The notes under the pieces are model-generated. The model was given only the letters and a program-made list of their open reading frames with translations, did not search any database and was not told the origin of the DNA. 64,000 bases of DNA from Heterodontus francisci (lineage: Eukaryota): positions 61,271,833 through 61,335,832 of the forward strand of contig NC_090378.1 in NCBI RefSeq assembly GCF_036365525.1, given 5' to 3'. Shown here piece by piece: positions 1 through 64,000 of the stretch. The translations under genes were made by a program, and so were the position numbers. Within the stretch, counting starts at the first letter, position 1; each line of letters opens with the position of its first letter.

Positions 1-229
1 TAAAATATTTCCACCCACAAGGTACGAAACACAATTATTATATCGAAGCAAAATTCCTGTTGGGATGACTGGTGTCAAGTCTCCTTCTATCCAACCCGGG
101 GAAATTCCAGCTTGTAAATTTTCTTTGAAATTACTCTCTGCACGGTCCTACAATTATACAACTAGAAGAGGTGATGTAAAACCTAAAAATGCTGGAAATA
201 CTCAGCAGGTCTGGCAGCATCTGTGGAGA

Positions 230-266
230 AGTTAATGCTTCAGGTCGGTGACCTTTCATCAGAACT
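230..266 (-). ncRNA. Minimal type I hammerhead ribozyme motif (degenerate, GAAA>GAAG) in the Penelope terminal repeat
   Basis: Reverse complement reads AGTT-CTGATGA-A-AGGTCACCGACCT-GAAG-CATTA-ACT. Confidence 0.6.
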
Positions 267-1926
267 GGCAAAGGTTAGAAATGTAATAGGTTTTAAGCAA
301 ATGAAGTGGGGGTGGGGCAAAAGAGAACAAATGGGAAGGTATTGATAGGACATAGGATCACAGAGAATAACTGACAAAGAGGTCATGGGGCAAAGGCAAA
401 GACAAAGAGTGTGTTAATGGTGTGATGAAATACAAAGCATTAGTGCAGAGAGTGTGCTAAATGACAGAATAATGAAAGCCCTAGCCAAAAGCAAAACATG
501 AAAAAGAAGTGGGCAGGCACATGGTAAAATGATGAAACAAACTAAAATAAAATGAAATTTAAAAAAATATTTTAAGTAAAATTAAAACAGGTAAAAAAAA
601 ACATAAATAAAGGGGGGCCAGTCATGCTGAGGTTATTGAACTCAATGTTCAGTCCGATAGGCTGTAGCGTGCCTAATCAGTAAATCGCTAATATTCATTA
701 TAAGCCCACCGACTCCCACAGCTACCTGGACTACACTTCTGCACACCCTGCCTCCTGTAAGGACTCCATTCCATTCTCCCAGTTTCTCCGTCTCCGACGC
801 ATCTGCTCTGATGATGCAAGCTTCCACAACAGCGCTTCTGATATGTCTTCCTTTTTCCTCAACTGAGGATTCCCCCCACTGTGGTTGACAGGGCCCTCAA
901 CCCTGTCCGGCCCATTTCCTGCATCTCTGCTCTCACCCCTTCCCCTCCTTCCCAAAACTGCGACAGGGTTCCCTTTGTCCTCACTTTCCACCCCACCAGC
1001 CTCCACATCCAAAGGATCATCCTCCGCCATTTCTGCCACGTCCAACGTGTTGCCACTACCAAACGCATCTTCCCCTCCCCTCTCCTCCCCTGTTAGCATT
1101 CCGAAGGGAACATTCCCTCCGCGACACCCTGGTCCACTCCTCCATTACCCCTGACACCTCGTCCCCTTCCCATGGCAACTTCCCATGCAATCACAGGAGG
1201 TGTAATACTTGCCCATTTACCTCCTGTCTCCTCACTATCCCAGGCCCCAAACACTCCTTTCAGGTGAAGCAGCGATTTACTTGTACTTCTTTCAATTTAG
1301 TATACTGTATTCGCTGCTCACAATGTAGTCTCCTCTACACTGGAGAGACCAAACGCAGATTGGGTGACTGCTTTGCGGAACACCTCCGCTCAGTCCGAAA
1401 GCATGACCCCTAGCTTCCTGTTGCTTGCCATTTCAACACTCCCCCCTGCTCTCATGCTCACATATCTGTCCTGGGATTGCTGCAGTGTTCCAGTGAACAT
1501 CAACGCAAGCTCGAGGAACAGCACCTCATTTACTGATTAGGCACACTACAGCCTGCCGGACTGAACATTGAGTTCAATAATTTCAGAGCATAATTGGCCC
1601 CCATTTTCTAACTTTTTTTTTTAGATTTACTTCGTTTTTAAAATGTTATTTCATTTTATTTTAGTTTGTTTCATCATTACACTTTTTTTTACCATGTGCC
1701 TGCCCACTTTTTTTCATGTTCTGCTTTTGGCTAGGGCTTTCATTATTCTGTCATTTAACACCCTCCCTGCACTAACATTTTGTATTTCATCACACCATTA
1801 ACACACTCTTTGTCTTTGCCTTTGCCCCATGACCTCCTTGTTAGTTATTCTCTGCGTCCCATTTGTTCTCTTTTGCCCCACCCTCACTTCATTTGCTTAA
1901 AACCTATTACATTTCTAACCTTTGCC

Positions 1927-1963
1927 AGTTCTGATGAAAGGTCACTGACCTGAAGCATTAACT
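1927..1963 (+). ncRNA. Minimal type I hammerhead ribozyme motif (degenerate, GAAA>GAAG) in the Penelope terminal repeat
   Basis: AGTT-CTGATGA-A-AGGTCA-C-TGACCT-GAAG-CATTA-ACT. The related copy at ~25415 keeps GAAACGTTAAC. Confidence 0.65.
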
Positions 1964-2924
1964 TTGCTTTTGTCTCCACAGATGCTGCCAGACCTGCTGA
2001 GTATTTCCAGCACTTTTTGATTTCATTTCAGATTTGCAGCATCTGCAGTATTTTGATTTTATTATAGAAGAGGTGATGTTCCTCATGTGACTTTTGGAAA
2101 GGAGCAGAGGTGTAATTAACCTTCATATAATATTTACTGTACTTGAGAGTTCCCTGGCAAACTGCTATAAGTTATTTTTCAGTAAGAATCTCATAATTGT
2201 ATCACTGTGAATAAACCTTCTATGAAATCCCACACTTCCATGACATGGAACCCGCCAGATATTTTTGTAACCTACCCCTACCCCAACCAATTTTCGCCTT
2301 TCCTCTCCTGAAAGGATTGATTTGAGCTGAGGGCAGGTTCTAATATGCATTAGCAACCCACTCTGACCTCACCCATATGTTCATTCTTTATGTGTGAACA
2401 TAGACTGTGAGTGCTGAGAAGAAGCTGAACATCTTCCTGGTTTCATCCAGCACCTACACAAGCGTACTTTCCACAGGAGTCACTGCAAAGTACTCAAGAA
2501 CAAGAATACTGCCTGAGTTTCCGAGCGGAGATGATAGGCTGAATGGCCTCCTTCTAATCTGTAACCATGATATGATTCTATTCTATTCTATGATTATCTC
2601 TTCCCAAGCCCAGTGGTGATGGAATGACCAACTGACACTTTGACAGAAATAAACTAACTCAGCACTTCTGATTATTATCGGGTGACTCCTGCTGGAACAT
2701 GAAAGATCAGGCTTGTCTGTGATACTTTCCGCAATCAGTTAGCCTACCCAGACTAACTGGAGTCACGCATGATGAATAGGTACTGAGACAATGTGTCGCT
2801 GTGTCCAGCATAAATTCATGATTTCAGGAAAGAACATTGTAGAAAGGTACCTACAGAATTCAACATGATATTGGTTAACAGTGATTGAGGTGAAACCGTC
2901 TCTACTAATGGAACATATGCACTG

Positions 2925-3265
2925 TGTTACGGACAGGTGATAAGGGGTGTGGGTGGTTCCCACTGTTCATCACCCAACTGACCACAATCGTGTTTTGTTC
3001 AAAATGATGAGTTAGCCCCTGAGTGTTTTTAGGGTCAAATAAACAGACAAGTTACAGGTTTTCTTGTACTGAACAATATTCATTCCCAAAGCCACTCACT
3101 CATGCATTCACTCTGACATGCCCTTTCAAGAGAAGATAGATAGAAGGTAAAAGGTAAGAGTTCAATGTGTGGTAGGTGTTCATGGTTTACAGTAAACCTG
3201 TTGAATCTTCTAAGTAGGACAGTCTCTTTTAAAGGTACAGGCCTGGGTGTTTGTAGTCTTGAATT
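2925..3265. mobile_element. Probable LTR fragment, interrupted by CR1 insertions
   Basis: Begins TGTTACGG, like the TGTTACG terminus of the solo LTR at 54417. No matching right terminus was identified. Confidence 0.35.
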
Positions 3266-5887
3266 TCACAGAATCATAGAATTCACAGAATCACAGAATT
3301 GTTACAACGCAGAAGGAAGCCATTCGGCCCTTCATGTCTGCACCAGCTCTCCAAAAGAGCAATTCACTCAGTGCCATTCCCCTGCTTTCTCCCCGTAACC
3401 CTGCACATTCTTCCTTTTCATATAACAGTCTAATTCCCTTTTGAATGCTTCAATTGAATCTGCCTCCACCATGTTCTCAGGCAGCGCATTCCAGACCTTA
3501 AACACTAGCTGCTTTTGTTTCTCTTACCCATTACTTTAAATCTGTGCCTTTTCATTCTCGATCCTTTCATAAGTGAGAACAGTTTCTCCCTATCTACTCT
3601 GTCCAGACCCTTCATGATCTTGAATACCTCTATCAAATCACTTCTCAACCTTCTCTTCTCTAAGGAAAACAGTCCGAACTTCTCCAATCTATCAATCTTG
3701 TTCTTGTGCTCGTGTGTGTTCTTGCGTTCTTGGATATTCGTACTGTCTTTATAACTGAAGTTCCTTATCCCTGGAACCATTCTCATGAATTTTTCCTGCA
3801 CTGTCTCCAATGCCCTCACATCTTTCCCAAAGTGCGGCACACAGAACCTTACTCCAGCTGAGGCCTAACTAGTGTCTTATATAAGTTCAACATAACTTAC
3901 TTGCTCTTGTATTCTATGCCCTATTAATAAAGCCCAGGATACTGTATGCTTTATTAACTGCTGTCTCAACCTGTCCTGCCACCTTCAATGACTTATGCAC
4001 CCAGATCCCTCTGCTCCTGCACCCCTTTTAGAATTGTACCCTTTATTTTATGTTGTCTCTCCATGTTCTTCCAAAATGAATCACTTCACATTTCTCTGCA
4101 TTGAAATTGATCTGCCACCTATCCGCCCATTCCACCAACTTGTCTATGTTCTTTTGCAGATCTGTAAAACAGGTCACAGTGCTTCCAAGTTTCGTATAAT
4201 CCGTCTAGGTCATTAATATATATCAGGAAAAGCAAGGGTCCCAACACTGACCTCTGTGGAACTCCACTACAAACCTTCCTCCAGCCCAAAAAACATCCAT
4301 TAACCATTACTCTTTGTTTCCTGTCACTCAGTTCCATATCTGTGTTGCTACTGTCTGTTTTATCTATGAGCTATAACTTTGCTCACAAGTTTGTTGTGTG
4401 GCACTGTATCAAACACTTTTTGAAAGTCCATATACACATCAACCCTCTATGTTACCTCCTCAAAAAACTCCAGCAAGTTAGTCAAACATGTACTCTATGT
4501 CTTTCTTTAATTAACCCATATTTGCCCATGTGACTATTAATTTTGTCCCGAATTATTATTGCTAGAAGTTTCCCTACCACTGAAGTTAAACTGACTGGCC
4601 TATAATTGCTGAGATTATCTTTACACCCTTTTATGAACAAGGGTGTAACGTTTGCAATTTTCCAGTCCTCTGGCACCACCCCCAAGTCTAAGGAAGACTG
4701 TAAAATTATGGCCAGTGCCATAATTTCCATCCTCACTTCCTTCAGTATCCTTGGATGCATCAAATCCGGTCCTGGTGCTTTATCCACCATTGCCTGGGTT
4801 GCATCTTCTTCCTTGGTAAGGACAGATGCAATGTATTCATTTAATACCTCAGCTATGCCCTCTGCCCCCATGCATAAATCCCCTTTATGGTCCCTAATCG
4901 GCCCAATTTCTCCTTTTACCACCCTTTTACGATTCATGTGTCTAAAGAAAACTTTGGGATTCCCTTTAATGTTAGCTGCCAGTCTCTTTTCATGCTCTCT
5001 CTTTTCTTCTCTTATTTGCTTTTTCACTTCCACTCTGAACCTTCTATATTCAGCCTGGTTCTCAATAGTATTTTCTACCTGGCATCTGTCATAAGCACAC
5101 TTTTTCTTCTTTATCTTAATCTCTACCTTGTCATCCAGGGAGCTCTGGATTTGTTTATTCTACTTTTCCCTTTCATACCTTGACTGTGCCCGAACTATCT
5201 CTTCTTTGAAGGTATTGTTCAGCTACTGTTTTTCCTGCCAACCTTTGACTCCAATTTATTCCCCCCAGCTCCATTCTTAACCCAATGAAGTTGGCTTTCC
5301 CCCAGTTAATTAATCTTACCCTGGATTGTTCTTTGTCCTTTTCCATAGTCAGCCTGAACCTAATGATACAATACTCACTGTCCCCTAAATGCTCTCCTAC
5401 TGATACTTGATCCACTTGGCCCACCTCATTCCCAAGAACCAAGTCTAGCAGTGCATCCTTTCTCATTAAACTAGAAACATACTGCTGTAGAAAATTTTTC
5501 TGAACACACTAGGAATGCTTGCCCCTCACTGCCCTTTACACTATACTATCCCAGTCTATGTTTGGATAATTAAAGTCCCCCATTATAAGTAATTTATAAT
5601 TTTTGCACTTCTCTAATTTCCTTGCAAATTTGTTCCTCCCCATCCTTCCCATTAGGTGGTGGCCTATAGACAACACCAAGAAATGTAACTGCACCTTTTT
5701 TGTTCCTCAGCTCTAGCCAAATTGATTCTGTCCCCTACCCCTCTGGGACATCATTTTTCTCCAGCACTGCAATACTCTCCTTAATAAATAACACCACCCC
5801 TTTCCCTTTTTTCCCCTTTCCTATCTTTCCTGAACACCTTGTATCCAGGAATATTCAATACTCTGTCTTGCCCTTCTTTGAGCCAGG
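3266..5887 (-). mobile_element. Degenerate CR1 LINE (APE endonuclease/RT remnants and 3' UTR)
   Basis: Minus-strand ORF pieces: [78 protein letters not shown]. Short-repeat 3' tail at ~3266-3300. Confidence 0.9.
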
Positions 5888-6259
5888 AGACATTCACGGA
5901 GAAGACTCGAAGGGCGGAGTTCCAGACCGTTAAGTATAAAAAACTGACCTCGGGGATTGGCGGCCTACATTCACGGAGAAGACTCGGAGGGCGGAGTTCC
6001 AGACCGGTAAATATAAAAAACTTACCTCTGGTAAAAAAAACTAAAAAGTGACATCACAGGAAAGCTGTGACCTGATTGGCTGGTAGGGAATTTGTACTGA
6101 ATTTGAAAATAAAACATTGGTAAAAATTGATTAAAACCCTAATTAACTAATTGATAAGTAGAGTAACTTAACCAGAGGGAGGAGATTACTGTATTTAGTT
6201 AGCATTTAATATTTATAGTAGAAATCTAGCACTAGGGACCATATAGTTAATTATAACAA

Positions 6260-7550
6260 TTGGATGTCCACCAAAGCTACAAAGTATCATCACCTCATTC
6301 CATGACAATATGAAAGGCACAATTCAACATGGTGGCTCCTCATCAGAGCCCTTTCCTATCCTGAGTGGCGTGAAACAGGGCTGTGTTCTTGCACCCACAC
6401 TTTTTGGGATTTTCTTCTCCCTGCTGCTTTCACATGCGTTCAAATCCTCTGAAGAAGGAATTTTCCTCCACACAAGATCAGGGGGCAGGTTGTTCAACCT
6501 TGCCCGTCTAAGAGCGAAGTCCAAAGTACGGAAAGTCCTCATCAGAGAACTCCTCTTTGCTGACAATGCTGCTTTAACATCTCACACTGAAGAGTGCCTG
6601 CAGAGTCTCATCGACAGGTTTGCGGCTGCCTGCAATGAATTTGGCCTAACCATCAGCCTCAAGAAAACGAACATCATGGGGCAGGACGTCAGAAATGCTC
6701 CATCCATCAATATTGGCGACCACGCTCTGGAAGTGGTTCAAGAGTTCACCTACCTAGGCTCAACTATCACCAGTAACCTGTCTCCAGATGCAGAAATCAA
6801 CAAGCGCATGGGTAAGGCTTCCACTGCTATGTCCAGACTGGCCAAGAGAGTGTGGGAAAATGGCGCACTGACACGGAACACAAAAGTCAGAGTGTATCAG
6901 ACCTGTGTCCTCAGTACCTTGCTCTATGGCAGCGAGGCCTGGACAACGTATGCCAGCCAAGGGCGACGTTTCAATTCATTCCATCTTCGCTGCCTCCGGA
7001 GAATACTTGGCATCAGGTGGCAGGACTATATCTCCAACACAGAAGTCCTTGAAGCGGCCAACACCCCCAGCTTATACACACTACTGAGTCAGCGGCGCTT
7101 GAGATGGCTTGGCCATGTGAGCCGCATGGAAGATGGCAGGATCCCCAAAGACACATTGTACAGCGAGCTCGCCATTGGTATCAGACCCACCGGCCATCCA
7201 TGTCTCCGCTATAAAGACGTCTGCAAACGCGACATGAAATCGTGTGACATTGATCACAAGTCGTGGGAGTCAGTTGCCAGCGTTCGCCAGAGCTGGCGGG
7301 CAGCCATGAAGACAGGGCTAAATTGTGGCGAGTCGAAGAGACTTAGTAGTTGGCAGGAAAAAAGACAGAGGTGCAAGGGGAGAGCCAACTGTGCAACAGC
7401 CCCGACAAACACATTTCTCTGCAGCACCTGGAAGAGACTGTCACTCCAGAATTGGCCTTTATAGCCACTCCAGGCGCTGCTTCACAAACCACTGACCACC
7501 TCCAGGCGCGTATCCATTGTCTCTCGAGATAAGGAGGCCCAAAAGAAAGA
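6260..7550 (+). mobile_element. RTE-clade LINE, 5'-truncated
   Basis: ORF 6310-7464 has GVKQGCVLAPTLF, ELLFADNAAL, FTYLGS and RRLRWLGHVSRM. Highly similar to the copies at 23.4-24.9 kb and 44.3-45.8 kb. Confidence 0.92.
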
Positions 7551-7621
7551 GTAAGGATTTAATAAGTATTTATTTATTTTATATAAATTAACTAATTAGT
7601 GCTAGAAATGACAGTTAGAGG

Positions 7622-8530
7622 GTGAAGTGCTTCACCTGTGAGATGTGGGAAGTCCGTGACGCTTCCAGCGTTCCGGACGACTACATCTGCAGGAAGTGTA
7701 ACCAGTTGCAGCTCCTCACAGACCGCATGGATCGGTTGGAGCGGCAACTGGATGCACTTAGGAGCATGCAAGTGCCAGAAAGTGTCATAGACAGGAGTTT
7801 TAGAGAAGTGGTTACACCCAAGGTGCAGGCAGATAGATGGGTGACCGCTAGAAGGGGCAGGCAGTCAGTGCAGGAATCCCCTGTGGCTATCCCCCTCTCT
7901 AACAAGTATACCGTTTTGGATACTGTTGCGGGGGATGGCCTATCAGGGGAAAACAGCAGCAGCCAGAGCAGTGGCACCACGGCTGGCACTGTTGTTCAGC
8001 AGGGAGGGACAAAACGCAGAAGAGCAATAGTTATAGGGGACTCTATAGTCAGGGGCACAGATAGGCGCTTCTGTGGACGTGAAAGAGACTCCAGGATGAT
8101 ATGTTGCCTCCCTGGTGCCAAGGTCAAGGATGTCTCTGAACGGACAGGGGGCATTCTGAAAGGGGAGGGTGAACAGCCAGAGGTTGTGGTACACATCGGT
8201 ACCAACGATATAGGCAGGAAGAGTGATGAGGTCCTGCAGGGGGAGTTTAGGGAGTTAGGTAGAAAGCTAAAAAACAGGACCTCGAGGGTTGTAATCTTGG
8301 GATTACTCCCTGTGCTACGTGCCAGTGAGGCTAGAAATAGAAAGATAGTGCAGCTAAACACGTGGCTGAACAGCTGGTGTAGAAGGGAGGGTTTCAGATA
8401 TCTGGACCATTGGGATCTCTTCAGGGACAGATGGGACCTGTACAAGAAGGATGGGTTGCATCTAAACTGGAGGGGCACAAATATCCTGGCTGCGAGGATT
8501 GCTAGCGTCACTCGGGAGGGTTTAAACTAG
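7622..8530 (+). CDS. CR1 ORF1p: N-terminal CxxC..CxxC zinc finger, coiled coil, SGNH/GDSL esterase domain (likely ATG at 7608 is 1 nt out of frame in this copy)
   Basis: Motifs CFTCEMWE...CRKC, IVIGDSIVRG, VHIGTNDIG and DGLHLN; ends REGLN*. Confidence 0.88.
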   Translation: MKCFTCEMWEVRDASSVPDDYICRKCNQLQLLTDRMDRLERQLDALRSMQVPESVIDRSFREVVTPKVQADRWVTARRGRQSVQESPVAIPLSNKYTVLDTVAGDGLSGENSSSQSSGTTAGTVVQQGGTKRRRAIVIGDSIVRGTDRRFCGRERDSRMICCLPGAKVKDVSERTGGILKGEGEQPEVVVHIGTNDIGRKSDEVLQGEFRELGRKLKNRTSRVVILGLLPVLRASEARNRKIVQLNTWLNSWCRREGFRYLDHWDLFRDRWDLYKKDGLHLNWRGTNILAARIASVTREGLN

Positions 8531-11377
8531 TGTGGCAGGGGGGTGGGAACCAGAGCAGTAGGACAGCAAGTGAAATAAATGAAGGGGAACTAGTAAATAA
8601 GGCCAGTAAGACTAAGAGGAAGAGCAGGCAGGGAGATGTTGTGGAGAACAGCGGGACTGGTGGTCTGAAGTGCATTTGTTTCAATGCAAGAAGTATAACA
8701 GGTAAGGCAGATGAACTTAGAGCTTGGATTAGTACTTGGAACTATGATGTTGTTGCTATTACAGAGACTTGGTTGAGGGAAGGACAGGATTGGCAGCTAA
8801 ATGTTCCAGGATTTAGAAGCTTCAGGCGGGATAGAGGGGGATGTAAAAGGGGTGGGGGAGTTGCATTACTGGTTAAGGAGAATATCACAGCTGTACTGCG
8901 GGAGGACACCTCGGAGGGGTCATGCAGCGAGGCAATATGGGTGGAGCTCAGGAATAGGAAGGGTGCAGTCACGATGTTGGGAGTTTACTACAGGCCTCCC
9001 AACAGCCAGCGGGAGGTAGAGGAGCAGATATGTAGACAGATTTTGGAAAGATGTAAAGGTAACAGGGTTGCAGTGGTGGGTGATTTTAACTTCCCCTATA
9101 TTGACTGGGACTCACTTAGTGCTAGGGGCTTGGATGGGACAGAATTTGTAAGGAGCATCCAGGAGGGCTTCTTGAAACAATACGTAGATAGTCCAACTAG
9201 GGATGGGGCTGTACTGGACCTGGTATTGGGGAATGAGCCCAGCCAGGTGGTCGAAGTTTCAGTCGGGTAGCATTTCGGGAACAGTGACCATAATTCCATA
9301 AGTTTTAAGGTACTTGTGGATAAGGATGAGTAGTCCTCGGGTGAAGGTGCTAAATTGGGGGAAGGCTAATTATAACAATATTAGGCAGGAGCTGAAGAAT
9401 TTAGATTGGGGGCGGCTATTTGAGGGTAAATCAACATCTGACATGTGGGAGTCTTTCAAACGTCAGTTGATTAAAATCCAGGACCAGCATGTTCCTGTGA
9501 GGAAGAAGGGAACCTTGGATAACGAGGGATATTGTGAGCCTCGTCAAAAAGGAAAAGGAAGCATTCGTAATGGCTGGAAGGCTAGGAACAGACGAATCCC
9601 TTGAGGAATATAAAGACAGTAGGAAGGAACTTAAGCAAGGAGTCAGGAGGGCTAAAAGGGGTTATGAGAAGTCATTGGCAAACAGGATTAAGGAAAATCC
9701 CAAGGCTTTTTATTCATATATAAAGAGCAAGAGGGTAACCAGAGAAAGGGTTGGCCCACTCAAGGACAGAGAAGGGAATCTATGTTTGGAGCCAGAGGAA
9801 ATGGGCGAGGTACTAAATGAGTACTTTGCATCAGTATTCACCAAGGAGAAGGACTTGGTGGATGATGAGCCTAGGGAAGGGAGTGTAGATAGTCTCAGTC
9901 ATCTCATTATTAAAAAGGAGGAGGTGTTGGGTGTCTTGCAAAGCATTAAGGTAGATAAGTCCCCAGGGCCTGATGGGATCTACCCCAGAATACTGAGGGA
10001 GGCAAGGGAAGAAATTGCTGGGGCCTTGACAGAAATCTTTGCATCCTCATTGGCTACAGGTGAGGTCCCAGAGGACTGGAGAATAGCGAATGTTGTTCCT
10101 TTGTTTAAGAAGGGTAGCAAGGATAATCCAGGAAATTATAGGCCGGTGAGCCTTACGTCAGTGGTAGGGAAATTATTAGAGAGGATTCTTCGGGACAGGA
10201 TTTACTCCCATTTGGAAACAAATGGACTTATTAGCGAGAGGCAGCATGGTTTTGTGAAGGGGAGGTCGTGTCTCACTAACTTGATTGAGTTTTTTGAGGA
10301 AGTGACAAAGATGATTGATGAAGGAAGGGCAGTGGATGTTATCTATATGGACTTCAGTAAAGCCTTTGACAAGGTCCCTCATGGCAGACTGATACAAAAG
10401 GTGAAGTCACATGGGATCAGAGGGGAGCTGGCAAGATGGATACAGAACTGGCTCAGTCATAGAAGACAGAGGATAGCAGTGGAAGGGTGCTTTTCTGAAT
10501 GGAGGGATGTGACTCGTGGTGTTCCGCAGGGATCAGTGCTGGGACCTTCGCTGTTTGTAGTATATATAAATGATTTGGAGGAAAATGTAGCTGGTCTGAT
10601 TAGTAAGTTTGCGGACGACACAAAGGTTGGTGCAGTTGCGGACATTGATGAGGATTGTCAGAGGATACAGCAGGATATAGATCGGTTGGAGACTTGGGCA
10701 GAGAAATGGCAGATGGAGTTTAATTCCGACAAATGTGAGGTAATGTATTTTGGAAGGTCTAATGCAGGTGGGAAGTATACAGTAAATGGCAGAACCCTTA
10801 GGAGTATTGACAGGCAGAGAGATCTGGGCGGACAGGTCTTCAGGTCACTGAAAGTGGCAACGCAGGTGGATAAGGTAGTCAAGAAGGCATACGGCATGCT
10901 TGCCTTCATCGGTTGGGGCATAGAGTATAAAAATAGGCAAGTCATGCTGCAGCTGTACAGAACTTTAGTTAGGCCACACTTAGAATATTGCGTGCAATTC
11001 TGGTCGCCACACTACCAGAAGGACGTGCAGGCTTTGGAGAGGGTACGGAAGAGGTTTACCAGGATGTTGCCTGGTCTGGAGGGCACTGGCTATGAGGAGA
11101 GGTTGGATAAACTCGGATTGTTTTCACTGGAACGACGGAGGTGGAGGGGTGACATGATTTCGAGGTTTACAAAGTTCTTAGCGGCATGGACAGAGTGGAT
11201 AGTCAGAAGCTTTTTCCCAACGTGGAAGAGTCAGTTACTCGGGGCCATAGGTTTAAGGTGCGAGGGGCAAAGTTTAGAAGGGATGTGCGAGGCAAGTTCT
11301 TTACACAGAGGGTGGTGAGTGCCTGGAACTTTTTTGCTGGGGGAGGTGGTGGAAGCAGGTACCATAGAGACGTTTAA
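8521..11377 (+). pseudogene. CR1 ORF2 (APE endonuclease + reverse transcriptase), disrupted by a stop at 9268-9270 and frameshifts
   Basis: APE motifs FNARSI, AITETWL and VGDFN; RT motifs YRPVSLTS, DFSKAFD, GVPQGSVLGP and KFADDTK. Confidence 0.92.
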
Positions 11378-11695
11378 GAGGCATCTTGACAAATACATGA
11401 ATAGGATGGGAATAGAGGGATACGGACCCCGGAAGTGCAGAAGGTTTTAGTTTAGGCAGGCATCAAGATCGGCGCAGGCTTGGAGGGCCGAATGGCCTGT
11501 TCCTATGCTGTACTGTTCTTTGTTCTTTTTTCTTTGTTTTTTGTCTCTTTTGAGGTGTTGTAGATTTCTGATGGTTAAGACTTCAGACTGGAGGTGGTGG
11601 TCACTGTCAATTCTCTGCAGCACCAAGTTGAAGTGTAGAATTGGAAGCTGGGCTTCTTCTTCTTGTTTAGGTGTATCTTTCCACAAAGTGACTCC

Positions 11696-12695
11696 TGACA
11701 ACGTAGTGGCCCACCAACGTCATCAGAGCACTCCAAGCTGCGCACATGCGCAAACGGTCTCCTGCTCTCAGTGAGATGCTGCACTTGCACAGCCTACGTC
11801 TTGTCTGGACTAATTGGCACATGCATGGAAAAACGTCATCGCGTAACGCCAACATCATCGAGCGGCTGAACGGGGCACTTTGAGGCTGGAACTTGATCCT
11901 CGCTACTCGCTTCGCCTGCCCGCTTCCCCCCAACTCAGCTACTCTCTCCCGCCCACTGACCACTCTTCCCCCTCAGCCACTCACTCCAGACCTCGCCACT
12001 GCTCCCCCCCACTCCCCTTGGCCAATTGTTCCCCGCTCCTCACTTCCCGCATCCCCCCGCCACCCCGCTCTCTGGCCAGTCACTCGCCACTTCCCCCCCG
12101 TCAGCCGCTAGCTCTAGGGCGCACCACTTCCCTCTTCTCGGCCACTCGCTCCTGCGTCGTCCTGTCACCCCTTGCGGCCTGCCTTGCTTCTTCGTGAAAC
12201 AAGGGCCGAGAGGAGGGAAGTGGCACGGCCTGGAGATAGTCTCTGGAGGGGGGCGGGCAGGGGGAAGCGTCCGGTGAGCAGGATGGCAGGCGTGGGCAGG
12301 AAGTGAGGAGCAGGGAACAATCGGCTGAGGGGTGGAGGGGGGAGCAGTGGCGAGGTCTGGAGAGAATGGCTGAGGGAGGGGGGAAATGGCAAAGCTGTAG
12401 CAAGTGCTAAAGGGAAGGCAGCGGGGAGCCAGAGGTGAGAAGACAGGTGCAGGTGGGACTGATAGAGAGAAGTGCAATGGCAGGAGGGAGCAGGGGACTG
12501 TTGGGGGTGGGATGGAGGCGGCAGTGGCAACCGTTGAGAGGATTTTTGTGTTGAAGTTGTTTTTCTGTGATAAATTGAACAGCGCCATCTTTAAACCTGG
12601 CAGCTGCCTGAATGTCGCAGACAGTGATGTTTCAATGGAAGAGGCTGCATTTGCGCATGTGCTAGTACTGCACCATCTAGTGGTTGCGTTGTCAG
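11696..12695. mobile_element. GC-rich non-autonomous element with short terminal inverted repeats
   Basis: CTGACAACG at 11696 and CGTTGTCAG at 12687-12695. Both ends carry GCACATGCGCAAA in inverted orientation, and the internal C-rich (11.9-12.2 kb) and G-rich (12.2-12.5 kb) halves are partly complementary. No TSD recognised. Confidence 0.5.
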
Positions 12696-14639
12696 CAAAC
12701 GCAGCCACCTTTCCACAGCCCCTGGCTAGACTGCCTTCTGTGATGCCACTGTAATCTCTCTCTCTCACCAGAGGGTTCGCTTTTAAGGTCACAATTCATC
12801 ATATTAGTTTTTCTGTTATTTGATACATGTCCTTCTCCTCTGATGAGACCACACAATGGACCAGGATGTGGAATCCATGGTTATCTATTGATGTTTGGAT
12901 GAGTATCATTCTGATAAGAAATGGCTACTTCACACCTTCTTTGTCTCAGAAGAAAACTATTCAACTCTGGAATGTCTCTTGATGGTTTCAAGATGGGTGT
13001 AGTCGACACCTCTTAGTCACGAATGTATCCCTTTATTTTTTTGAGATAGTCAAATAGTGTTTGAATGCCCAGGCCAGGTCATCTGACCTTTGGTGGCCAT
13101 CTTGCAGCACATGGACCACTTTTCTTAAAGGGAAGTTAATTTCAAAGAGTCTACATTGAATAAAGTTTGTATCTTAAAAGTAGGAGTATTATATGTCCTT
13201 ACTGGACATGAAAACTGCAACTGGAAAATTCTAAACAGCGAGATCACTGACTGCTGAAATAAAAAGAATGATTCTATCCAGTCTGTCGTCACGTTTTTCC
13301 AGATTGGTAATCACATTCTACCATAAAAAAAATTCCCTGTGATGCCATTATCATGACCCACTGAACCTGCTTGTGATGAAACCACAACCTCTGTATATGT
13401 ACTCCCCTTGATTGCCATTCATTAAAATGAATGGGTGTAAAATTGTGGGCTGTGTGTGATCTGTGCTCCCAGTGTACAAGGGTCTGTGCTCTCAGAAAAT
13501 TGACCCTTCATTTATTATTCACAAGCATTCAAACAAAGTATTTTCAAAACTCAAAGGACTGTTATTACCTCTGAATTAATTAATAGCTTCAGCCGTACAG
13601 CTGGAGCCTGCCCCCTCCAGCGCCATCCTCCACCAATGTCCCCCCCAACCTTTACAGACCAACAAGTTGCCACACCAAGACCCCACTCAGTCAATGGGAC
13701 CATAGTAGCCTCACTAATGGCATTGGAGCCAACCCATAATATTCAAATGACACCATCCTCAGAACTTGGGACAGGATGAAGGCAAACTGCTGGGTGGAAG
13801 TCCCGTCCTTTCACACTTCTGGTGACACATCTCCAAGAGACCAGATTCTGGGTTTGTATTTTTGTTGTTCTTCAAGATTGAACCAGGCATTCTCAAGAAC
13901 ATAAAGCCTGGAAAATATTCGTGTTGGTAGTAGTGGAGGAAACCTTAATGTATTCCAATGACTTTTCTCTGCCCACTATTTTAATGGAAGTATTATCTTA
14001 TTTAAAATGAATGGGCTATTGTCTCTGTTAAAATAGCAGGCAGAGGAATGACATGGAGATGTAATGTGAGATTGTCTGCTCTCCAAGTTGAAGTCGTTAG
14101 CTTCACTTGATCCATTTGTTTATATGTAAATTCCTAGAAATGATCAATAGTGTGGATAACGTGACACTAGGATTGCTTCTTTTTGAGTGCTGTGTGAGCC
14201 TGTGGTACCTCTTGCTTACCTAATTCTACAATGTGAAATCATTAGAGTAAACAATAGGCCCCCTGGCACACAGTACATGAGCATTGGGAATGCCCTAGGT
14301 CTGGGGCAAAACTGCACCATTCAATGACAATACTATTGTGGTCTTGTTGCAGGAGGTCCTGCGTTGAAGAAAAGCTCTTTGTAGAGGTGAGGGCCACCCT
14401 TCAATAAAGAGCGGCCCGAGCCTGAATAGGGGTGACAGAGTAAGTGAACGCTGTCTCACCTGAGGAAGAAATTCACAAGACTATGCAAGGCTGACAAGGA
14501 ATATGTTCTAAAATGTGACTTAATTTTACAGAGTTGCCTTACAATGCATCTTAACTACACTAACTATCCAGCTATCGAAATGACTGCCAGGGTCATCTTG
14601 TTGCAGGGCATTGCGCAGCATTGCTGTCTCAGTGTGCAT

Positions 14640-14830
14640 CGTGTTGACCAGACCTAATTACTCCAATGTCCTTCTAGCTGGCCTCCCAGCCTCCACCCAC
14701 TGTAAATTCCAGCTCATCTAAAACTCTGCTGCCTGTACCCTATCCTCCACCAAGTCCCGCTCACCTATCACCCTGTCTTCACTCACCTACATTGGCTCCC
14801 AGTCCCCAACACTGACCTGCAATTTTAAGT
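14640..14830 (+). mobile_element. L2-clade LINE 3' fragment
   Basis: ...CAGCTCATCTAAAACTCTGCTGCC...TCACCCTGTC..ACCTACATTGGCTCCC, shared with the copies at 32.2, 41.7 and 53.0 kb. Confidence 0.6.
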
Positions 14831-15089
14831 TGTTTCTGTCAACATGTTGCCACTTTACATTCCAGTTATGTCTCGTGGTTCTGAGGGTACATTATTGGAC
14901 AGCAATATAAAATTCATATGAATGAGAAAAAACATTTGTCAAATCAAAGCTGCTTTTTAAAAATCTATATTCTAGCCCAAACAGATGTGTGATTTCATTT
15001 TTCCCATTGCATTCCTCTATTCTTCCATCTCCTCCCTAACCTGGAACTTTTTGATTTCCTTTTTCAACAATATTTCCCCCCTTCAATTT

Positions 15090-15340
15090 CTTTCCTTTTT
15101 CTCCCAAAGGCACTCCCTTGTACCGGTGTACGCACCTGTGAGTCTAGACCACTGGCAGGCAATGATACTGAGGGGCGGCATCACAACCAAGTGTGAATCT
15201 ATTCTCACCTGACATCCACGTTTCAGCAGTGGCCACTGTTTCGCAATCAGCAGCAGGGAGGCAGGCTGAGTTTCCTCGTCCCCTTCCTATCCAAGACCAT
15301 TAAGGCTAACTGCGACACCTCTACTGCTGAATCGGCTGAC
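15090..15340 (-). mobile_element. Old LF-SINE-like element
   Basis: Reverse-complement similarity to 18915-19355 and 52700-53010. Confidence 0.45.
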
Positions 15341-15564
15341 ACTTAATATTGGGGCCAAATTTAATCTAACTCGTCAGTTGGGAAACAGATGGGAACAGGT
15401 GTAATGTTGATTTTATGCTCCAATAAATATTACTCCACATTGAAGTTAAAAGAGAGTAATATTAGGCAGAGTGTAAAGGTAGCGTTCCATCCGATCCCAT
15501 GGGTTTCCCACCACGCAAGTTAGGTTTAAACGATCTCCATTAATAAACCAACAGGATCAAGCCT

Positions 15565-15575
15565 GGGAAATTCCC
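15565..15575. promoter_or_regulatory. Candidate NF-kB site upstream of caiap
   Basis: GGGAAATTCCC fits GGGRNWYYCC and sits inside the near-palindrome AGCCTGGGAAATTCCCAGGCT, ~1.1 kb upstream of the ATG. Confidence 0.4.
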
Positions 15576-16667
15576 AGGCTACATAGCACAACTGCACACT
15601 AGACTTAGCGACTGAGCCTTTAAAGGCACATCATTTGCATCTTTAAAAAAAAATCCATAGATTCTGCAACAACATATTCCTGATGTGTACAACTCCACGT
15701 AACAAGAAATCGAACTTTCATTCATGGTCAGCTTTCTCAAGCTTATAATTATGGTCCCTAGTTCTTTGCTCCTGGTTCCACACAAAGAATTCCTTAGCTT
15801 TCAGCACAACAAATCCCTTCATACTTTAAAAAACATTGCATCATATCCTTCAGTATGGTACGACAGTTCAAAGCTGCCAATTTGTAGGTTTTTTTGTCAT
15901 TTAATTTAGTAGCTCCATACAACCAAATATGGAGAGCTTACTGCATGATACACTGTTGTAGGTCATTTTTATCAATACTGGGAAAAATTAACCACCAGTT
16001 ACTCCCAAAGCAAGCAAACTGTAAAACTCCAAAAATCAGTTAGGAAATATACACATCAACAGGTTTAGATGCATGCTCCACAGTTTGTAGAAGTTTTCTC
16101 CTGGCATTGGTTGAGTGTTGTTTTGTTGTTTTGTTTTCTTAACACAAAGACCTAACAGACTCCAAGCAACAGTAGCTAAGCTGCAGATTTTCACATCACC
16201 TGACTGACTACTTACACCAGATTAGTGGATGGCAAATACAAAGGTTTGGCTCACAGGAGAAAAAAGTGACTTTTTGATGGTTTAATGCTCAAGATCTGAT
16301 GAAATTGCTCAAATATTTATTGTGCAGGCCAAACTGAACACGTTTGCCAAAGTTTTTGATGTCATTATTGTGTCGGAATAAAGCAACTAACCTTGTTGCT
16401 ATGGTGTGTGGCAGTTAACGATTCATTCAGGGATTAGGACTCATTTTACAAGTTGAAATCTTGCTGCGCTGCCCTAGCCTCTGTGGACTCTATTTTAAGG
16501 CTAAGTTACATCAGCCTTAATGATGATTGACCTTCAGCCATGGAAAGGAGTGTATATTTAATGAAGTGAAGTGACTTTTATTGTTTCGAGATTTGAAAAT
16601 TACCAGAAAAAGGTTTCTGCTGACAATCAACTTATTTCTTAATCAGTACGCATGTCAATGTGACACG

Positions 16668-18899
16668 ATGCCCATAAATGGTACCGGTATTTTTACAAAT
16701 CCATATGCAATTGAGGTTCTACAAAGCAAGAAAAAGGAACTGGTAGCAGGAATTATCAACACTGATCGTCTTCTGGACTGGTTGGTTGAGAATCGTATAA
16801 TTTCACCAGATAAGAGAATCGCTGTGTCGAACTACAAGACACGGGAGGAAAAGAACTCGAGAGTTCTGGATATCTTGGTATCTTGTGGTGAGAGAGCCTG
16901 CAGACTGTTCTTTTATCCTTGCCTCAAGCATGTGGAACCAGCTCTGTACAATTACATCAGGAGTTATGTTAGTAATGTGTCCAGCACCTTTGGGGATGCC
17001 AGGAGACAGCTAGTGGGATACCTTTTAGAAAGAGATAAGGATGAAATCCCCAGGAATAACCCCAAAACGGCAGAGGAATTCAAAAAGAAGCCACATCAGA
17101 TGCCAAAAACAGCTAGTAGACCTCAACCTGTCCAGGTTGAACTTATTGAACTGTACCATGCTGCAGCATTGGGCGATCTTTCGAGTCTTGATAGAGCTTT
17201 GGGAGACAACAACATAAATGGCACAAATGCTTCTAATGAAACCCTGTTGCACATTGCTGCTGCCCATGGGCATGTTACAATTATTGAATATTTATTAAAT
17301 AAAGGAGCAAAGATAGAAGTGAGGGATAACAAAGGTCAATCACCTCTCCATCGGGCTGCAGAGGAAGGGCACACAGGTGCAGCCAAAATGCTTCTCCAAG
17401 CTGGAGCACATATCTATGCTTTGGATACAGAATCCCGAAGTCCATTGCACTTAGCTGCCCAGAACAATAATTTCTCCATCATGAAGCTGATGTTGAAAGA
17501 AGAAGCCAGAAATGATAAAAGGAAGAAATCTTTTTTGCACATGGCTGCACTCAGAGATGAAAGTAAACTAGCACAAATCATTCTCCAATATGGAGCTCGG
17601 GTTGACTCTAAGGATGAGAAGAACAGAACCCCATTGTTTCATGCTACTTCCCACGGACATCTCAATACTGTGAAGGTACTGCTGGAAACTGGAGCCAAGG
17701 TCGATGTTGATCTAATTCATACAGCATTTAATAGTAATAATCAATTCCTGATTAGGCTGATCTTGGAGCATGGCAGTAAAATTAGCTCTTCTGTCCTGGT
17801 CAGTGCACTCTTTAAAGCAGTTCAGAAAAATCTAGACAGAACTGTGGGCATTATAATTGAACAGGGCATTGACGCCAACACCAGAAATGAAATGCAATAC
17901 ACCCCTTTACTGTTAGCAGCAGAACTTGGCCATGCCGAAACTGTCGAAATCCTTATAAATAAAGGCGCACGTTTAGATGAAAGGACACCTAATATGAACA
18001 GTGCATTACACCTCACGGTCCAGACTGGTTCTGTTTCTGTTGCAAAACTGCTGATTGACCAGGGGATGGATGCAAACATTATTGGCTCTGGTGACCAAAC
18101 ACCCTTGCACGTTGCATCCTTTCATAACCAACCACCAATGATAGAGACTTTGATAGGAGGAGGTTCAAAGGTCAATGCAGTCACTAAGGAAGCAGTTACA
18201 CCCTTACATATCGCTTCACAAAAGGGTAACAAAGATACAGCAGAATGTCTCATCCAGAACAAAGCGGATGTGAATGCCAAAGACAGATACATGAGAACAC
18301 CCTTGCACATGGCTGCTGTAGTTGGAGATGCCTCCATTGCAGAGCTACTTCTGTCAAACCAGGCTGATCCTAATGCAGTAAATAAAGAGAAGAAGACCCC
18401 ACTCCATTTGGCTGCTAATGAGGGTCATTTGGATTTTGTATCTTTGATGTTAACCAGAAGGGCCAAGTTTGCCGTAAAAGATATGGATGGGAATACTCCA
18501 ATGCACTATGCAGCCAGCAATAGCCATAGCATTGTTGTCAAAGCTCTTTTATTGGCTGGAAAAAATAAAAACATAGATGATAAGAATGTTTGGCGGAAAA
18601 CACCATTACATCTAGCAGCAGAGCATAGTCATGAGGGCCTGGTAGAGTTGCTGTTGATCAGTGGAGCTGCCATTAATGCTTTAGACAATACCAAAGACAC
18701 ACCTCTTCATTGTGCTTGCAAATCGGGCAACTTTAACACTGCCCAAAAACTAATCAACTGGTCTCAAGGTGAAAAACCCAAGTTTCACTCAACAAATAGC
18801 TTAAAAAAGACCCCTCTTCAAGTTGCAGAAACTGGAGATACAGATAGCCACCATCAAATAGCAGCATTATTGAAAAAAAAAATGATGTTAACGAGATAA
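16668..18899 (+). CDS. caiap: CARD- and ankyrin-repeat-containing inflammasome adaptor protein (single coding exon, 743 aa)
   Basis: Uninterrupted ORF with an N-terminal CARD-like region (FTNPYAIEVLQSKKKELVAGI..LLDWLVENRII..RVLDILVSCGERACRLF) and about 15-16 ankyrin repeats (TPLHxAA...G...LL..GA.VN). First ATG at 16668 follows a splice acceptor (CTGAC...TTATTTCTTAATCAG, 16646). The architecture matches Caiap described in zebrafish. Confidence 0.88.
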   Translation: MPINGTGIFTNPYAIEVLQSKKKELVAGIINTDRLLDWLVENRIISPDKRIAVSNYKTREEKNSRVLDILVSCGERACRLFFYPCLKHVEPALYNYIRSYVSNVSSTFGDARRQLVGYLLERDKDEIPRNNPKTAEEFKKKPHQMPKTASRPQPVQVELIELYHAAALGDLSSLDRALGDNNINGTNASNETLLHIAAAHGHVTIIEYLLNKGAKIEVRDNKGQSPLHRAAEEGHTGAAKMLLQAGAHIYALDTESRSPLHLAAQNNNFSIMKLMLKEEARNDKRKKSFLHMAALRDESKLAQIILQYGARVDSKDEKNRTPLFHATSHGHLNTVKVLLETGAKVDVDLIHTAFNSNNQFLIRLILEHGSKISSSVLVSALFKAVQKNLDRTVGIIIEQGIDANTRNEMQYTPLLLAAELGHAETVEILINKGARLDERTPNMNSALHLTVQTGSVSVAKLLIDQGMDANIIGSGDQTPLHVASFHNQPPMIETLIGGGSKVNAVTKEAVTPLHIASQKGNKDTAECLIQNKADVNAKDRYMRTPLHMAAVVGDASIAELLLSNQADPNAVNKEKKTPLHLAANEGHLDFVSLMLTRRAKFAVKDMDGNTPMHYAASNSHSIVVKALLLAGKNKNIDDKNVWRKTPLHLAAEHSHEGLVELLLISGAAINALDNTKDTPLHCACKSGNFNTAQKLINWSQGEKPKFHSTNSLKKTPLQVAETGDTDSHHQIAALLKKKMMLTR

Positions 18900-18914
18900 G
18901 AAAAAACTCAACTT

Positions 18915-19355
18915 CCCTGATGGCTTGCTTAATTGGTCAATGCACTACCTAGTGTGGACTGAGACTAATGGACCAGTACCGTCCCAGTATCAACTCTGTG
19001 TTGTGCTGAGTTAACCAACCTCAGCCAAGTTGAATTAAGATGCTTCATAACCCGAGACCTCGCGGTGGGAGGGAGGTGTGTGGGATGGGTCGGGCGATGG
19101 AGGGAATTCGTTAGCATTCCTGCTTCTAATTGCTATCCAGTGACACTTTTTCAAAAATGCATGGTGTGAACTTTGGGTGAGAACAAGATCAGGCTTGGGT
19201 GTGCTGTTGTCCTCCATTTCAAATTCAAATAGTGAACCAACTCTTACCATCAAGACTCACAGATGAAAAATGTCACTTAGATGAGGTACCACACGGCTGC
19301 TGACATGTTTGGAACATAGCATGACAGTGTTTTTAGAGGAAGAGGGGAGAAAATG
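18915..19355 (+). mobile_element. Old LF-SINE-like element at the start of the caiap 3' UTR
   Basis: GTGCTGAGTTAACCAACCTCAGC...GCTATCCAGTGAC...GGGTGAGAACAAGATCAGGCT...AGAGGAAGAGGGGAGAAAA resembles the LF-SINE-type consensus as recalled. Confidence 0.55.
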
Positions 19356-19429
19356 AAAAAAAAAAGCTCATTCTGAAGCTGCGCTATTCATTGTGGCTCA
19401 AAAGTACAAAACACAGAAAAAAAACACAT

Positions 19430-20168
19430 GGGGCTGGATTTTACTTTGGGTGGATGGGAGCTGGCCACCACCATAAAAGTCAGTGGTGAGCCTGCTTCCA
19501 CCTAGCCTGGAAATCCATCCTGCATTTTACAGGTCCCCATGCTTTAATTTCTCCGAAGGCAGGACTTCCACCTGTTTGAGGGAGGAAATCCCACCTCATT
19601 GAGCTGCCGGCCAATCATCGAGCCGGCAGCTGTCAGTCCCAGCAGGGCCACCGGGAGCAGTGGCCACTGCTGGGACTACGGCCCAGCCGAGGACATGGAG
19701 CCAGGAGTGCAGGTAAGTTTGGTTTGCCTTGCCGGGGGCAATCGGTTGGGCCCCAATGAGGCACGGGTGGTCATTTGGGGGGAAGGGGGCATCGTGGGTC
19801 CTGGGGGTGGTTGGGGAAGCGGGGGGCAGCCCTCAATTGGGCACCCTGTGCCCGTTTGTCAGCGCCCACCCCGGGTCACTGAGAGGCTGCCAGCTCTCAC
19901 TGGTCAACCTTTCCTGGCTCCAGGACGCCCGCTTGCCATGAGTAAAATCCCCGTGGAGGCAGGCAAAGGCCATTAAGTGGCCGTTAATTGGCAACTTAAG
20001 GGCCTTGATTGGCCTGGGGCAGGTGGCCATTTTCCACCCCCACCCCGCCCTACGTAAAGTGGGGCGGAGGCGGGAGCAGGTTGGGAAGGCCTCCCAGAGC
20101 CTCCCGCTCCATTTGACGCCACCACCCCACCACCATCCGGCTTGCTGGGGTGGCGTAAAATTCCGGCC
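19430..20168. mobile_element. GC-rich MITE-like non-autonomous DNA element
   Basis: Imperfect TIRs GGGCTGGATTTTAC ... GTAAAATTCCGGCC; no credible coding capacity. Confidence 0.6.
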
Positions 20169-20514
20169 ATGCTTACAACAAGTAAACAGCAAAATTATTA
20201 ATTGCAAAAGTACATGGAAGTATCTCTAAAAGAGAACTCTGTATTGTAGAATGATGGCACATGTTTAATCTAGCCACCCCTACCTCCATATGGGATGCAG
20301 TGATGCATTATTTCTGAGACTGGATCACAGTTTCGTTTGATTAGAATTCATTTCTGCAGTTTCCCTTTTACTTTTACTCTCCTGTTTACTGTTTCATGGC
20401 AAGAATCCATGTTTCATCTTAAAATTTCTATTTTTTGTTTACTTTTTGTGCTACAGAAATGTTAAAATATATACAAGACAGTAATACAGCAATGCAATAC
20501 CAATGAGCATGAAT

Positions 20515-20680
20515 ACAAAAGTGAAATACTGTGGATGCTAGAAATGTGAAATAAAAACAGAAAATGCTGGAAATACTCAGCAGGCAGGTTGCTGTGTTCT
20601 GGTGAAGTGCCATTGACCTGAAATGTTAACTCTTTCTCTCCCCACAAATGCTGCCAGCCCTTCCAGGTTTTTCTGTTCAG
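20515..20680. mobile_element. Short Penelope-terminus derivative
   Basis: Same motifs as the ends of 178-2064: AAATACTGTGGATGCT.GAAAT.TGAAATAAAAACAGAAAATGCTGGAAATACTCAGCAGG, plus a degenerate hammerhead core. Confidence 0.65.
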
Positions 20681-21385
20681 TGAACATGCATCAAGTTTGG
20701 ACAATTATTGTGAAAATGACACTATTTCACAAAGGTTCCACTAACTGCTTTGTGCTTCTCAAACTAATCAATAGGATTAGCCGTCAGAATAGATGACAAA
20801 CTTCTCAACGTTATCATTAGGTTTTTTTTTAACTTTCTTATGTATAATATTGGGTGCTCAATCAAGTCATTTACAAATCAGGTGAAACAAACATTTTGAG
20901 CAATTTTTTCCCCCTTTAGTTCAGTGTCAGCAACAATAGTATTGAACTGGTTGATACATGTTAAGAATAGTTAATGTACAGTCGTTTTGCTATTCAGCTC
21001 TATTGATTAACAAGTATAATTTCCATTCTGAAATACATTTTTTTTTTGCACTTGTAATGAATGTATTGTGGCTTTTATTTTAACTCTGCTACAATGATAT
21101 TTGTATTTTGTTACTTTTTGTGAATCATAATCATGGAACTATAGTCACTATCTGGGCAGTGTTTACAGTTTTTATGCTTTTCTTTAAGAAAAAAACACAA
21201 AAAATATATTTTAATTGAAGAATTTTAGCAAATTTATAAAAGTGTACAAATGACATGGTAAATACTACTGACAGACATGTAAAATTTAGAATATTTCTGA
21301 CTAACATGTATTGTTTATGTGTGTACAAATATGTCTTGCTGATTCTTTTTAGTGAATATTAATTTTATGTTGTAGTTTTAATGGG

Positions 21386-21391
21386 AATAAA
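21386..21391 (+). other. Candidate polyadenylation signal for caiap
   Basis: AATAAA at the end of an AT-rich non-repeat stretch downstream of the CDS. Confidence 0.3.
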
Positions 21392-22520
21392 ATGGAGCAA
21401 TTTTGCTTCACATTTACCCAAAAACCATACAGAGTAATGTCATTATTTTGAAGTGCAAGGGTAGCAAGGAGAGTGTTGGGGTTTGCTCTATCTCATCTGT
21501 TAAACCCACTGAGGTTCACCTTTAGAACTTAACAGCACTAAACCTATCCTCACAGAAGCACATCAGTTTTAAGGTACACAACTAAAGATCTTTTGAAACA
21601 TTGGTAAGAACACATTAAAGTATGGAATGAGAGAAAAAACCTTTCTGCCAAATCAAGCCTACTTATTGCAATAGACCAAATACAATTTATTTAAATTCCT
21701 GAGTGAACTGTAAATTCCAAGAAGACAGTAAAAACATTTCCTAACACCTGAAAGATACTAAACAAAAACTCTGGGCATCAATCTAACATCACAGTCTCCA
21801 GTTTTATTCCGAATGTGGTATTTACAGGGTCCGAACAGAAAACTGGCTGTTCATCAAAAGGTCTTCTGTAATCCTGACTCTACCTTTCCAATTTACATTA
21901 CAGTGCTTACGCTGAAGATGTTGGTGCAAATGCTTCTAAATGGGTTAAGTGACAAACTGAAAACTGTTTCCTCCCTGTTTCAAAGTGGACTCTTGATCAT
22001 TGCCAATCCCTTGCATCATCAACAATAACTGCATGTGATAATGTACTGTAATGCATAATTTATAAGTAATTTATAAGAAACTGGATTGCTACCTTTTGTG
22101 ACCCTATTCCAAGTAATTTTGGACAGTGTATTTTGTGTTTTCTAATGGAGCTTTATTGGTTAATGGGTTGTGTAGTATGGTAGCGGTGGTGCAGTACCAT
22201 GGCTTGGTTAACCTATAATGAAACCATTGTCCAAAAAGTACAATGTTTATGGGCATCTATACAGAATTATATATTTCTGGTGAAATAGGCATAGGTTGTG
22301 ACAATAAGTTTTATTAAATTTGAATGTAATTCTTACTGAGACACGCAAAAACAACTGGAAAAATCAAGACAATTTACGATAAAACCAAATAATCGGGTAA
22401 ATGAAATCAATAAATAGAAAATACCAGGATTGTAGCGCACATTTAAGTCAAATCTGTGGCGATAACATCTACAGGTCTAATTACATAATTTAGTATAGGT
22501 CAGTATATCATAATATAGTC

Positions 22521-22850
22521 TTATTTATTTAGAGATACAGCACTGAAACAGGCCCTTCGGCCCACTGAGTCTATGCCGACCATCAACCACCCATTTATAC
22601 TAATCCTACATTAATCCCATATTCCTAACACATCCCCTCCTTCCCCCTACCTATACTAGGGACAACTTATAATGGCCAATTTACCTATCAACCTGCAAGT
22701 CTTTGACTGCAGGAGGAAACCAGAGCACCCGGCAAAAACCCACATGGTCACAGGGAGAACTTGCAAACTCCGCACAGGCAGTGCCCAGAATTAAGCCCGG
22801 GTTGCTGGAGCTGTAAGGCTGCGGTGCTAAGCACTGCGCCACTGTGCCGC
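22521..22850 (-). mobile_element. tRNA-derived V-SINE (HE1-like elasmobranch SINE)
   Basis: Minus strand has an A-box-like TGGCGCAGTG head, a V-domain (TGTGCGGAGTTTGCAAGTTCTCCC) and a CR1-like tail GGGCCGAAGGGCCTGTTTCAGTGCTGTATCTCTAAATAAA. Confidence 0.85.
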
Positions 22851-23354
22851 ACTGTGTCTGTGAAACACTTGCAATGCAGCTCAGCAGAAGAGCCACTGAA
22901 ACCTCAGAAAACAGTATCTACACCATTTATTGGGGATTTACATGACTTCTCTGCTGAAGTTACAATGGACAATTCAGAAAATTCCCATGAAAATTCAGCC
23001 CCCGTATATTTTGACAAATAAAAAGACAAGGCAATCTGATTTAAATGATGGCTCAGAAAGACATAAGTCTAATATGGTTAATAAAGTATTGCGAAACAAC
23101 CTGTTCCTACTAATCCCATCAGTATCGGTACCAAAATGGGTATTGCCCCATATGTTGCAAATATGTTGATTTTGCTCCTGTTTACTACATGCCTGTGAAA
23201 GCTTGCAAATACATATCATAATTTATTATTTGCATGATTCAGTAGATAACTGCAGAGATATTTGGAAAAAATGAAATAAAAAGCGTGAATTTAACCTTTA
23301 AAAATGTTTTATTGTTCTTTGACTACAACCTGTATATATTTGTTATTTTCATTT

Positions 23355-24873
23355 TCTTTTTTTTTCTTTTGGGCCTCCTTATCTCGAGAGACAATGGATA
23401 CGCGCCTGGAGGTGGTCAGTGGTTTGTGAAGCAGCGCTGGAGTGGCTATAAAGGCCAATTCTAGAGTGACAGGCTCTTCCACAGGTGCTGCAGAGAAATT
23501 TGTTTGTCGGGGCTGTTGCACAGTTGGCTCTCCCCTTGCGCCTCTGTCTTTTTTCCTGCCAACTACTAAGTCTCTTCGACTTGCCACAATTTAGCCCTGT
23601 CTTTATGGCTGCCCACCAGCTCTGGCGAACGCTGGCAACTGACTCCCACGGCTTGTGATCAATGTCACACGATTTCATGTCGAGTTTGCAGACGTCTTTA
23701 AAGTGGAGACGTGGACGGCCGGTGGGTCTGATACCAGTGGCGAGCTTTTGTGTCTTTGGGGATCTTGCCAACTTCCTTGCGGCTCACATGGCCAAGCCAT
23801 CTCAAGCGCCGCTGACTCAGTAGTGTGTACAAGCTGGGGGTGTTGGCCGCCTCGAGGACTTCTGTGTTGGAGTTACGGTCCTGCCACCTGATGCCAAGTA
23901 ATCTCCGGAGGCAGCGAAGATGGAATGAATTGAGACGTCGCGCTTGGCTGGCATACGTTGTCCAGGCCTCGCTGCCATACAGCAAGGTACTGAGGACACA
24001 GGCCTGATACACTCAGACTTTTGTGTTCCGTGTCAGTGCGCCATTTTCCCACACCCTCTTGGCCAGTCTGGACATAGCAGTGGAAGCCTTACCCATGCGC
24101 TTGTTGATTTCTGCATCTAGAGACAGGTTACTGGTGATAGTTGAGCCTAGGTAGGTGAACTCTTGAACCACTTCCAGAGCGTGGTCGCCAGTATTGATGG
24201 ATGGAGCATTTCTGACGTCCTGCCCCATGATGTTCGTTTTCTTGAGGCTGATGGTTAGGCCAAATTCATTGCAGGCAGCCGCAAACCTGTCGATGAGACT
24301 CTGCAGGCACTCTTCAGTGTGAGATGTTAAAGCAGCATCGTCAGCAAAGAGGAGTTCCCTGATGAGGACTTTCCGTACTTTGGACTTCGCTCTTAGACGG
24401 GCAAGGTTGAACAACCTGCCCCCTGATCTTGTTTGGAGGACTTGTCACGTGAGACTCTTGAGGACTTGAACGCATGTGAAAGCAGCAGGGAGAAGAAAAT
24501 CCCAAAAAGTGTGGGTGCGAGAACACAGCCCTGTTTCACGCCACTCAGGATAGGAAAGGGCTCTGATGAGGAGCCACCATGTTGAATTGTGCCTTTCATA
24601 TTGTCATGGAATGAGGTGATGATACTTAGTAGCTTTGGTGGACATCCGATCTTTTCTAGTAGTCTGAAGAGACCACGTCTGCTGACGAGGTCAAAGGCTT
24701 TGGTGAGATCAATGAAAGCAATGTAGAGGGGCATCTGTTGTTCACGGCATTTCTCCTGATCTGACGAAGGGAGAACAGCATGTCAACGGTCGATCTCTCT
24801 GCACGAAAGCTACACTGTCCCTCAGGGTAGACGCGCTCGGCCAGCTTCTGGAGTCTGTTCAGCGCGACTCGAG
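23355..24873 (-). mobile_element. RTE-clade LINE, 5'-truncated, frameshifted
   Basis: ORF pieces PLYIAFIDLTKAFDLVSR, ELLFADDAAL and CSTCGRACHSRIGLYSH; A-rich tail at ~23355-23370. Confidence 0.92.
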
Positions 24874-25307
24874 CATGAATTTATGAGTATGAATTTATGT
24901 GGGTTTTCACCTTCTCGTCCATCGTAACTTTGGTGGGGGTGCTATAGAAATCCCTAGTGACCCCGTAGTCCAGATCAATGCAGCCTGAAGATGCCAGAAA
25001 AAGTCTCAAAGGGCATTTATTATTTTGAGGGAAGTAGCAATGACTGCTTCCATAGATGCCCTGAAGAACACCTTAGTTCTGGGCTTTCAGTACTTAATTC
25101 AAAATATACTGCCTGATCTTATGCAAATAAGCACAAAACTAATGAGTTATACGGAAAAGGTGCAAAAGCCGTTGCTTCTCAAGGCAGTGACAATATGCTG
25201 TCATTAATGCAACCCTCTCCAATGTCAGGATGGAGGGAGCTTGTAGTCTGGTCCCAGTAGGCATTGGACACACAAGTGACACGGCACCAGAGCAAATCCA
25301 TTAATGG

Positions 25308-25488
25308 AATAAAAGCAAAAATACTGTGGATGCTGGAAATCTGAAATAAAAACAGAAACTGCTGGAAATACTCAGCAGGTCAGGCAACATCTGTGGAGAG
25401 AGAAACAGAGTTAACCTGAAACGTTAACTCTGTTTCTCTCTGCAGATGCTGCCAGACCTGCTGAGATTTTCCAGCCCTTTTTGTTATG
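25308..25488. mobile_element. Palindromic Penelope-derived mini-element with TSD
   Basis: 11-bp TSD TCCATTAATGG at 25297-25307 and 25489-25499. Fold-back arms ...CATCTGTGGAGAGAGAAACAGAGTTAAC / GTTAACTCTGTTTCTCTCTGCAGATG... Confidence 0.8.
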
Positions 25489-26034
25489 TCCATTAATGGT
25501 GTTGGCATTGATAAGGCAAGTACCACTTCATTCATTGAAGGCTTCATCGGTACACTCCCAGTCACAAACCTCACAACCTGACACTGAGGTAGGTTAGTAT
25601 CACGGGTGGAAAGAGTTTTAGGCACAAAGGGCAGTCACAGTGATATCAAGCAGCAGTAGTAATAGGGCATAATGAAGAGACAAAATGGTGGCACACATGT
25701 ACATTATTTGCAATTCAATATGTTTGTGTATTTTTTCTAGGGAATTTTCCTGTTATCCCTTTTATATGATAGTAAATGTTTGTAACTATCCTCTCCCAGA
25801 GAGAATATTAGAAGTAGTACAGTTTAGATGAAAGGTTGTCTATGAATATGGCAAGGGATCGTGAAGGACTTCATTTTGAATGGGGCAGCCCTTTTTATTG
25901 GAAGAAGTTGGTGGTATTCTCTTGCCTAATGGCCTGTGCTGTTGGCAGCAGAATATCTGGGCCAGCCTCCGGTCTCTACTACCTTTGCCGTAAACAGGGG
26001 ATTGGTCTCCAAATCCTTCCTCTTCACCTTCTAT

Positions 26035-26520
26035 GATTGGAAGGCCCAACTTGGAGGGACAGTATGAATCATCATTTAGAAACGTACAGATTAATCAAGA
26101 ACAGCCAGCATGGATTTGCCAAAGGAAGATCATATCTGACTATCCTGATCAATTTTTTTGAGGAGATAACAAGGAGGGTTGCTGAGGGTGGTGCATATGT
26201 AGCCTACATGGATTTTAGCAAGGCTTTTGACACAGTCCCACATAGCAGTCTGATCAAAAAAGTAACAGTCCATTGGATCCAAGAGAAAGTGGCAAGTTGA
26301 ATCCAAAATTGGCTCAGTGGCAGGAAGCAAAGGGTAATGGTCAATGGATGTTTTTGTAACTGTTTTCAGTGGGATTTCACAGGGCTCGGTACTAGGTCCC
26401 TTGCTATTCATGGGATGTATCAATGATTTGGACTTAAATGTGGGGAGCATGGTTAACAAGTTTTCAGATGATACAAAAATTGGCCATGTAGTTAATAGTG
26501 AGGAAGAAAGCTGCTGGTAA
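26035..26520 (+). mobile_element. CR1 RT fragment
   Basis: SQHGFAKGRSYLT and YMDFSKAFDTVPH in ORF 26037-26300. Confidence 0.8.
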
Positions 26521-26597
26521 TGTAATGGAGCAGCTGGAAATTTAAAGCTCAGAGACCTCCCAAGATAAAAATAGCAGCATCCGGGAAATGTATGCCC

Positions 26598-26853
26598 ATT
26601 CCGGGAGAACCATGCCCCATTCTGGGAGAGCTTTACCCATTCCGGGAGAACCATGCCCCATTCTGGGAGAGCCTTACCCATTCCGGGAGAACCATGCCCC
26701 ATTCTGGGAGAGCCTTACCCATTCCGGGAGAACCATGCCCCATTCTGGGAGAGCCTTACCCATTCTGGGAGAACCATGCCCCATTCTGGGAGGGCCTTAC
26801 CCATTCCGGGAGAACCATGCCCCATTCTGGGAGAGCCTTACCCATTCCGGGAG
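26598..26853. repeat. 41-bp tandem repeat (~6.2 copies) built from alternating 21- and 20-bp related subunits
   Basis: Unit ATTCCGGGAGAACCATGCCCC + ATTCTGGGAGAGCCTTACCC. Confidence 0.92.
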
Positions 26854-27059
26854 GGCTGACGATCCTGCAACCTATACTATTTTCTATTGTCATATATCAT
26901 TATTTAGGGCTGTTTCAGAGATGTCAGGTTTGATACTTGAAGCTCTTGGGCAGCTTTTGCCAGTTTTCTAGGTTTTTATTTATGCACTTCAGAAAACTTA
27001 AGACTAACACTTAAAGCAACAATTTACTCAGCAAAAATGGCACGAACAGTCAAGTCCGA

Positions 27060-27110
27060 ACTCCCGCCCACCAAACAGGGGAAGCAGCGCTCCTATCACG
27101 TGACAAGAGC
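27060..27110 (+). promoter_or_regulatory. Probable CpG-rich promoter of the ISY1-like gene
   Basis: GC box CCCGCCC (27063-27069) and E-box TCACGTGAC (27096-27104), ~220 bp upstream of the ATG. Confidence 0.5.
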
Positions 27111-27152
27111 GTCTTTCTGGAGTCACGGGTGACGACACAGAACCAAACTCCA

Positions 27153-27283
27153 GGATCGCGGGAATGTGGAAGACTCGGAGACAGAGAAGGATCGCGGGAA
27201 TGTGGAGGACTCGGAGACAGAGAAGGATCGCGGGAATGTGGAGGACTCGGAGACAGAGAAGGATCGCGGGAATGTGGAGGACT
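27153..27283 (+). repeat. 36-bp tandem repeat (~3.6 copies) in the presumed 5' UTR
   Basis: Unit GGATCGCGGGAATGTGGAGGACTCGGAGACAGAGAA starting at 27153, 27189, 27225 and 27261. Confidence 0.92.
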
Positions 27284-27314
27284 GCTTTGGTGTGATGGTA
27301 GAGGCGGTGAACTG

Positions 27315-27381
27315 ATGGCTCGCAATGAAGAGAAACAGTTGGGGAAGCTAAACCGATTGTGGTTGCAGAGGGAGAAAGAAG
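27315..27381 (+). CDS. ISY1-like uncharacterised protein, coding exon 1 (MARNEEKQLGKLNRLWLQREKE-)
   Basis: ATG at 27315 and donor G|GTGAAG (phase 1); joins in frame to exons 2-5. Confidence 0.82.
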
Positions 27382-27589
27382 GTGAAGGAATCTGCTGCTG
27401 TTCATTTGTATTACTATCTGTTACGGAATAAATAAATGGAAGAAGGAGGCTTTTGAAATGTGGCTTGGTGACAAGGAGTTGGCAGTGCCTGAGAGCGGCT
27501 CCCCGGGAGGATTGCACAGTTCAGGCACTCTCAGCAGCATCTTTGGGTTTGATTTGCCCTATTGTGCTGGGATTCAGTTCCGTAGGACT

Positions 27590-30500
27590 CTCCTCTGTCT
27601 CCCCGCCCCCCCATTCCCCCACTCCTGTCTTCTCTCCCCCCCACCCCCACTCCTGTCTTTTCTCTCCCCCCCCCCACCCCCACTCCTGTCTTCTCTCCCC
27701 CCCCACCCCCACTCCTGTCTTCTCTCCCCCCCCCACCCCCACTCCTGTCTTCTCTCCCCCCCCCCACCCCCACTCCTGTCTTCTCTCCCCCCCCCACCCC
27801 CACTCCTGTCTTCTCTCCCCCCCCCACCCCCACTCCTGTCTTCTCTCCCCCCCCCCACCCCCACTCCTGTCTTCTCTCCCCCCCCCACCCCCACTCCTGT
27901 CTTCTCTCCCCCCCCCACCCCCACTCCTGTCTTCTCTCCCCCTCCCACCCCCACTCCTGTCTTCTCTCCCCCCCCCCACCCCCACTCCTGTCTTCTCTCC
28001 CCCCCCACCCCCACTCCTGTCTTCTCTCCCCCCCCACCCCCACTCCTGTCTTCTCTCCCCCCCACCCCCACTCCTGTCTTCTCTCCCCCCCCACCCCCAC
28101 TCCTGTCTTCTCTCCCCCCCACCCCCACTCCTGTCTTCTCTCCCCCCCACCCCCACTCCTGTCTTCTCTCCCCCCCCACCCCCACTCCTGTCTTCTCTCC
28201 CCCCCCACCCCCACTCCTGTCTTCTCTCCCCCCCCCAACCCCACTCCTGTCTTCTCTCCCCCCCCCCACCCCCACTCCTGTCTTCTCTCCCCCCCCCCCA
28301 CCCCCACTCCTGTCTTCTCTCCCCCCCCCCCCACCCCCACTCCTGTCTTCTCTCCCCCCCCCCCCACCCCCACTCCTGTCTTCTCTCCCCCCCCCACCCC
28401 CACTCCTGTCTTCTCTCCCCCCCCACCCCCACTCCTGTCTTCTCTCCCCCCCCCACCCCCACTCCTGTCTTCTCTCCCCCCCCACCCCCACTCCTGTCTT
28501 CTCTCCCCCCCCACCCCCACTCCTGTCTTCTCTCCCCCCCCACCCCCACTCCTGTCTTCTCTCCCCCCCCACCCCCACCCCCACTCCTGTCTTCTCTCCC
28601 CCCCCACCCCCACCCCCACTCCTGTCTTCTCTCCCCCCCCACCCCCACTCCTGTCTTCTCTCCCCCCCCCACCCCCACTCCTGTCTTCTCTCCCTCCCCC
28701 ACCCCCACTCCTGTCTTCTCTCCCCCCCCCCCCACCCCCACTCCTGTCTTCTCTCCCCCCCCACCCCCACTCCTGTCTTCTCTCCCCCCCCACCCCCACT
28801 CCTGTCTTCTCTCCCCCCCCACCCCCACTCCTGTCTTCTCTCCCCCCCCACCCCCACTCCTGTCTTCTCTCCCCCCCCACCCCCACTCCTGTCTTCTCTC
28901 CCCCCCCACCCCCACTCCTGTCTTCTCTCCCCCCCCCCCCCCACCCCCACTCCTGTCTTCTCTCCCCCCCCCACCCCCACTCCTGTCTTCTCTCCCCCCC
29001 CCACCCCCACTCCTGTCTTCTCTCCCCCCCCCACCCCCACTCCTGTCTTCTCTCCCCCCCCCACCCCCACTCCTGTCTTCTCTCCCCCCCCCACCCCCAC
29101 TCCTGTCTTCTCTCCCCCCCCCACCCCCACTCCTGTCTTCTCTCCCCCCCCCACCCCCACTCCTGTCTTCTCTCCCCCCCCCACCCCCACTCCTGTCTTC
29201 TCTCCCCCCCCCACCCCCACTCCTGTCTTCTCTCCCCCCCCCACCCCCACTCCTGTCTTCTCTCCCCCCCCCACCCCCACTCCTGTCTTCTCTCCCCCCC
29301 CCACCCCCACTCCTGTCTTCTCTCCCCCCCCCACCCCCACTCCTGTCTTCTCTCCCCCCCCCCACCCCCACTCCTGTCTTCTCTCCCCCCCCCACCCCCA
29401 CTCCTGTCTTCTCTCCCCCCCCCACCCCCACTCCTGTCTTCTCTCCCCCCCCCCACCCCCACTCCTGTCTTCTCTCCCCCCCCACCCCCACTCCTGTCTT
29501 CTCTCCCCCCCCCACCCCCACTGCTGTCTTCTCTCCCCCCCCCCACCCCCACTCCTGTCTTCTCTCCCCCCCCCACCCCCACTCCTGTCTTCTCTCCCCC
29601 CCCCACCCCCACTCCTGTCTTCTCTCCCCCCCCCACCCCCACTCCTGTCTTCTCTCCCCCCCCACCCCCACTCCTGTCTTCTCTCCCCCCCCCCCCACCC
29701 CCACTCCTGTCTTCTCTCCCACCCCCACCCCCACTCCTGTCTTCTCCCCCCACCCCCACCCCTGTCTTCTCTCCCCCCACCCCCACCCCTGTCTTCTCTC
29801 CCCCCACCCCCACCCCTGTCTTCTCTCCCCCCACCCCCACCCCTGTCTTCTCTCCCCCCACCCCCACCCCTGTCTTCTCTCCCCCCACCCCCACCCCTGT
29901 CTTCTCTCCCCCCACCCCCACTCCTGTCTTCTCTCCCCCCACCCCCACTCCTGTCTTCTCTCCCCCCACCCCCACTCCTGTCTTCTCTCCCCCCACCCCC
30001 ACTCCTGTCTTCTCTCCCCCCACCCCCACTCCTGTCTTCTCTCCCCCCACCCCCACTCCTGTCTTCTCTCCCCCCACCCCCACTCCTGTCTTCTCTCCCC
30101 CCACCCCCACTCCTGTCTTCTCTCCCCCCACCCCCACTCCTGTCTTCTCTCCCCCCACCCCCACTCCTGTCTTCTCTCCCCCCACCCCCACTCCTGTCTT
30201 CTCTCCCCCCACCCCCACTCCTGTCTTCTCTCCCCCCACCCCCACTCCTGTCTTCTCTCCCCCCACCCCCACTCCTGTCTTCTCTCCCCCCACCCCCACT
30301 CCTGTCTTCTCTCCCCCCACCCCCACTCCTGTCTTCTCTCCCCCCACCCCCACTCCTGTCTTCTCTCCCCCCACCCCCACTCCTGTCTTCTCTCCCCCCA
30401 CCCCCACTCCTGTCTTCTCTCCCCCCACCCCCACTCCTGTCTTCTCTCCCCCCACCCCCACTCCTGTCTTCTCTCCCCCCACCCCCACTCCTGTCTTCTC

Positions 30501-31137
30501 TCCCCCCACCCCCACTCCTGTCTTCTCTCCCCCCACCCCCACTCCTGTCTTCTCTCCCCCCACCCCCACTCCTGTCTTCTCTCCCCCCCCACCCCCACTC
30601 CTGTCTTCTCTCCCCCCCCACCCCCACTCCTGTCTTCTCTCCCCCCCCACCCCCACTCCTGTCTTCTCTCCCCCCCCACCCCCACTCCTGTCTTCTCTCC
30701 CCCCACCCCCACTCCTGTCTTCTCTCCCCCCCCACCCCCACTCCTGTCTTCTCTCCCCCCCCACCCCCACTCCTGTCTCCTCTCCCCCCACCCCCACCCC
30801 CACCCCCACTCCTGTCTTCTCTTCCTCTCCCCCCACCCCCACCCCCACTCCTGTCTTCTCTTCCTCTCCCCCCACCCCCACCCCCACTCCTGTCTTCTCT
30901 TCCTCTCCCCCCACCCCCACCCCCACTCCTGTCTTCTCTTCCTCTCCCCCCACCCCCACCCCCACTCCTGTCTTCTCTTCCTCTCCCCCCACCCCCACCC
31001 CCACTCCTGTCTTCTCTTCCTCTCCCCCCACCCCCACCCCCACTCCTGTCTTCTCTTCCTCTCCCCCCCCCCCCACCCCCACTCCTGTCTTCTCTTCCCC
31101 CCCCCCACCCCCACCCCCACTCCTGTCTTCTCTTTCC
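27590..31137. repeat. ~3.5-kb C-rich minisatellite (27-39-bp units) in intron 1 of the ISY1-like gene
   Basis: Unit CCCCACTCCTGTCTTCTCT(C)nA with variable C-run and homogeneous sub-blocks of 30, 27 and 39 bp. Confidence 0.97.
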
Positions 31138-32154
31138 CGTAGTGAAGTGTTGGTAATATTACCCTTAACTGCATAATTTAGTTTGATTTTAGGTTGACTG
31201 TAGTTTAGGAGTTCAGTGCCAGCTCTGCAATTTGACTGCATTCAAATGCTAAGGCTCAACATTTGCTTCATCAAATATTAGCATAAGCAATTGCCCCCTT
31301 CTTCCAGCATGTACTTATGGGATACTCGCAGCCTGCATGGAACTGCCATTTTTTTGTGATTAACACTGCATGTCATAATCTCTCTTGGTTTCCCTACAAA
31401 CATTGAGTAGCAAGGGTGTGAGGAGTTGTGTTTATGATTTCAGGCTCCCAGTTTTGTAAGTAACAAGAATGCAATGGTCCTGATCTGCATAGCCGCCATG
31501 CTGTGCGAGTTTTAAAAAAAAAATTCCAACCAAATTTTTGATCCCTACCATCTGATCCTGACCTATTTATAAAAAAAAGTTTGTTTTGTGCAAATGTAAT
31601 AGAATAAAAATTCAAAGAAATGTGTGTCAAAGTATGACACAGCACCTAGTTTTAGATATTTTATTTACTGATCAAATGTTATGTTTATTTTGAATGTTTG
31701 GGAATATGAAATATCAGAGTTGAAGTAATATACATAAACCACAAGGGTAAAGCTCTTGAAGGGTTTATGGCTGTTATTTGAGCTTTGAAGTTAAATATCT
31801 GTTTTTTGCTTTTTTTCAATCTTTTATTTAAGAACATTACCTTTAATAAAGTGAAAAGGAAAAGGCTTTTCAAAAAAAACTTTCAATCTGGACATCAGTG
31901 TACAGATCAACCGCAATGAAGGCTCCAATGATGAGTCACTGCTGGCAAAATAACTGACAACATAATTCTGACAAACATAATTATAAAGTCGAAATGTATT
32001 TTTTTGGTTCAAATGGTGGCTGTGAACCACTCTAACTTCACGTAACATTATCTATACTCCTTTTTCCAACACCAATGACTGTTGTCAGCTCCAAATGCTT
32101 GGAACTACTGAGTATTACTGAAATTGGAGGGTATGGTGCAATTTTAGTGGTTGC

Positions 32155-32580
32155 TGTGCTCACCCCTGTGTTCACTGACCTACATTGGCTCCTCTTTCGG
32201 CAACAACTTGATTTTTAAAATTCTCATCTTTGTTTTCCAATTCCCCTATGTTCTTCTCCTCCCTATCTCTGTAATCCCCTCTAGCCCTCAGATCTCTGTG
32301 CTTCTCTAATTCTGGCCTGTTGCGCATCCTAGATTTTCTTTGCTTCACCATTGGCAGCCATGCTTTCAGCTATCTAGGCTCTGTTCTGGAATTCCCTCGC
32401 TAAATCACTCTACCCCTCTCTACTCTTTTAAAACGCTTCATAGAACTGATCTGATCAAGCTTTTGGTCACTTGTCCTAATATCTCTGTGGCGCAATGCCA
32501 AATATTGTTTGATAACGGTCCTGTGAAGCACCTTGGGTTGTTTTATTACATTAAAGGCACGATATACATGCAAGTTGTTG
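32155..32580 (+). mobile_element. L2-clade LINE 3' end
   Basis: CTCACCCCTGTGTTCACTGACCTACATTGGCTCC ... GTGAAGCACCTTGGG ... ATGCAAGTTGTTGTT tail. Confidence 0.75.
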
Positions 32581-32629
32581 TTAGACAGTAGTATATTAAA
32601 GGATATAATCACTTGTTTTTGTTCAATAG

Positions 32630-32670
32630 AGGGTCGCCTGAGAGACATACGTCAAAACCGACCCAGACTA
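32630..32670 (+). CDS. ISY1-like protein, coding exon 2 (-EGRLRDIRQNRPRL)
   Basis: Acceptor TTGTTTTTGTTCAATAG and donor GTGAGT; 41 nt, phase 1 to 0. Confidence 0.82.
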
Positions 32671-33939
32671 GTGAGTAAGCATACCATTTTTTTGGGCTTC
32701 TTAAGCTGCAGTTTTATAATTGACCAGTAACACATTTGACTGGGAAAGTGAACCAAGATTGCTGTGGTCCAGTTCATGTAACAACTTCTTGCAAGTGGTG
32801 AGTGTTGCCATCTCCCACTTAACAATAAGATTCAAATACTGGTGGCTTTTTCCATTTTGGCACTTGGGTTTCTAAATATTAACCTTGGTTCAGTTTTTCT
32901 TCATATCTGATATCAGCAACTTCGTGCTGGTAGGAGCTTTCTGCTACTGTGCCATACCTTTCACAATGTTTTTAAATGTGATCTTTCAATAATGTGGAAG
33001 GCAGACTCCTGTTGGTAGTATATTACTGTACCACAATGCAGCAAAAAACAATAATAGTCAACCTGCCCATTCTGAGTTTTCTTCTACATCTGGCAGTGCT
33101 ACAATAACAAATTTATTAAGAGCATTTAGAATGCTATGCAAAAGCTTAGATGTAGGGAGGTGTTTGAGATTGCATACAAACTTCTTTGTTTACCATACCC
33201 AAAACTAAGAATTAACATACATATTTGCAATTTCTGTACCAATGGTCATTTGTTCGAATTTCCTCCACTCCATTTGTGTTCAGAGGCTGAGATGCATGTT
33301 TTTTTTCCTGTGCTCCTACTTCAAATAAATACACTGTAAAGAATAGGAAGAAATTTGCATTTATATGGCACTTTTCACAACCTCAGGATGTTCCAAAGCG
33401 CTTCACAGCCAATAAATTATTTTTGAAGTGTAGTCACTGTTGCAATGGTTCTTTTTCTGAACTTGTACAGTAGGTTTTGAAATAAACACTTGGCATGTCA
33501 AAAAGTACTGCAAAAAATCTTCAGAAATGGCTTATACTGGTATTGCAGAATTGACTGTAGAAGCTTCCTGTTTGCAACACAGTTCTGCTGCAGATTTCAC
33601 CTGTACCTGCCATAGCAACAGCCAATCAAAAATTCTTTTTGATGATTCGATTAATGGTGTGTATAATGTTGCTGTCAGTGTAAAGTCGCAGTGTGCTTAT
33701 TAATATTTATAATTTAAATGTTATAGGAAAGTGTCATTGATTTAATCTGAGTGCTTTAAATTGTCTGAATTCATGCTTTTTAATTCACTGAGAGGTACAT
33801 TTTCAATACTAATGCAATATAATGGACTGTTTTAGTACTTTGCCCTAAAACCAACTAAGTTAATGCATGGAAAAATGGGTATTACAGGTGATCACTTTCC
33901 ATTTAGTGGTAAATTGAACTTTTGGTATCTTATTTGTAG

Positions 33940-34014
33940 TCTTCCTTGAATTCAGCTGTTGAAGTGAAAAAATGGATTCCAAGTATCAAGACTGAGATGG
34001 AGTATTATCTTCAG
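33940..34014 (+). CDS. ISY1-like protein, coding exon 3 (SSLNSAVEVKKWIPSIKTEMEYYLQ)
   Basis: Acceptor TCTTATTTGTAG and donor CAG|GTGAAT; 75 nt, phase 0 to 0. Confidence 0.85.
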
Positions 34015-34986
34015 GTGAATAATTCTGTTTATGAAAGGGACAATGTTTCACTGCTGGGGCAAACAAAATCCCCTCTTCAACAGTGTCAACTCATCATTTG
34101 ATGGTGAAAGTTTTGAAAGTATTAAACACAGTTCATGAATGTTTGTTTCCATTTTGCCTTGGAATAGAATTAAACTATATTTGTGCAGTTAACCTTCTTT
34201 CGAGGAGCTGAATCAAGATGGCCAAAACCTATTTTACATTGGACTTTGGGTTTTTAAGATTCCACAGATGACATTTTTACTTTGGAGTTGTATCTAGGGA
34301 GTTTCTTTATAATGGATTCTGCTCTAGGAATACAGTGTATACAGGCAGATTTGTGGTGTAGACCACTTCTTGCTACAAATGGGTTGATAGTGCTGAAACT
34401 CATTTCTAGTTAGATATAGTTCTTGGAGCTAATGGGATCAAGGGATACGGGGAGAAAGCGGGAACAGGTTACTGAGTTTGGCTGATCAGCCATGTTCGTA
34501 TTGAATGGCGGAGCAGGCTCGAAGGGCCGAATGGCCTACTCCTATTTTTCTGTGTTTCTAGGAACCTTGCAGACAGCATCAAGATGAGATATTCATCTCA
34601 TCACTCTGCACTGGATTCAAAACAAAAGTCCCAGAGATGAAAACGCTGTCTCCCAAATTGTAATACCCACCGTTTCAGTGCAACCTTTAATAGCTCAAAT
34701 GAGTCCAATTTAAAGAAAGATATGTGAAAGCAATGTTGGTCACTAAACATTTGGTTAAGTAGAAAATAATTTTTGTTTGCTAAGATTCTTTGTTAACCAA
34801 ATTACTTGGGCCTTTTGCTTTCATTAAAAATATATTTTGTAGGGTTTGTTATATATGTAATATAGGGTGTACTAACTTGTTTTATGTACATGTCTGGGTG
34901 TGTGGTTTAACAGGAAATTAAAGTGTTAATAAATTAAGTCATATTTTGGTGATGTAATAAAAGGAAATGTTTTCACTGCTTTACAG

Positions 34987-35185
34987 CAATCACAACTATC
35001 CCATTACTCAGAAAGGAAGATAAAGGAATTCCAGGATCACATTGAAGAACTTCAGAAGGAGTATCAGCATTATTTGTGGAAGCTGCGTCGGTTAGACCCT
35101 TCCCACAAGGAACACCCTTGGAAACCCCGTGCTTACACCCGGAAAAGACCATCTAACTCTGCAATGCCGACCATCAGCCAACTGG
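34987..35185 (+). CDS. ISY1-like protein, coding exon 4 (QSQLSHYSERKIKEFQDHIEELQKEYQHYLWKLRRLDPSHKEHPWKPRAYTRKRP...)
   Basis: Acceptor TTTCACTGCTTTACAG, open frame, donor G|GTATTA; 199 nt, phase 0 to 1. Confidence 0.83.
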
Positions 35186-35902
35186 GTATTAAAAATTACA
35201 TCTGGTGGTAATTTGATGTAGATAAGCAGCTGATGGGTCTCCAGTGCACTGCAGCACGTAGTACAATAATGCAAATGGTATCTTAATAGGGCATTCATCA
35301 CATTTAAAATCCTCATCCTTTACTTCATGGTTTTGGCCCACCCTATCTCTGCAACTTCATCCACCCTTTAGTCTTCCACTCTGGCCTGTCATGAATCTTT
35401 CTTTCCGTCCTTCCCCTGAAGCTTTCCTCCCGACTCTCAAATCATTGGTGTAGCCGTCAGTAACTTTTTGTCTGGAACTCCCTAAATCCTTTTGCTTCCT
35501 ACCTTAATTCATGCTTTTAAAACCTATTTAAGCCTCATCTGTTCAACTAATTTTTCATTAACACTTCTTCAATTCATCTCCTTGCATTGTCACGGTTTGT
35601 TGTCCATTCCTTCCAGTATCAGTTTCTGTTTATCTTTCCTCTCCTGCTGTATAATGCCCTGGGATTTTTTTAATACTAAATGTACTATTTGTTGATTAAT
35701 CTGTCATTGGTCAGAGAAATTTGGAAGAGTTGATATTAACAGAAGAACCATAACTTGAAACACATTGGCCAAATTTATTTTTCCTCGAATGAACCAAGTG
35801 GGAGCTTGAATTCAATCATGAAAGAGCCACTTGATCAATGGAAATACATTTTCTGGCAATCGAAGGGTCCCTACCTAATCCACTGTAACTTGATGCAAAC
35901 CT

Positions 35903-36633
35903 TGTAAGACTCTTAAATAGGGGGTCTCAGTTTCCCTCTAAGGTCCTGACCCCATATTGAGTATCAATGGCACAAAACAAACTTTGGTTACAATTTCCAC
36001 TTTATGTGGAACACTTTTATTAACTCACAAAGCAATAGTATATACTTAGAACAGCAGTTGCTTAGTAGACCTGCGTGCTGAAGCTCGTTCCCGGGTGGTC
36101 AGATCCGCTGAATGAATTCTTCCGCACGACTTCCTGCGACTGACCAAGTCACAAAGTCCTTGTGAGCTGTGGCTTTATACCCCTTTCTGATCCTGGTCCC
36201 TCAACATATAAGGTAATGACTTGGGTCATCTGATTGGGTTTCAGTGCCTTATCAATTCCACCATGGCGATGCAGGACCACCTGCATGTGGTCAAATCCTG
36301 CTCTCAACAGGGGTCTGAGGTGCATACCAGCAATGGATGTGATATCTGCATCTTGATAAGGCAAGGAGGAAATCATTCACATATATTCCAAGAGGTCATT
36401 GTCCATGAGAGTGGTGGTATGTGTGGTGTGGGGGGGTGTCCTTGTTCAGTTACACTGTCTTTAATTTTAAAGTCCAATATGAACCCCAGTGATGATGCCT
36501 TCAGTCAGAATTCTTCTGCCTTTGTCACAATGTCCTCCACACGCCTTGTTATTTCCACCAGGTGAGCCCCCACACGCTGATCCACACAACTGGTTACATG
36601 CAAGAAATGCAAGACCTATTCAAATCCCTTACA
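35903..36633 (-). mobile_element. Probable solo LTR
   Basis: TG...CA ends with imperfect inverted termini (TGTAAGACTCTTAAATAGG / CCTATTCAAATCCCTTACA) and 4-bp flanks ACCT/ATCT. TATA-like and AATAAA motifs lie on the minus strand. Confidence 0.6.
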
Positions 36634-37178
36634 ATCTCTAATTGTAGAAATTACTGCTATGCAGTACAGATCTGTGTGATGTAATTAACTGTTATGAGGC
36701 TGTCGGATCCTGTGCCAGTTTGTCTGTCAGTTTCCATTTAATGCATTTATTCAAAGCCACCTTTTAAAATGATTTTTAATATTGATTCATCTTACCTGTC
36801 CTATCTAATAATAGTCTCCACCACTGTTCCTTGGCCCTTTATTTAGATTTTGTCAATTTTTGAAAATGATCTTTGTGCACATTGTATAAATTCCAACTAA
36901 CTCACTGTATATCAAATGTCGTGGTATGCCTTGCTGTGAGGTGTTGGGAAAAGTAATTTTGACACACATGAACCAAATAATTCCCTTTAATGAAAAATTC
37001 TGAAAATAGATTATTAAATGACTATACAATGTAGTTTCCCCCTCCCCCACCCCGTATCTTCCTTTTTTTAAAGCTCTGTGCCAATTTTACCCTGTGAATT
37101 TTTCTATCCAGTAATTCAGATTAATAGCCAGATGCACTAGTGTTCTGTTTTATTAAATTAAGGTTTTGTTACTTACAG

Positions 37179-37639
37179 CTACATTGCAGAGTTTGAAACG
37201 ACTTTGCGTGCCTCAATCAAACAAAACTGAAGGAGAGACTTATGAGCATGACTCTGATGCGGAATCTGGTGAAGTAAGGGAAAGGAGCTGCCCAAACCCA
37301 CGAATACCAGATGGTGTCATCTATGACTGTTCAATAGTTAATCCAAATTTTCAGGACCAGCCCCTCACCTTTAATCCTGCTAGAGTTCCACCAAGATTTT
37401 CTATGCATCTAATTCCAAAAAATTCATCAGAAGACCCACACCTCATGACTAAAATTCTTATGTCTCATCTACCGAACTTAGAAGCTTCATCTTCCTGTCA
37501 AACTACAGCAGAATTGAACAAAAAGGAAAAAGAAATACATGCTTTGAAGATCAGGGAAGATTCCCAGGAGTCTGTTTTGCAGACTAAAAGCTCTGGTATC
37601 CTGGGATTATCTTGCTATTCTTCAGATGAAGATACATAG
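37179..37639 (+). CDS. ISY1-like protein, last coding exon (-ATLQSLKRLC...GILGLSCYSSDEDT*)
   Basis: Acceptor TTTTGTTACTTACAG; phase 1 matches exon 4; open to TAG at 37637-37639. Total CDS is 843 nt (280 aa). Confidence 0.78.
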
Positions 37640-37855
37640 ATGCCAAGTAGAAGCTGATTCATATTCATAGCTCTAAATGTTTATCATTTTGTCTTTTCAG
37701 CACTTATTTAATGTAAACTTTGAATATATATATAGCTATATAGCTTTGTGCTATTTGTATAGTATTGTTGAATTTCCGTTTCATCCTAAGTATGGTAATG
37801 AAATGTATCCCCTAATTCCAATTCCCATAGTTGGTATGAATTTAAATCATTCAGA

Positions 37856-37861
37856 AATAAA
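37856..37861 (+). other. Candidate polyadenylation signal of the ISY1-like gene
   Basis: AATAAA ~220 nt after the stop, followed by GT/T-rich sequence. Confidence 0.5.
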
Positions 37862-38074
37862 ATAATCTTTCAAATGCGTATTGCGTATCGTTTACTTTCA
37901 ACCATTAGTGTATAATGACTGGCAGGTCTACAGTTCTGTTGATTGAGCAGTCAGTCTGACCAGCATGCTGACCTATATTTTTGGAGCCTTTTATTTGGAA
38001 AACAAATAAATATATAGGTACAATACCAATTAAAATAAAATTCCATATGCAGACGTCAAACCCATGCATTAAAG

Positions 38075-38160
38075 GTGCGCGTTACCACTGAATTCCTGCA
38101 GGACGGAAGTGCCGGGCTGATGTGGGAAATGACGTTGATGCTGGTGCAATATGGCGGAGG
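38075..38160 (+). promoter_or_regulatory. MYSM1 core promoter / 5' UTR
   Basis: CpG-enriched, with an ETS/GABP-type CGGAAGTG (38104-38111), a TGACGT half-CRE, and a YY1-like AATATGGCGG overlapping the ATG. Confidence 0.55.
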
Positions 38161-38206
38161 AGGTGGATGTTGATATTGAAGGAGATGGAGCCGAACTGAG
38201 TTTGGG
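38151..38206 (+). CDS. MYSM1: Deubiquitinase MYSM1, coding exon 1 (MAEEVDVDIEGDGAELSLG)
   Basis: Matches the MYSM1 N-terminus as recalled (MAAEEADVDIEGD); donor GG|GTAAGA, phase 2. Confidence 0.92.
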
Positions 38207-38605
38207 GTAAGAGGTGGTCCTGGGGTTGTGGGTGGAGTTGAGGCGCTGCTTCCCGAGTCTCATGGACTAGAGGGAGAGGCCAGAAGCTTTGGCCTGTTTT
38301 TAACAGCTGGAAGCCGAGTTGGGGCAGCGGCAGGCTGCAGCTGCGATGGGATCCGCCTGGGTTTGTTTATTTCTCGCTGCTTGTGCAAAATGAAATGTTC
38401 TGTCATTCGGTCATTTCACTCTGGTTTCTGAAAAATTCATATACCAGTGTAAGCAGCAGCTTTTGCATTTGAGAATAAGGCGGCATACGTTGCAGCCTTA
38501 TTAAAATAAATTTAATGTTTTCAACAGTCAAACCTACAGGAAGAGGTTTGGATTTTCCCAAAGTGTTTCGCAGCCGATGAAGTCCTTCTGAATTGTAGGT
38601 TTTGT

Positions 38606-39308
38606 ATAGAATCATACATCGCAGAAGGAGGCCATTCGGCCCATCGAATCTGCACTGGTACTTTCAAAGAACAATCCAGTTAGTCCCACTTCCCCGCTTT
38701 TTCCTCATATCCCTGTAATTTTTCCAGTTTCCTTTTAAAGGCTATTGAACCTGTATCCACCACCCTATCGGGCAGTGCATTCCAAATCCTAAATACTTGT
38801 TGCATAAAGTTTTTCCTCATGTTGCCTCTGGTTCTTTTTTCAGTTATCTTGCATCTGTCTTCTTTGCTTATTGATCCTTCAGTCACTGGAAACAGTATCT
38901 CTGTATTTTATCTAAACCCTTCATGATTTTAAACATCTCTATCAAATCTCCTTTTAGCCATCTATGCTGTCAGGAGAACAAGCCCAGCTTCTCTATCTGG
39001 TGACTGTAATCCCTCATCCCTGCAGTCATTCTAGTAAATCTCTTCTGTACTCTCTTCATAGCCCTCTCATCCTTCCTAAAGTGTGGCACCCAGAATTGGG
39101 CAGAATAGTAGAAAATTTCCCATTAAAAGAACAGATATATAAATGAACAAATTTAACAAGATATGTAAGCAGATATAAGACTTTTAATACATTACAAATC
39201 AATTGCCTTGGATAGAACAGAGCTTTTAAGTAAATACCTTAATTAGAGCAAACCATACATATCTGCCTTTCACAGTTTTCCTCTGACAAATACTGTGGTA
39301 AAAGGAAA
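38606..39308 (-). repeat. Inverted copy of MYSM1 exon 5 + intron 5 start + CR1 3' end (source ~58263-58982)
   Basis: 39263-39292 is the reverse complement of exon 5 with 2 mismatches. Similarity continues through unique intron sequence and the CR1 tail. Confidence 0.9.
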
Positions 39309-39310
39309 TC

Positions 39311-39590
39311 CGGCAGCCAACTTGCCTACTTCGAGTTCCTACAAAAAACAATCATTTAATGATGAGATGCTCAGTTTTTGGTGGTGGCTGAGGAGTAAAT
39401 ATTGGCCAGGATAACAGGAGAACTGCTATTCTTTCAAGAACGCGATGGGATCATTTATGTCCATTTAAGAGAGCATACAGTGCCGCATTTCATCTGACTG
39501 TGGAGGACAGAATTGATGGTTCATGTGCTCAAGGCCCAGGTCATTCTTGAACCCTTTTGACTCAAGCAAAAGTGCTATCGCTCAGCCAAG
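39311..39590 (-). mobile_element. Deu-domain SINE fragment
   Basis: Reverse-complement similarity to 60700-61090. Confidence 0.6.
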
Positions 39591-39709
39591 GGTAAAGGTC
39601 AGAAAGCAAGCAAGGGAATGAAATATGGCAGTAAGTTCAAAGCATAATTAGTAGATAATACACCTCTATTGCACTTCAATATATTTCAGAATACATAGCT
39701 GACACAAGA

Positions 39710-40648
39710 AATGACCTTCCTTCAATCATAAGGTCAGAAGTGGAGATGTTCGCTGATGATTGCACAATGTTCAGCACCATTCGCAACTCCTCAAATACTG
39801 AAGCAGTCCGTGCAGAAATGCAGCAAGACCTGGACAATATCCAGGCTTGGGCTGATAAGTGGCAAGTAACATTTGTGCCACACAAGTGCCAGGCAATGAC
39901 CATCTCCAACAAGAGAGAATCTAACCATCTCCCCTTGACATTCAATGGCATTACTATCGGTGAATCCCCCACTATCAACATCCTAGGGGCTACCATTGAC
40001 CAGAAACTGAACTGGAGTAGCCATATAAATACCGTGGCTACAAGAGCAGGTCAGAGGCTAGGAATCCTGAGGCGAGTAACTCACCTTGTGACTCCCCAAA
40101 GCCTGTCTGCCATCTACAAGGCACAAGTCAGGAGTGTGATGGAATACTGTCCACTTGCCTGGATGGGTGCAGCTCCAACAACACTCAAGAAGCTCGACAC
40201 CATCCAGGACAAAGCAGCCCGCTTGATTGGCACACCATCCACAAACATTCACTCCCTCCACCACTGACGCACAGTGGCAGCAGTGTGTACCATCTACAAG
40301 ATGCACTGCAGCAACGCACCAAGGCTCCTTAAACAGCACCTTCCAAACCCGCGATCTCTACCACTTCGAAGGACAAGAGCAGCAGATGCATGGGAACATC
40401 ACCAACTACAAGTTCCCATCCAAGTCACACACCATCCTGACTTGGAACTATATCGCCATTCCTTCACTGTCGCTGGGTCAAAATCCTGGAACTCCCTTCC
40501 TAACAGCACTGTGGGTATACCTACCTCACATGGATTGTAGCGATTCAAGAAGGCAGCTCACCACCACCTTCTCAAGGGCAATTAGGGATGGGCAATAAAT
40601 GCTGGCATAGCCAGTGATGCCCACATCCCATGAATGAATAAAAAAAAA
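39710..40648 (+). mobile_element. 5'-truncated LINE (CR1/L2 superfamily) RT C-terminus and 3' UTR
   Basis: MFADDCTMF, QQDLDNIQAWADKWQVTF and YKAQVRSVMEY; tail CCCATGAATGAATAAAAAAAAA. Confidence 0.85.
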
Positions 40649-40844
40649 GTCAAGCTACTCCTGGTTGTCTGGGAACTGAATTTTGTTTTGTCACTTTGCC
40701 ATATTGCAAAGTCCACATGCAGATGACCTCAGATTTCCTGTCAAGAGGTACATAGCTTTGGACACATTTTTAGGTAAGAAACAAATGAAAAACTTTGTCT
40801 GCACACTTAGCCTTAATTTGGGACCCATTCATTTTTTATTGGTA

Positions 40845-41410
40845 GACAAAGGAGGTCCAGGGGATGTGAGGAAGAACTTTTTTCCACAGTGAGTGGTAAT
40901 GACCTGAAGCTTGTTGTCCATGAGGGTGATGGAAGTGGAGACAATTAATGGTTTCAAAAGGAAATTGGCTGGGCACTTGAGGGAAATAAACTTGCAAGGC
41001 TACAGGGATCGAGCAGAGGAATGGGACTGATTGGATTGTTCTACAGAGAGCTGGCATGGAGTTGATGGGCTGAATGGCCTCCCATGCCGTTATGATTCTG
41101 ACAAAAGCAGTTTCCATTAGCTGAAGGGTCAAAGAACTAGGAGACAGAGATTTATAGTTTAGGGCAAGAGATGCAGGGTGGATGTGTGCAAGAACTCTTT
41201 TACATAGTGAGTGGTAATGACCTGAAACACTCTGCCTATGAGGGTGGTGGAAGTGGAGACAACTAATGATTTCAAAAGGAAACTGTATGGGTATGTGAGG
41301 GAAATATGTGAGGGATAGAATGGGGGAATGGGACTGACTGGATTGCTGTACAGAGATGCAGCTTGGTCTCAATGGGCCGAATGGCCTCTGCCATAATGAA
41401 TCTATGACTG
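40845..41410 (+). mobile_element. Two tandem CR1 3'-end fragments
   Basis: GGATGTG..AAGAAC...GTGAGTGGTAATGACCTGAA...GAATGGCCT occurs twice. Confidence 0.75.
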
Positions 41411-41699
41411 GTTCACAACCCAAAAAAACCTGGGAATTTTTGTTCACTTTGATTTTTAAAAAATGATTTGAATAATCTTTATTCGTGCATCAACCTTGAG
41501 GTCATCCAAAACTCTGCTGCCTGAGTCCTAACCTGCATCACCAATATTCCTTCTAGGTTGCACAGCAACCCGAAAGTTACCACACAAGCTGTCTGCTTTA
41601 AGATACCACGTGTGTGGATGCATAAAAAAAATGTAAAGGTACTGCCCACTTAAATGAATTGGCCGCGTGCGACAAAAAAAATGAACAGGGACGTTGTTC

Positions 41700-42140
41700 G
41701 TCAGCCCTGTGCTTGCTGACCTACATTGGCTCCCATTTATGCAACACCTTGATTCTAAAATGTTCATCCTTGTTTTCAAATCCCTCCATGGCCTCGCCCA
41801 CCCCTATCTCTGTAATCGCCTCCAGCCCTAGAAACCTCTGAGATATCTAGGCTCTTCCAATTCTGGCCTTTTGAACACCTCCAATTTTAATCGCTTCACC
41901 ATTGGCAGCCATGCCTTCAGCTGCCAAGGCCCTAAGTTCTGGAATTCCCTCCCTAAACCTTTCCGCCTCTCTCCCCTCCTTTAAGATGCTCCTTAAAACC
42001 TACATCATTAATCAAGCTTTTGGTTAACTCCCCTAATATCTCCTTATGTGACTCAGTGTCCAGTTTTGTTTGATAACACTCCTGTGAAGTTCCTTGAGAC
42101 ATTTTACTATGTTAAAGGTGCTATATAAATACAAGTTGTT
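41700..42140 (+). mobile_element. L2-clade LINE 3' end
   Basis: GCTGACCTACATTGGCTCCC ... AAAGGTGCTATATAAATACAAGTTGTT. Confidence 0.78.
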
Positions 42141-44282
42141 ATTAGGCAGTATCGTATTAAAGGAATTCATCATGTGCTACAGTTGTCAACAGTGTATATT
42201 GGGAGGTAATACAATGGTGGAAGTAGTCTGACCCTGTTCTCACCCAAGAACTTTCTAGATGGGTAACTTGATCATGAGCAGGAACTGTGATTGATCTCAT
42301 GTCCTGAATGAACCTCCCAACCACACAACTTGGGGGAGCAATTTCAAGAAAAAGTGAAGTGGCATTTTTATTTGTAGACAATTTTATTTACAAATTATAT
42401 TGATACATGGTTAAATTTAGGTGGTATAATTCAATTTGAAGTTTTAGGTTAGTAGTTTTCAAACTTTATTGGAAATCGTGTACAACTCTGTAAATTTTTA
42501 ACACATTTCCATTGATTCCCTGCAAAAACTGCCATGCTACTAGGGATCCCATATCCTAACAGTCAATCAACAGTGCCAGTTTCCCAAAGGAAAACAGTGT
42601 TATTACTAATAAATTTAATGTTTTATTAAAACACAACAGTGGAAAAGACATGCCTGAAAGCCAACTGATATTAGTTTCTCCTTAGATCCTCTTGCAGGTC
42701 TGCTTGAAATCCGTTGATTTAGCTAACTGCTTACTTGTAAATAATAATATCTAACTACAGATTTGAAAGTTAGTATGTTAAATTTAAATTGCTGAAACAA
42801 TTTGGAAGATGTGCACCATGGCATACACGAGCTGTGGTAGTCAAGTGTACAATAACTGAGGGAAATCGTAACCCCTCCAAAATGGGTGGGTGTGGCCAAG
42901 ATGGGCGTAAAAAGTTTTAAAATCTCAAACTCGAAACTGGCCACTTCTGGTATTATAGCGGCGGGATGGTGGTGGTTAGGAGGGGGAGTGTGTAACCAAT
43001 CCACTCCCAAGAGGAGGGTTACTCATTTAAATATTTTAATGAGTCACATGCATCAGATTTTATCTCTATTCCAGCTTTAATGCTGGCTTGCCAAGTTTCT
43101 CAGGGCTTGGGAAACCTGGCAGATAAAGTGAGGTAAGGACTGCTGTGTGGAAGAGGTGAATGCTTTTCCAGCTTTGAGCCAGCCAGTAGGAGCATAAGAA
43201 CATAGGAAATAGGAGCAGGAATAGACCATATGTCCCTCGAGCCTGCTCTGCCATTCAATATGATTGTGGCTGATCTTCTACCTCAACTCCACTTTCCTGC
43301 CCACTCTCCATATCCCTTGATTCCCAGGGGAATCAAAAATCTGTCTAACTCAGTCTTAAATATAGTCAATGATGGAGCATCCACAACCTGCTGGGGTAGA
43401 GAATTCCAAAGATTCACAATCCTCTGCATGAGGAAATATTTCCTCATCTCAGTCCTAAATGATCGGCCCCCATGTTCTAGATTCCCCAGCCAGGGGAAAC
43501 AACCTTTCAATGTCTAACCTGTCAAGCCCCTTCAAAATTTTGTATGTTTCAATGAAATCACCCCTCATTCTTCTACATTCCAAAGAGTATAGGCCTAATT
43601 TACTCAGCCTCTCAAAATAGGACAACCCTCTCATCCCAGGAACCAAAATAATGAATCTTCGCTGTACTGGCTCCAGTGCAAAAATATCCTTCCATAAATA
43701 TGGAGACCAAAGCCCTGTACAATTGTAGCAAGACTTCCATATTCTTGTACTCCAATTCTCTTGCAATATAGGCCAACGTGCCATTTGCCTTCCTAAATGC
43801 TTGCTGTATCTGCATGCTGACTTTCTGTGTTCCTTGCACGAGTATACCCAAGTCCCTCTGAACATCAATGTTTAGAGGTTTCACGCCTTTTTAAAAAAAA
43901 ATTCTGCTTTTCTATTCTTACTACCAAAGTGAATAGTGTCACACTTCCCCACATTATCCTCCATCTGCCATCTTGTTGCCCACTCACTTAACCTGTCTAT
44001 ATCTCTTTGCAGGCTCTTTGTGTCTTCCTCACTGCTTACATTCCCACTAGCTTTGTATCATCATCAAACGTAGATACATTGCACTTGGTCTTTTTGTCTA
44101 AGTCATTAATATAGATTGCAAATAGCTGAGACCCCAGCACCAATCCTTGCAGCGCTCCACTGGTACTGCCTGCCAACTTGAAAACGCCCTACTCTCTGCT
44201 TCCCACTTGTTAACCAATTCTCTATCCATGCTAATATATTACCCCCAACTCTATGCACCCTTATTTTGTGTATTAACCTTTT

Positions 44283-45831
44283 TCCTCCACGCAAGATCAG
44301 GTGGCAGGTTGTTCAACCTTGCCCGTCTAAGAGCAAAGACCAAAGTACGGAAAGTCCTCATCAGGGAACTCCTCTTTGCTGACGATGCCATCATACATTC
44401 CTCTGATGTTTCCGGTGTCAGATACAGGAGAAATGCCTCGAACAACAGATGCCCCTCTACGTTGCTTTCATTGATCTCACCAAAGCCTTTGACCTCGTCA
44501 GCAGACATGGTCTCTTCAGACTACTAGAAAAGATCGGATGTCCACCAAAGCTACTAAGTATCATTACCTCATTCCATGACAATATGAAAGGCACAATTCA
44601 GCATAGCGGCACCTCATCAGAGCCCTTTCCTATCCTGAGTGGCGTGAAACAGGGCTGTGTTCTCGCACCTACACTGTTTGGGATTTTCTTCTCCCTGCTG
44701 CTCTCACATGCGTTCAAGTCTTCAGAAGAAGGAATTTTGCTCCACACAAGATCAGGTGGCAGGTTGTTCAACCTTGCCTGTCTAAGAGCGAAGACCAAAG
44801 TACGGAAAGTCCTCATCAGGGAACTCCTCTTTGCTGACGATGCTGCTTTAACATCTCACACTGAAGAGTGTCTGCAGAGTCTCATCGACAGGTTTGCGGC
44901 TGCCTGCAATGAATTTGGCCTAACCATCAGCCTCAAGAAAACGAACATCATGGGACAGGACGTCAGTAATGCTCCATCCATCAATATCGGCGACCACGCT
45001 CTGGAAGTGGTTCAGGAGTTCACCTACCTAGGCTCAACTATCACCAGTAACCTGTCTCTCGATGCAGAAATCAACAAGCGCATGGGAAAGGCTTCCACTG
45101 CTATGTCCAGACTGGCCAAGAGAGTGTGGGAAAATGGCGCACTGACACGGAACACAAAAGTCCAAGTGTATCAAGCCTGTGTCCTCAGTACCTTGCTCTA
45201 CGGCAGTGAGGCCTGGACAACGTATGTCAGCCAAGGGCGGCGTCTCAATTCATTCCATCTTCGCTACCTCCGGAGAATCCTTGGTATCAGGTGGCAGGAC
45301 CGTATCTCCAACACAGAAGTCCTCGAGGTGGCCAACATCCCCAGCATATACACACTACTGAGTCAGCGGCGCTTGAGCCAGCTTGGCCATGTGAGCCGCA
45401 TGGAAGATGGCAGGATCCCCAAGGACACATTGTACAGCGAGCTCGTCACTGGTATCAGACCCTTCGGCCATCCATGTCTCCGCTTTAAAGACGTCTGCAA
45501 ACGCAACCTGAAGTCCTGTGACATTGATCACAAGTCGTGGGAGTCAGTTGCCAGCGATCGCCAGAGCTGGCGGGCAGCCATAAAGGCGGGGCTAAAGTGT
45601 GGCGAGTCGAAGAGACTTAGCAGTTGGCAGGAAAAAAGACAGAAGTGCAAGGGGAGAGCCAACTGTGTAATAGCCCCGACAACCAATTTTATCTGTAGCA
45701 CCTGTGGAAGAGTCTGTCACTCTAGAATTGGCCTTTATAGCCACTCCAGGCGCTGCTTCACAATCCACTGACCACCTCCAGGCGCATACCCATTGTCTCT
45801 CGAGACAAGGAGGCCAAAGAAGAAAAAGAAG
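44283..45831 (+). mobile_element. RTE-clade LINE, 5'-truncated and 5'-rearranged, inserted in CR1
   Basis: Open 440-aa RT C-terminal ORF (44449-45771) ending CSTCGRVCHSRIGLYSHSRRC; TSD AACCTTTT at 44275-44282 and 45832-45839. Confidence 0.93.
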
Positions 45832-46814
45832 AACCTTTTATGTGACACCTTATTGAATGCCTTTTGGAAATCCAAGTATACTGCATCTCCTGGTTCTGCT
45901 TTATCTACCCTACTAGTTACATCCTCAAAAATCTGATAAATTCGTCAAACACAATTTACCTTTAGTAAAACCATGTTGACTTTGACTAATCATACTCTGA
46001 TTTTCTATGTGCATTGTTAAGACTTCCTTAATAAATTCCAGCTTTTTCCCCAGCGGCTGATGTCAGGTTCACCGGCCTGTAATTCCCTGTTTTCTCACTT
46101 CCTCCTTTCTTGAATAGCAGTGTTACATTTGCTAGCTTCCAATCTGCTGGGACTGTTCTAGAATCTAGAGAATTTTAGAAAATCATAGCCAGCGCATCCA
46201 CTATTTTTGCAGCTACCTCTTTTAGTACACTGGGATGTAGGCGATCAGGTCCTGGGAATTTGTCGGATTTTAGTCCCTTAAGCTTCTCCAATGATTTTTC
46301 TCAACTGATAATTACCTTAAGTTCCTCACTCTTACTAGTCCCTTGTTTACTTTCTACGTCTCGTATATAATTTGTGTCTTTTACTGTGAAGGCAGACACA
46401 AAATATTTGTTCAGCATCTCTGCCATTTGCTCGTTCCCCATGATAATTTCTCCCGTCTCGGCCTTTAAGGGACCAATGTTTACTTTAGCTACTTTCCTTT
46501 TTATATACTTGTAAAAGCTCTTGCAGTCTGTTTTTATATCCCTGGTTAGCTTACTGTCATTTTTTTCCCCCTTTTTAATCAACTTTTTGGTCGCCCTTTG
46601 CTGATTTCCAAAACACTTCAAATCCTCAGGCCTACTACTATTTGAAAAATTATAACCATGTTCTTTTAATGTAATACCATCCTTAACTTTTTTTGTATTC
46701 ATTGGATGTGGGCATCGCTGGCATTTATTGCCCATCCCTAATTGCCCTTGAGAAAGTGGTCGTGCCTTCTGGTGGGGGGGCGGTACTGCCTGAGTAAACC
46801 ATGGATGGATATTT

Positions 46815-47150
46815 TTTTTATTTATTTAGAGATACAGCACTGAAACAGGCCCTTCAGCCCACTGAGTCTGTGCCAACCAACAACCACCCATTTATACTAA
46901 TCCTACATCAATCCCATATTCCCTACCACATCCCCACTACTCTCCTACCATCTACCTACACTAGGGGCAATTTATAATGGCCAATTTATCTGTCAACCTG
47001 CAAGTCTTTGGCTGTGGGAGGAAACCGGAGCACCCGGCGGAAACCCACGCGGTCACAGGGAGAACTTGCAAACTCAGCACAGGCAGTACCCAGAATCGAA
47101 CCCGGGCCGCTGGAGCTGTGAGGCTGCGGTGCTAACCACTGCGCCGCCCT
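46815..47150 (-). mobile_element. tRNA-derived V-SINE (HE1-like)
   Basis: Same family as 22521-22850; B-box-like GGTTCGATTC on the minus strand. Confidence 0.87.
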
Positions 47151-49160
47151 TGAGTTCTTCCTGAATTTTTGTTTTTTAATGGAATGTATTTTTGTTGAAC
47201 ATTTCAAATTGTTTCTTTAAATGTTTCCCACTGTTTATTTACTGCTATAGCTTTTAGTCTATTTACCCAATCAACCTTAGCCAGCTCTCCCCTTATACCG
47301 ACGGAATTGGCTTTGATTAAGTTCAGAATTCTTTGGAACTGGAGTATGTTGCTATCAAACTTAATATGGAATTCAATCGTATTATGATTACTTTTTCCCA
47401 GAGGATCTTTTACTATGATATTACTAATTAAACCTGCCTCATTGCACAATCCTAGTTCTAAAATAGCTTTATGGCCTGATTGGTACCAAAGTGTATTGTT
47501 CCTGGAAACTGTCAGGAAGGCATTCTCCAAATTCATCTTCCAGACTGCCTTTGCCACTTTGATTTGTCCAGTCTATAAAGTCCCCCACAATTATTACACT
47601 GCCTTTGTTACAAGCTTCAGTTATTTCTTGCTGAATGCTCTGCCAACAGCATAACTACCGTCAGGGGTGTATAAACAGTTTTCTGCCCCTTTTCATTCCT
47701 AATCTCCACCCATTCTGATTCTACTTCCTAATCTTCTGAACCAAGAGCCTTTCTCATGACTGTCCTTATGCCATCCTTCACTATCAGGGCTACTCCTTCT
47801 TTTCTATTCAGGCTGTCTTTTTGAAATGTTGTGTAACCTGGAATATTTCCTAACCTTGGTCACCTTGTAACCATGGCTGGTAGAATTCAGCCCCATGTGT
47901 CTCATGGCAATTAGATCCAAACCATTTATCTCTATGTGCTGCTAGTTCATCTACCTTATTGCGATGCTTCGCACATTCAGAAAAAGAGTCTTTTTTTTAC
48001 TACTATTCTTTGCATTGACCTTATTCGCCGATGCACCATTACTGTTAAACTCTTTGTCCCTTCCTGTTCCACTCTGCCTGCCTTTTCCCAAATCGGTCCT
48101 CTGTTCTATTGCCTTGACATTTTTCTTTAGATTTCTAAATCTCCCTTCACTTGAGCCCTCTCCCCACCTTTTAGTTTAAAGCCCTATCCACAGCTCTAGT
48201 TATACAATTCACTAGGATGTCAATCCCAGCCTGTTTTAAGTGGAACCCATCCCAATGGAACAGCTCCCTTTTTCCCCAAGTACTGTTGCCAGTGTCCCAT
48301 GAATTGAAACCCCCTTCTTCCCATCACCACTCTTTGAGCCACATGTTTAATTCTCTAACCTGCTTGACCCTGTGCCAATTGGTGTATGGCTCGGGTAACA
48401 ATCCAGAGATTATTACCTTTGAGATTCTGCATTTTAATTTGGACCATAACTCCTCAAACTCAGCAGAACATCATTCCTAGTTCTACCTATGTCATTGGTT
48501 CCTACGTGGACCATGACAAATGGATCTTCGCCCTCCCACTTCAAGTTCGTCTTCAGCCGCGAGGAGATGTCTTTAACCCTGGCACCAGGCAGACAACACA
48601 ACCTTCGGAACTCCTGGTTGCAGCTGCAGAGAACACCATCTATCCCCCTGACTATACTGTCTCCTTTCACTGCCACATTTCTTATCAGTCCCCCAGCTTC
48701 AATGCAGGAGTGCTGTGCCCCAGCTTCCCTCCAATGATTTCTACCCCCTCATCATGATCAGACCCACTCGCATTCAGTGAGCCCCCACCCCCCACCCCCA
48801 CCACTTCTGCTCCCAGTCTTTCTCCACCACCCCACAATAACCCCCTCCTCACAATCTCTACCCCAGCAGCAGGATATATACCAACAGCTCCTCGGCTCCG
48901 GCCTCTTCTGCAGTGTTTCTCCACCTGACAGGGGGCCAAGTCTATCAATCAGGCTGGCTTCCAGGCAGGGATCCTGTTCTAGTTTAAACTCTGCAGTATT
49001 TGAGGAAACCCAGGCTTCTGACCAGAACTCCACTCCCCCTCCCACCCCAGCTTAGAAATCCTGCCCCAGCAAAGATTGGGAGCTATTTCTTTGATTCAGG
49101 ATTAATTTTATTGTTTGTGGTTCTGAACCAATCAAAAAAATTATTCATTTTTGTTTTAAG

Positions 49161-49239
49161 TGAGGACAGTGGCACAGTTCCTGGTTTCCTGCAGGACCAT
49201 TACCTGGATTCCTCCTGGAGGAGTAACAATGGTTTTTTG
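49161..49239 (+). CDS. MYSM1: MYSM1 coding exon 2 (EDSGTVPGFLQDHYLDSSWRSNNGFL)
   Basis: DHYLDSSWR motif; acceptor TTTTTGTTTTAAG and donor GTAAGT; 79 nt, phase 2 to 0. Confidence 0.93.
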
Positions 49240-50099
49240 GTAAGTCCTAAAACTCAGCATTGTGGTGGATAATTTTAAACTTATAGAACTTATTAAATAT
49301 TAAAATGTAATTTCCTGTGAAGCGCCAGTTTTTTAACAAATGGGTCACAGCGCAACATTGGACAAACTAAAGTTAACAAATTCAGCAATCAAGCTCATAC
49401 ACTAGTCTGAGTTGAGAACACCTTGTTCATTATAGTGTTACAAATTTGGGTCTGCCATAGATACCTTTTCAGGTTCAATGGCATCAGTGGCTCCTGTAAG
49501 CAGCCTAAAGTCTTACTTTTGTTTTGTTTAATAAGGTAACTCAAGTATGTAACAGTAGCATTGTCTCCTGTTTTTGACTAATAATTGATGTCTTTTGCAT
49601 GTGTGCTTCTTCAATCTCTCAAGAGATACCAAGTAAATGCTTGATAAGGCAAGGCCAGCTGATATTATTGGACTCACTTAGTTCAATCCATACAATTTAC
49701 CCTCATGCAATAATGCAAAATTAACAACATGCCACATTACACCACATCAGTGGATGGTCTTAATTTAAACAAATGACTTCTACCTATCTTCCAGCATCTC
49801 TAACCTCTTTGTTTCACTGAAAATCCTCACAAATTCCCTGACTATCTTTGTTGGCCTTCCTGTTTCAGAAAGCCTGTGCTTGATTCTCTTTTTAATCTGT
49901 TGCTGATCAAAGACTTTCTGGTGCAATGGGTGTGAGGTATTTATTGGTTACTGAGACAGCCTAACAAATCGCTTATTATTTACAGTCTGTAGGAAAATTA
50001 CAAAAACTCTAGTGCTTTTGTCTATCTCAAAGAATTTTCTTTTGGCTATGCTTTTAAAAACCTAAGTTAAAAGTAACCCTTTTTAAAATTTCTTTCTGT

Positions 50100-50510
50100 G
50101 GAACATATGAATAAGAGTAAACCATTACCCTCTTAAGCCTATTCTTCCATTTACTTAAATATAGCTGATCTGTACCTTAAATCCATTTACCTGCATTTAA
50201 TCCATATTTTTTGATACTCTTACCTCGTGAAAATCTGTCGATCTCCTGAAAATTCCAATTGACCCAGCATCCACTCTGCCTTACTAGCAAGGGAATTCCA
50301 GACTTCCAGTACTCTTTGTGTGAAAAAGTGCTCCCTGATTTCGCTCCTAAATGGCCAAGCTCTAATTTTGAGGTTATGCCCACTTTATTCTGGATTCCGC
50401 TCCCAGTTGAATATTTTCATTATTTTAAACATCTCAACCATATTCTAAACTCGGGGGAATACATGCCCAATTTATACAACTTGTCCTCATAATTTAACCC
50501 TTTAAGCCCT
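50100..50510 (-). mobile_element. CR1 3'-end fragment
   Basis: Typical CR1 3' region on the minus strand, similar to 43190-43640. Confidence 0.65.
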
Positions 50511-50749
50511 GGGAAAATGGTGAATTGATCCTGAAATGTGATAAATCGCAGAAAGAACTTGCATTTATATTAGTGCATTTTGTAATCTCAGGACATCCCA
50601 AAGTGCTTTACAGCCAGTGGATTAGTCAATGTTGTAACATAGGGAGACGCAGACACCAATTTCCACACATCAAGATACTAGAAACTGCTGTTGATTGAAG
50701 GATAAATGTTTTGGGTTTGTTGTGTTTTCATCTTTCTTTCTTTTTACAG

Positions 50750-50820
50750 TCCTGGACTTTGGATAGCTCTCTCAGTGAAGAGAATAGAGCAGCTATTGAG
50801 AAGATGTTGCAGGAGGAAGA
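50750..50820 (+). CDS. MYSM1: MYSM1 coding exon 3 (SWTLDSSLSEENRAAIEKMLQEE-)
   Basis: Matches the MYSM1 segment PWTLDNTISEENRAVIEKML as recalled; strong acceptor and U12-type donor. Confidence 0.94.
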
Positions 50821-52347
50821 GTATCCTTTTTATTGGTGGCGTTATTGTACAGATTCATTATCACTGGAGTCAGATGCCGTTATGTTAGCTGATAATTTTC
50901 CTTTGATACAATACAGCTTCTCCATCACTCCAATTTCAAAATTTGTCTTTCTCGACTTTCAAACTTTGTCTTCCTCTGCTTTGCCTTTGTACCTAATGAC
51001 TCGTGATCCTAAATAATTTCAGCCACCGTCTAAATTCCCTCTTCCCCAGTTTCCCATTCTTCTGTCCTCACTTAATTTCACCCTGCACGTCAACTCTGCA
51101 TTTCCATGACCACCCTCCTGACCTCACTATTAGATGTGATCTTGGCATCTCTAAGGTCTGTGCCATTGTTACTAGTTACTTCTGAGCACTTCCACATCTC
51201 TCTTGCTTCCAAAACCCTTTTTCTGCCCCACCCCACTACCATCACGCTGCTCTGTTGGGAAAAACTATCTGCTAACCCCTCTCCAGCTCTCAACTCCCTC
51301 TTTTTTGGCCCTCCATCCACTAAGGTGCTGCTATCTCCTTTCATCTCTCAGCAGCTTGACACTGCTTCTTACACCATCACCAACCAAGTTGGTTTCCTGT
51401 ACAAAACCTGAGAGCCACAGGCTTGAGTGCAGATGGTGCATTAATGCCCAAACTGGCATTAGAAGATCTGGAAGATCATGAGAAAAATGGTCTCTCCCTC
51501 TGTAGCCAAATCATCATTTTACTCTAAATTATTTTTTGTAAGCAAGGGTAATCCCAAACTCTATTCCTGCATTACAGATTATCTCCTTCAAGTTCCCAAA
51601 GTTCTCACAGTATTTACTCCTGCAAGTTGTTCCACATATTGGCCCTGCTATGAAATGATGAGGTAATGAAGCTGGAGGCAAGTGGAATTTATTTCCAGGA
51701 CAAATAGCCACAGTATATTGAGAAACAGGGTTCATGTTTCAGGTCAATTTTGAAAGGTCATTGGCCTGAAACATTAACTATCTCTCTCTACAGATACTAC
51801 CTGACCTGCTGAGTATTTCCAGCATTTTCTGTTTTTATTTCAGATTTCCCATATCTGCAGTATTTTGCTTTTGTCTTCAGTATATTGGTTGGTTTGTCAA
51901 CTGGCTTCCTGCCTCTTGTTATATCTTCTAAAGAACAATTTGACAATCATGGTCTTATTTTCTGTTTTCTTTATCCTTATCGGTTTTCTCCCTCCTTTTT
52001 CTGAAGAGGTTGACTCCTTTCTCGCAGTACCGTTCCATGGACACTATTGTCCACCAGTACTTCACTCAAGTGATTATTCTTGATGTGTAAGTCTGGACAG
52101 TGAGTATTCTCAGGCAATTTCACCATTAGGGGCATTGTAGCCAGGTTCAATCCTGTGCACCCATATTTCCAACAGGAATTTCTGGATAGCATTCTAAGGT
52201 TGAGCACCCTGGTTAACTTACTCCTGCCTAACCCAAGAGCATCAAGACTAATTTATCACCTCTAGTTGGTTCTAGTTGGAATCAGCTATCTCAGCGCAGA
52301 CTGTAACTCTCTTTTTTGACTATATTTGTCCCTTAACCATTTGATAG
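50821..52347 (+). other. MYSM1: U12-type (minor spliceosome) GT-AG intron 3 of MYSM1
   Basis: 5' splice site GTATCCTTT; branch point CCCTTAAC at 52330-52337, ~10 nt before the AG (52346-52347), with no polypyrimidine tract. Confidence 0.92.
51735..51875. mobile_element. Short Penelope-terminus derivative
   Basis: TGAAAGGTCATTGGCCTGAAACATTAAC...GACCTGCTGAGTATTTCCAGCATTTTCTG, as in the 3' end of 178-2064. Confidence 0.7.
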
Positions 52348-52425
52348 GTACTACCTAACAGGGAAAAAACATCCACAAAGCAGCTGGTCTGATCACCAAG
52401 AGAGAGAGAAAATACCTGTGAAAAG
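52348..52425 (+). CDS. MYSM1: MYSM1 coding exon 4 (-EYYLTGKKHPQSSWSDHQEREKIPVK-)
   Basis: Completes EEEYYL; donor AG|GTGAAT; 78 nt, phase 2 to 2. Confidence 0.9.
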
Positions 52426-52699
52426 GTGAATTGACATGTATGGAGATTCATTTGTTAATATTTAAGGCATATAATGTATTACTTTATAAGTGAACCTTAT
52501 TCAAACAAAACCTGTCTTTTTTAATCTGTTTAATAAAATGTAATAACACCAGAAAATGTATTTGAATTAATAGACATAGGGAGTGAAAATATCTATGTTC
52601 AAGACCAGTTAAAATGAAATGAGGAGTTCCCTGTTGAATCAGTGCTTTTATTCAATGAAAAGTTGAGGCACATCAACCAAGAAAATTCCAAGTTTATTC

Positions 52700-53010
52700 T
52701 CTCTACTGTGATAGGTTAGCTGTTCTCAGATGGGTGTGGGGGGCTATAGAATTGCTGTAGTGCTCCATGATACAGAGGGGAAAACCAGTCGAGTTTTGTT
52801 CATGATAACCTTTTCTGCTTAGAAGTATGTACTTCTGGATATTGGGTAGGGACAGGATTGAGTGTGGTTATGAAGCCATCTGCAGTCAAATTGCACAGAC
52901 TCATATTAACTGTTGAGGTTTATACTTGAATAATGGCCATTGGGGTGAGGTAGTGGAAAGTATCCAGCACCAGTTAAGTCAGCGCCTTTAGGCAAGATGG
53001 TCAGGGAAGA
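52700..53010 (+). mobile_element. Old LF-SINE-like element
   Basis: GTTAGCTGTTCTCAG...GGGTAGGGACAGGATTG...AATGGCCATTGGGGTGAGGTA...AGTCAGCGCCTT. Confidence 0.5.
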
Positions 53011-53029
53011 AAGCTGAGTGGGCATCTTA

Positions 53030-53830
53030 CCAACAACTTGGATTTATATAGCACCTTTAACATAAAAGGTCCTAAGGTGCTTCACAGCAGCATTATTAAA
53101 CAAAATATGACACCGAGCCACAAAAGGAGATGTTAGGTCAGATGACCAAAAGCTTGGTCAAAGAAGTAGGTTTTAAGGAGTGTCGTATAAAGGAGGACAG
53201 TGAGGTGGAGATGTGTAGGGAGGGTATTCCAGAGCTTGGGACCTGGTAACTGAAGGCACTTCCACCAATGGTGGAGCAATTAAAATCAGGGATGCACAAA
53301 AGGGCAGAATTAGAGGAGCGCAGATATCTAGGAGGGTTGTGGAGCTGGAGGAGATTACAGAGATAAGGAGGGGCGAGGCCATAGAAGGATTTGAAAACAT
53401 GGAGGAAAATTTTAAAATCAAGGCGTTGCACGACCGGGAGCCAACGGAGGTCAGCAAGCACAGGGGTCATAGGGGAACGGGACAGGGTGCAAAGTAAGAC
53501 ACAGGCAACAGAGGTTTGGATGACCTCAAGTTTACAAAGAGTAGAATGTGGGAGGCCAGCAAAGAGTGCTTTGGAATAGTCAAGTCTCGAAGTAATGAAG
53601 GTGTGAATGAGGGTTTCAGCAGTAGATGAGCTGAGACGGGGTGAAGTCAGGTGATGTTACGGGAAATAGGCGATCTTAGTGACGGCACGAGTATGAGGTC
53701 AGAAGCTCATTTCAGGGCCAAATATGACACCAAGGTTGCGAACAGACTGGCTTAACCTCAGACTGTTACCAGGGCGAGGGATGGGGTTGGTAGCCAGGGA
53801 ATGGAGTTTGGACCAGGGACCGAAAACAGT
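53030..53830 (-). mobile_element. L2-clade LINE 3' part
   Basis: ORF 53138-53470 reads TPVLADLRWLPVVQRLDFKI..FKSFYGLAPPYL. Confidence 0.85.
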
Positions 53831-54416
53831 GTCCTTAAAATGTGAAATCCAGAACCTGTTGTATTATTTTTCAGGTGTTTGTGTGGATAGGTAGAGTATT
53901 ACTATTGTAGGAAGTAGTTTGTACAAGTTCACATGATACGTTAAATCCTTGCTTTGTAGTGTGTGTGAAACTATTCGATTGTTTCTTTACATATTAAGGG
54001 GAGAAAGATACAATTTTGCATTTTTATTTAAGTTGGCACAATCTGCATTTTTTTCTTTTGTCTTTGTCTGGTTGTGTTCCCATGGCAGATACTACTGGGC
54101 CTTTACCAGTGCTGCTTTAAATATGGCTGCTAAAAGTTGCACAAGAGAAGTCCAGTGTTTGACTTTCTGACTTTCCCTGTGTACAAGCCACTTCCAAATT
54201 GCAGTTAGTGCCATGCTAATGCCACCACCTTCTGAGGGATGAGTCTTAATGCTGCAGTGGCAACACCAAAGTAAAGTTGGAGCACTTCACTAAGGCTTTT
54301 AGCCAGGATGATCCCATTAAAAAGAAACATTTTGCTTTGGTATTGATGCTGTCAGAACTTGGCTGCACTAGAGCAGTGTAAAATTAGCTATGGAAATTGT
54401 TTAGTCTCTTTGATGT

Positions 54417-55429
54417 TGTTACGAATGAGGCGGGAGGAGTGCACTGTTTTTTCTAGTTCTACTTCTCCACAGGCCACAACATACATTTAAATGTTTACCC
54501 AGTTACCGATACAGTCAATCATAGACTCTATTTTTTAATCGCAGAATAAAATACATCAACCAGGTTTCTATAATAAACAACAAAATTGTCCGTTTATTAT
54601 AAAACAAGACGGAATCAGTATCGAAACAAAGCTTTAACACAGAGTGAAATATGAAAGTCCCCTTTTACATTAGCCCCTCTCACATGTGCGCACACACACA
54701 AGCGCATATAGGTTAACCAAAAAGGAGATTTTCTTTTTAGAGCTCTGTTACCAAAAAAAAGCTAAAAAAGAATACTTTGGCCAAATACGTGCTAGTTCTT
54801 AAAGAAAAAAGAGAAGATATGGAAAGATGTCAGTTGTCCCTTTTTTGGTTTGGTGTCCCAAATACGTGTAGACGGCTATCACCGGGATCTTTCTCTGGAG
54901 CAATTTGTTCAGGCGGCGTCGATTTATCCGGCAGGTTTTTCCAGCATCTCAGGAGAAATGCGGCAACCGAGGTTTCAGGCAGGCCTTTCAGGAGGAATGC
55001 ATCATCAATTTCTCTCTTTCTTACACTCGCATCTAAGAGCTTCTCAAAGAGATGGAAAAACTGGCAGGGTTTTCAAAGAGATGGAGCAGGGTGAGCTGGG
55101 GGGACTGCTCCCCTGGCTGGAATTTAAAACTCCAACTGACTGTCCAAAGCGAAACCAAAACAATATCTCAAAAGTCAAGCCTCCTGACACCTATAAATCA
55201 TGATCTGTCACTTCTCTGTAAACATCTGTCCCAAGTCAGAAAGCCCCTGCTGTGTAATTATCTGAAGTTAGGTGACTTCCAGTAAGGGTTGTTTACAAAC
55301 CAGGTCCAAAATACCTTACAATGACCTCTTTTTAAAAAAAAACACAAAGTACAGCATCTATGGGATCCTTTTTTCAATTTTAAAACACAAGTCTTCAATT
55401 TAACAATAAATGGAAGTACTTTCGTAACA
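54417..55429. mobile_element. Solo LTR (1013 bp)
   Basis: Termini TGTTACGAA...TTCGTAACA and a perfect 4-bp TSD ATGT at 54413-54416 and 55430-55433. Confidence 0.88.
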
Positions 55430-55879
55430 ATGTTTCCTCACAGAGAAATGACATAGATTGGAAACTTTGCAGTGCAATGGATTGTGAGCACAATCATGTT
55501 GCATTGCTCAGTGCATTTAGTCTCAAGTGCAATATGCCATCATGTCAACTTACTGTAGAGAGAAATCTGAATATATACATCAATATATTGCCCCCGCCTC
55601 ATCCCAAGGTGGGCTAATTATTTCTTTGTCTGAGTTGGTTTTAGTTCAGCAAGCCATTGCATAGAACTCTTCTGAATTTGACCTACTGTTCACGCAAATT
55701 TAATACTTGGGCACTAACTATGGTTGAAAAATCTATTCATCAACAAGCCTGGGACAACGTACTTGTAGTTTTGAGTTTTCAAGTAACCCAAATGTATGTA
55801 TCTATCCCTCTACCATTGCTTATTTTTTATTCCAAGCTTTCTTGCTGCAACAATTGTAGTTTTGCTGCAAACAGAGATG

Positions 55880-55915
55880 TTGTCGAAGCTTTTCGTCTTG
55901 CACTAATCAGGGCAA
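55880..55915 (-). ncRNA. Minimal hammerhead ribozyme motif (core CTGATGA>CTGATTA)
   Basis: Reverse complement TTGCC-CTGATTA-GTGCAAGAC-GAAA-AGCT-TC-GACAA. Confidence 0.65.
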
Positions 55916-56928
55916 TCATAAGAATAACCAATGTAAGGGAAAACAACAACTTATGCTGCATGATGAGAGTGCTGGTTGGTTGGCAAGTGAACTCTGATCG
56001 GTAGAGGCGCTGCTATGGCAAATGCACCAGTTTACGGTGACTGACAGTTAACTGCCAAGCTTTGTTTAATATTTAAACCAGGCAGCTTAACTCTGATTGG
56101 TCAAGGCATTGTCCTGAGGAATGAACCAGTGAATGGCTGTCACTAATTTTGTTCAGCTGAAACAGGTGCAATGTTTCTACATATTTTTTCTGTCTGCAAA
56201 GAACAGGGCCCTGTGTATTAATATATGTAGCTTCCAATACACGCAAATGCACCACACTGCGAGTCCTACTGACAAACTTAAATTGGTTATCAGCGTAATT
56301 CTTAGCACGCTGTGGATTATTTAGCAAATGTTGTCCAATCGCAAAATCACATCTAATGTTGGACACTGTATTTTGAGTTTTGCAAGCACGGGCTGATTGG
56401 GTACGGCCCGTACCTTGCCCGTTGTGAACAGCAGAAGGGACACGTTGCTTGATACGATCCACCGGTCTTTGGGACGTACGACCTATATACCTAGCATCAC
56501 ACTGGCATTGAAATTCATATATCATATTACTCATTCGTGTGATAGGTAGGACGTCTTTTTGGCTTGACGGCAGCTTCCTGTTAGTGGCAAACGCCACATG
56601 TGTTGCTACTGCATAGTAGCAGCGTGAAATAGCTAGCTTTACCTGTTGCAAAATTTGAGCAAAATTGTCATTGCACCTGTTTCAGCTGAACAAAATAAGT
56701 GACAGCCATTCACTGGTTCATTCCTCAGGGCAATGCTTTGACCAATCAGAGTCAAGCTGCCTGGATTAAATTTTACACAAAGCTTGGCAGTTAACTGTCC
56801 GTCACTGTAAACTGGTGCATTCACTATGGCAACGCCTCTACCAATCAGAGTTCACTTGTCAACCAATCAGCACTCTCTGCTCATGCAGTACAAATTGTTG
56901 TTTTCCCTTGCATTGGTTATTCTTGCGA

Positions 56929-56964
56929 TTGTCCTGATGAGTGCAAGATGAAAAGCTTCAACAG
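56929..56964 (+). ncRNA. Minimal type I hammerhead ribozyme motif (intact core)
   Basis: TTGTC-CTGATGA-GTGCAAGAT-GAAA-AGCT-TC-AACAG, with palindromic stem III (AAGCTT). Confidence 0.75.
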
Positions 56965-58281
56965 CATGTCTCTATCTTCAGCAATAATCAAGTTGTGTAC
57001 GACTAAATGACTAATTGTAGTTTTATACTATTCTCCCCTACTTCATTAGCTCACTAGTAATCTATATGTCAAAGATGCATTTTGTGTGCCTGTAAATCAT
57101 TTGGTTAGTACTCGCTGTTGCTTCTTGTAATTGAACATTTTCTTCTAAGTTAAAATTGTTCTGTTACTTGTATAAGCAGCAGAATGTTAGGCTCACTGTG
57201 CACTGGAACGTTTATTAAAAAATCAATCTTTGGATGTAGGCAACAACCTCTCATATGGGCAACATCTTCTATAAAGGTCAGTGTTTAATTAAAAAGGGAA
57301 ATCATTACAACTTCAACTGATACATGTCAGTGAGTGGCTAAAGGTGAGTACTTACTGGCAACCTTGCCATCAAGGGACTGTCACCAGTCAAAAATTCAGT
57401 AGCTGATGGTACAGTTCCACAATGGGGGCTGCTTACTTGCTGACCAGCCATATATAAATCTCTCTTTTTGACTGAGATCTGTATGACATGCTACTAGTGA
57501 GAGGAGGAAAACAGCGATTTCACCAGTTAGATTAGTGAGCTACTTAAATATTTATTTCTTACCTCCACCAACCTTATATGGATGTGTACTTCATTTTAAA
57601 ACTCTTCAGGAGTGTTTGTTTATCTATGCAAAAGTATCATTCTACTTCATACCCATATAAAATCGACTCAAAAAAAATCACTTTACTGGAAACTTTAAAA
57701 CTCATACAACTGAGATTAGCATAGGGACAGTAACGTAAAAAAAAATGTTGTGAAAGTTAAATCCTGTGAAATTGCAGCATCAGTGGATATTTTGAATTTT
57801 GTTCTTGTGGGGTAAAATACTTTAGTTAGTTTAGGAGAAACGTTTGGCTAGGCTGCACAATGACAGGTCATCAACGTTTGTGTGCTAAATCAGAGTGGCT
57901 GATGTAGACCCTTTGAGTTCCTGATCTCACCCATGCGACCCTTAAAAGGTGCTAAATGGAGGCCAACTAGTTCTGCAGAACAAGACTAAGACATTTAGTA
58001 CTGCTTTCACCCATCTCATTGTAGCTGGTTTCAGAGCTTGCAGTAAGGGAGGAGAAGGCCTATTAAATTATCAGCAGTTAAATGATGGATTTTGATGTAA
58101 AAACATGCTAACATTTCATTAGGAAAAAACACCAATTGCAACTGAAATTTTGATTGGTTACAGAAATAATAAATGCTCTACTTAATTGTTAAGCTAATAA
58201 TTTACTACTTTGTTTTCTTGTTGCAAATACTGTTTATTTTCTTGCCTGTACGCATTGACTTTTTTTCCTGTTTTTACACAG

Positions 58282-58311
58282 TATTCGTCAGAGGAAAGCT
58301 GTGAAAGGCAG
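58282..58311 (+). CDS. MYSM1: MYSM1 coding exon 5 (30-nt microexon, -SIRQRKAVKG-); gene continues beyond the window
   Basis: Strong acceptor (TTGAC TTTTTTTCCTGTTTTTACACAG) and donor AG|GTATGT; phase 2 to 2 fits exon 4. The SANT-domain exon was not found within the window. Confidence 0.75.
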
Positions 58312-58454
58312 GTATGTATGGTTTGCTCTAATTAATGTATTTATTTAAAAGCTCTGTTCTATCCAAGGCAATTGTCTTATATCTGCTTACATATCTTGTG
58401 AAATTTGTTCATTTATATATCTATTCTTTTAATGAGAAATTTTCTTCTATTGTG

Positions 58455-58985
58455 CAAAATTCTGGGTGCCACACTTTAGGAAGGATGAGAGGGCTTTGGA
58501 GAGAGTACAGAAGAGATCTACTAGAATGACTGCAAGGATGAGGGATTACAGTCACCAGATAGACTAGAGAAGCTGGGGTTGTTCTCCCGAGAGCAAAGAC
58601 GGCTAAGAGGAAATTTGATAGAGATGTTTAAAATCATGAAGGGTTTAGATAAAATACAGAAACGCTGTTTCCAGTAACTGAAGGATCGATAACCAGAGAG
58701 GACAGATGAAAGGTAACTGGCAAAAGAACCAGAGGCAACAAGGAAAAACTTTTTTATGCAACAAGTGGTTAGGATTTGGAATGTACTGCCTGATAGGACG
58801 ATGGATACATGTTCAATAGTAGCCTTCAAAAAGAAACTGGATAAATACTTGAAGGAGAAAAATTACAGGGATATGGGGAAAGAGCGGGGAAGTGGGACTA
58901 ACTGAATTGCTCTTTGAAAGAGCTAGTGCAAACTTGATGGACCGAATCGCCACCTCCTGTGCTGTACTATTCTGTGATTCTAAAT
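58455..58985 (+). mobile_element. CR1 3'-end fragment
   Basis: TTCTGGGTGCCACACTTTAGGAAGGATG...GAGAAGCTGGGGTTGTTCTCC...TGTACTATTCTGTGATTCT. Confidence 0.8.
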
Positions 58986-59879
58986 TGGTAATTCTCAAGT
59001 CCTTGCCCTATAAATGTTAAATGAGTGCAAGTATTTCACTGATATGTTCGTCTAGTCTAAATCAGATTATTGTAAATACAACTTGATCTCCCATAGCACT
59101 ATACATGAGGAATTAAGAACAACTGTTGTTTTAAGGAGAAACCAGGTCCATGTCTGGGGATAAGTGGGCATGAGGACACAGATGTAATTCAGTCCTCAAT
59201 TAAAAGATTGTGCATTCTGTGGATGTATGAATTCACAGTGGGAAATTTGACAGAAAATGCAAGCAGATGTCAATTTTTTTTTTATTTGTAGTCAATCACC
59301 TATGGCATTGCACACCTGAAGTCAAGACCAAATGTAGATTTTAGGGGAAGTGGTCTTAAAAGTAGAGTGCATAGATGTAATTCAATCTCCCTTTTAAAGT
59401 CACATGTTATACTTTTAATTTCATTATAATTTTCCATACCCACATTTATAATGCAAACTGTCTATGTAAACTTGTCACGTTGCCATTATACCTTTCTGCC
59501 AGTGATGATGCTTCAGTGGGAGGGGGCGTTTGGGGGGAGGAGAAGTGAGAGGGATGGAGCAGCAGGTGGGGAGGAATGGTTAGAGGAGCAGAGAAGGGGA
59601 GGATACAATGGTTGAACTTATAGTTCATAAAGGAAGATGTGAAGGGGGAGTAATCTTAATTTTCACCTCTTTGGCATAATTTCTTCCCCTTTCCTCTTCT
59701 CTCCATCTCTTCGTTCTCCCCACCTCTTCCCCTCTCTGTCTTATCCCTCCCTTCTCTCCTCCATGTCATCCTTTCCTCTCAACTACCTCTACTTCCTCCT
59801 CCTGTTTCCCCTTTTCCCTTCCTCTTACCCATCTCCCTTTTCCCTGTAGGATGTATGTATGTTTAGCATTTGAACTGGC

Positions 59880-60410
59880 CACGTGCATAACTGCAATTTT
59901 TGTTAATACTGGCCTGATCCCCCCAGCACATCTAGTTCTGCTTGTATCAGTTCAGAATCCTGTCCTGTCCTAACTCTCACATGTATCTTGGTATCATCTA
60001 CAAACTTGTGGAATGTTCCCCAAAAGCCTACACCTAGATTGTTAATTAAAATGGTATATAGTTCTAACATCAATCCCTGTGAGACACCACTGGTAACCAA
60101 TCCCCAAGCAGATCTATTTACAACTACAGTCTGTCTATAGGTTTTCAGCCAATTCTCAATCCACTGTACCAAATGACCACTAATTCCACAGGATCCTAGT
60201 TGGAAAGAAGCCTCTTATTAAAAGCTTCCTGAAAGTCCAGGTAGGCAATATTGCTCATCCACTAACCTGGTGATTTATTCCAAAAAAAAAATCCAATCAG
60301 GTTAGTAAGATGCAGCATTCTTTTCTGGAAGCCAAGTTGGGTTTCTCAGGCCTTTTCTGTCTAAATGGTCATATAGTACATCCCTAATGATTCCCTTGAA
60401 CATCTTGCCC
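59880..60410 (-). mobile_element. Old CR1 RT fragment
   Basis: WIENWL...VTSGVSQG...KFVDDTK in ORF 59903-60172. Confidence 0.7.
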
Positions 60411-60699
60411 ATTACTGACAAGTCAATGGACCTTTTGTTACCCAGTCTCCCCTTTTAAAAATATTACCACCTTGTGTGACCATGTGTTTTAAAGTTATTA
60501 GTAGGTGGGAACTAATTGAAGTAGTCAACCTAATGCAAATAATGAAAGGATCAGTTTCTTTCCTGAGCTGAAGAAAATCCTTCCATCCAGCCACAGACTG
60601 TCTCATCAGCTTTTCCATGAGCATGTACATAGTGATACTTATACTTTTAGCTATAGCGGATATAATGGACATTATTTGCATTGTTTTAACTCTATTGCT

Positions 60700-61090
60700 A
60701 TTAGTGCCACGCCAGAGGCTTGAGTAAAAATTCCAGACTGACACTCAATTTGCAGTACTGAGGGAGTGCATCAATGTCGGATGAAATGATAAACCGAGGC
60801 CCCTTCTGCACGGTCAGGCGGACATAAAAAAAAGTCCCCGGCACTATTTCGAAGAAGAGCAGGAGAGTTATCCTGGTGTCTTAGCCAATGTTTATCCCTC
60901 AATCAACATCACTAAAACAGATGATCTGGTCATTATCACACTTTTGTGGGAGCTTGCTGTGCCCAAATTGGCTGCTGCATTTCTTACATTATAACAGTGA
61001 CTACACTTCAAAAGTACTTCATTCGCTGTGAAGTGCTTTGGGATGTCCTGCGATCATGACAGATGCTATATGAATGCAAGTTTTGTCTCT
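60700..61090 (+). mobile_element. Deu-domain SINE (SacSINE1/AmnSINE-related)
   Basis: CAGTACTGAGGGAGTGC...AAACCGAGGCCCC...GGCACTATTTCGAAGAAGAGCAGG...TGTGGGAGCTTGCTGTGC..AAATTGGCTGC...GCTTTGGGATGTCCTG. Confidence 0.75.
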
Positions 61091-63164
61091 TTTAAGAAGT
61101 GTAACAGTAGTACTCCAATAAGGGAAGGAACACTTGGTTTCATCAGTCTCTTCGGCTTACTTTTTAGTTCTGCTTAAAATGGCAACATTGTCTTCCAGTA
61201 AAAATAAAACAATCCTTGCACATCACTTGACAGATTTGTGAACACAGAAAAGCAATCCATGGTGCACTGATGCCACAGTCACTGATCGCTTCTGTGCCAC
61301 TGAATTAACATTATTTAGAAACAGTGAAGGGTTGCAGTAATTCCAAACAGAACAGATCAACATCCGCTGCTCTGCATATTTACCATTGGTGTTCAATTTG
61401 GCAAACTTTCAGTAGAGCTTTCAGGATGGCCTATTCCCCATTGCTTCAGGGTGATAGCTAATTTAGGATATTTGATGTAACATACACAATATTGGACACT
61501 CGACAACTCAATACTCATTGACCTTAATCTGACCCAATCCCCACATTATAACCATCACTGAAGCTGTTATCAGATTTGTGCCAAACAAATGCAGCAAAAT
61601 CAGACCTGATTCTACTCATGTACATCAGTAACAAGAAAGTCAGAAAAATGAGCCTCCTGTAATGTCGAGTCCTGTTGATTTACTACTAAACAAAACACGA
61701 AAACAAAATATGATTCCTATTTTACTGCATTTTCAGAGAATTGGCTTCAGTTTCAAGTATTAGCTTCTTTTAAATTTTTACAACCTGAAAATTAAAATTA
61801 AGGAAACCACTGACTTTAAATCTGCTCTTTATCTCACCATGAAGTCGGTTTTAAAAAAGTGAACATATGGGTAGGAAAGAGGCAACATTAAATATCTATT
61901 AAGTTAAATGGCACCCAATTGTTCTGCGTATTAAAATTTTAAGCCACATTTGGCTTTTTTGTATGAGCTGGGGGCAGTAGACTAAACCTGAGTTGTTTAC
62001 ATTTTTGAACCATTACTAGGAAAATATAAACATCATGCTCACTGTATTAATTATATATAAGAAACACCTAACCTGAATGTAATACTACTGCACAGTTTGT
62101 GGAAAGCAACCAAGCCGTTTATACCATCTCATGGTCTTGAAAGTGTAATTGTATTTTACATCAATAAATCACCAAAGTACTTAGTATTTGAAAGATACAA
62201 AAACTTGAACTAATCAGCAATAGTTTATAATTTTCTCAAAATTCAAACACTATTAACCATGCTATAATTTGATTTTTAATTTATGAATTACTACTGCATT
62301 GGATGAAACTAAAACAAATGCTTGATTAAATTGGCAGGAATTATTCATTTTTTTTCTCTTAGCAATTTTGTATTAGAATAATTTGAAAGAGGATTTATCT
62401 TAATTCCTCATAAACAGTGGAATTAATTCGCCTTGATAACATGGATTATCTGTACAGCATTAAAGTATAATTTTATTTTGCAACATGTTTTCTATTTATC
62501 TATGTTCATAAAAATATAACTGTATAAAAATACTTTAATGGCTGCAGAACAGCCAACCGACAGGGACAAAAGTAGTAGGCCTAAAATGGTTGGCTGCTGG
62601 CCAGCGGGGTCAGGGAATAGCAGTGCAGTGCAAACATGAAGCAGTAGCAATGGAGGCCAATGGAAGGAGGCAGCAGGCCAAAACCGGCTGGCTGCTTTAA
62701 AAGTTGAGAATGGGTTTGGGCGGTTAACAGTTGAGAACAGGCCTGAAGCTTTAATGGGCAGGGGGGATGAAGCAGACTGGATTCCTTGGGGGTCTAGGAA
62801 GCTAGAGGAGACACAGAGCAGGGCAGTGACAGGAGACACATTATCCTCGGAGACACAGCATGGGGCACTGACAAGGAGGCTGCTGTTGCCATAAAAGAGC
62901 AGGGGAGAGGAAACCCTGCAATTCAACTGTAAAACATTTAATTTATGTATGAACTTTTGTAAACTTTAAATTCTGTTTTTTTTAAAACATCGACTTGTCT
63001 GAGCAGAAAAGTCACTCAAAATAAAACGGTGGTGGAAATTTTGGGAAAAGTTCACAAATTTGCATGGCCAATGGTCAGATTATCTAGTTATATTGTGATA
63101 AGGTTCCATGTGTGAGTTCTATATTTAGTATGAACAAAGGAAATTATATAGGGAAAAGGTTGAC

Positions 63165-64000
63165 AGCATACGAACATACAAATTGGGTGCAGAAGTAGGC
63201 CATTTGGCCCCTTGAGCCTGCTCTGCCATTCAAATAAGATCATGATCTGTTTGCGCCTCGAATTCCACACTCCCATCTACTCCCGAAAACCTTTTGATTC
63301 CCTTATCTCCACTTTAAAAGTATTCAATGACCCTCCCTCCACCACCTTCTGAGGCAGAGAGTTCCAAAGTCGCACAACCCTCAGAGAAAAGATTTCTCAT
63401 CTTAGTTTAGTTTAGAGATACAGCACTGAAACAGGCCCTTCGGCCCACCGAGTCTGTGCCGACCATCAACCACCCATTTATACTAATTCGACACTAATCC
63501 CATATTCCTACCACATCCCCACCTGTCCCTATATAATTCCCTACCACCTACCTATACTAGGGGCAATTTATAATTGCCAATTAACCTATCAACCTGCAAG
63601 TCTTTGGCATGTGGGAGGAAACCGGAGCACCCGGAGGAAACCCACGCAGACACGGGGAGAACTTACAAACTCCACGCAGGCAGTACCCAGAATTGAACCC
63701 AGGTCGCTGGAGCTGTGAGGCTGCGGTGCTAACCACTGTGCCTAAAAGGGCAACCCCTAATTTTAAAACCGTGCCCCCTAGTTCTGGACTCTCACCCACA
63801 AGAGGAAGCATCCTTTCCACATCCACCTTGTCAAGACCGTTCAGGATCTTATAAACTTCAATCAAGTCTCCTCTCACTCTTCTAAACTCCAGTGAAAACA
63901 AGCCCAGTCCAATTCTTCCTCATAAGACAACCTGCTCATATCAGGTATCAATCTCGTAAGCCTCCTCTAAACCACCTCCAATGCATTTACATCCTTCCTT
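63165..64000 (-). mobile_element. CR1 3' region (runs off the window) containing a V-SINE
   Basis: FSLEFRRVRGDLIEVYKILNGLDKVDVERM in ORF 63581-63901. Confidence 0.82.
63403..63741 (-). mobile_element. tRNA-derived V-SINE (HE1-like)
   Basis: Same family as 22521-22850 and 46815-47150. Confidence 0.87.

Follow-up and report, generated by a model that had tools for sequence, protein, structure and literature searches.

An ancient, spliced ISY1 paralogue in a shark genome and its tentative link to the minor spliceosome

The closest described relative of the gene analyzed here is the splicing factor ISY1. In the sections of PMC8022279 used here, the extreme N-terminus of Isy1 promotes branching and its C-terminal helices bind Syf1 and Lea1. 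The human minor Bact complex is described, in the part of PMC11039992 consulted, as being without SYF1, PRPF19, and SPF27, and the same part presents RBM41 as a minor-spliceosome factor that is patchily kept and dispensable in cells. Six minor-specific proteins closely related to major ones are reported in the portion of PMC9887622 considered. Minor-spliceosome structures in the 2022 and 2024 papers comprise Bact and U11 only, and the catalytic-stage factors of this spliceosome are poorly known. Moreover, since new minor components have been sought mainly from human genes, a factor lost from amniotes could be missed.

The window (the whole stretch of Heterodontus francisci DNA that was analyzed, 64 kb) contains a five-exon gene whose features, numbered from the first nucleotide of the window, are as follows.

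27152-27283: 36-nt tandem repeat overlapping the 5' UTR, with an out-of-frame upstream ATG in every copy
27182..27314, + strand: 5' UTR, CpG-rich, with transcript-type contig coverage
27315..27381, + strand: coding part of exon 1, residues 1-22, MARN-E-K start and first helix
27382..32629, + strand: intron 1, GT-AG, phase 1
27606-31134: C-rich 30-nt minisatellite making up most of intron 1
32630..32670, + strand: exon 2, residues 23-36, with an RP-x-L motif at its end
33940..34014, + strand: exon 3, residues 37-61, Isy1 hairpin helix 1
34987..35185, + strand: exon 4, residues 62-127, Isy1 hairpin helix 2
35113-35136: PW-x-x-R-x-Y segment in exon 4, specific to the si:dkey-86e18.1 family
35140-35151: basic RKRP patch in exon 4, possibly a nuclear signal
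35186..37178, + strand: intron 4, GT-AG
37179..37639, + strand: coding part of exon 5, residues 128-280, a stretch predicted to be disordered that bears short conserved motifs
37640..37878, + strand: 3' UTR, AATAAA at 37856, contig ends at 37877-37878 in two studies

When AG and GT (or GC) sites near the proposed boundaries were tested exhaustively, a single all-GT-AG open model of 280 aa was obtained, with the start and end that the initial annotation had given for its five canonically spliced exons; apart from it, just one model was open, with a GC donor. The lengths of introns 1 to 4 were 5248, 1269, 972, and 1993 nt, and all were GT-AG. Spliced transcripts were sought in four runs from three studies, kept as contigs, whose RNA nature was guessed and of which one study (P1) possibly represents the sample used for the genome. 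Junctions 2-3, 3-4, and 4-5 were joined exactly at GT..AG in all four runs and all three studies, and a loose contig end at 27381 continued into exon 2 in three of the four runs, the fourth being a mixed consensus. All four predicted junctions were represented in transcript-type contigs, the first of them as this loose end, and since the gene is single-copy in this genome, a processed copy cannot account for the joins. An annotation artefact or pseudogene was ruled out by the open frame, the exact junctions, and the conserved orthologues. No Rfam match was found anywhere in the window.

The gene is already annotated in RefSeq as uncharacterised si:dkey-86e18.1, complete with a precomputed Isy1 domain, and isoform X2 of that protein equals residues 56-280 letter for letter. 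Two shark annotations name it "ISY1 homolog". Cartilaginous fish orthologues were 61-86% identical to the shark orthologue (P0003), and best matches, full-length alignment, and single copy placed it in the si:dkey-86e18.1 orthologous group; as no sequence difference separates it from the uncharacterised RefSeq and UniProt proteins, the window gene is their orthologue. The description of the protein as uncharacterised held, in that a literature search (most subscription papers being outside its coverage) found no publication on it; it was also absent from the supplements of PMC8280824 (12 of 13 files) and PMC11039992. The true ISY1 of this genome lies on a separate contig and the window gene is therefore a paralogue, as had been suggested; a mis-annotated true ISY1 was rejected because the canonical, GYKYFG-bearing gene was found elsewhere.

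Homology to ISY1, which had been proposed from the letters alone, was borne out by profile searches. The Isy1 domain (Pfam PF06246) covers residues 1-98, with a score of 42 bits in the shark orthologue P0003 against a cut-off of 25; no single exon of the window reached this cut-off alone. All 24 vertebrate family members matched Pfam Isy1, as did 12 of the 14 invertebrate and protist members, at positions 1-99 only and with 11 above the cut-off. In a single-target search, the family profile matched residues 1-101 of the genome's own ISY1 end to end (38 bits), and it also matched the spliceosome Isy1 chain 9l5s_CV in the PDB (E = 6.5e-4); a protist profile reached human ISY1 at an E value of 0.022, ranked below a short unrelated match. 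The predicted model has helices at residues 3-23, 42-63, and 70-97, with pLDDT of 83-94 across residues 31-100, and contains the N-terminal helix and two-helix hairpin of the Isy1 family. In the structural comparison that had been called for, Isy1 chains took ranks 1-7 in Foldseek, none with an E value under 0.001, and ranks 1-4 in VIA (Z 9.0-9.2, rmsd 1.0-2.6, 59-71 residues), scores that lie within the chance range for simple helical hairpins and are not decisive alone. A second model gave no Foldseek match under E = 0.001, and Atlas scores, below 0.9, served as leads only. As a separate observation, a complex predicted for residues 1-115 of P0003 with a 54-aa CDC5L exon (second Myb repeat) scored 0.00; as only this part of CDC5L was used and need not be the one that contacts Isy1, the score speaks neither for nor against an interaction.

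Compared with ISY1/Isy1 (Ntc30; 7b9v_G, 5lj3_G, 5gmk_H, 6ff7_w, 9l5s_CV, 1x4t), the first 98 residues align without large gaps and have in common the MARN-x-EK start, RP, W48, and the two-helix hairpin. The exon 1 stretch corresponds to the N-terminal part of Isy1 by which the branch helix is clamped, and this start is near-invariant across the family, partly because members were selected on it. EEG, which the initial annotation had listed among the preserved features, was not matched family-wide. Unlike ISY1, the paralogue is without the GYKYFG and DADYYG regions, and only 29 of its first 100 residues are identical to those of the genome's ISY1. The reported absence of GYKYFG was confirmed for all 282 proteins examined, whereas the motif is present in the genome's own ISY1. 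The Isy1 family match ends at profile position 98-99, the C-terminal 155 positions being without a detectable match; the paralogue has no detectable Syf1/Lea1-binding C-terminal helices and carries tail motifs of its own:

37202..37213, + strand: degenerate form of the TP-(L/V/I)-L family motif, residues 136-139
37355..37372, + strand: (D/N)-x-PL-x-F motif, residues 187-192
37601..37633, + strand: hydrophobic-Tyr-acidic/Ser C-terminal motif, residues 269-279

All three are short and are kept in members as distant as amoebae and sharks. Thus, the C-terminal half is predicted to be disordered and is unrelated to ISY1 in any detectable way, as had been noted, but it is not featureless. Homology of the terminal motif to the last helix of ISY1 was rejected, since 650 of 2000 shuffles reached its score; a helix remnant below the detectable length may still be present. 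A tail predicted to be a disordered string of motifs is typical of adaptors, and together with the 29 identities and the Isy1 chains in late or quality-control structures (9l5s and 8ro1, judged by title) it could indicate a spliceosome-associated decoy or a quality-control/disassembly factor that fills the Isy1 site without promoting branching while its tail recruits a helicase, phosphatase, or decay factor. We consider this improbable, because the extreme N-terminus, which promotes branching in Isy1, is kept across the family (with the same caveat of selection on that start) and no partner was found.

The family is not a fish-level novelty. Named animal carriers include a sponge, a jellyfish, molluscs, arthropods, amphioxus, fish, and amphibians, and the 10 named non-animal carriers include eight amoebozoans, Basidiobolus (the one fungus named), and the stramenopile Blastocystis. 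The vertebrate profile gave 64-115 bits for protist sequences versus 27 for ISY1, and in a quick tree of unsure root, one very long branch parted 31 family rows from the single ISY1 included. The position and phase of intron 1 are common to protist loci L019 and L020; the intron after exon 2 is matched exactly in the same two loci and with a 1-nt shift in L022, L025, L026, and L027, and in these last four the intron after exon 3 is also matched, next to a one-residue indel. None of the three introns in the aligned domain coincided with the six ISY1 introns in that domain (the first ISY1 intron being assumed to follow the start codon). The family, as judged from sequence, is therefore far older than fish, being present from amoebozoans and Blastocystis to amphibians, and a recent fish-specific duplicate was rejected on the basis of the protist and invertebrate carriers and these intron positions.

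In contrast to ISY1, which to our knowledge is near-universal, the paralogue is patchily distributed. The suggested loss in mammals agreed with the profiling: of the best 120 of 299 matches, 115 carried a species name, and none of these was an amniote (mammal, reptile, or bird). Land plants, oomycetes, Rhizophagus, and chytrids were likewise not seen among the named matches, and neither, in incomplete match lists, were Dikarya, alveolates, Discoba, ochrophytes, Dictyostelium, or nematodes. Such absence is weakly measured, as one of the searches was word-limited and, for representative matches, 150 of 264 were listed, 30 of those looked up, and 20 found to have a species name.

Five of the 10 named non-animal carriers (Physarum, Protostelium aurantium, Pelomyxa, Basidiobolus, and Blastocystis, the last at genus level) are covered by the part of PMC10639083 on minor introns used here, and all five are reported there to be rich in minor (U12) introns; the other five fall outside that part. 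Dikarya, alveolates, Discoba, ochrophytes, Dictyostelium, and nematodes are reported to be without minor introns. Because the non-animal carriers with data are all minor-intron-rich and no match to the SYF1-binding helices is found, we propose, at somewhat less than an even chance and from sequence comparison, that the ancient ISY1 paralogue may act in the minor (U12-type) spliceosome as an accessory factor of the first step, branching. [quoted passage not shown] It cannot be a core minor component, since amniotes, land plants, oomycetes, Rhizophagus, and chytrids keep minor introns (PMC10639083, same part) and no paralogue was found in amniotes, plants, or oomycetes. It may be dispensable or replaceable by ISY1, which would explain its loss in amniotes and plants.

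In the part of PMC10639083 used, lineages losing minor introns are described as generally fast-evolving, so that the paralogue and minor introns could both be kept by conservative genomes. This confounder, named in that source, would suit a repurposed protein outside splicing (in transcription, repair, or another nuclear complex), as would the two-helix hairpin, a common fold, and the repeated loss, which marks the protein as dispensable. We regard such a role as the least probable, given that Isy1 is the sole significant sequence relative and that the residues in common with ISY1 include the active-site-facing N-terminus. Moreover, Blastocystis and Pelomyxa, which have a reduced biology, argue against the conservative-genome confounder.

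The initial annotation had suggested an alternative or regulatory step-1 factor. In this form, the protein would take the place of ISY1 in the major spliceosome, for certain introns or tissues, and tune branch-site fidelity. The ISY1-like N-terminal domain with its near-invariant start fits this idea, as does the failure to find the protein in amniotes and plants despite their minor introns. Contigs from both flanking exons entered intron 4 in all four runs, and two of the four (related organism B) had an alternative donor ~20 nt inside the intron; by translation, either retention or the alternative donor would truncate the protein to 135-151 aa and remove the tail motifs. Splicing regulators are known to regulate their own splicing, and these possible events recall such self-regulation. 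However, the protein shows no match to the C-terminal helices by which Isy1 is held to Syf1 and the U2 snRNP in the major complex, and a major-spliceosome role leaves unexplained the minor-intron richness of the five non-animal carriers with data. Such a role is therefore still possible but rather unlikely, the species pattern pointing more specifically to the minor spliceosome.

For a function within the minor spliceosome, known parallels exist. Like TXNL4B, SNRNP35, ZRSR, RNPC3/RBM41, SCNM1, and the candidate WDR25, the gene is an ancient spliceosomal paralogue kept outside animals in minor-intron lineages, and like RBM41, itself patchy and dispensable in cells, it is unevenly distributed. 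They differ from it in having human genes and mostly direct evidence, whereas the paralogue is known from sequence and went undetected in amniotes and plants; no such ISY1 paralogue is entered in the LECA tables of PMC9887622 in the part consulted. U12 snRNA is encoded in this genome. The four introns of the gene have major-type donors only and none is of U12 type; no tandem U12-type splice-site element (RTATCCTT or RTATCTTT) occurs in 27315-37639, and protist family introns are also GT-AG without U12 donors. Some minor-spliceosome proteins carry a feedback element or a U12-type intron, but this is not obligatory.

Together, these results identify the gene as an ancient, spliced paralogue of ISY1. 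More tentatively still than the accessory role, LECA may have had two Isy1 proteins, one per spliceosome, and the gene may encode an overlooked clamp that serves the minor spliceosome in the first step and that its tail motifs bring in without SYF1; it would have escaped notice because human, yeast, and Arabidopsis are without it. If true, branching of minor introns in amniotes and plants would have to rely on ISY1 or proceed without any Isy1, a LECA-age minor-spliceosome component would be added, and a candidate answer would be at hand to how branching proceeds without SYF1, one open to direct test in zebrafish, Xenopus, and Physarum. Even without the minor link, animals, amoebozoans, a fungus, and a stramenopile have in common an unstudied second ISY1-type protein.

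The initial annotation described a five-exon gene of 280 amino acids with canonical splice sites, and this structure was upheld at 27315-37639 on the forward strand as a 280-codon open frame with four introns, each GT-AG.

Exons of the shark ISY1 paralogue (splice-site model) and neighboring repeats
27315-27381, +, exon 1 (coding)
32630-32670, +, exon 2
33940-34014, +, exon 3
34987-35185, +, exon 4
37179-37639, +, exon 5 (coding)
6247-11318, 24013-24444, 39659-40267 and 44407-45771, fragments of LINE-type retrotransposons with esterase, endonuclease and reverse-transcriptase domains

In transcript-type contigs, the exon 2-3, 3-4 and 4-5 junctions were found as exact skips in 4/4 runs from three studies, and the exon 1-2 junction as a loose contig end continuing into exon 2 in 3/4 runs; the runs are presumed to be RNA, and one of the three studies may represent the genome's own sample. 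Since the gene is single-copy in this shark's genome, the contigs with joined exons are best read as transcripts. Unlike introns 2 and 3, intron 4 (35186-37178) was covered by long contigs in 4/4 runs, and a frameshifting alternative donor of this intron was used in a related organism; either would yield a domain-only protein with no exon junction downstream. The 5' untranslated region carries a 36-nt tandem repeat (27152-27283; 3.7 copies), each copy of which brings an upstream ATG in one frame, with a stop preceding the main start. Intron 1 contains a 3.5-kb C-rich minisatellite (27606-31134; a 30-nt unit in about 110 copies, followed by one of 39 nt); the stop-free frames of about 1,200 codons that it creates on both strands are not genes.

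The proposed likeness to ISY1 was borne out. The Pfam Isy1 domain matched 24/24 aligned vertebrate members (the first at 42 bits, positions 1-98 of 253), and the family profile matched a spliceosome Isy1 chain in the PDB. In the predicted structure, residues 42-97 form a confident hairpin and the tail is disordered; Isy1 chains ranked top in both structure comparisons, at scores that count as modest for helices. Because a separate canonical ISY1 with an intact GYKYFG region lies on another contig (C19) and has 29 of the first 100 residues in common with the shark protein, the shark gene is a paralogue. With exon 4 as query, 31 proteins were matched; they come from cartilaginous fish, coelacanth and amphibians, and many are labelled si:dkey-86e18.1, and the sequence places the shark gene in that group and in the Isy1 domain family, not as an ISY1 orthologue. 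RefSeq isoform X2 (P0001, labelled Heterodontus francisci) is identical to residues 56-280, so the gene was already annotated, though uncharacterised. That isoform starts at Met56 and is without the N-terminal clamp. An Oryzias melastigma record (P0129), a predicted fusion with a TNF-family domain, is probably a gene-model read-through.

Searching 1.84 billion representatives turned up 264 matches (150 listed, 30 looked up, 20 with a species name). The named carriers comprised molluscs, a sponge, a jellyfish, a spider, insects, a crustacean and amphioxus, together with six amoebozoans, Basidiobolus and Blastocystis; Physarum (from a transcript label) and Balamuthia came from a further search. 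The Isy1 match was confined to positions 1-99 in 12/14 invertebrate and protist members, and the vertebrate profile scored protist sequences at 64 to 115 bits versus 27 for ISY1. Gene models were built for six of nine protist-like metagenome loci. L019 and L020 have introns at the positions and phases of shark introns 1 and 2. L022, L025, L026 and L027 have introns of about 30 nt; shark intron 3 recurs in them next to a one-residue indel, and shark intron 2 recurs one base off. The Blastocystis protein was their best or near-best match, which is not decisive. ISY1 introns coincide with 0/3 shark introns in the domain. With carriers in opisthokonts, amoebozoans and a stramenopile, we infer that the family had its origin in, or close to, the last eukaryotic common ancestor, the tree root being unsure. 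No amniote appeared among 115 named of the best 120 of 299 vertebrate-profile matches, a list full of teleosts, and loss in amniotes is therefore likely as judged from protein listings. The U12-donor-like ATATCCTT in intron 1 at L019:142 and L021:733 (two of three related amoeba-like loci; altered in L020) is probably due to chance.

A Peptidase M48 exon 197 kb downstream of the shark gene (L028, G000:C8:61506002-61506127) presumably belongs to OMA1. The UniRef cluster of one Xenopus member also bears the name OMA1, hinting at a conserved neighborhood. About 8 kb upstream of the shark gene, one long frame (16575-18899, +) encoding a CARD at the N-terminus and numerous ankyrin repeats is a candidate, from architecture only, for Caiap, described as an inflammasome adaptor that is retained from cartilaginous fish up to marsupials but missing from placentals (PMC5662874).

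Yeast Isy1 clamps the branch helix through its N-terminal domain, and two helices at its C-terminus form a tether to Syf1 and to Lea1, a protein of the U2 snRNP (PMC8022279). The shark paralogue retains the clamp domain, with no detectable tether. Tails of the family carry three motifs, also found in protist members, that look like docking motifs: TP-x-L (38/70 full-length representatives; shuffles, ≤4), (D/N)-x-PL-x-F (46/70; ≤1) and a terminal hydrophobic-Tyr-acidic motif (48/70; ≤4), the patterns being derived from the same sequences. The likeness of the terminal motif to the last helix of ISY1 was no better than chance. A decoy or quality-control adaptor seems improbable, and a role outside splicing slightly more so.

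The human minor Bact complex is described without SYF1, PRPF19 and SPF27 (PMC11039992). Five of the ten named non-animal carriers are discussed by Larue and Roy, and all five are minor-intron-rich (PMC10639083): Physarum is on their list, with 265 minor introns given for Protostelium aurantium, 249 for Basidiobolus, 90 for Pelomyxa and, at genus level, 253 for Blastocystis. No carrier among the named matches belongs to Dikarya, alveolates, Discoba, ochrophytes, nematodes or Dictyostelium, for which minor introns are reported lacking (PMC10639083, PMC11347168). From the clamp without a tether, the SYF1-less minor complex and the minor-intron-rich carriers, we tentatively propose, at a little under even chances, that the paralogue would serve the minor spliceosome as an accessory branching factor. 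Counting against this reading, none of the named carriers among the matches listed is an amniote, land plant, oomycete, Rhizophagus or chytrid, all groups in which minor introns are present (PMC10639083); conservative genomes may retain both traits; and the shark gene contains neither a U12-type intron nor a feedback element. An alternative factor of the major spliceosome is unlikely but deserves some weight.

The paralogue was not named in the supplements of PMC8280824 (12 of 13 files) and PMC11039992, in both of which groups without a gene name could conceal it, or mentioned in PMC10158995, and full-text searches found no paper on this protein. Tables of the ancestral eukaryotic spliceosome give no spliceosomal paralogue for ISY1 (PMC9887622). 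With the gene annotated and its function a proposal, the weight of the finding lies in the age of the paralogue, its tail motifs and its fit to the minor spliceosome.

What the first reader, a model, noticed from the sequence alone, without database searches (positions are those of the whole stretch)
38606..39308. MYSM1 intron 1 carries an antisense copy of its own exon 5, adjacent intron and CR1 tail
Seen: 38606-39308 is an inverted, diverged copy of ~58263-58982. It includes the acceptor, the 30-nt exon 5 (28/30 identical, 39263-39292), the donor mutated GT>AT, ~150 nt of unique intron and the CR1 3' end. Inference on origin: unspliced MYSM1 pre-mRNA ending in a CR1 tail was retrotransposed back into the gene, or a local inverted duplication occurred. 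Inference on effect: the pre-mRNA can form a ~700-bp imperfect duplex across ~19 kb that covers both exon 5 splice sites and loops out exons 2-4. Exons 2-4 (228 nt) and 2-5 (258 nt) are both frame-preserving if skipped. This geometry favours exon skipping, circRNA formation and A-to-I editing.
Basis: partly seen in the sequence, partly recalled or inferred. Interest (0 to 1): 0.7.

Follow-up and report, generated by a model that had tools for sequence, protein, structure and literature searches.

The report
Intronic CR1 stub retrocopied MYSM1 twice
A shark gene carries a backwards copy of one of its own exons in its first intron, one of two copies that end at the same dead retrotransposon tail and were likely made when the retrotransposon's enzyme copied the gene's unfinished RNA; the gene's main mRNA still includes the exon.

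Summary
Window 38606-39302 (-) is a copy of MYSM1 exon 5, 137 nt of intron 5 and a CR1 3' stub (58270-58982), about 11% diverged. Exon 5 is real: conserved in sharks, rays and chimaera and spliced in RNA contigs. The host part is no dispersed repeat: 3 places in 6 Gb. The third, on another contig, starts later, ends at the same CR1 tail and has a 6-bp flanking direct repeat. The intron-1 copy splits a tRNA-headed SINE. A tree puts the two copies at different times. So origin by CR1-tail-primed reverse transcription of unspliced RNA is likely (0.8). Both 5' ends lie at splicing landmarks (just after intron 4's predicted branch point; just inside intron 5's start), hinting at lariat templates (noticed after the fact). 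The proposed splicing effect is unsupported: main contigs join exons 3-4-5 in 4 of 4 runs, the copy shows no sign of selection for pairing, and exon-5 skipping is already annotated in five other sharks. Rare skipping, circles and editing could not be tested. This scan reported the same mechanism earlier on other DNA (ITM2B, TPCN1, a calcium-pump gene).

The parts
38151..38206 (+). MYSM1 exon 1, coding part
   Evidence: Spliced translation aligns with shark MYSM1
38556..38605 (-). 3' remainder of the tRNA-headed SINE split by the insertion
   Evidence: Aligns to positions 427-469 of the majority sequence of 19 family copies
38606..39106 (-). Copied CR1 3' stub, ending in the CR1 tail microsatellite
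   Evidence: Best genome match of the intron-5 stub, 577 bits against 487 for the next; sister to it with support 0.998
39107..39262 (-). Copied start of intron 5, donor changed GT>AT; keeps a 19-nt segment since lost from the parent
39263..39292 (-). Antisense copy of exon 5, 28 of 30 identical
39293..39302 (-). Copied acceptor AG and end of the pyrimidine tract; 5' end of the copy
39303..39605 (-). 5' part of the split SINE; its last 5-6 letters also match the parent's pyrimidine tract (microhomology)
   Evidence: Aligns to positions 48-409 of the family majority; joined flanks align across the junction to 2 intact copies
49161..49239 (+). Exon 2
50750..50820 (+). Exon 3, followed by a U12-type donor (consensus recalled)
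52348..52425 (+). Exon 4
58258..58258 (+). Predicted branch-point A of intron 4 (-24); the intron-1 copy starts 6-12 nt 3' of it
   Evidence: Best of a simple motif score; predicted only
58282..58311 (+). Exon 5 (parent)
   Evidence: Conserved peptide; follows exon 4 in 4 of 4 RNA contigs
58312..58448 (+). Non-repeat start of intron 5; the C17 copy starts at 58314-58318
58449..58982 (+). Sense-oriented, 5'-truncated CR1 stub in intron 5: the handle
   Evidence: 15,711 first-look candidates in the genome; matches the end of an RT frame at 10996-11066; tail ATTCTGTG-ATTCT fits the CR1 microsatellite AUUCURUG (PMC5729268)

Best explanation
The inverted piece in intron 1 is likely a retro-insertion: a CR1 reverse transcriptase would have recognised the dead CR1 tail inside unspliced MYSM1 RNA, copied back past the stub through exon 5, and pasted the product antisense into a SINE in intron 1, where it is probably a decaying relic. 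Shown: a 534-nt CR1 stub sits in sense in intron 5; two copies carry host sequence plus that stub; both stop at the CR1 tail; their 5' ends differ; one splits a SINE, the other has a 6-bp direct repeat; they branch from the parent at different depths; the main mRNA contigs include exons 2-5. Inferred: RNA intermediate, action of a CR1 enzyme in trans, priming inside a longer RNA or at a trimmed 3' end, and microhomology joining at the 5' ends. More tentative (about 0.4): the templates were splicing intermediates, so copying stopped at 2'-5' branches. Predicted: little or no effect on splicing.
For: Host part at exactly 3 places in 6.01 Gb by one DNA search and three patterns, reversed controls 0. 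Sequence 5' of 58270 is not copied, and nothing directly 3' of the tail is. Both copies end in the CR1 tail. Joined flanks of the intron-1 copy rebuild one SINE with at most 1 duplicated base or a loss of about 5. C17 copy flanked by AATGCA; 39 of 3000 random junction pairs reach 6 or more. TSD peaks of 3-5 bp for L2/CR1 clades, blunt joins, truncations and 5' microhomology are described in PMC4245944 (passages). Tree (C17,(parent,intron-1)); parent and intron-1 share 17 derived substitutions plus 3 gap columns that C17 lacks, all three share 10 plus 2, intron-1 and C17 share 0. 5' ends at +3..+7 of intron 5 and 6-12 nt after the predicted branch A; rough chance for both 0.009 to 0.0004 for spans of 200-1000 nt. 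For neutrality: private changes 35 in the copy against 23 in the parent over 619 columns, host-to-CR1 ratios not significantly different in any lineage; 20 wobble-keeping against 23 pair-breaking transitions; exon 3-4-5 joins in 4 of 4 runs.
Against: No splice junction lies inside either copy, so RNA origin is inferred from ends only. The intron-1 copy has no clear TSD. The C17 direct repeat overlaps letters that also fit the parent on both sides, so it may be partly chance. Support for C17 joining the parent clade is 0.84 only, and C17 shares 11 derived states with the parent against 0-8 for 28 ordinary family copies; its link rests mainly on the shared host piece and junction. Landing 19 kb from the source inside the same gene is what a local DNA event would also give. 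The splice-landmark test was defined after seeing the data and the branch point is predicted. No empty site from another species was obtained.
Confidence: 0.78

Rival explanations
1. DNA-level templated insertion (replication template switch or break repair) copied the segment locally in inverted orientation; the C17 copy is a separate DNA event.
For: Source and copy are 19 kb apart; microhomology at the 5' junction; no clear TSD. The scan has read other inverted intron copies in this genome this way (unchecked notes).
Against: Two independent events would both have to end at the CR1 tail microsatellite and both start at splice landmarks; the C17 copy is on another contig.
Confidence: 0.12
2. 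Same origin as the best explanation, but the copy now works as a splicing switch: a ~700-bp duplex hides both exon 5 splice sites and promotes skipping, back-splicing of exons 2-4 or A-to-I editing in some tissues.
For: Predicted duplex -1013 kcal/mol, -250 for the host part alone; third strongest of 32 inverted pairs and the only one covering an exon. Skips are in frame. Inverted Alu duplexes promote skipping over more than 1 kb (PMC13019944, passages). Contigs drop rare forms.
Against: One contig per run, each joining exon 3-4-5 (4 of 4) and exon 2-3 (3 of 3). No bias towards pair-keeping changes. Exon-5 skipping is annotated in five other shark species, so it needs no such copy unless they carry it too. 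Pairing needs intron 1 still unspliced when exon 5 is transcribed 9 kb after exon 2 (inference).
Confidence: 0.17
3. Template switch: the enzyme began on an active CR1 RNA and jumped onto MYSM1 pre-mRNA at the homologous stub, so the stub's own tail was not the primer site.
For: Template switching by CR1 RT is proposed for bird SINEs (PMC5729268, passages). The last 90 nt hold no high-confidence shared derived site.
Against: Derived states shared by parent and intron-1 copy run from 58455 to 58890, and the three copies share letters near 58925 that the family majority lacks, so any switch was within the last ~50 nt.
Confidence: 0.1

Closest known systems
5' transduction by SVA and L1 (PMC12593883, passages read)
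   Same: Host sequence upstream of an element is co-mobilised from an upstream host transcript and ends at the element's 3' end; several copies can share one source.
   Different: Here the element is a 534-nt dead CR1 stub with no promoter or ORF, there is no poly(A) tail, the cargo is unspliced, and CR1 is a stringent-type LINE.
CR1/L2-tailed SINEs and stringent 3'-tail recognition (PMC3747384, PMC4176376, PMC5729268; passages read)
   Same: A non-coding RNA borrows the LINE enzyme through a shared 3' tail with hairpin and microsatellite.
   Different: The head is Pol II intron/exon sequence, not tRNA or 5S; only two copies were found; the tail is internal to an 8.2-kb intron.
Processed and partly processed retrocopies made by L1 (PMC5470649, passages read)
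   Same: RNA-derived, 5'-truncated gene-fragment copy.
   Different: No intron loss, no poly(A), no long TSD. That review states CR1's sequence-specific recognition limits host RNA copying; these copies would be the exception that the rule allows.
Inverted-Alu loop-out exon skipping (PMC13019944 passages; TBXT paper PMC10901737 seen in the search listing only)
   Same: Inverted arms in different introns can pair around exons.
   Different: One arm covers the exon and both its splice sites; arms are 19 kb apart; no skipping is shown here.

Membership tests
CR1-mobilised (TPRT) insertion | 3' end at the CR1 tail microsatellite | tested here: met
   Both copies; nothing directly downstream is copied
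CR1-mobilised (TPRT) insertion | Variable 5' truncation | tested here: met
   5' ends at parent 58264-58270 and 58314-58318
CR1-mobilised (TPRT) insertion | Short TSD, blunt join or small target loss | tested here: inconclusive
   C17 6 bp, chance about 0.013; intron-1 copy 0-1 bp or about 5 lost
CR1-mobilised (TPRT) insertion | Identifiable pre-insertion site | tested here: met
   Intron-1 copy splits a SINE; by paralogues, not by an orthologous empty site; C17 flanks matched nothing held
CR1-mobilised (TPRT) insertion | Mobilisation by the CR1 enzyme in trans | not testable with these tools
   Needs a retrotransposition assay
Processed retrocopy (L1 type) | Introns removed | tested here: not met
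   Acceptor, donor site and intron kept
Processed retrocopy (L1 type) | Poly(A) tail and 13-15 bp TSD | tested here: not met
SINE family | Pol III head and many copies | tested here: not met
   Host head, 3 places
Duplex-driven exon skipping / circRNA | Complementary arms around or over exons | tested here: met
Duplex-driven exon skipping / circRNA | Skipped or back-spliced products in RNA | tested here: inconclusive
   Only inclusion contigs seen; contigs drop rare forms
Duplex-driven exon skipping / circRNA | A-to-I editing in the arms | not testable with these tools
   Only contigs available, and repeat-derived contigs swamp the parent arm
Duplex-driven exon skipping / circRNA | Dependence on the arm (deletion test) | not testable with these tools
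   Needs a minigene

The most novel reading that the evidence does not exclude
The two copies are DNA fossils of splicing intermediates. A CR1 enzyme primed on a dead intronic tail and stopped at 2'-5' branches: once at the start of excised intron 5, once at the branch point of intron 4 in a lariat-exon 5 intermediate. Dead CR1 stubs would then be long-lived, reusable handles that let a stringent LINE copy nuclear pre-mRNA, and their 5' ends would map ancient branch points across CR1-rich genomes.
Probability: 0.35. Interest if true: 0.72.

Novelty: new variant of a known kind. Interest (0 to 1): 0.46.

Why it matters
CR1 is held to copy almost only RNAs with its own tail, the standard reason given for few retrocopies in CR1-dominated genomes. 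Introns in this genome are full of sense CR1 tails. If these serve as handles long after the stub has died, CR1 can duplicate exons with their splice sites and can drop them antisense into the source gene. One stub used twice at different times shows the handle lasts. The splice-landmark ends give a cheap genome-wide test of where and on what RNA the enzyme acts.

Tried and rejected
Dispersed-repeat reading of the host part: rejected (counts are lower bounds for more diverged copies). Exon 5 as an exonised repeat: rejected, peptide conserved to chimaera. ADAR-edited template: no A>G excess among private changes (intron-1 4 A>G, 11 G>A; C17 13 and 14). C17 copy derived from the intron-1 copy or the reverse: 0 shared derived states. 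Run search: no holder is on record as RNA; X5-X8 and X10 are guessed RNA, though their contigs skip introns where DNA run X1 does not. Editing and rare isoforms: one search was swamped by repeats (822 joints and 3156 loose ends not shown), non-repeat intron cover was near zero, and exon 1-to-5 or 1-to-6 joins were not covered by either call; no verdict. Presence of the copy in relatives: not tested, both read-laying runs went to splicing. Independent test of the splice-landmark idea on the ITM2B case: three ITM2-like exons found but the retrocopies were not located (queried a different BRICHOS gene); dropped. Suh 2015 (J Mol Evol) is not held; seen only as a citation. Ten paper searches listed no paper whose title or abstract start describes an intronic CR1 stub copying host pre-mRNA; most were seen as listings only, subscription journals are missing and no supplements were read.

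Full report
Setting. The window lies at G000:C8:61271833-61335832 in a 6.01-Gb assembly. The large downstream exon matches shark MYSM1 at 71-84% identity and ray MYSM1 at 61-68%, so this is a shark MYSM1 on the + strand. Exons 1-5 lie in the window; exons 6 and 7 lie 2.6 and 8 kb beyond its end.

Observation. The inverted match is real: 84.4% over 724 columns, 10.8% differences without gaps. It holds the acceptor, exon 5 at 28 of 30, the donor changed to AT, the start of intron 5 and a CR1 3' end. Exon 5 is a true exon. Of 48 cartilaginous-fish MYSM1 proteins examined, 40 carry its peptide (39 by motif, 1 by eye), 3 lack the whole region, and 5 lack exactly these 10 residues. Those 5 are annotated isoforms of Heptranchias perlo, Scyliorhinus torazame, Hemiscyllium ocellatum and two Chiloscyllium species.

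Copy number. One DNA search and three pattern searches with 1-2 mismatches each return the same 3 places: the parent, the intron-1 copy and G000:C17:21904829-21906075 (-); reversed patterns give 0. A search with 58060-58315 finds only the intron-1 copy, from 58272 on. A search with 58975-59330 finds two weak hits well away from the tail and none adjoining it. So the copied unit runs from host sequence to the CR1 tail and no further.

The handle. 58449-58982 belongs to a large family (15,711 first-look candidates), matches the end of an RT reading frame elsewhere in the window and ends in the ATTCTRTG-type microsatellite described for CR1 (PMC5729268, passages). Most of the 28 family copies fetched continue upstream as CR1; the three MYSM1-type places instead share one host-CR1 junction.

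Insertion sites. The flanks of the intron-1 copy, joined in a script, align across the junction to two intact repeats nearby. Against the majority of 19 family copies, the left flank covers positions 48-409, with a tRNA-like head, and the right flank 427-469. The copy therefore landed inside a SINE, with at most one duplicated base or about five lost, and with 5-6 letters of microhomology to the parent's pyrimidine tract. The name DeuSINE/SacSINE1 for this family is recalled, not tested. The C17 copy is flanked by AATGCA on both sides; 39 of 3000 random junction pairs do as well, but some of these letters also fit the parent. It was later interrupted by a 564-nt insert. Short TSDs, blunt joins, target truncation and 5' microhomology are described for L2/CR1-clade inserts (PMC4245944, passages).

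Order of events. In a tree of the three CR1 parts and 28 family copies, parent and intron-1 copy are sisters (0.998) and C17 joins them at 0.84. K2P distances: parent to intron-1 0.117, parent to C17 0.183, intron-1 to C17 0.221. Family copies lie 0.126 from their majority on average. The C17 copy thus left soon after the stub inserted, the intron-1 copy at about half that age, and the parent later lost a 19-nt segment that both copies keep. The intron-1 copy shares with the parent a glycine codon at the end of exon 5 where the other sharks and rays aligned have serine, threonine or asparagine, which suggests a lineage-specific event; one other site points the other way, so this is weak.

5' ends. 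The C17 copy starts 3-7 nt into intron 5. The intron-1 copy starts 6-12 nt after the best branch-point motif of intron 4 (A at 58258). Reverse transcriptases stall at 2'-5' branches (established knowledge, recalled), so excised intron 5 and a lariat-exon 5 intermediate are natural templates. A rough chance for both ends is 0.009 to 0.0004 for truncation spans of 200 to 1000 nt. The target zones were chosen after seeing the data and n is 2, so this is a lead. A DNA-level event has no reason to respect either the CR1 tail or splice landmarks.

Effect on splicing. The arms could pair (-1013 kcal/mol; -250 for the host part). Among 32 inverted pairs of 100 or more columns between exon 1 and 36 kb beyond the window's end, this is third by score and the only one covering an exon; another pair (41705-42140 with 53032-53465) loops the same exons 2-4 over 10.9 kb. 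RNA contigs argue against a strong effect: exon 2 joins exon 3 in X5, X6 and X8 and not in DNA run X1; at exon 4 each of X5, X7, X8 and X10 has a single contig with exon 3 before and exon 5 after, and 205-229 letters upstream, in line with exons 1-3. These are one sample of this organism and one of a close relative, RNA status is guessed, and contigs drop rare forms. Sequence change looks neutral: 35 private changes in the copy against 23 in the parent over 619 columns, no significant host-versus-CR1 difference in any lineage including C17, which cannot pair in cis, several deletions, and 20 wobble-keeping against 23 pair-breaking transitions. Parent and intron-1 copy differ less in the host part (6.2%) than in the CR1 part (12.4%), but the parent-C17 pair shows the same trend (10.8% and 17.3%).

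Comparison with what is known. It works like 5' transduction (PMC12593883, passages) and like a CR1-tailed SINE (PMC3747384, PMC4176376, passages), but is a member of neither: the element is a dead stub, the head is pre-mRNA, and there are two copies. It fails the tests for an L1-type processed retrocopy. A review states that CR1's recognition of its own sequence limits host RNA copying (PMC5470649, passages). My ten searches listed no paper on this route, within the limits given under Tried and rejected.

Earlier notes of this scan. My reading was recorded before the first look-up. Three unchecked notes describe the same mechanism on other DNA: ITM2B in this genome, TPCN1 and a self-inserted calcium-pump copy in other genomes. 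They are not independent evidence, and the mechanism is not new to the scan. A word search for branch point or lariat templates found no note.

Verdict. Real feature; origin likely CR1-tail-driven copying of unspliced RNA, twice from one stub; regulatory effect unsupported. New variant of a known kind, interest 0.46.

Noticed in passing
window 50821-52347: Intron 3 has a U12-type donor (GTATCCTTT) and a U12-like branch sequence 9-17 nt before the acceptor (consensus recalled). One paper holds MYSM1, minor intron and U12 together (listing only).
   Followed up: partly
P0001, P0130, P0132, P0133, P0136: Clean exon-5-skipped MYSM1 isoforms in five shark species of three orders; the exon encodes a basic stretch just before the SANT/Myb domain that could act in nuclear import or DNA binding (speculation).
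   Followed up: partly
window 16575-18899 (+): 774-residue uninterrupted frame with an N-terminal CARD and many ankyrin repeats upstream of MYSM1.
   Followed up: partly
window 7619-11318 (+): Near full-length LINE with a GDSL esterase frame followed by RT frames broken into pieces; 6247-7464, 23358-24765 and 44407-45771 are 92-95% identical copies of another RT element.
   Followed up: partly
window 27595-31134: 3.5-kb C-rich minisatellite, 27-39-nt units, about 110 copies.
   Followed up: no
G000:C17:21904829-21906075, L003: 564-nt insert with degenerate inverted ends and a 3-bp duplication inside the C17 copy, MITE-like.
   Followed up: partly
window 39710-40646 and 44653-45830: Two inverted repeat pairs stronger than the finding's (90-92% over 0.9-1.2 kb) with partners 5.7 and 18.7 kb beyond the window's end, looping exons 2-6 or 2-8.
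   Followed up: no
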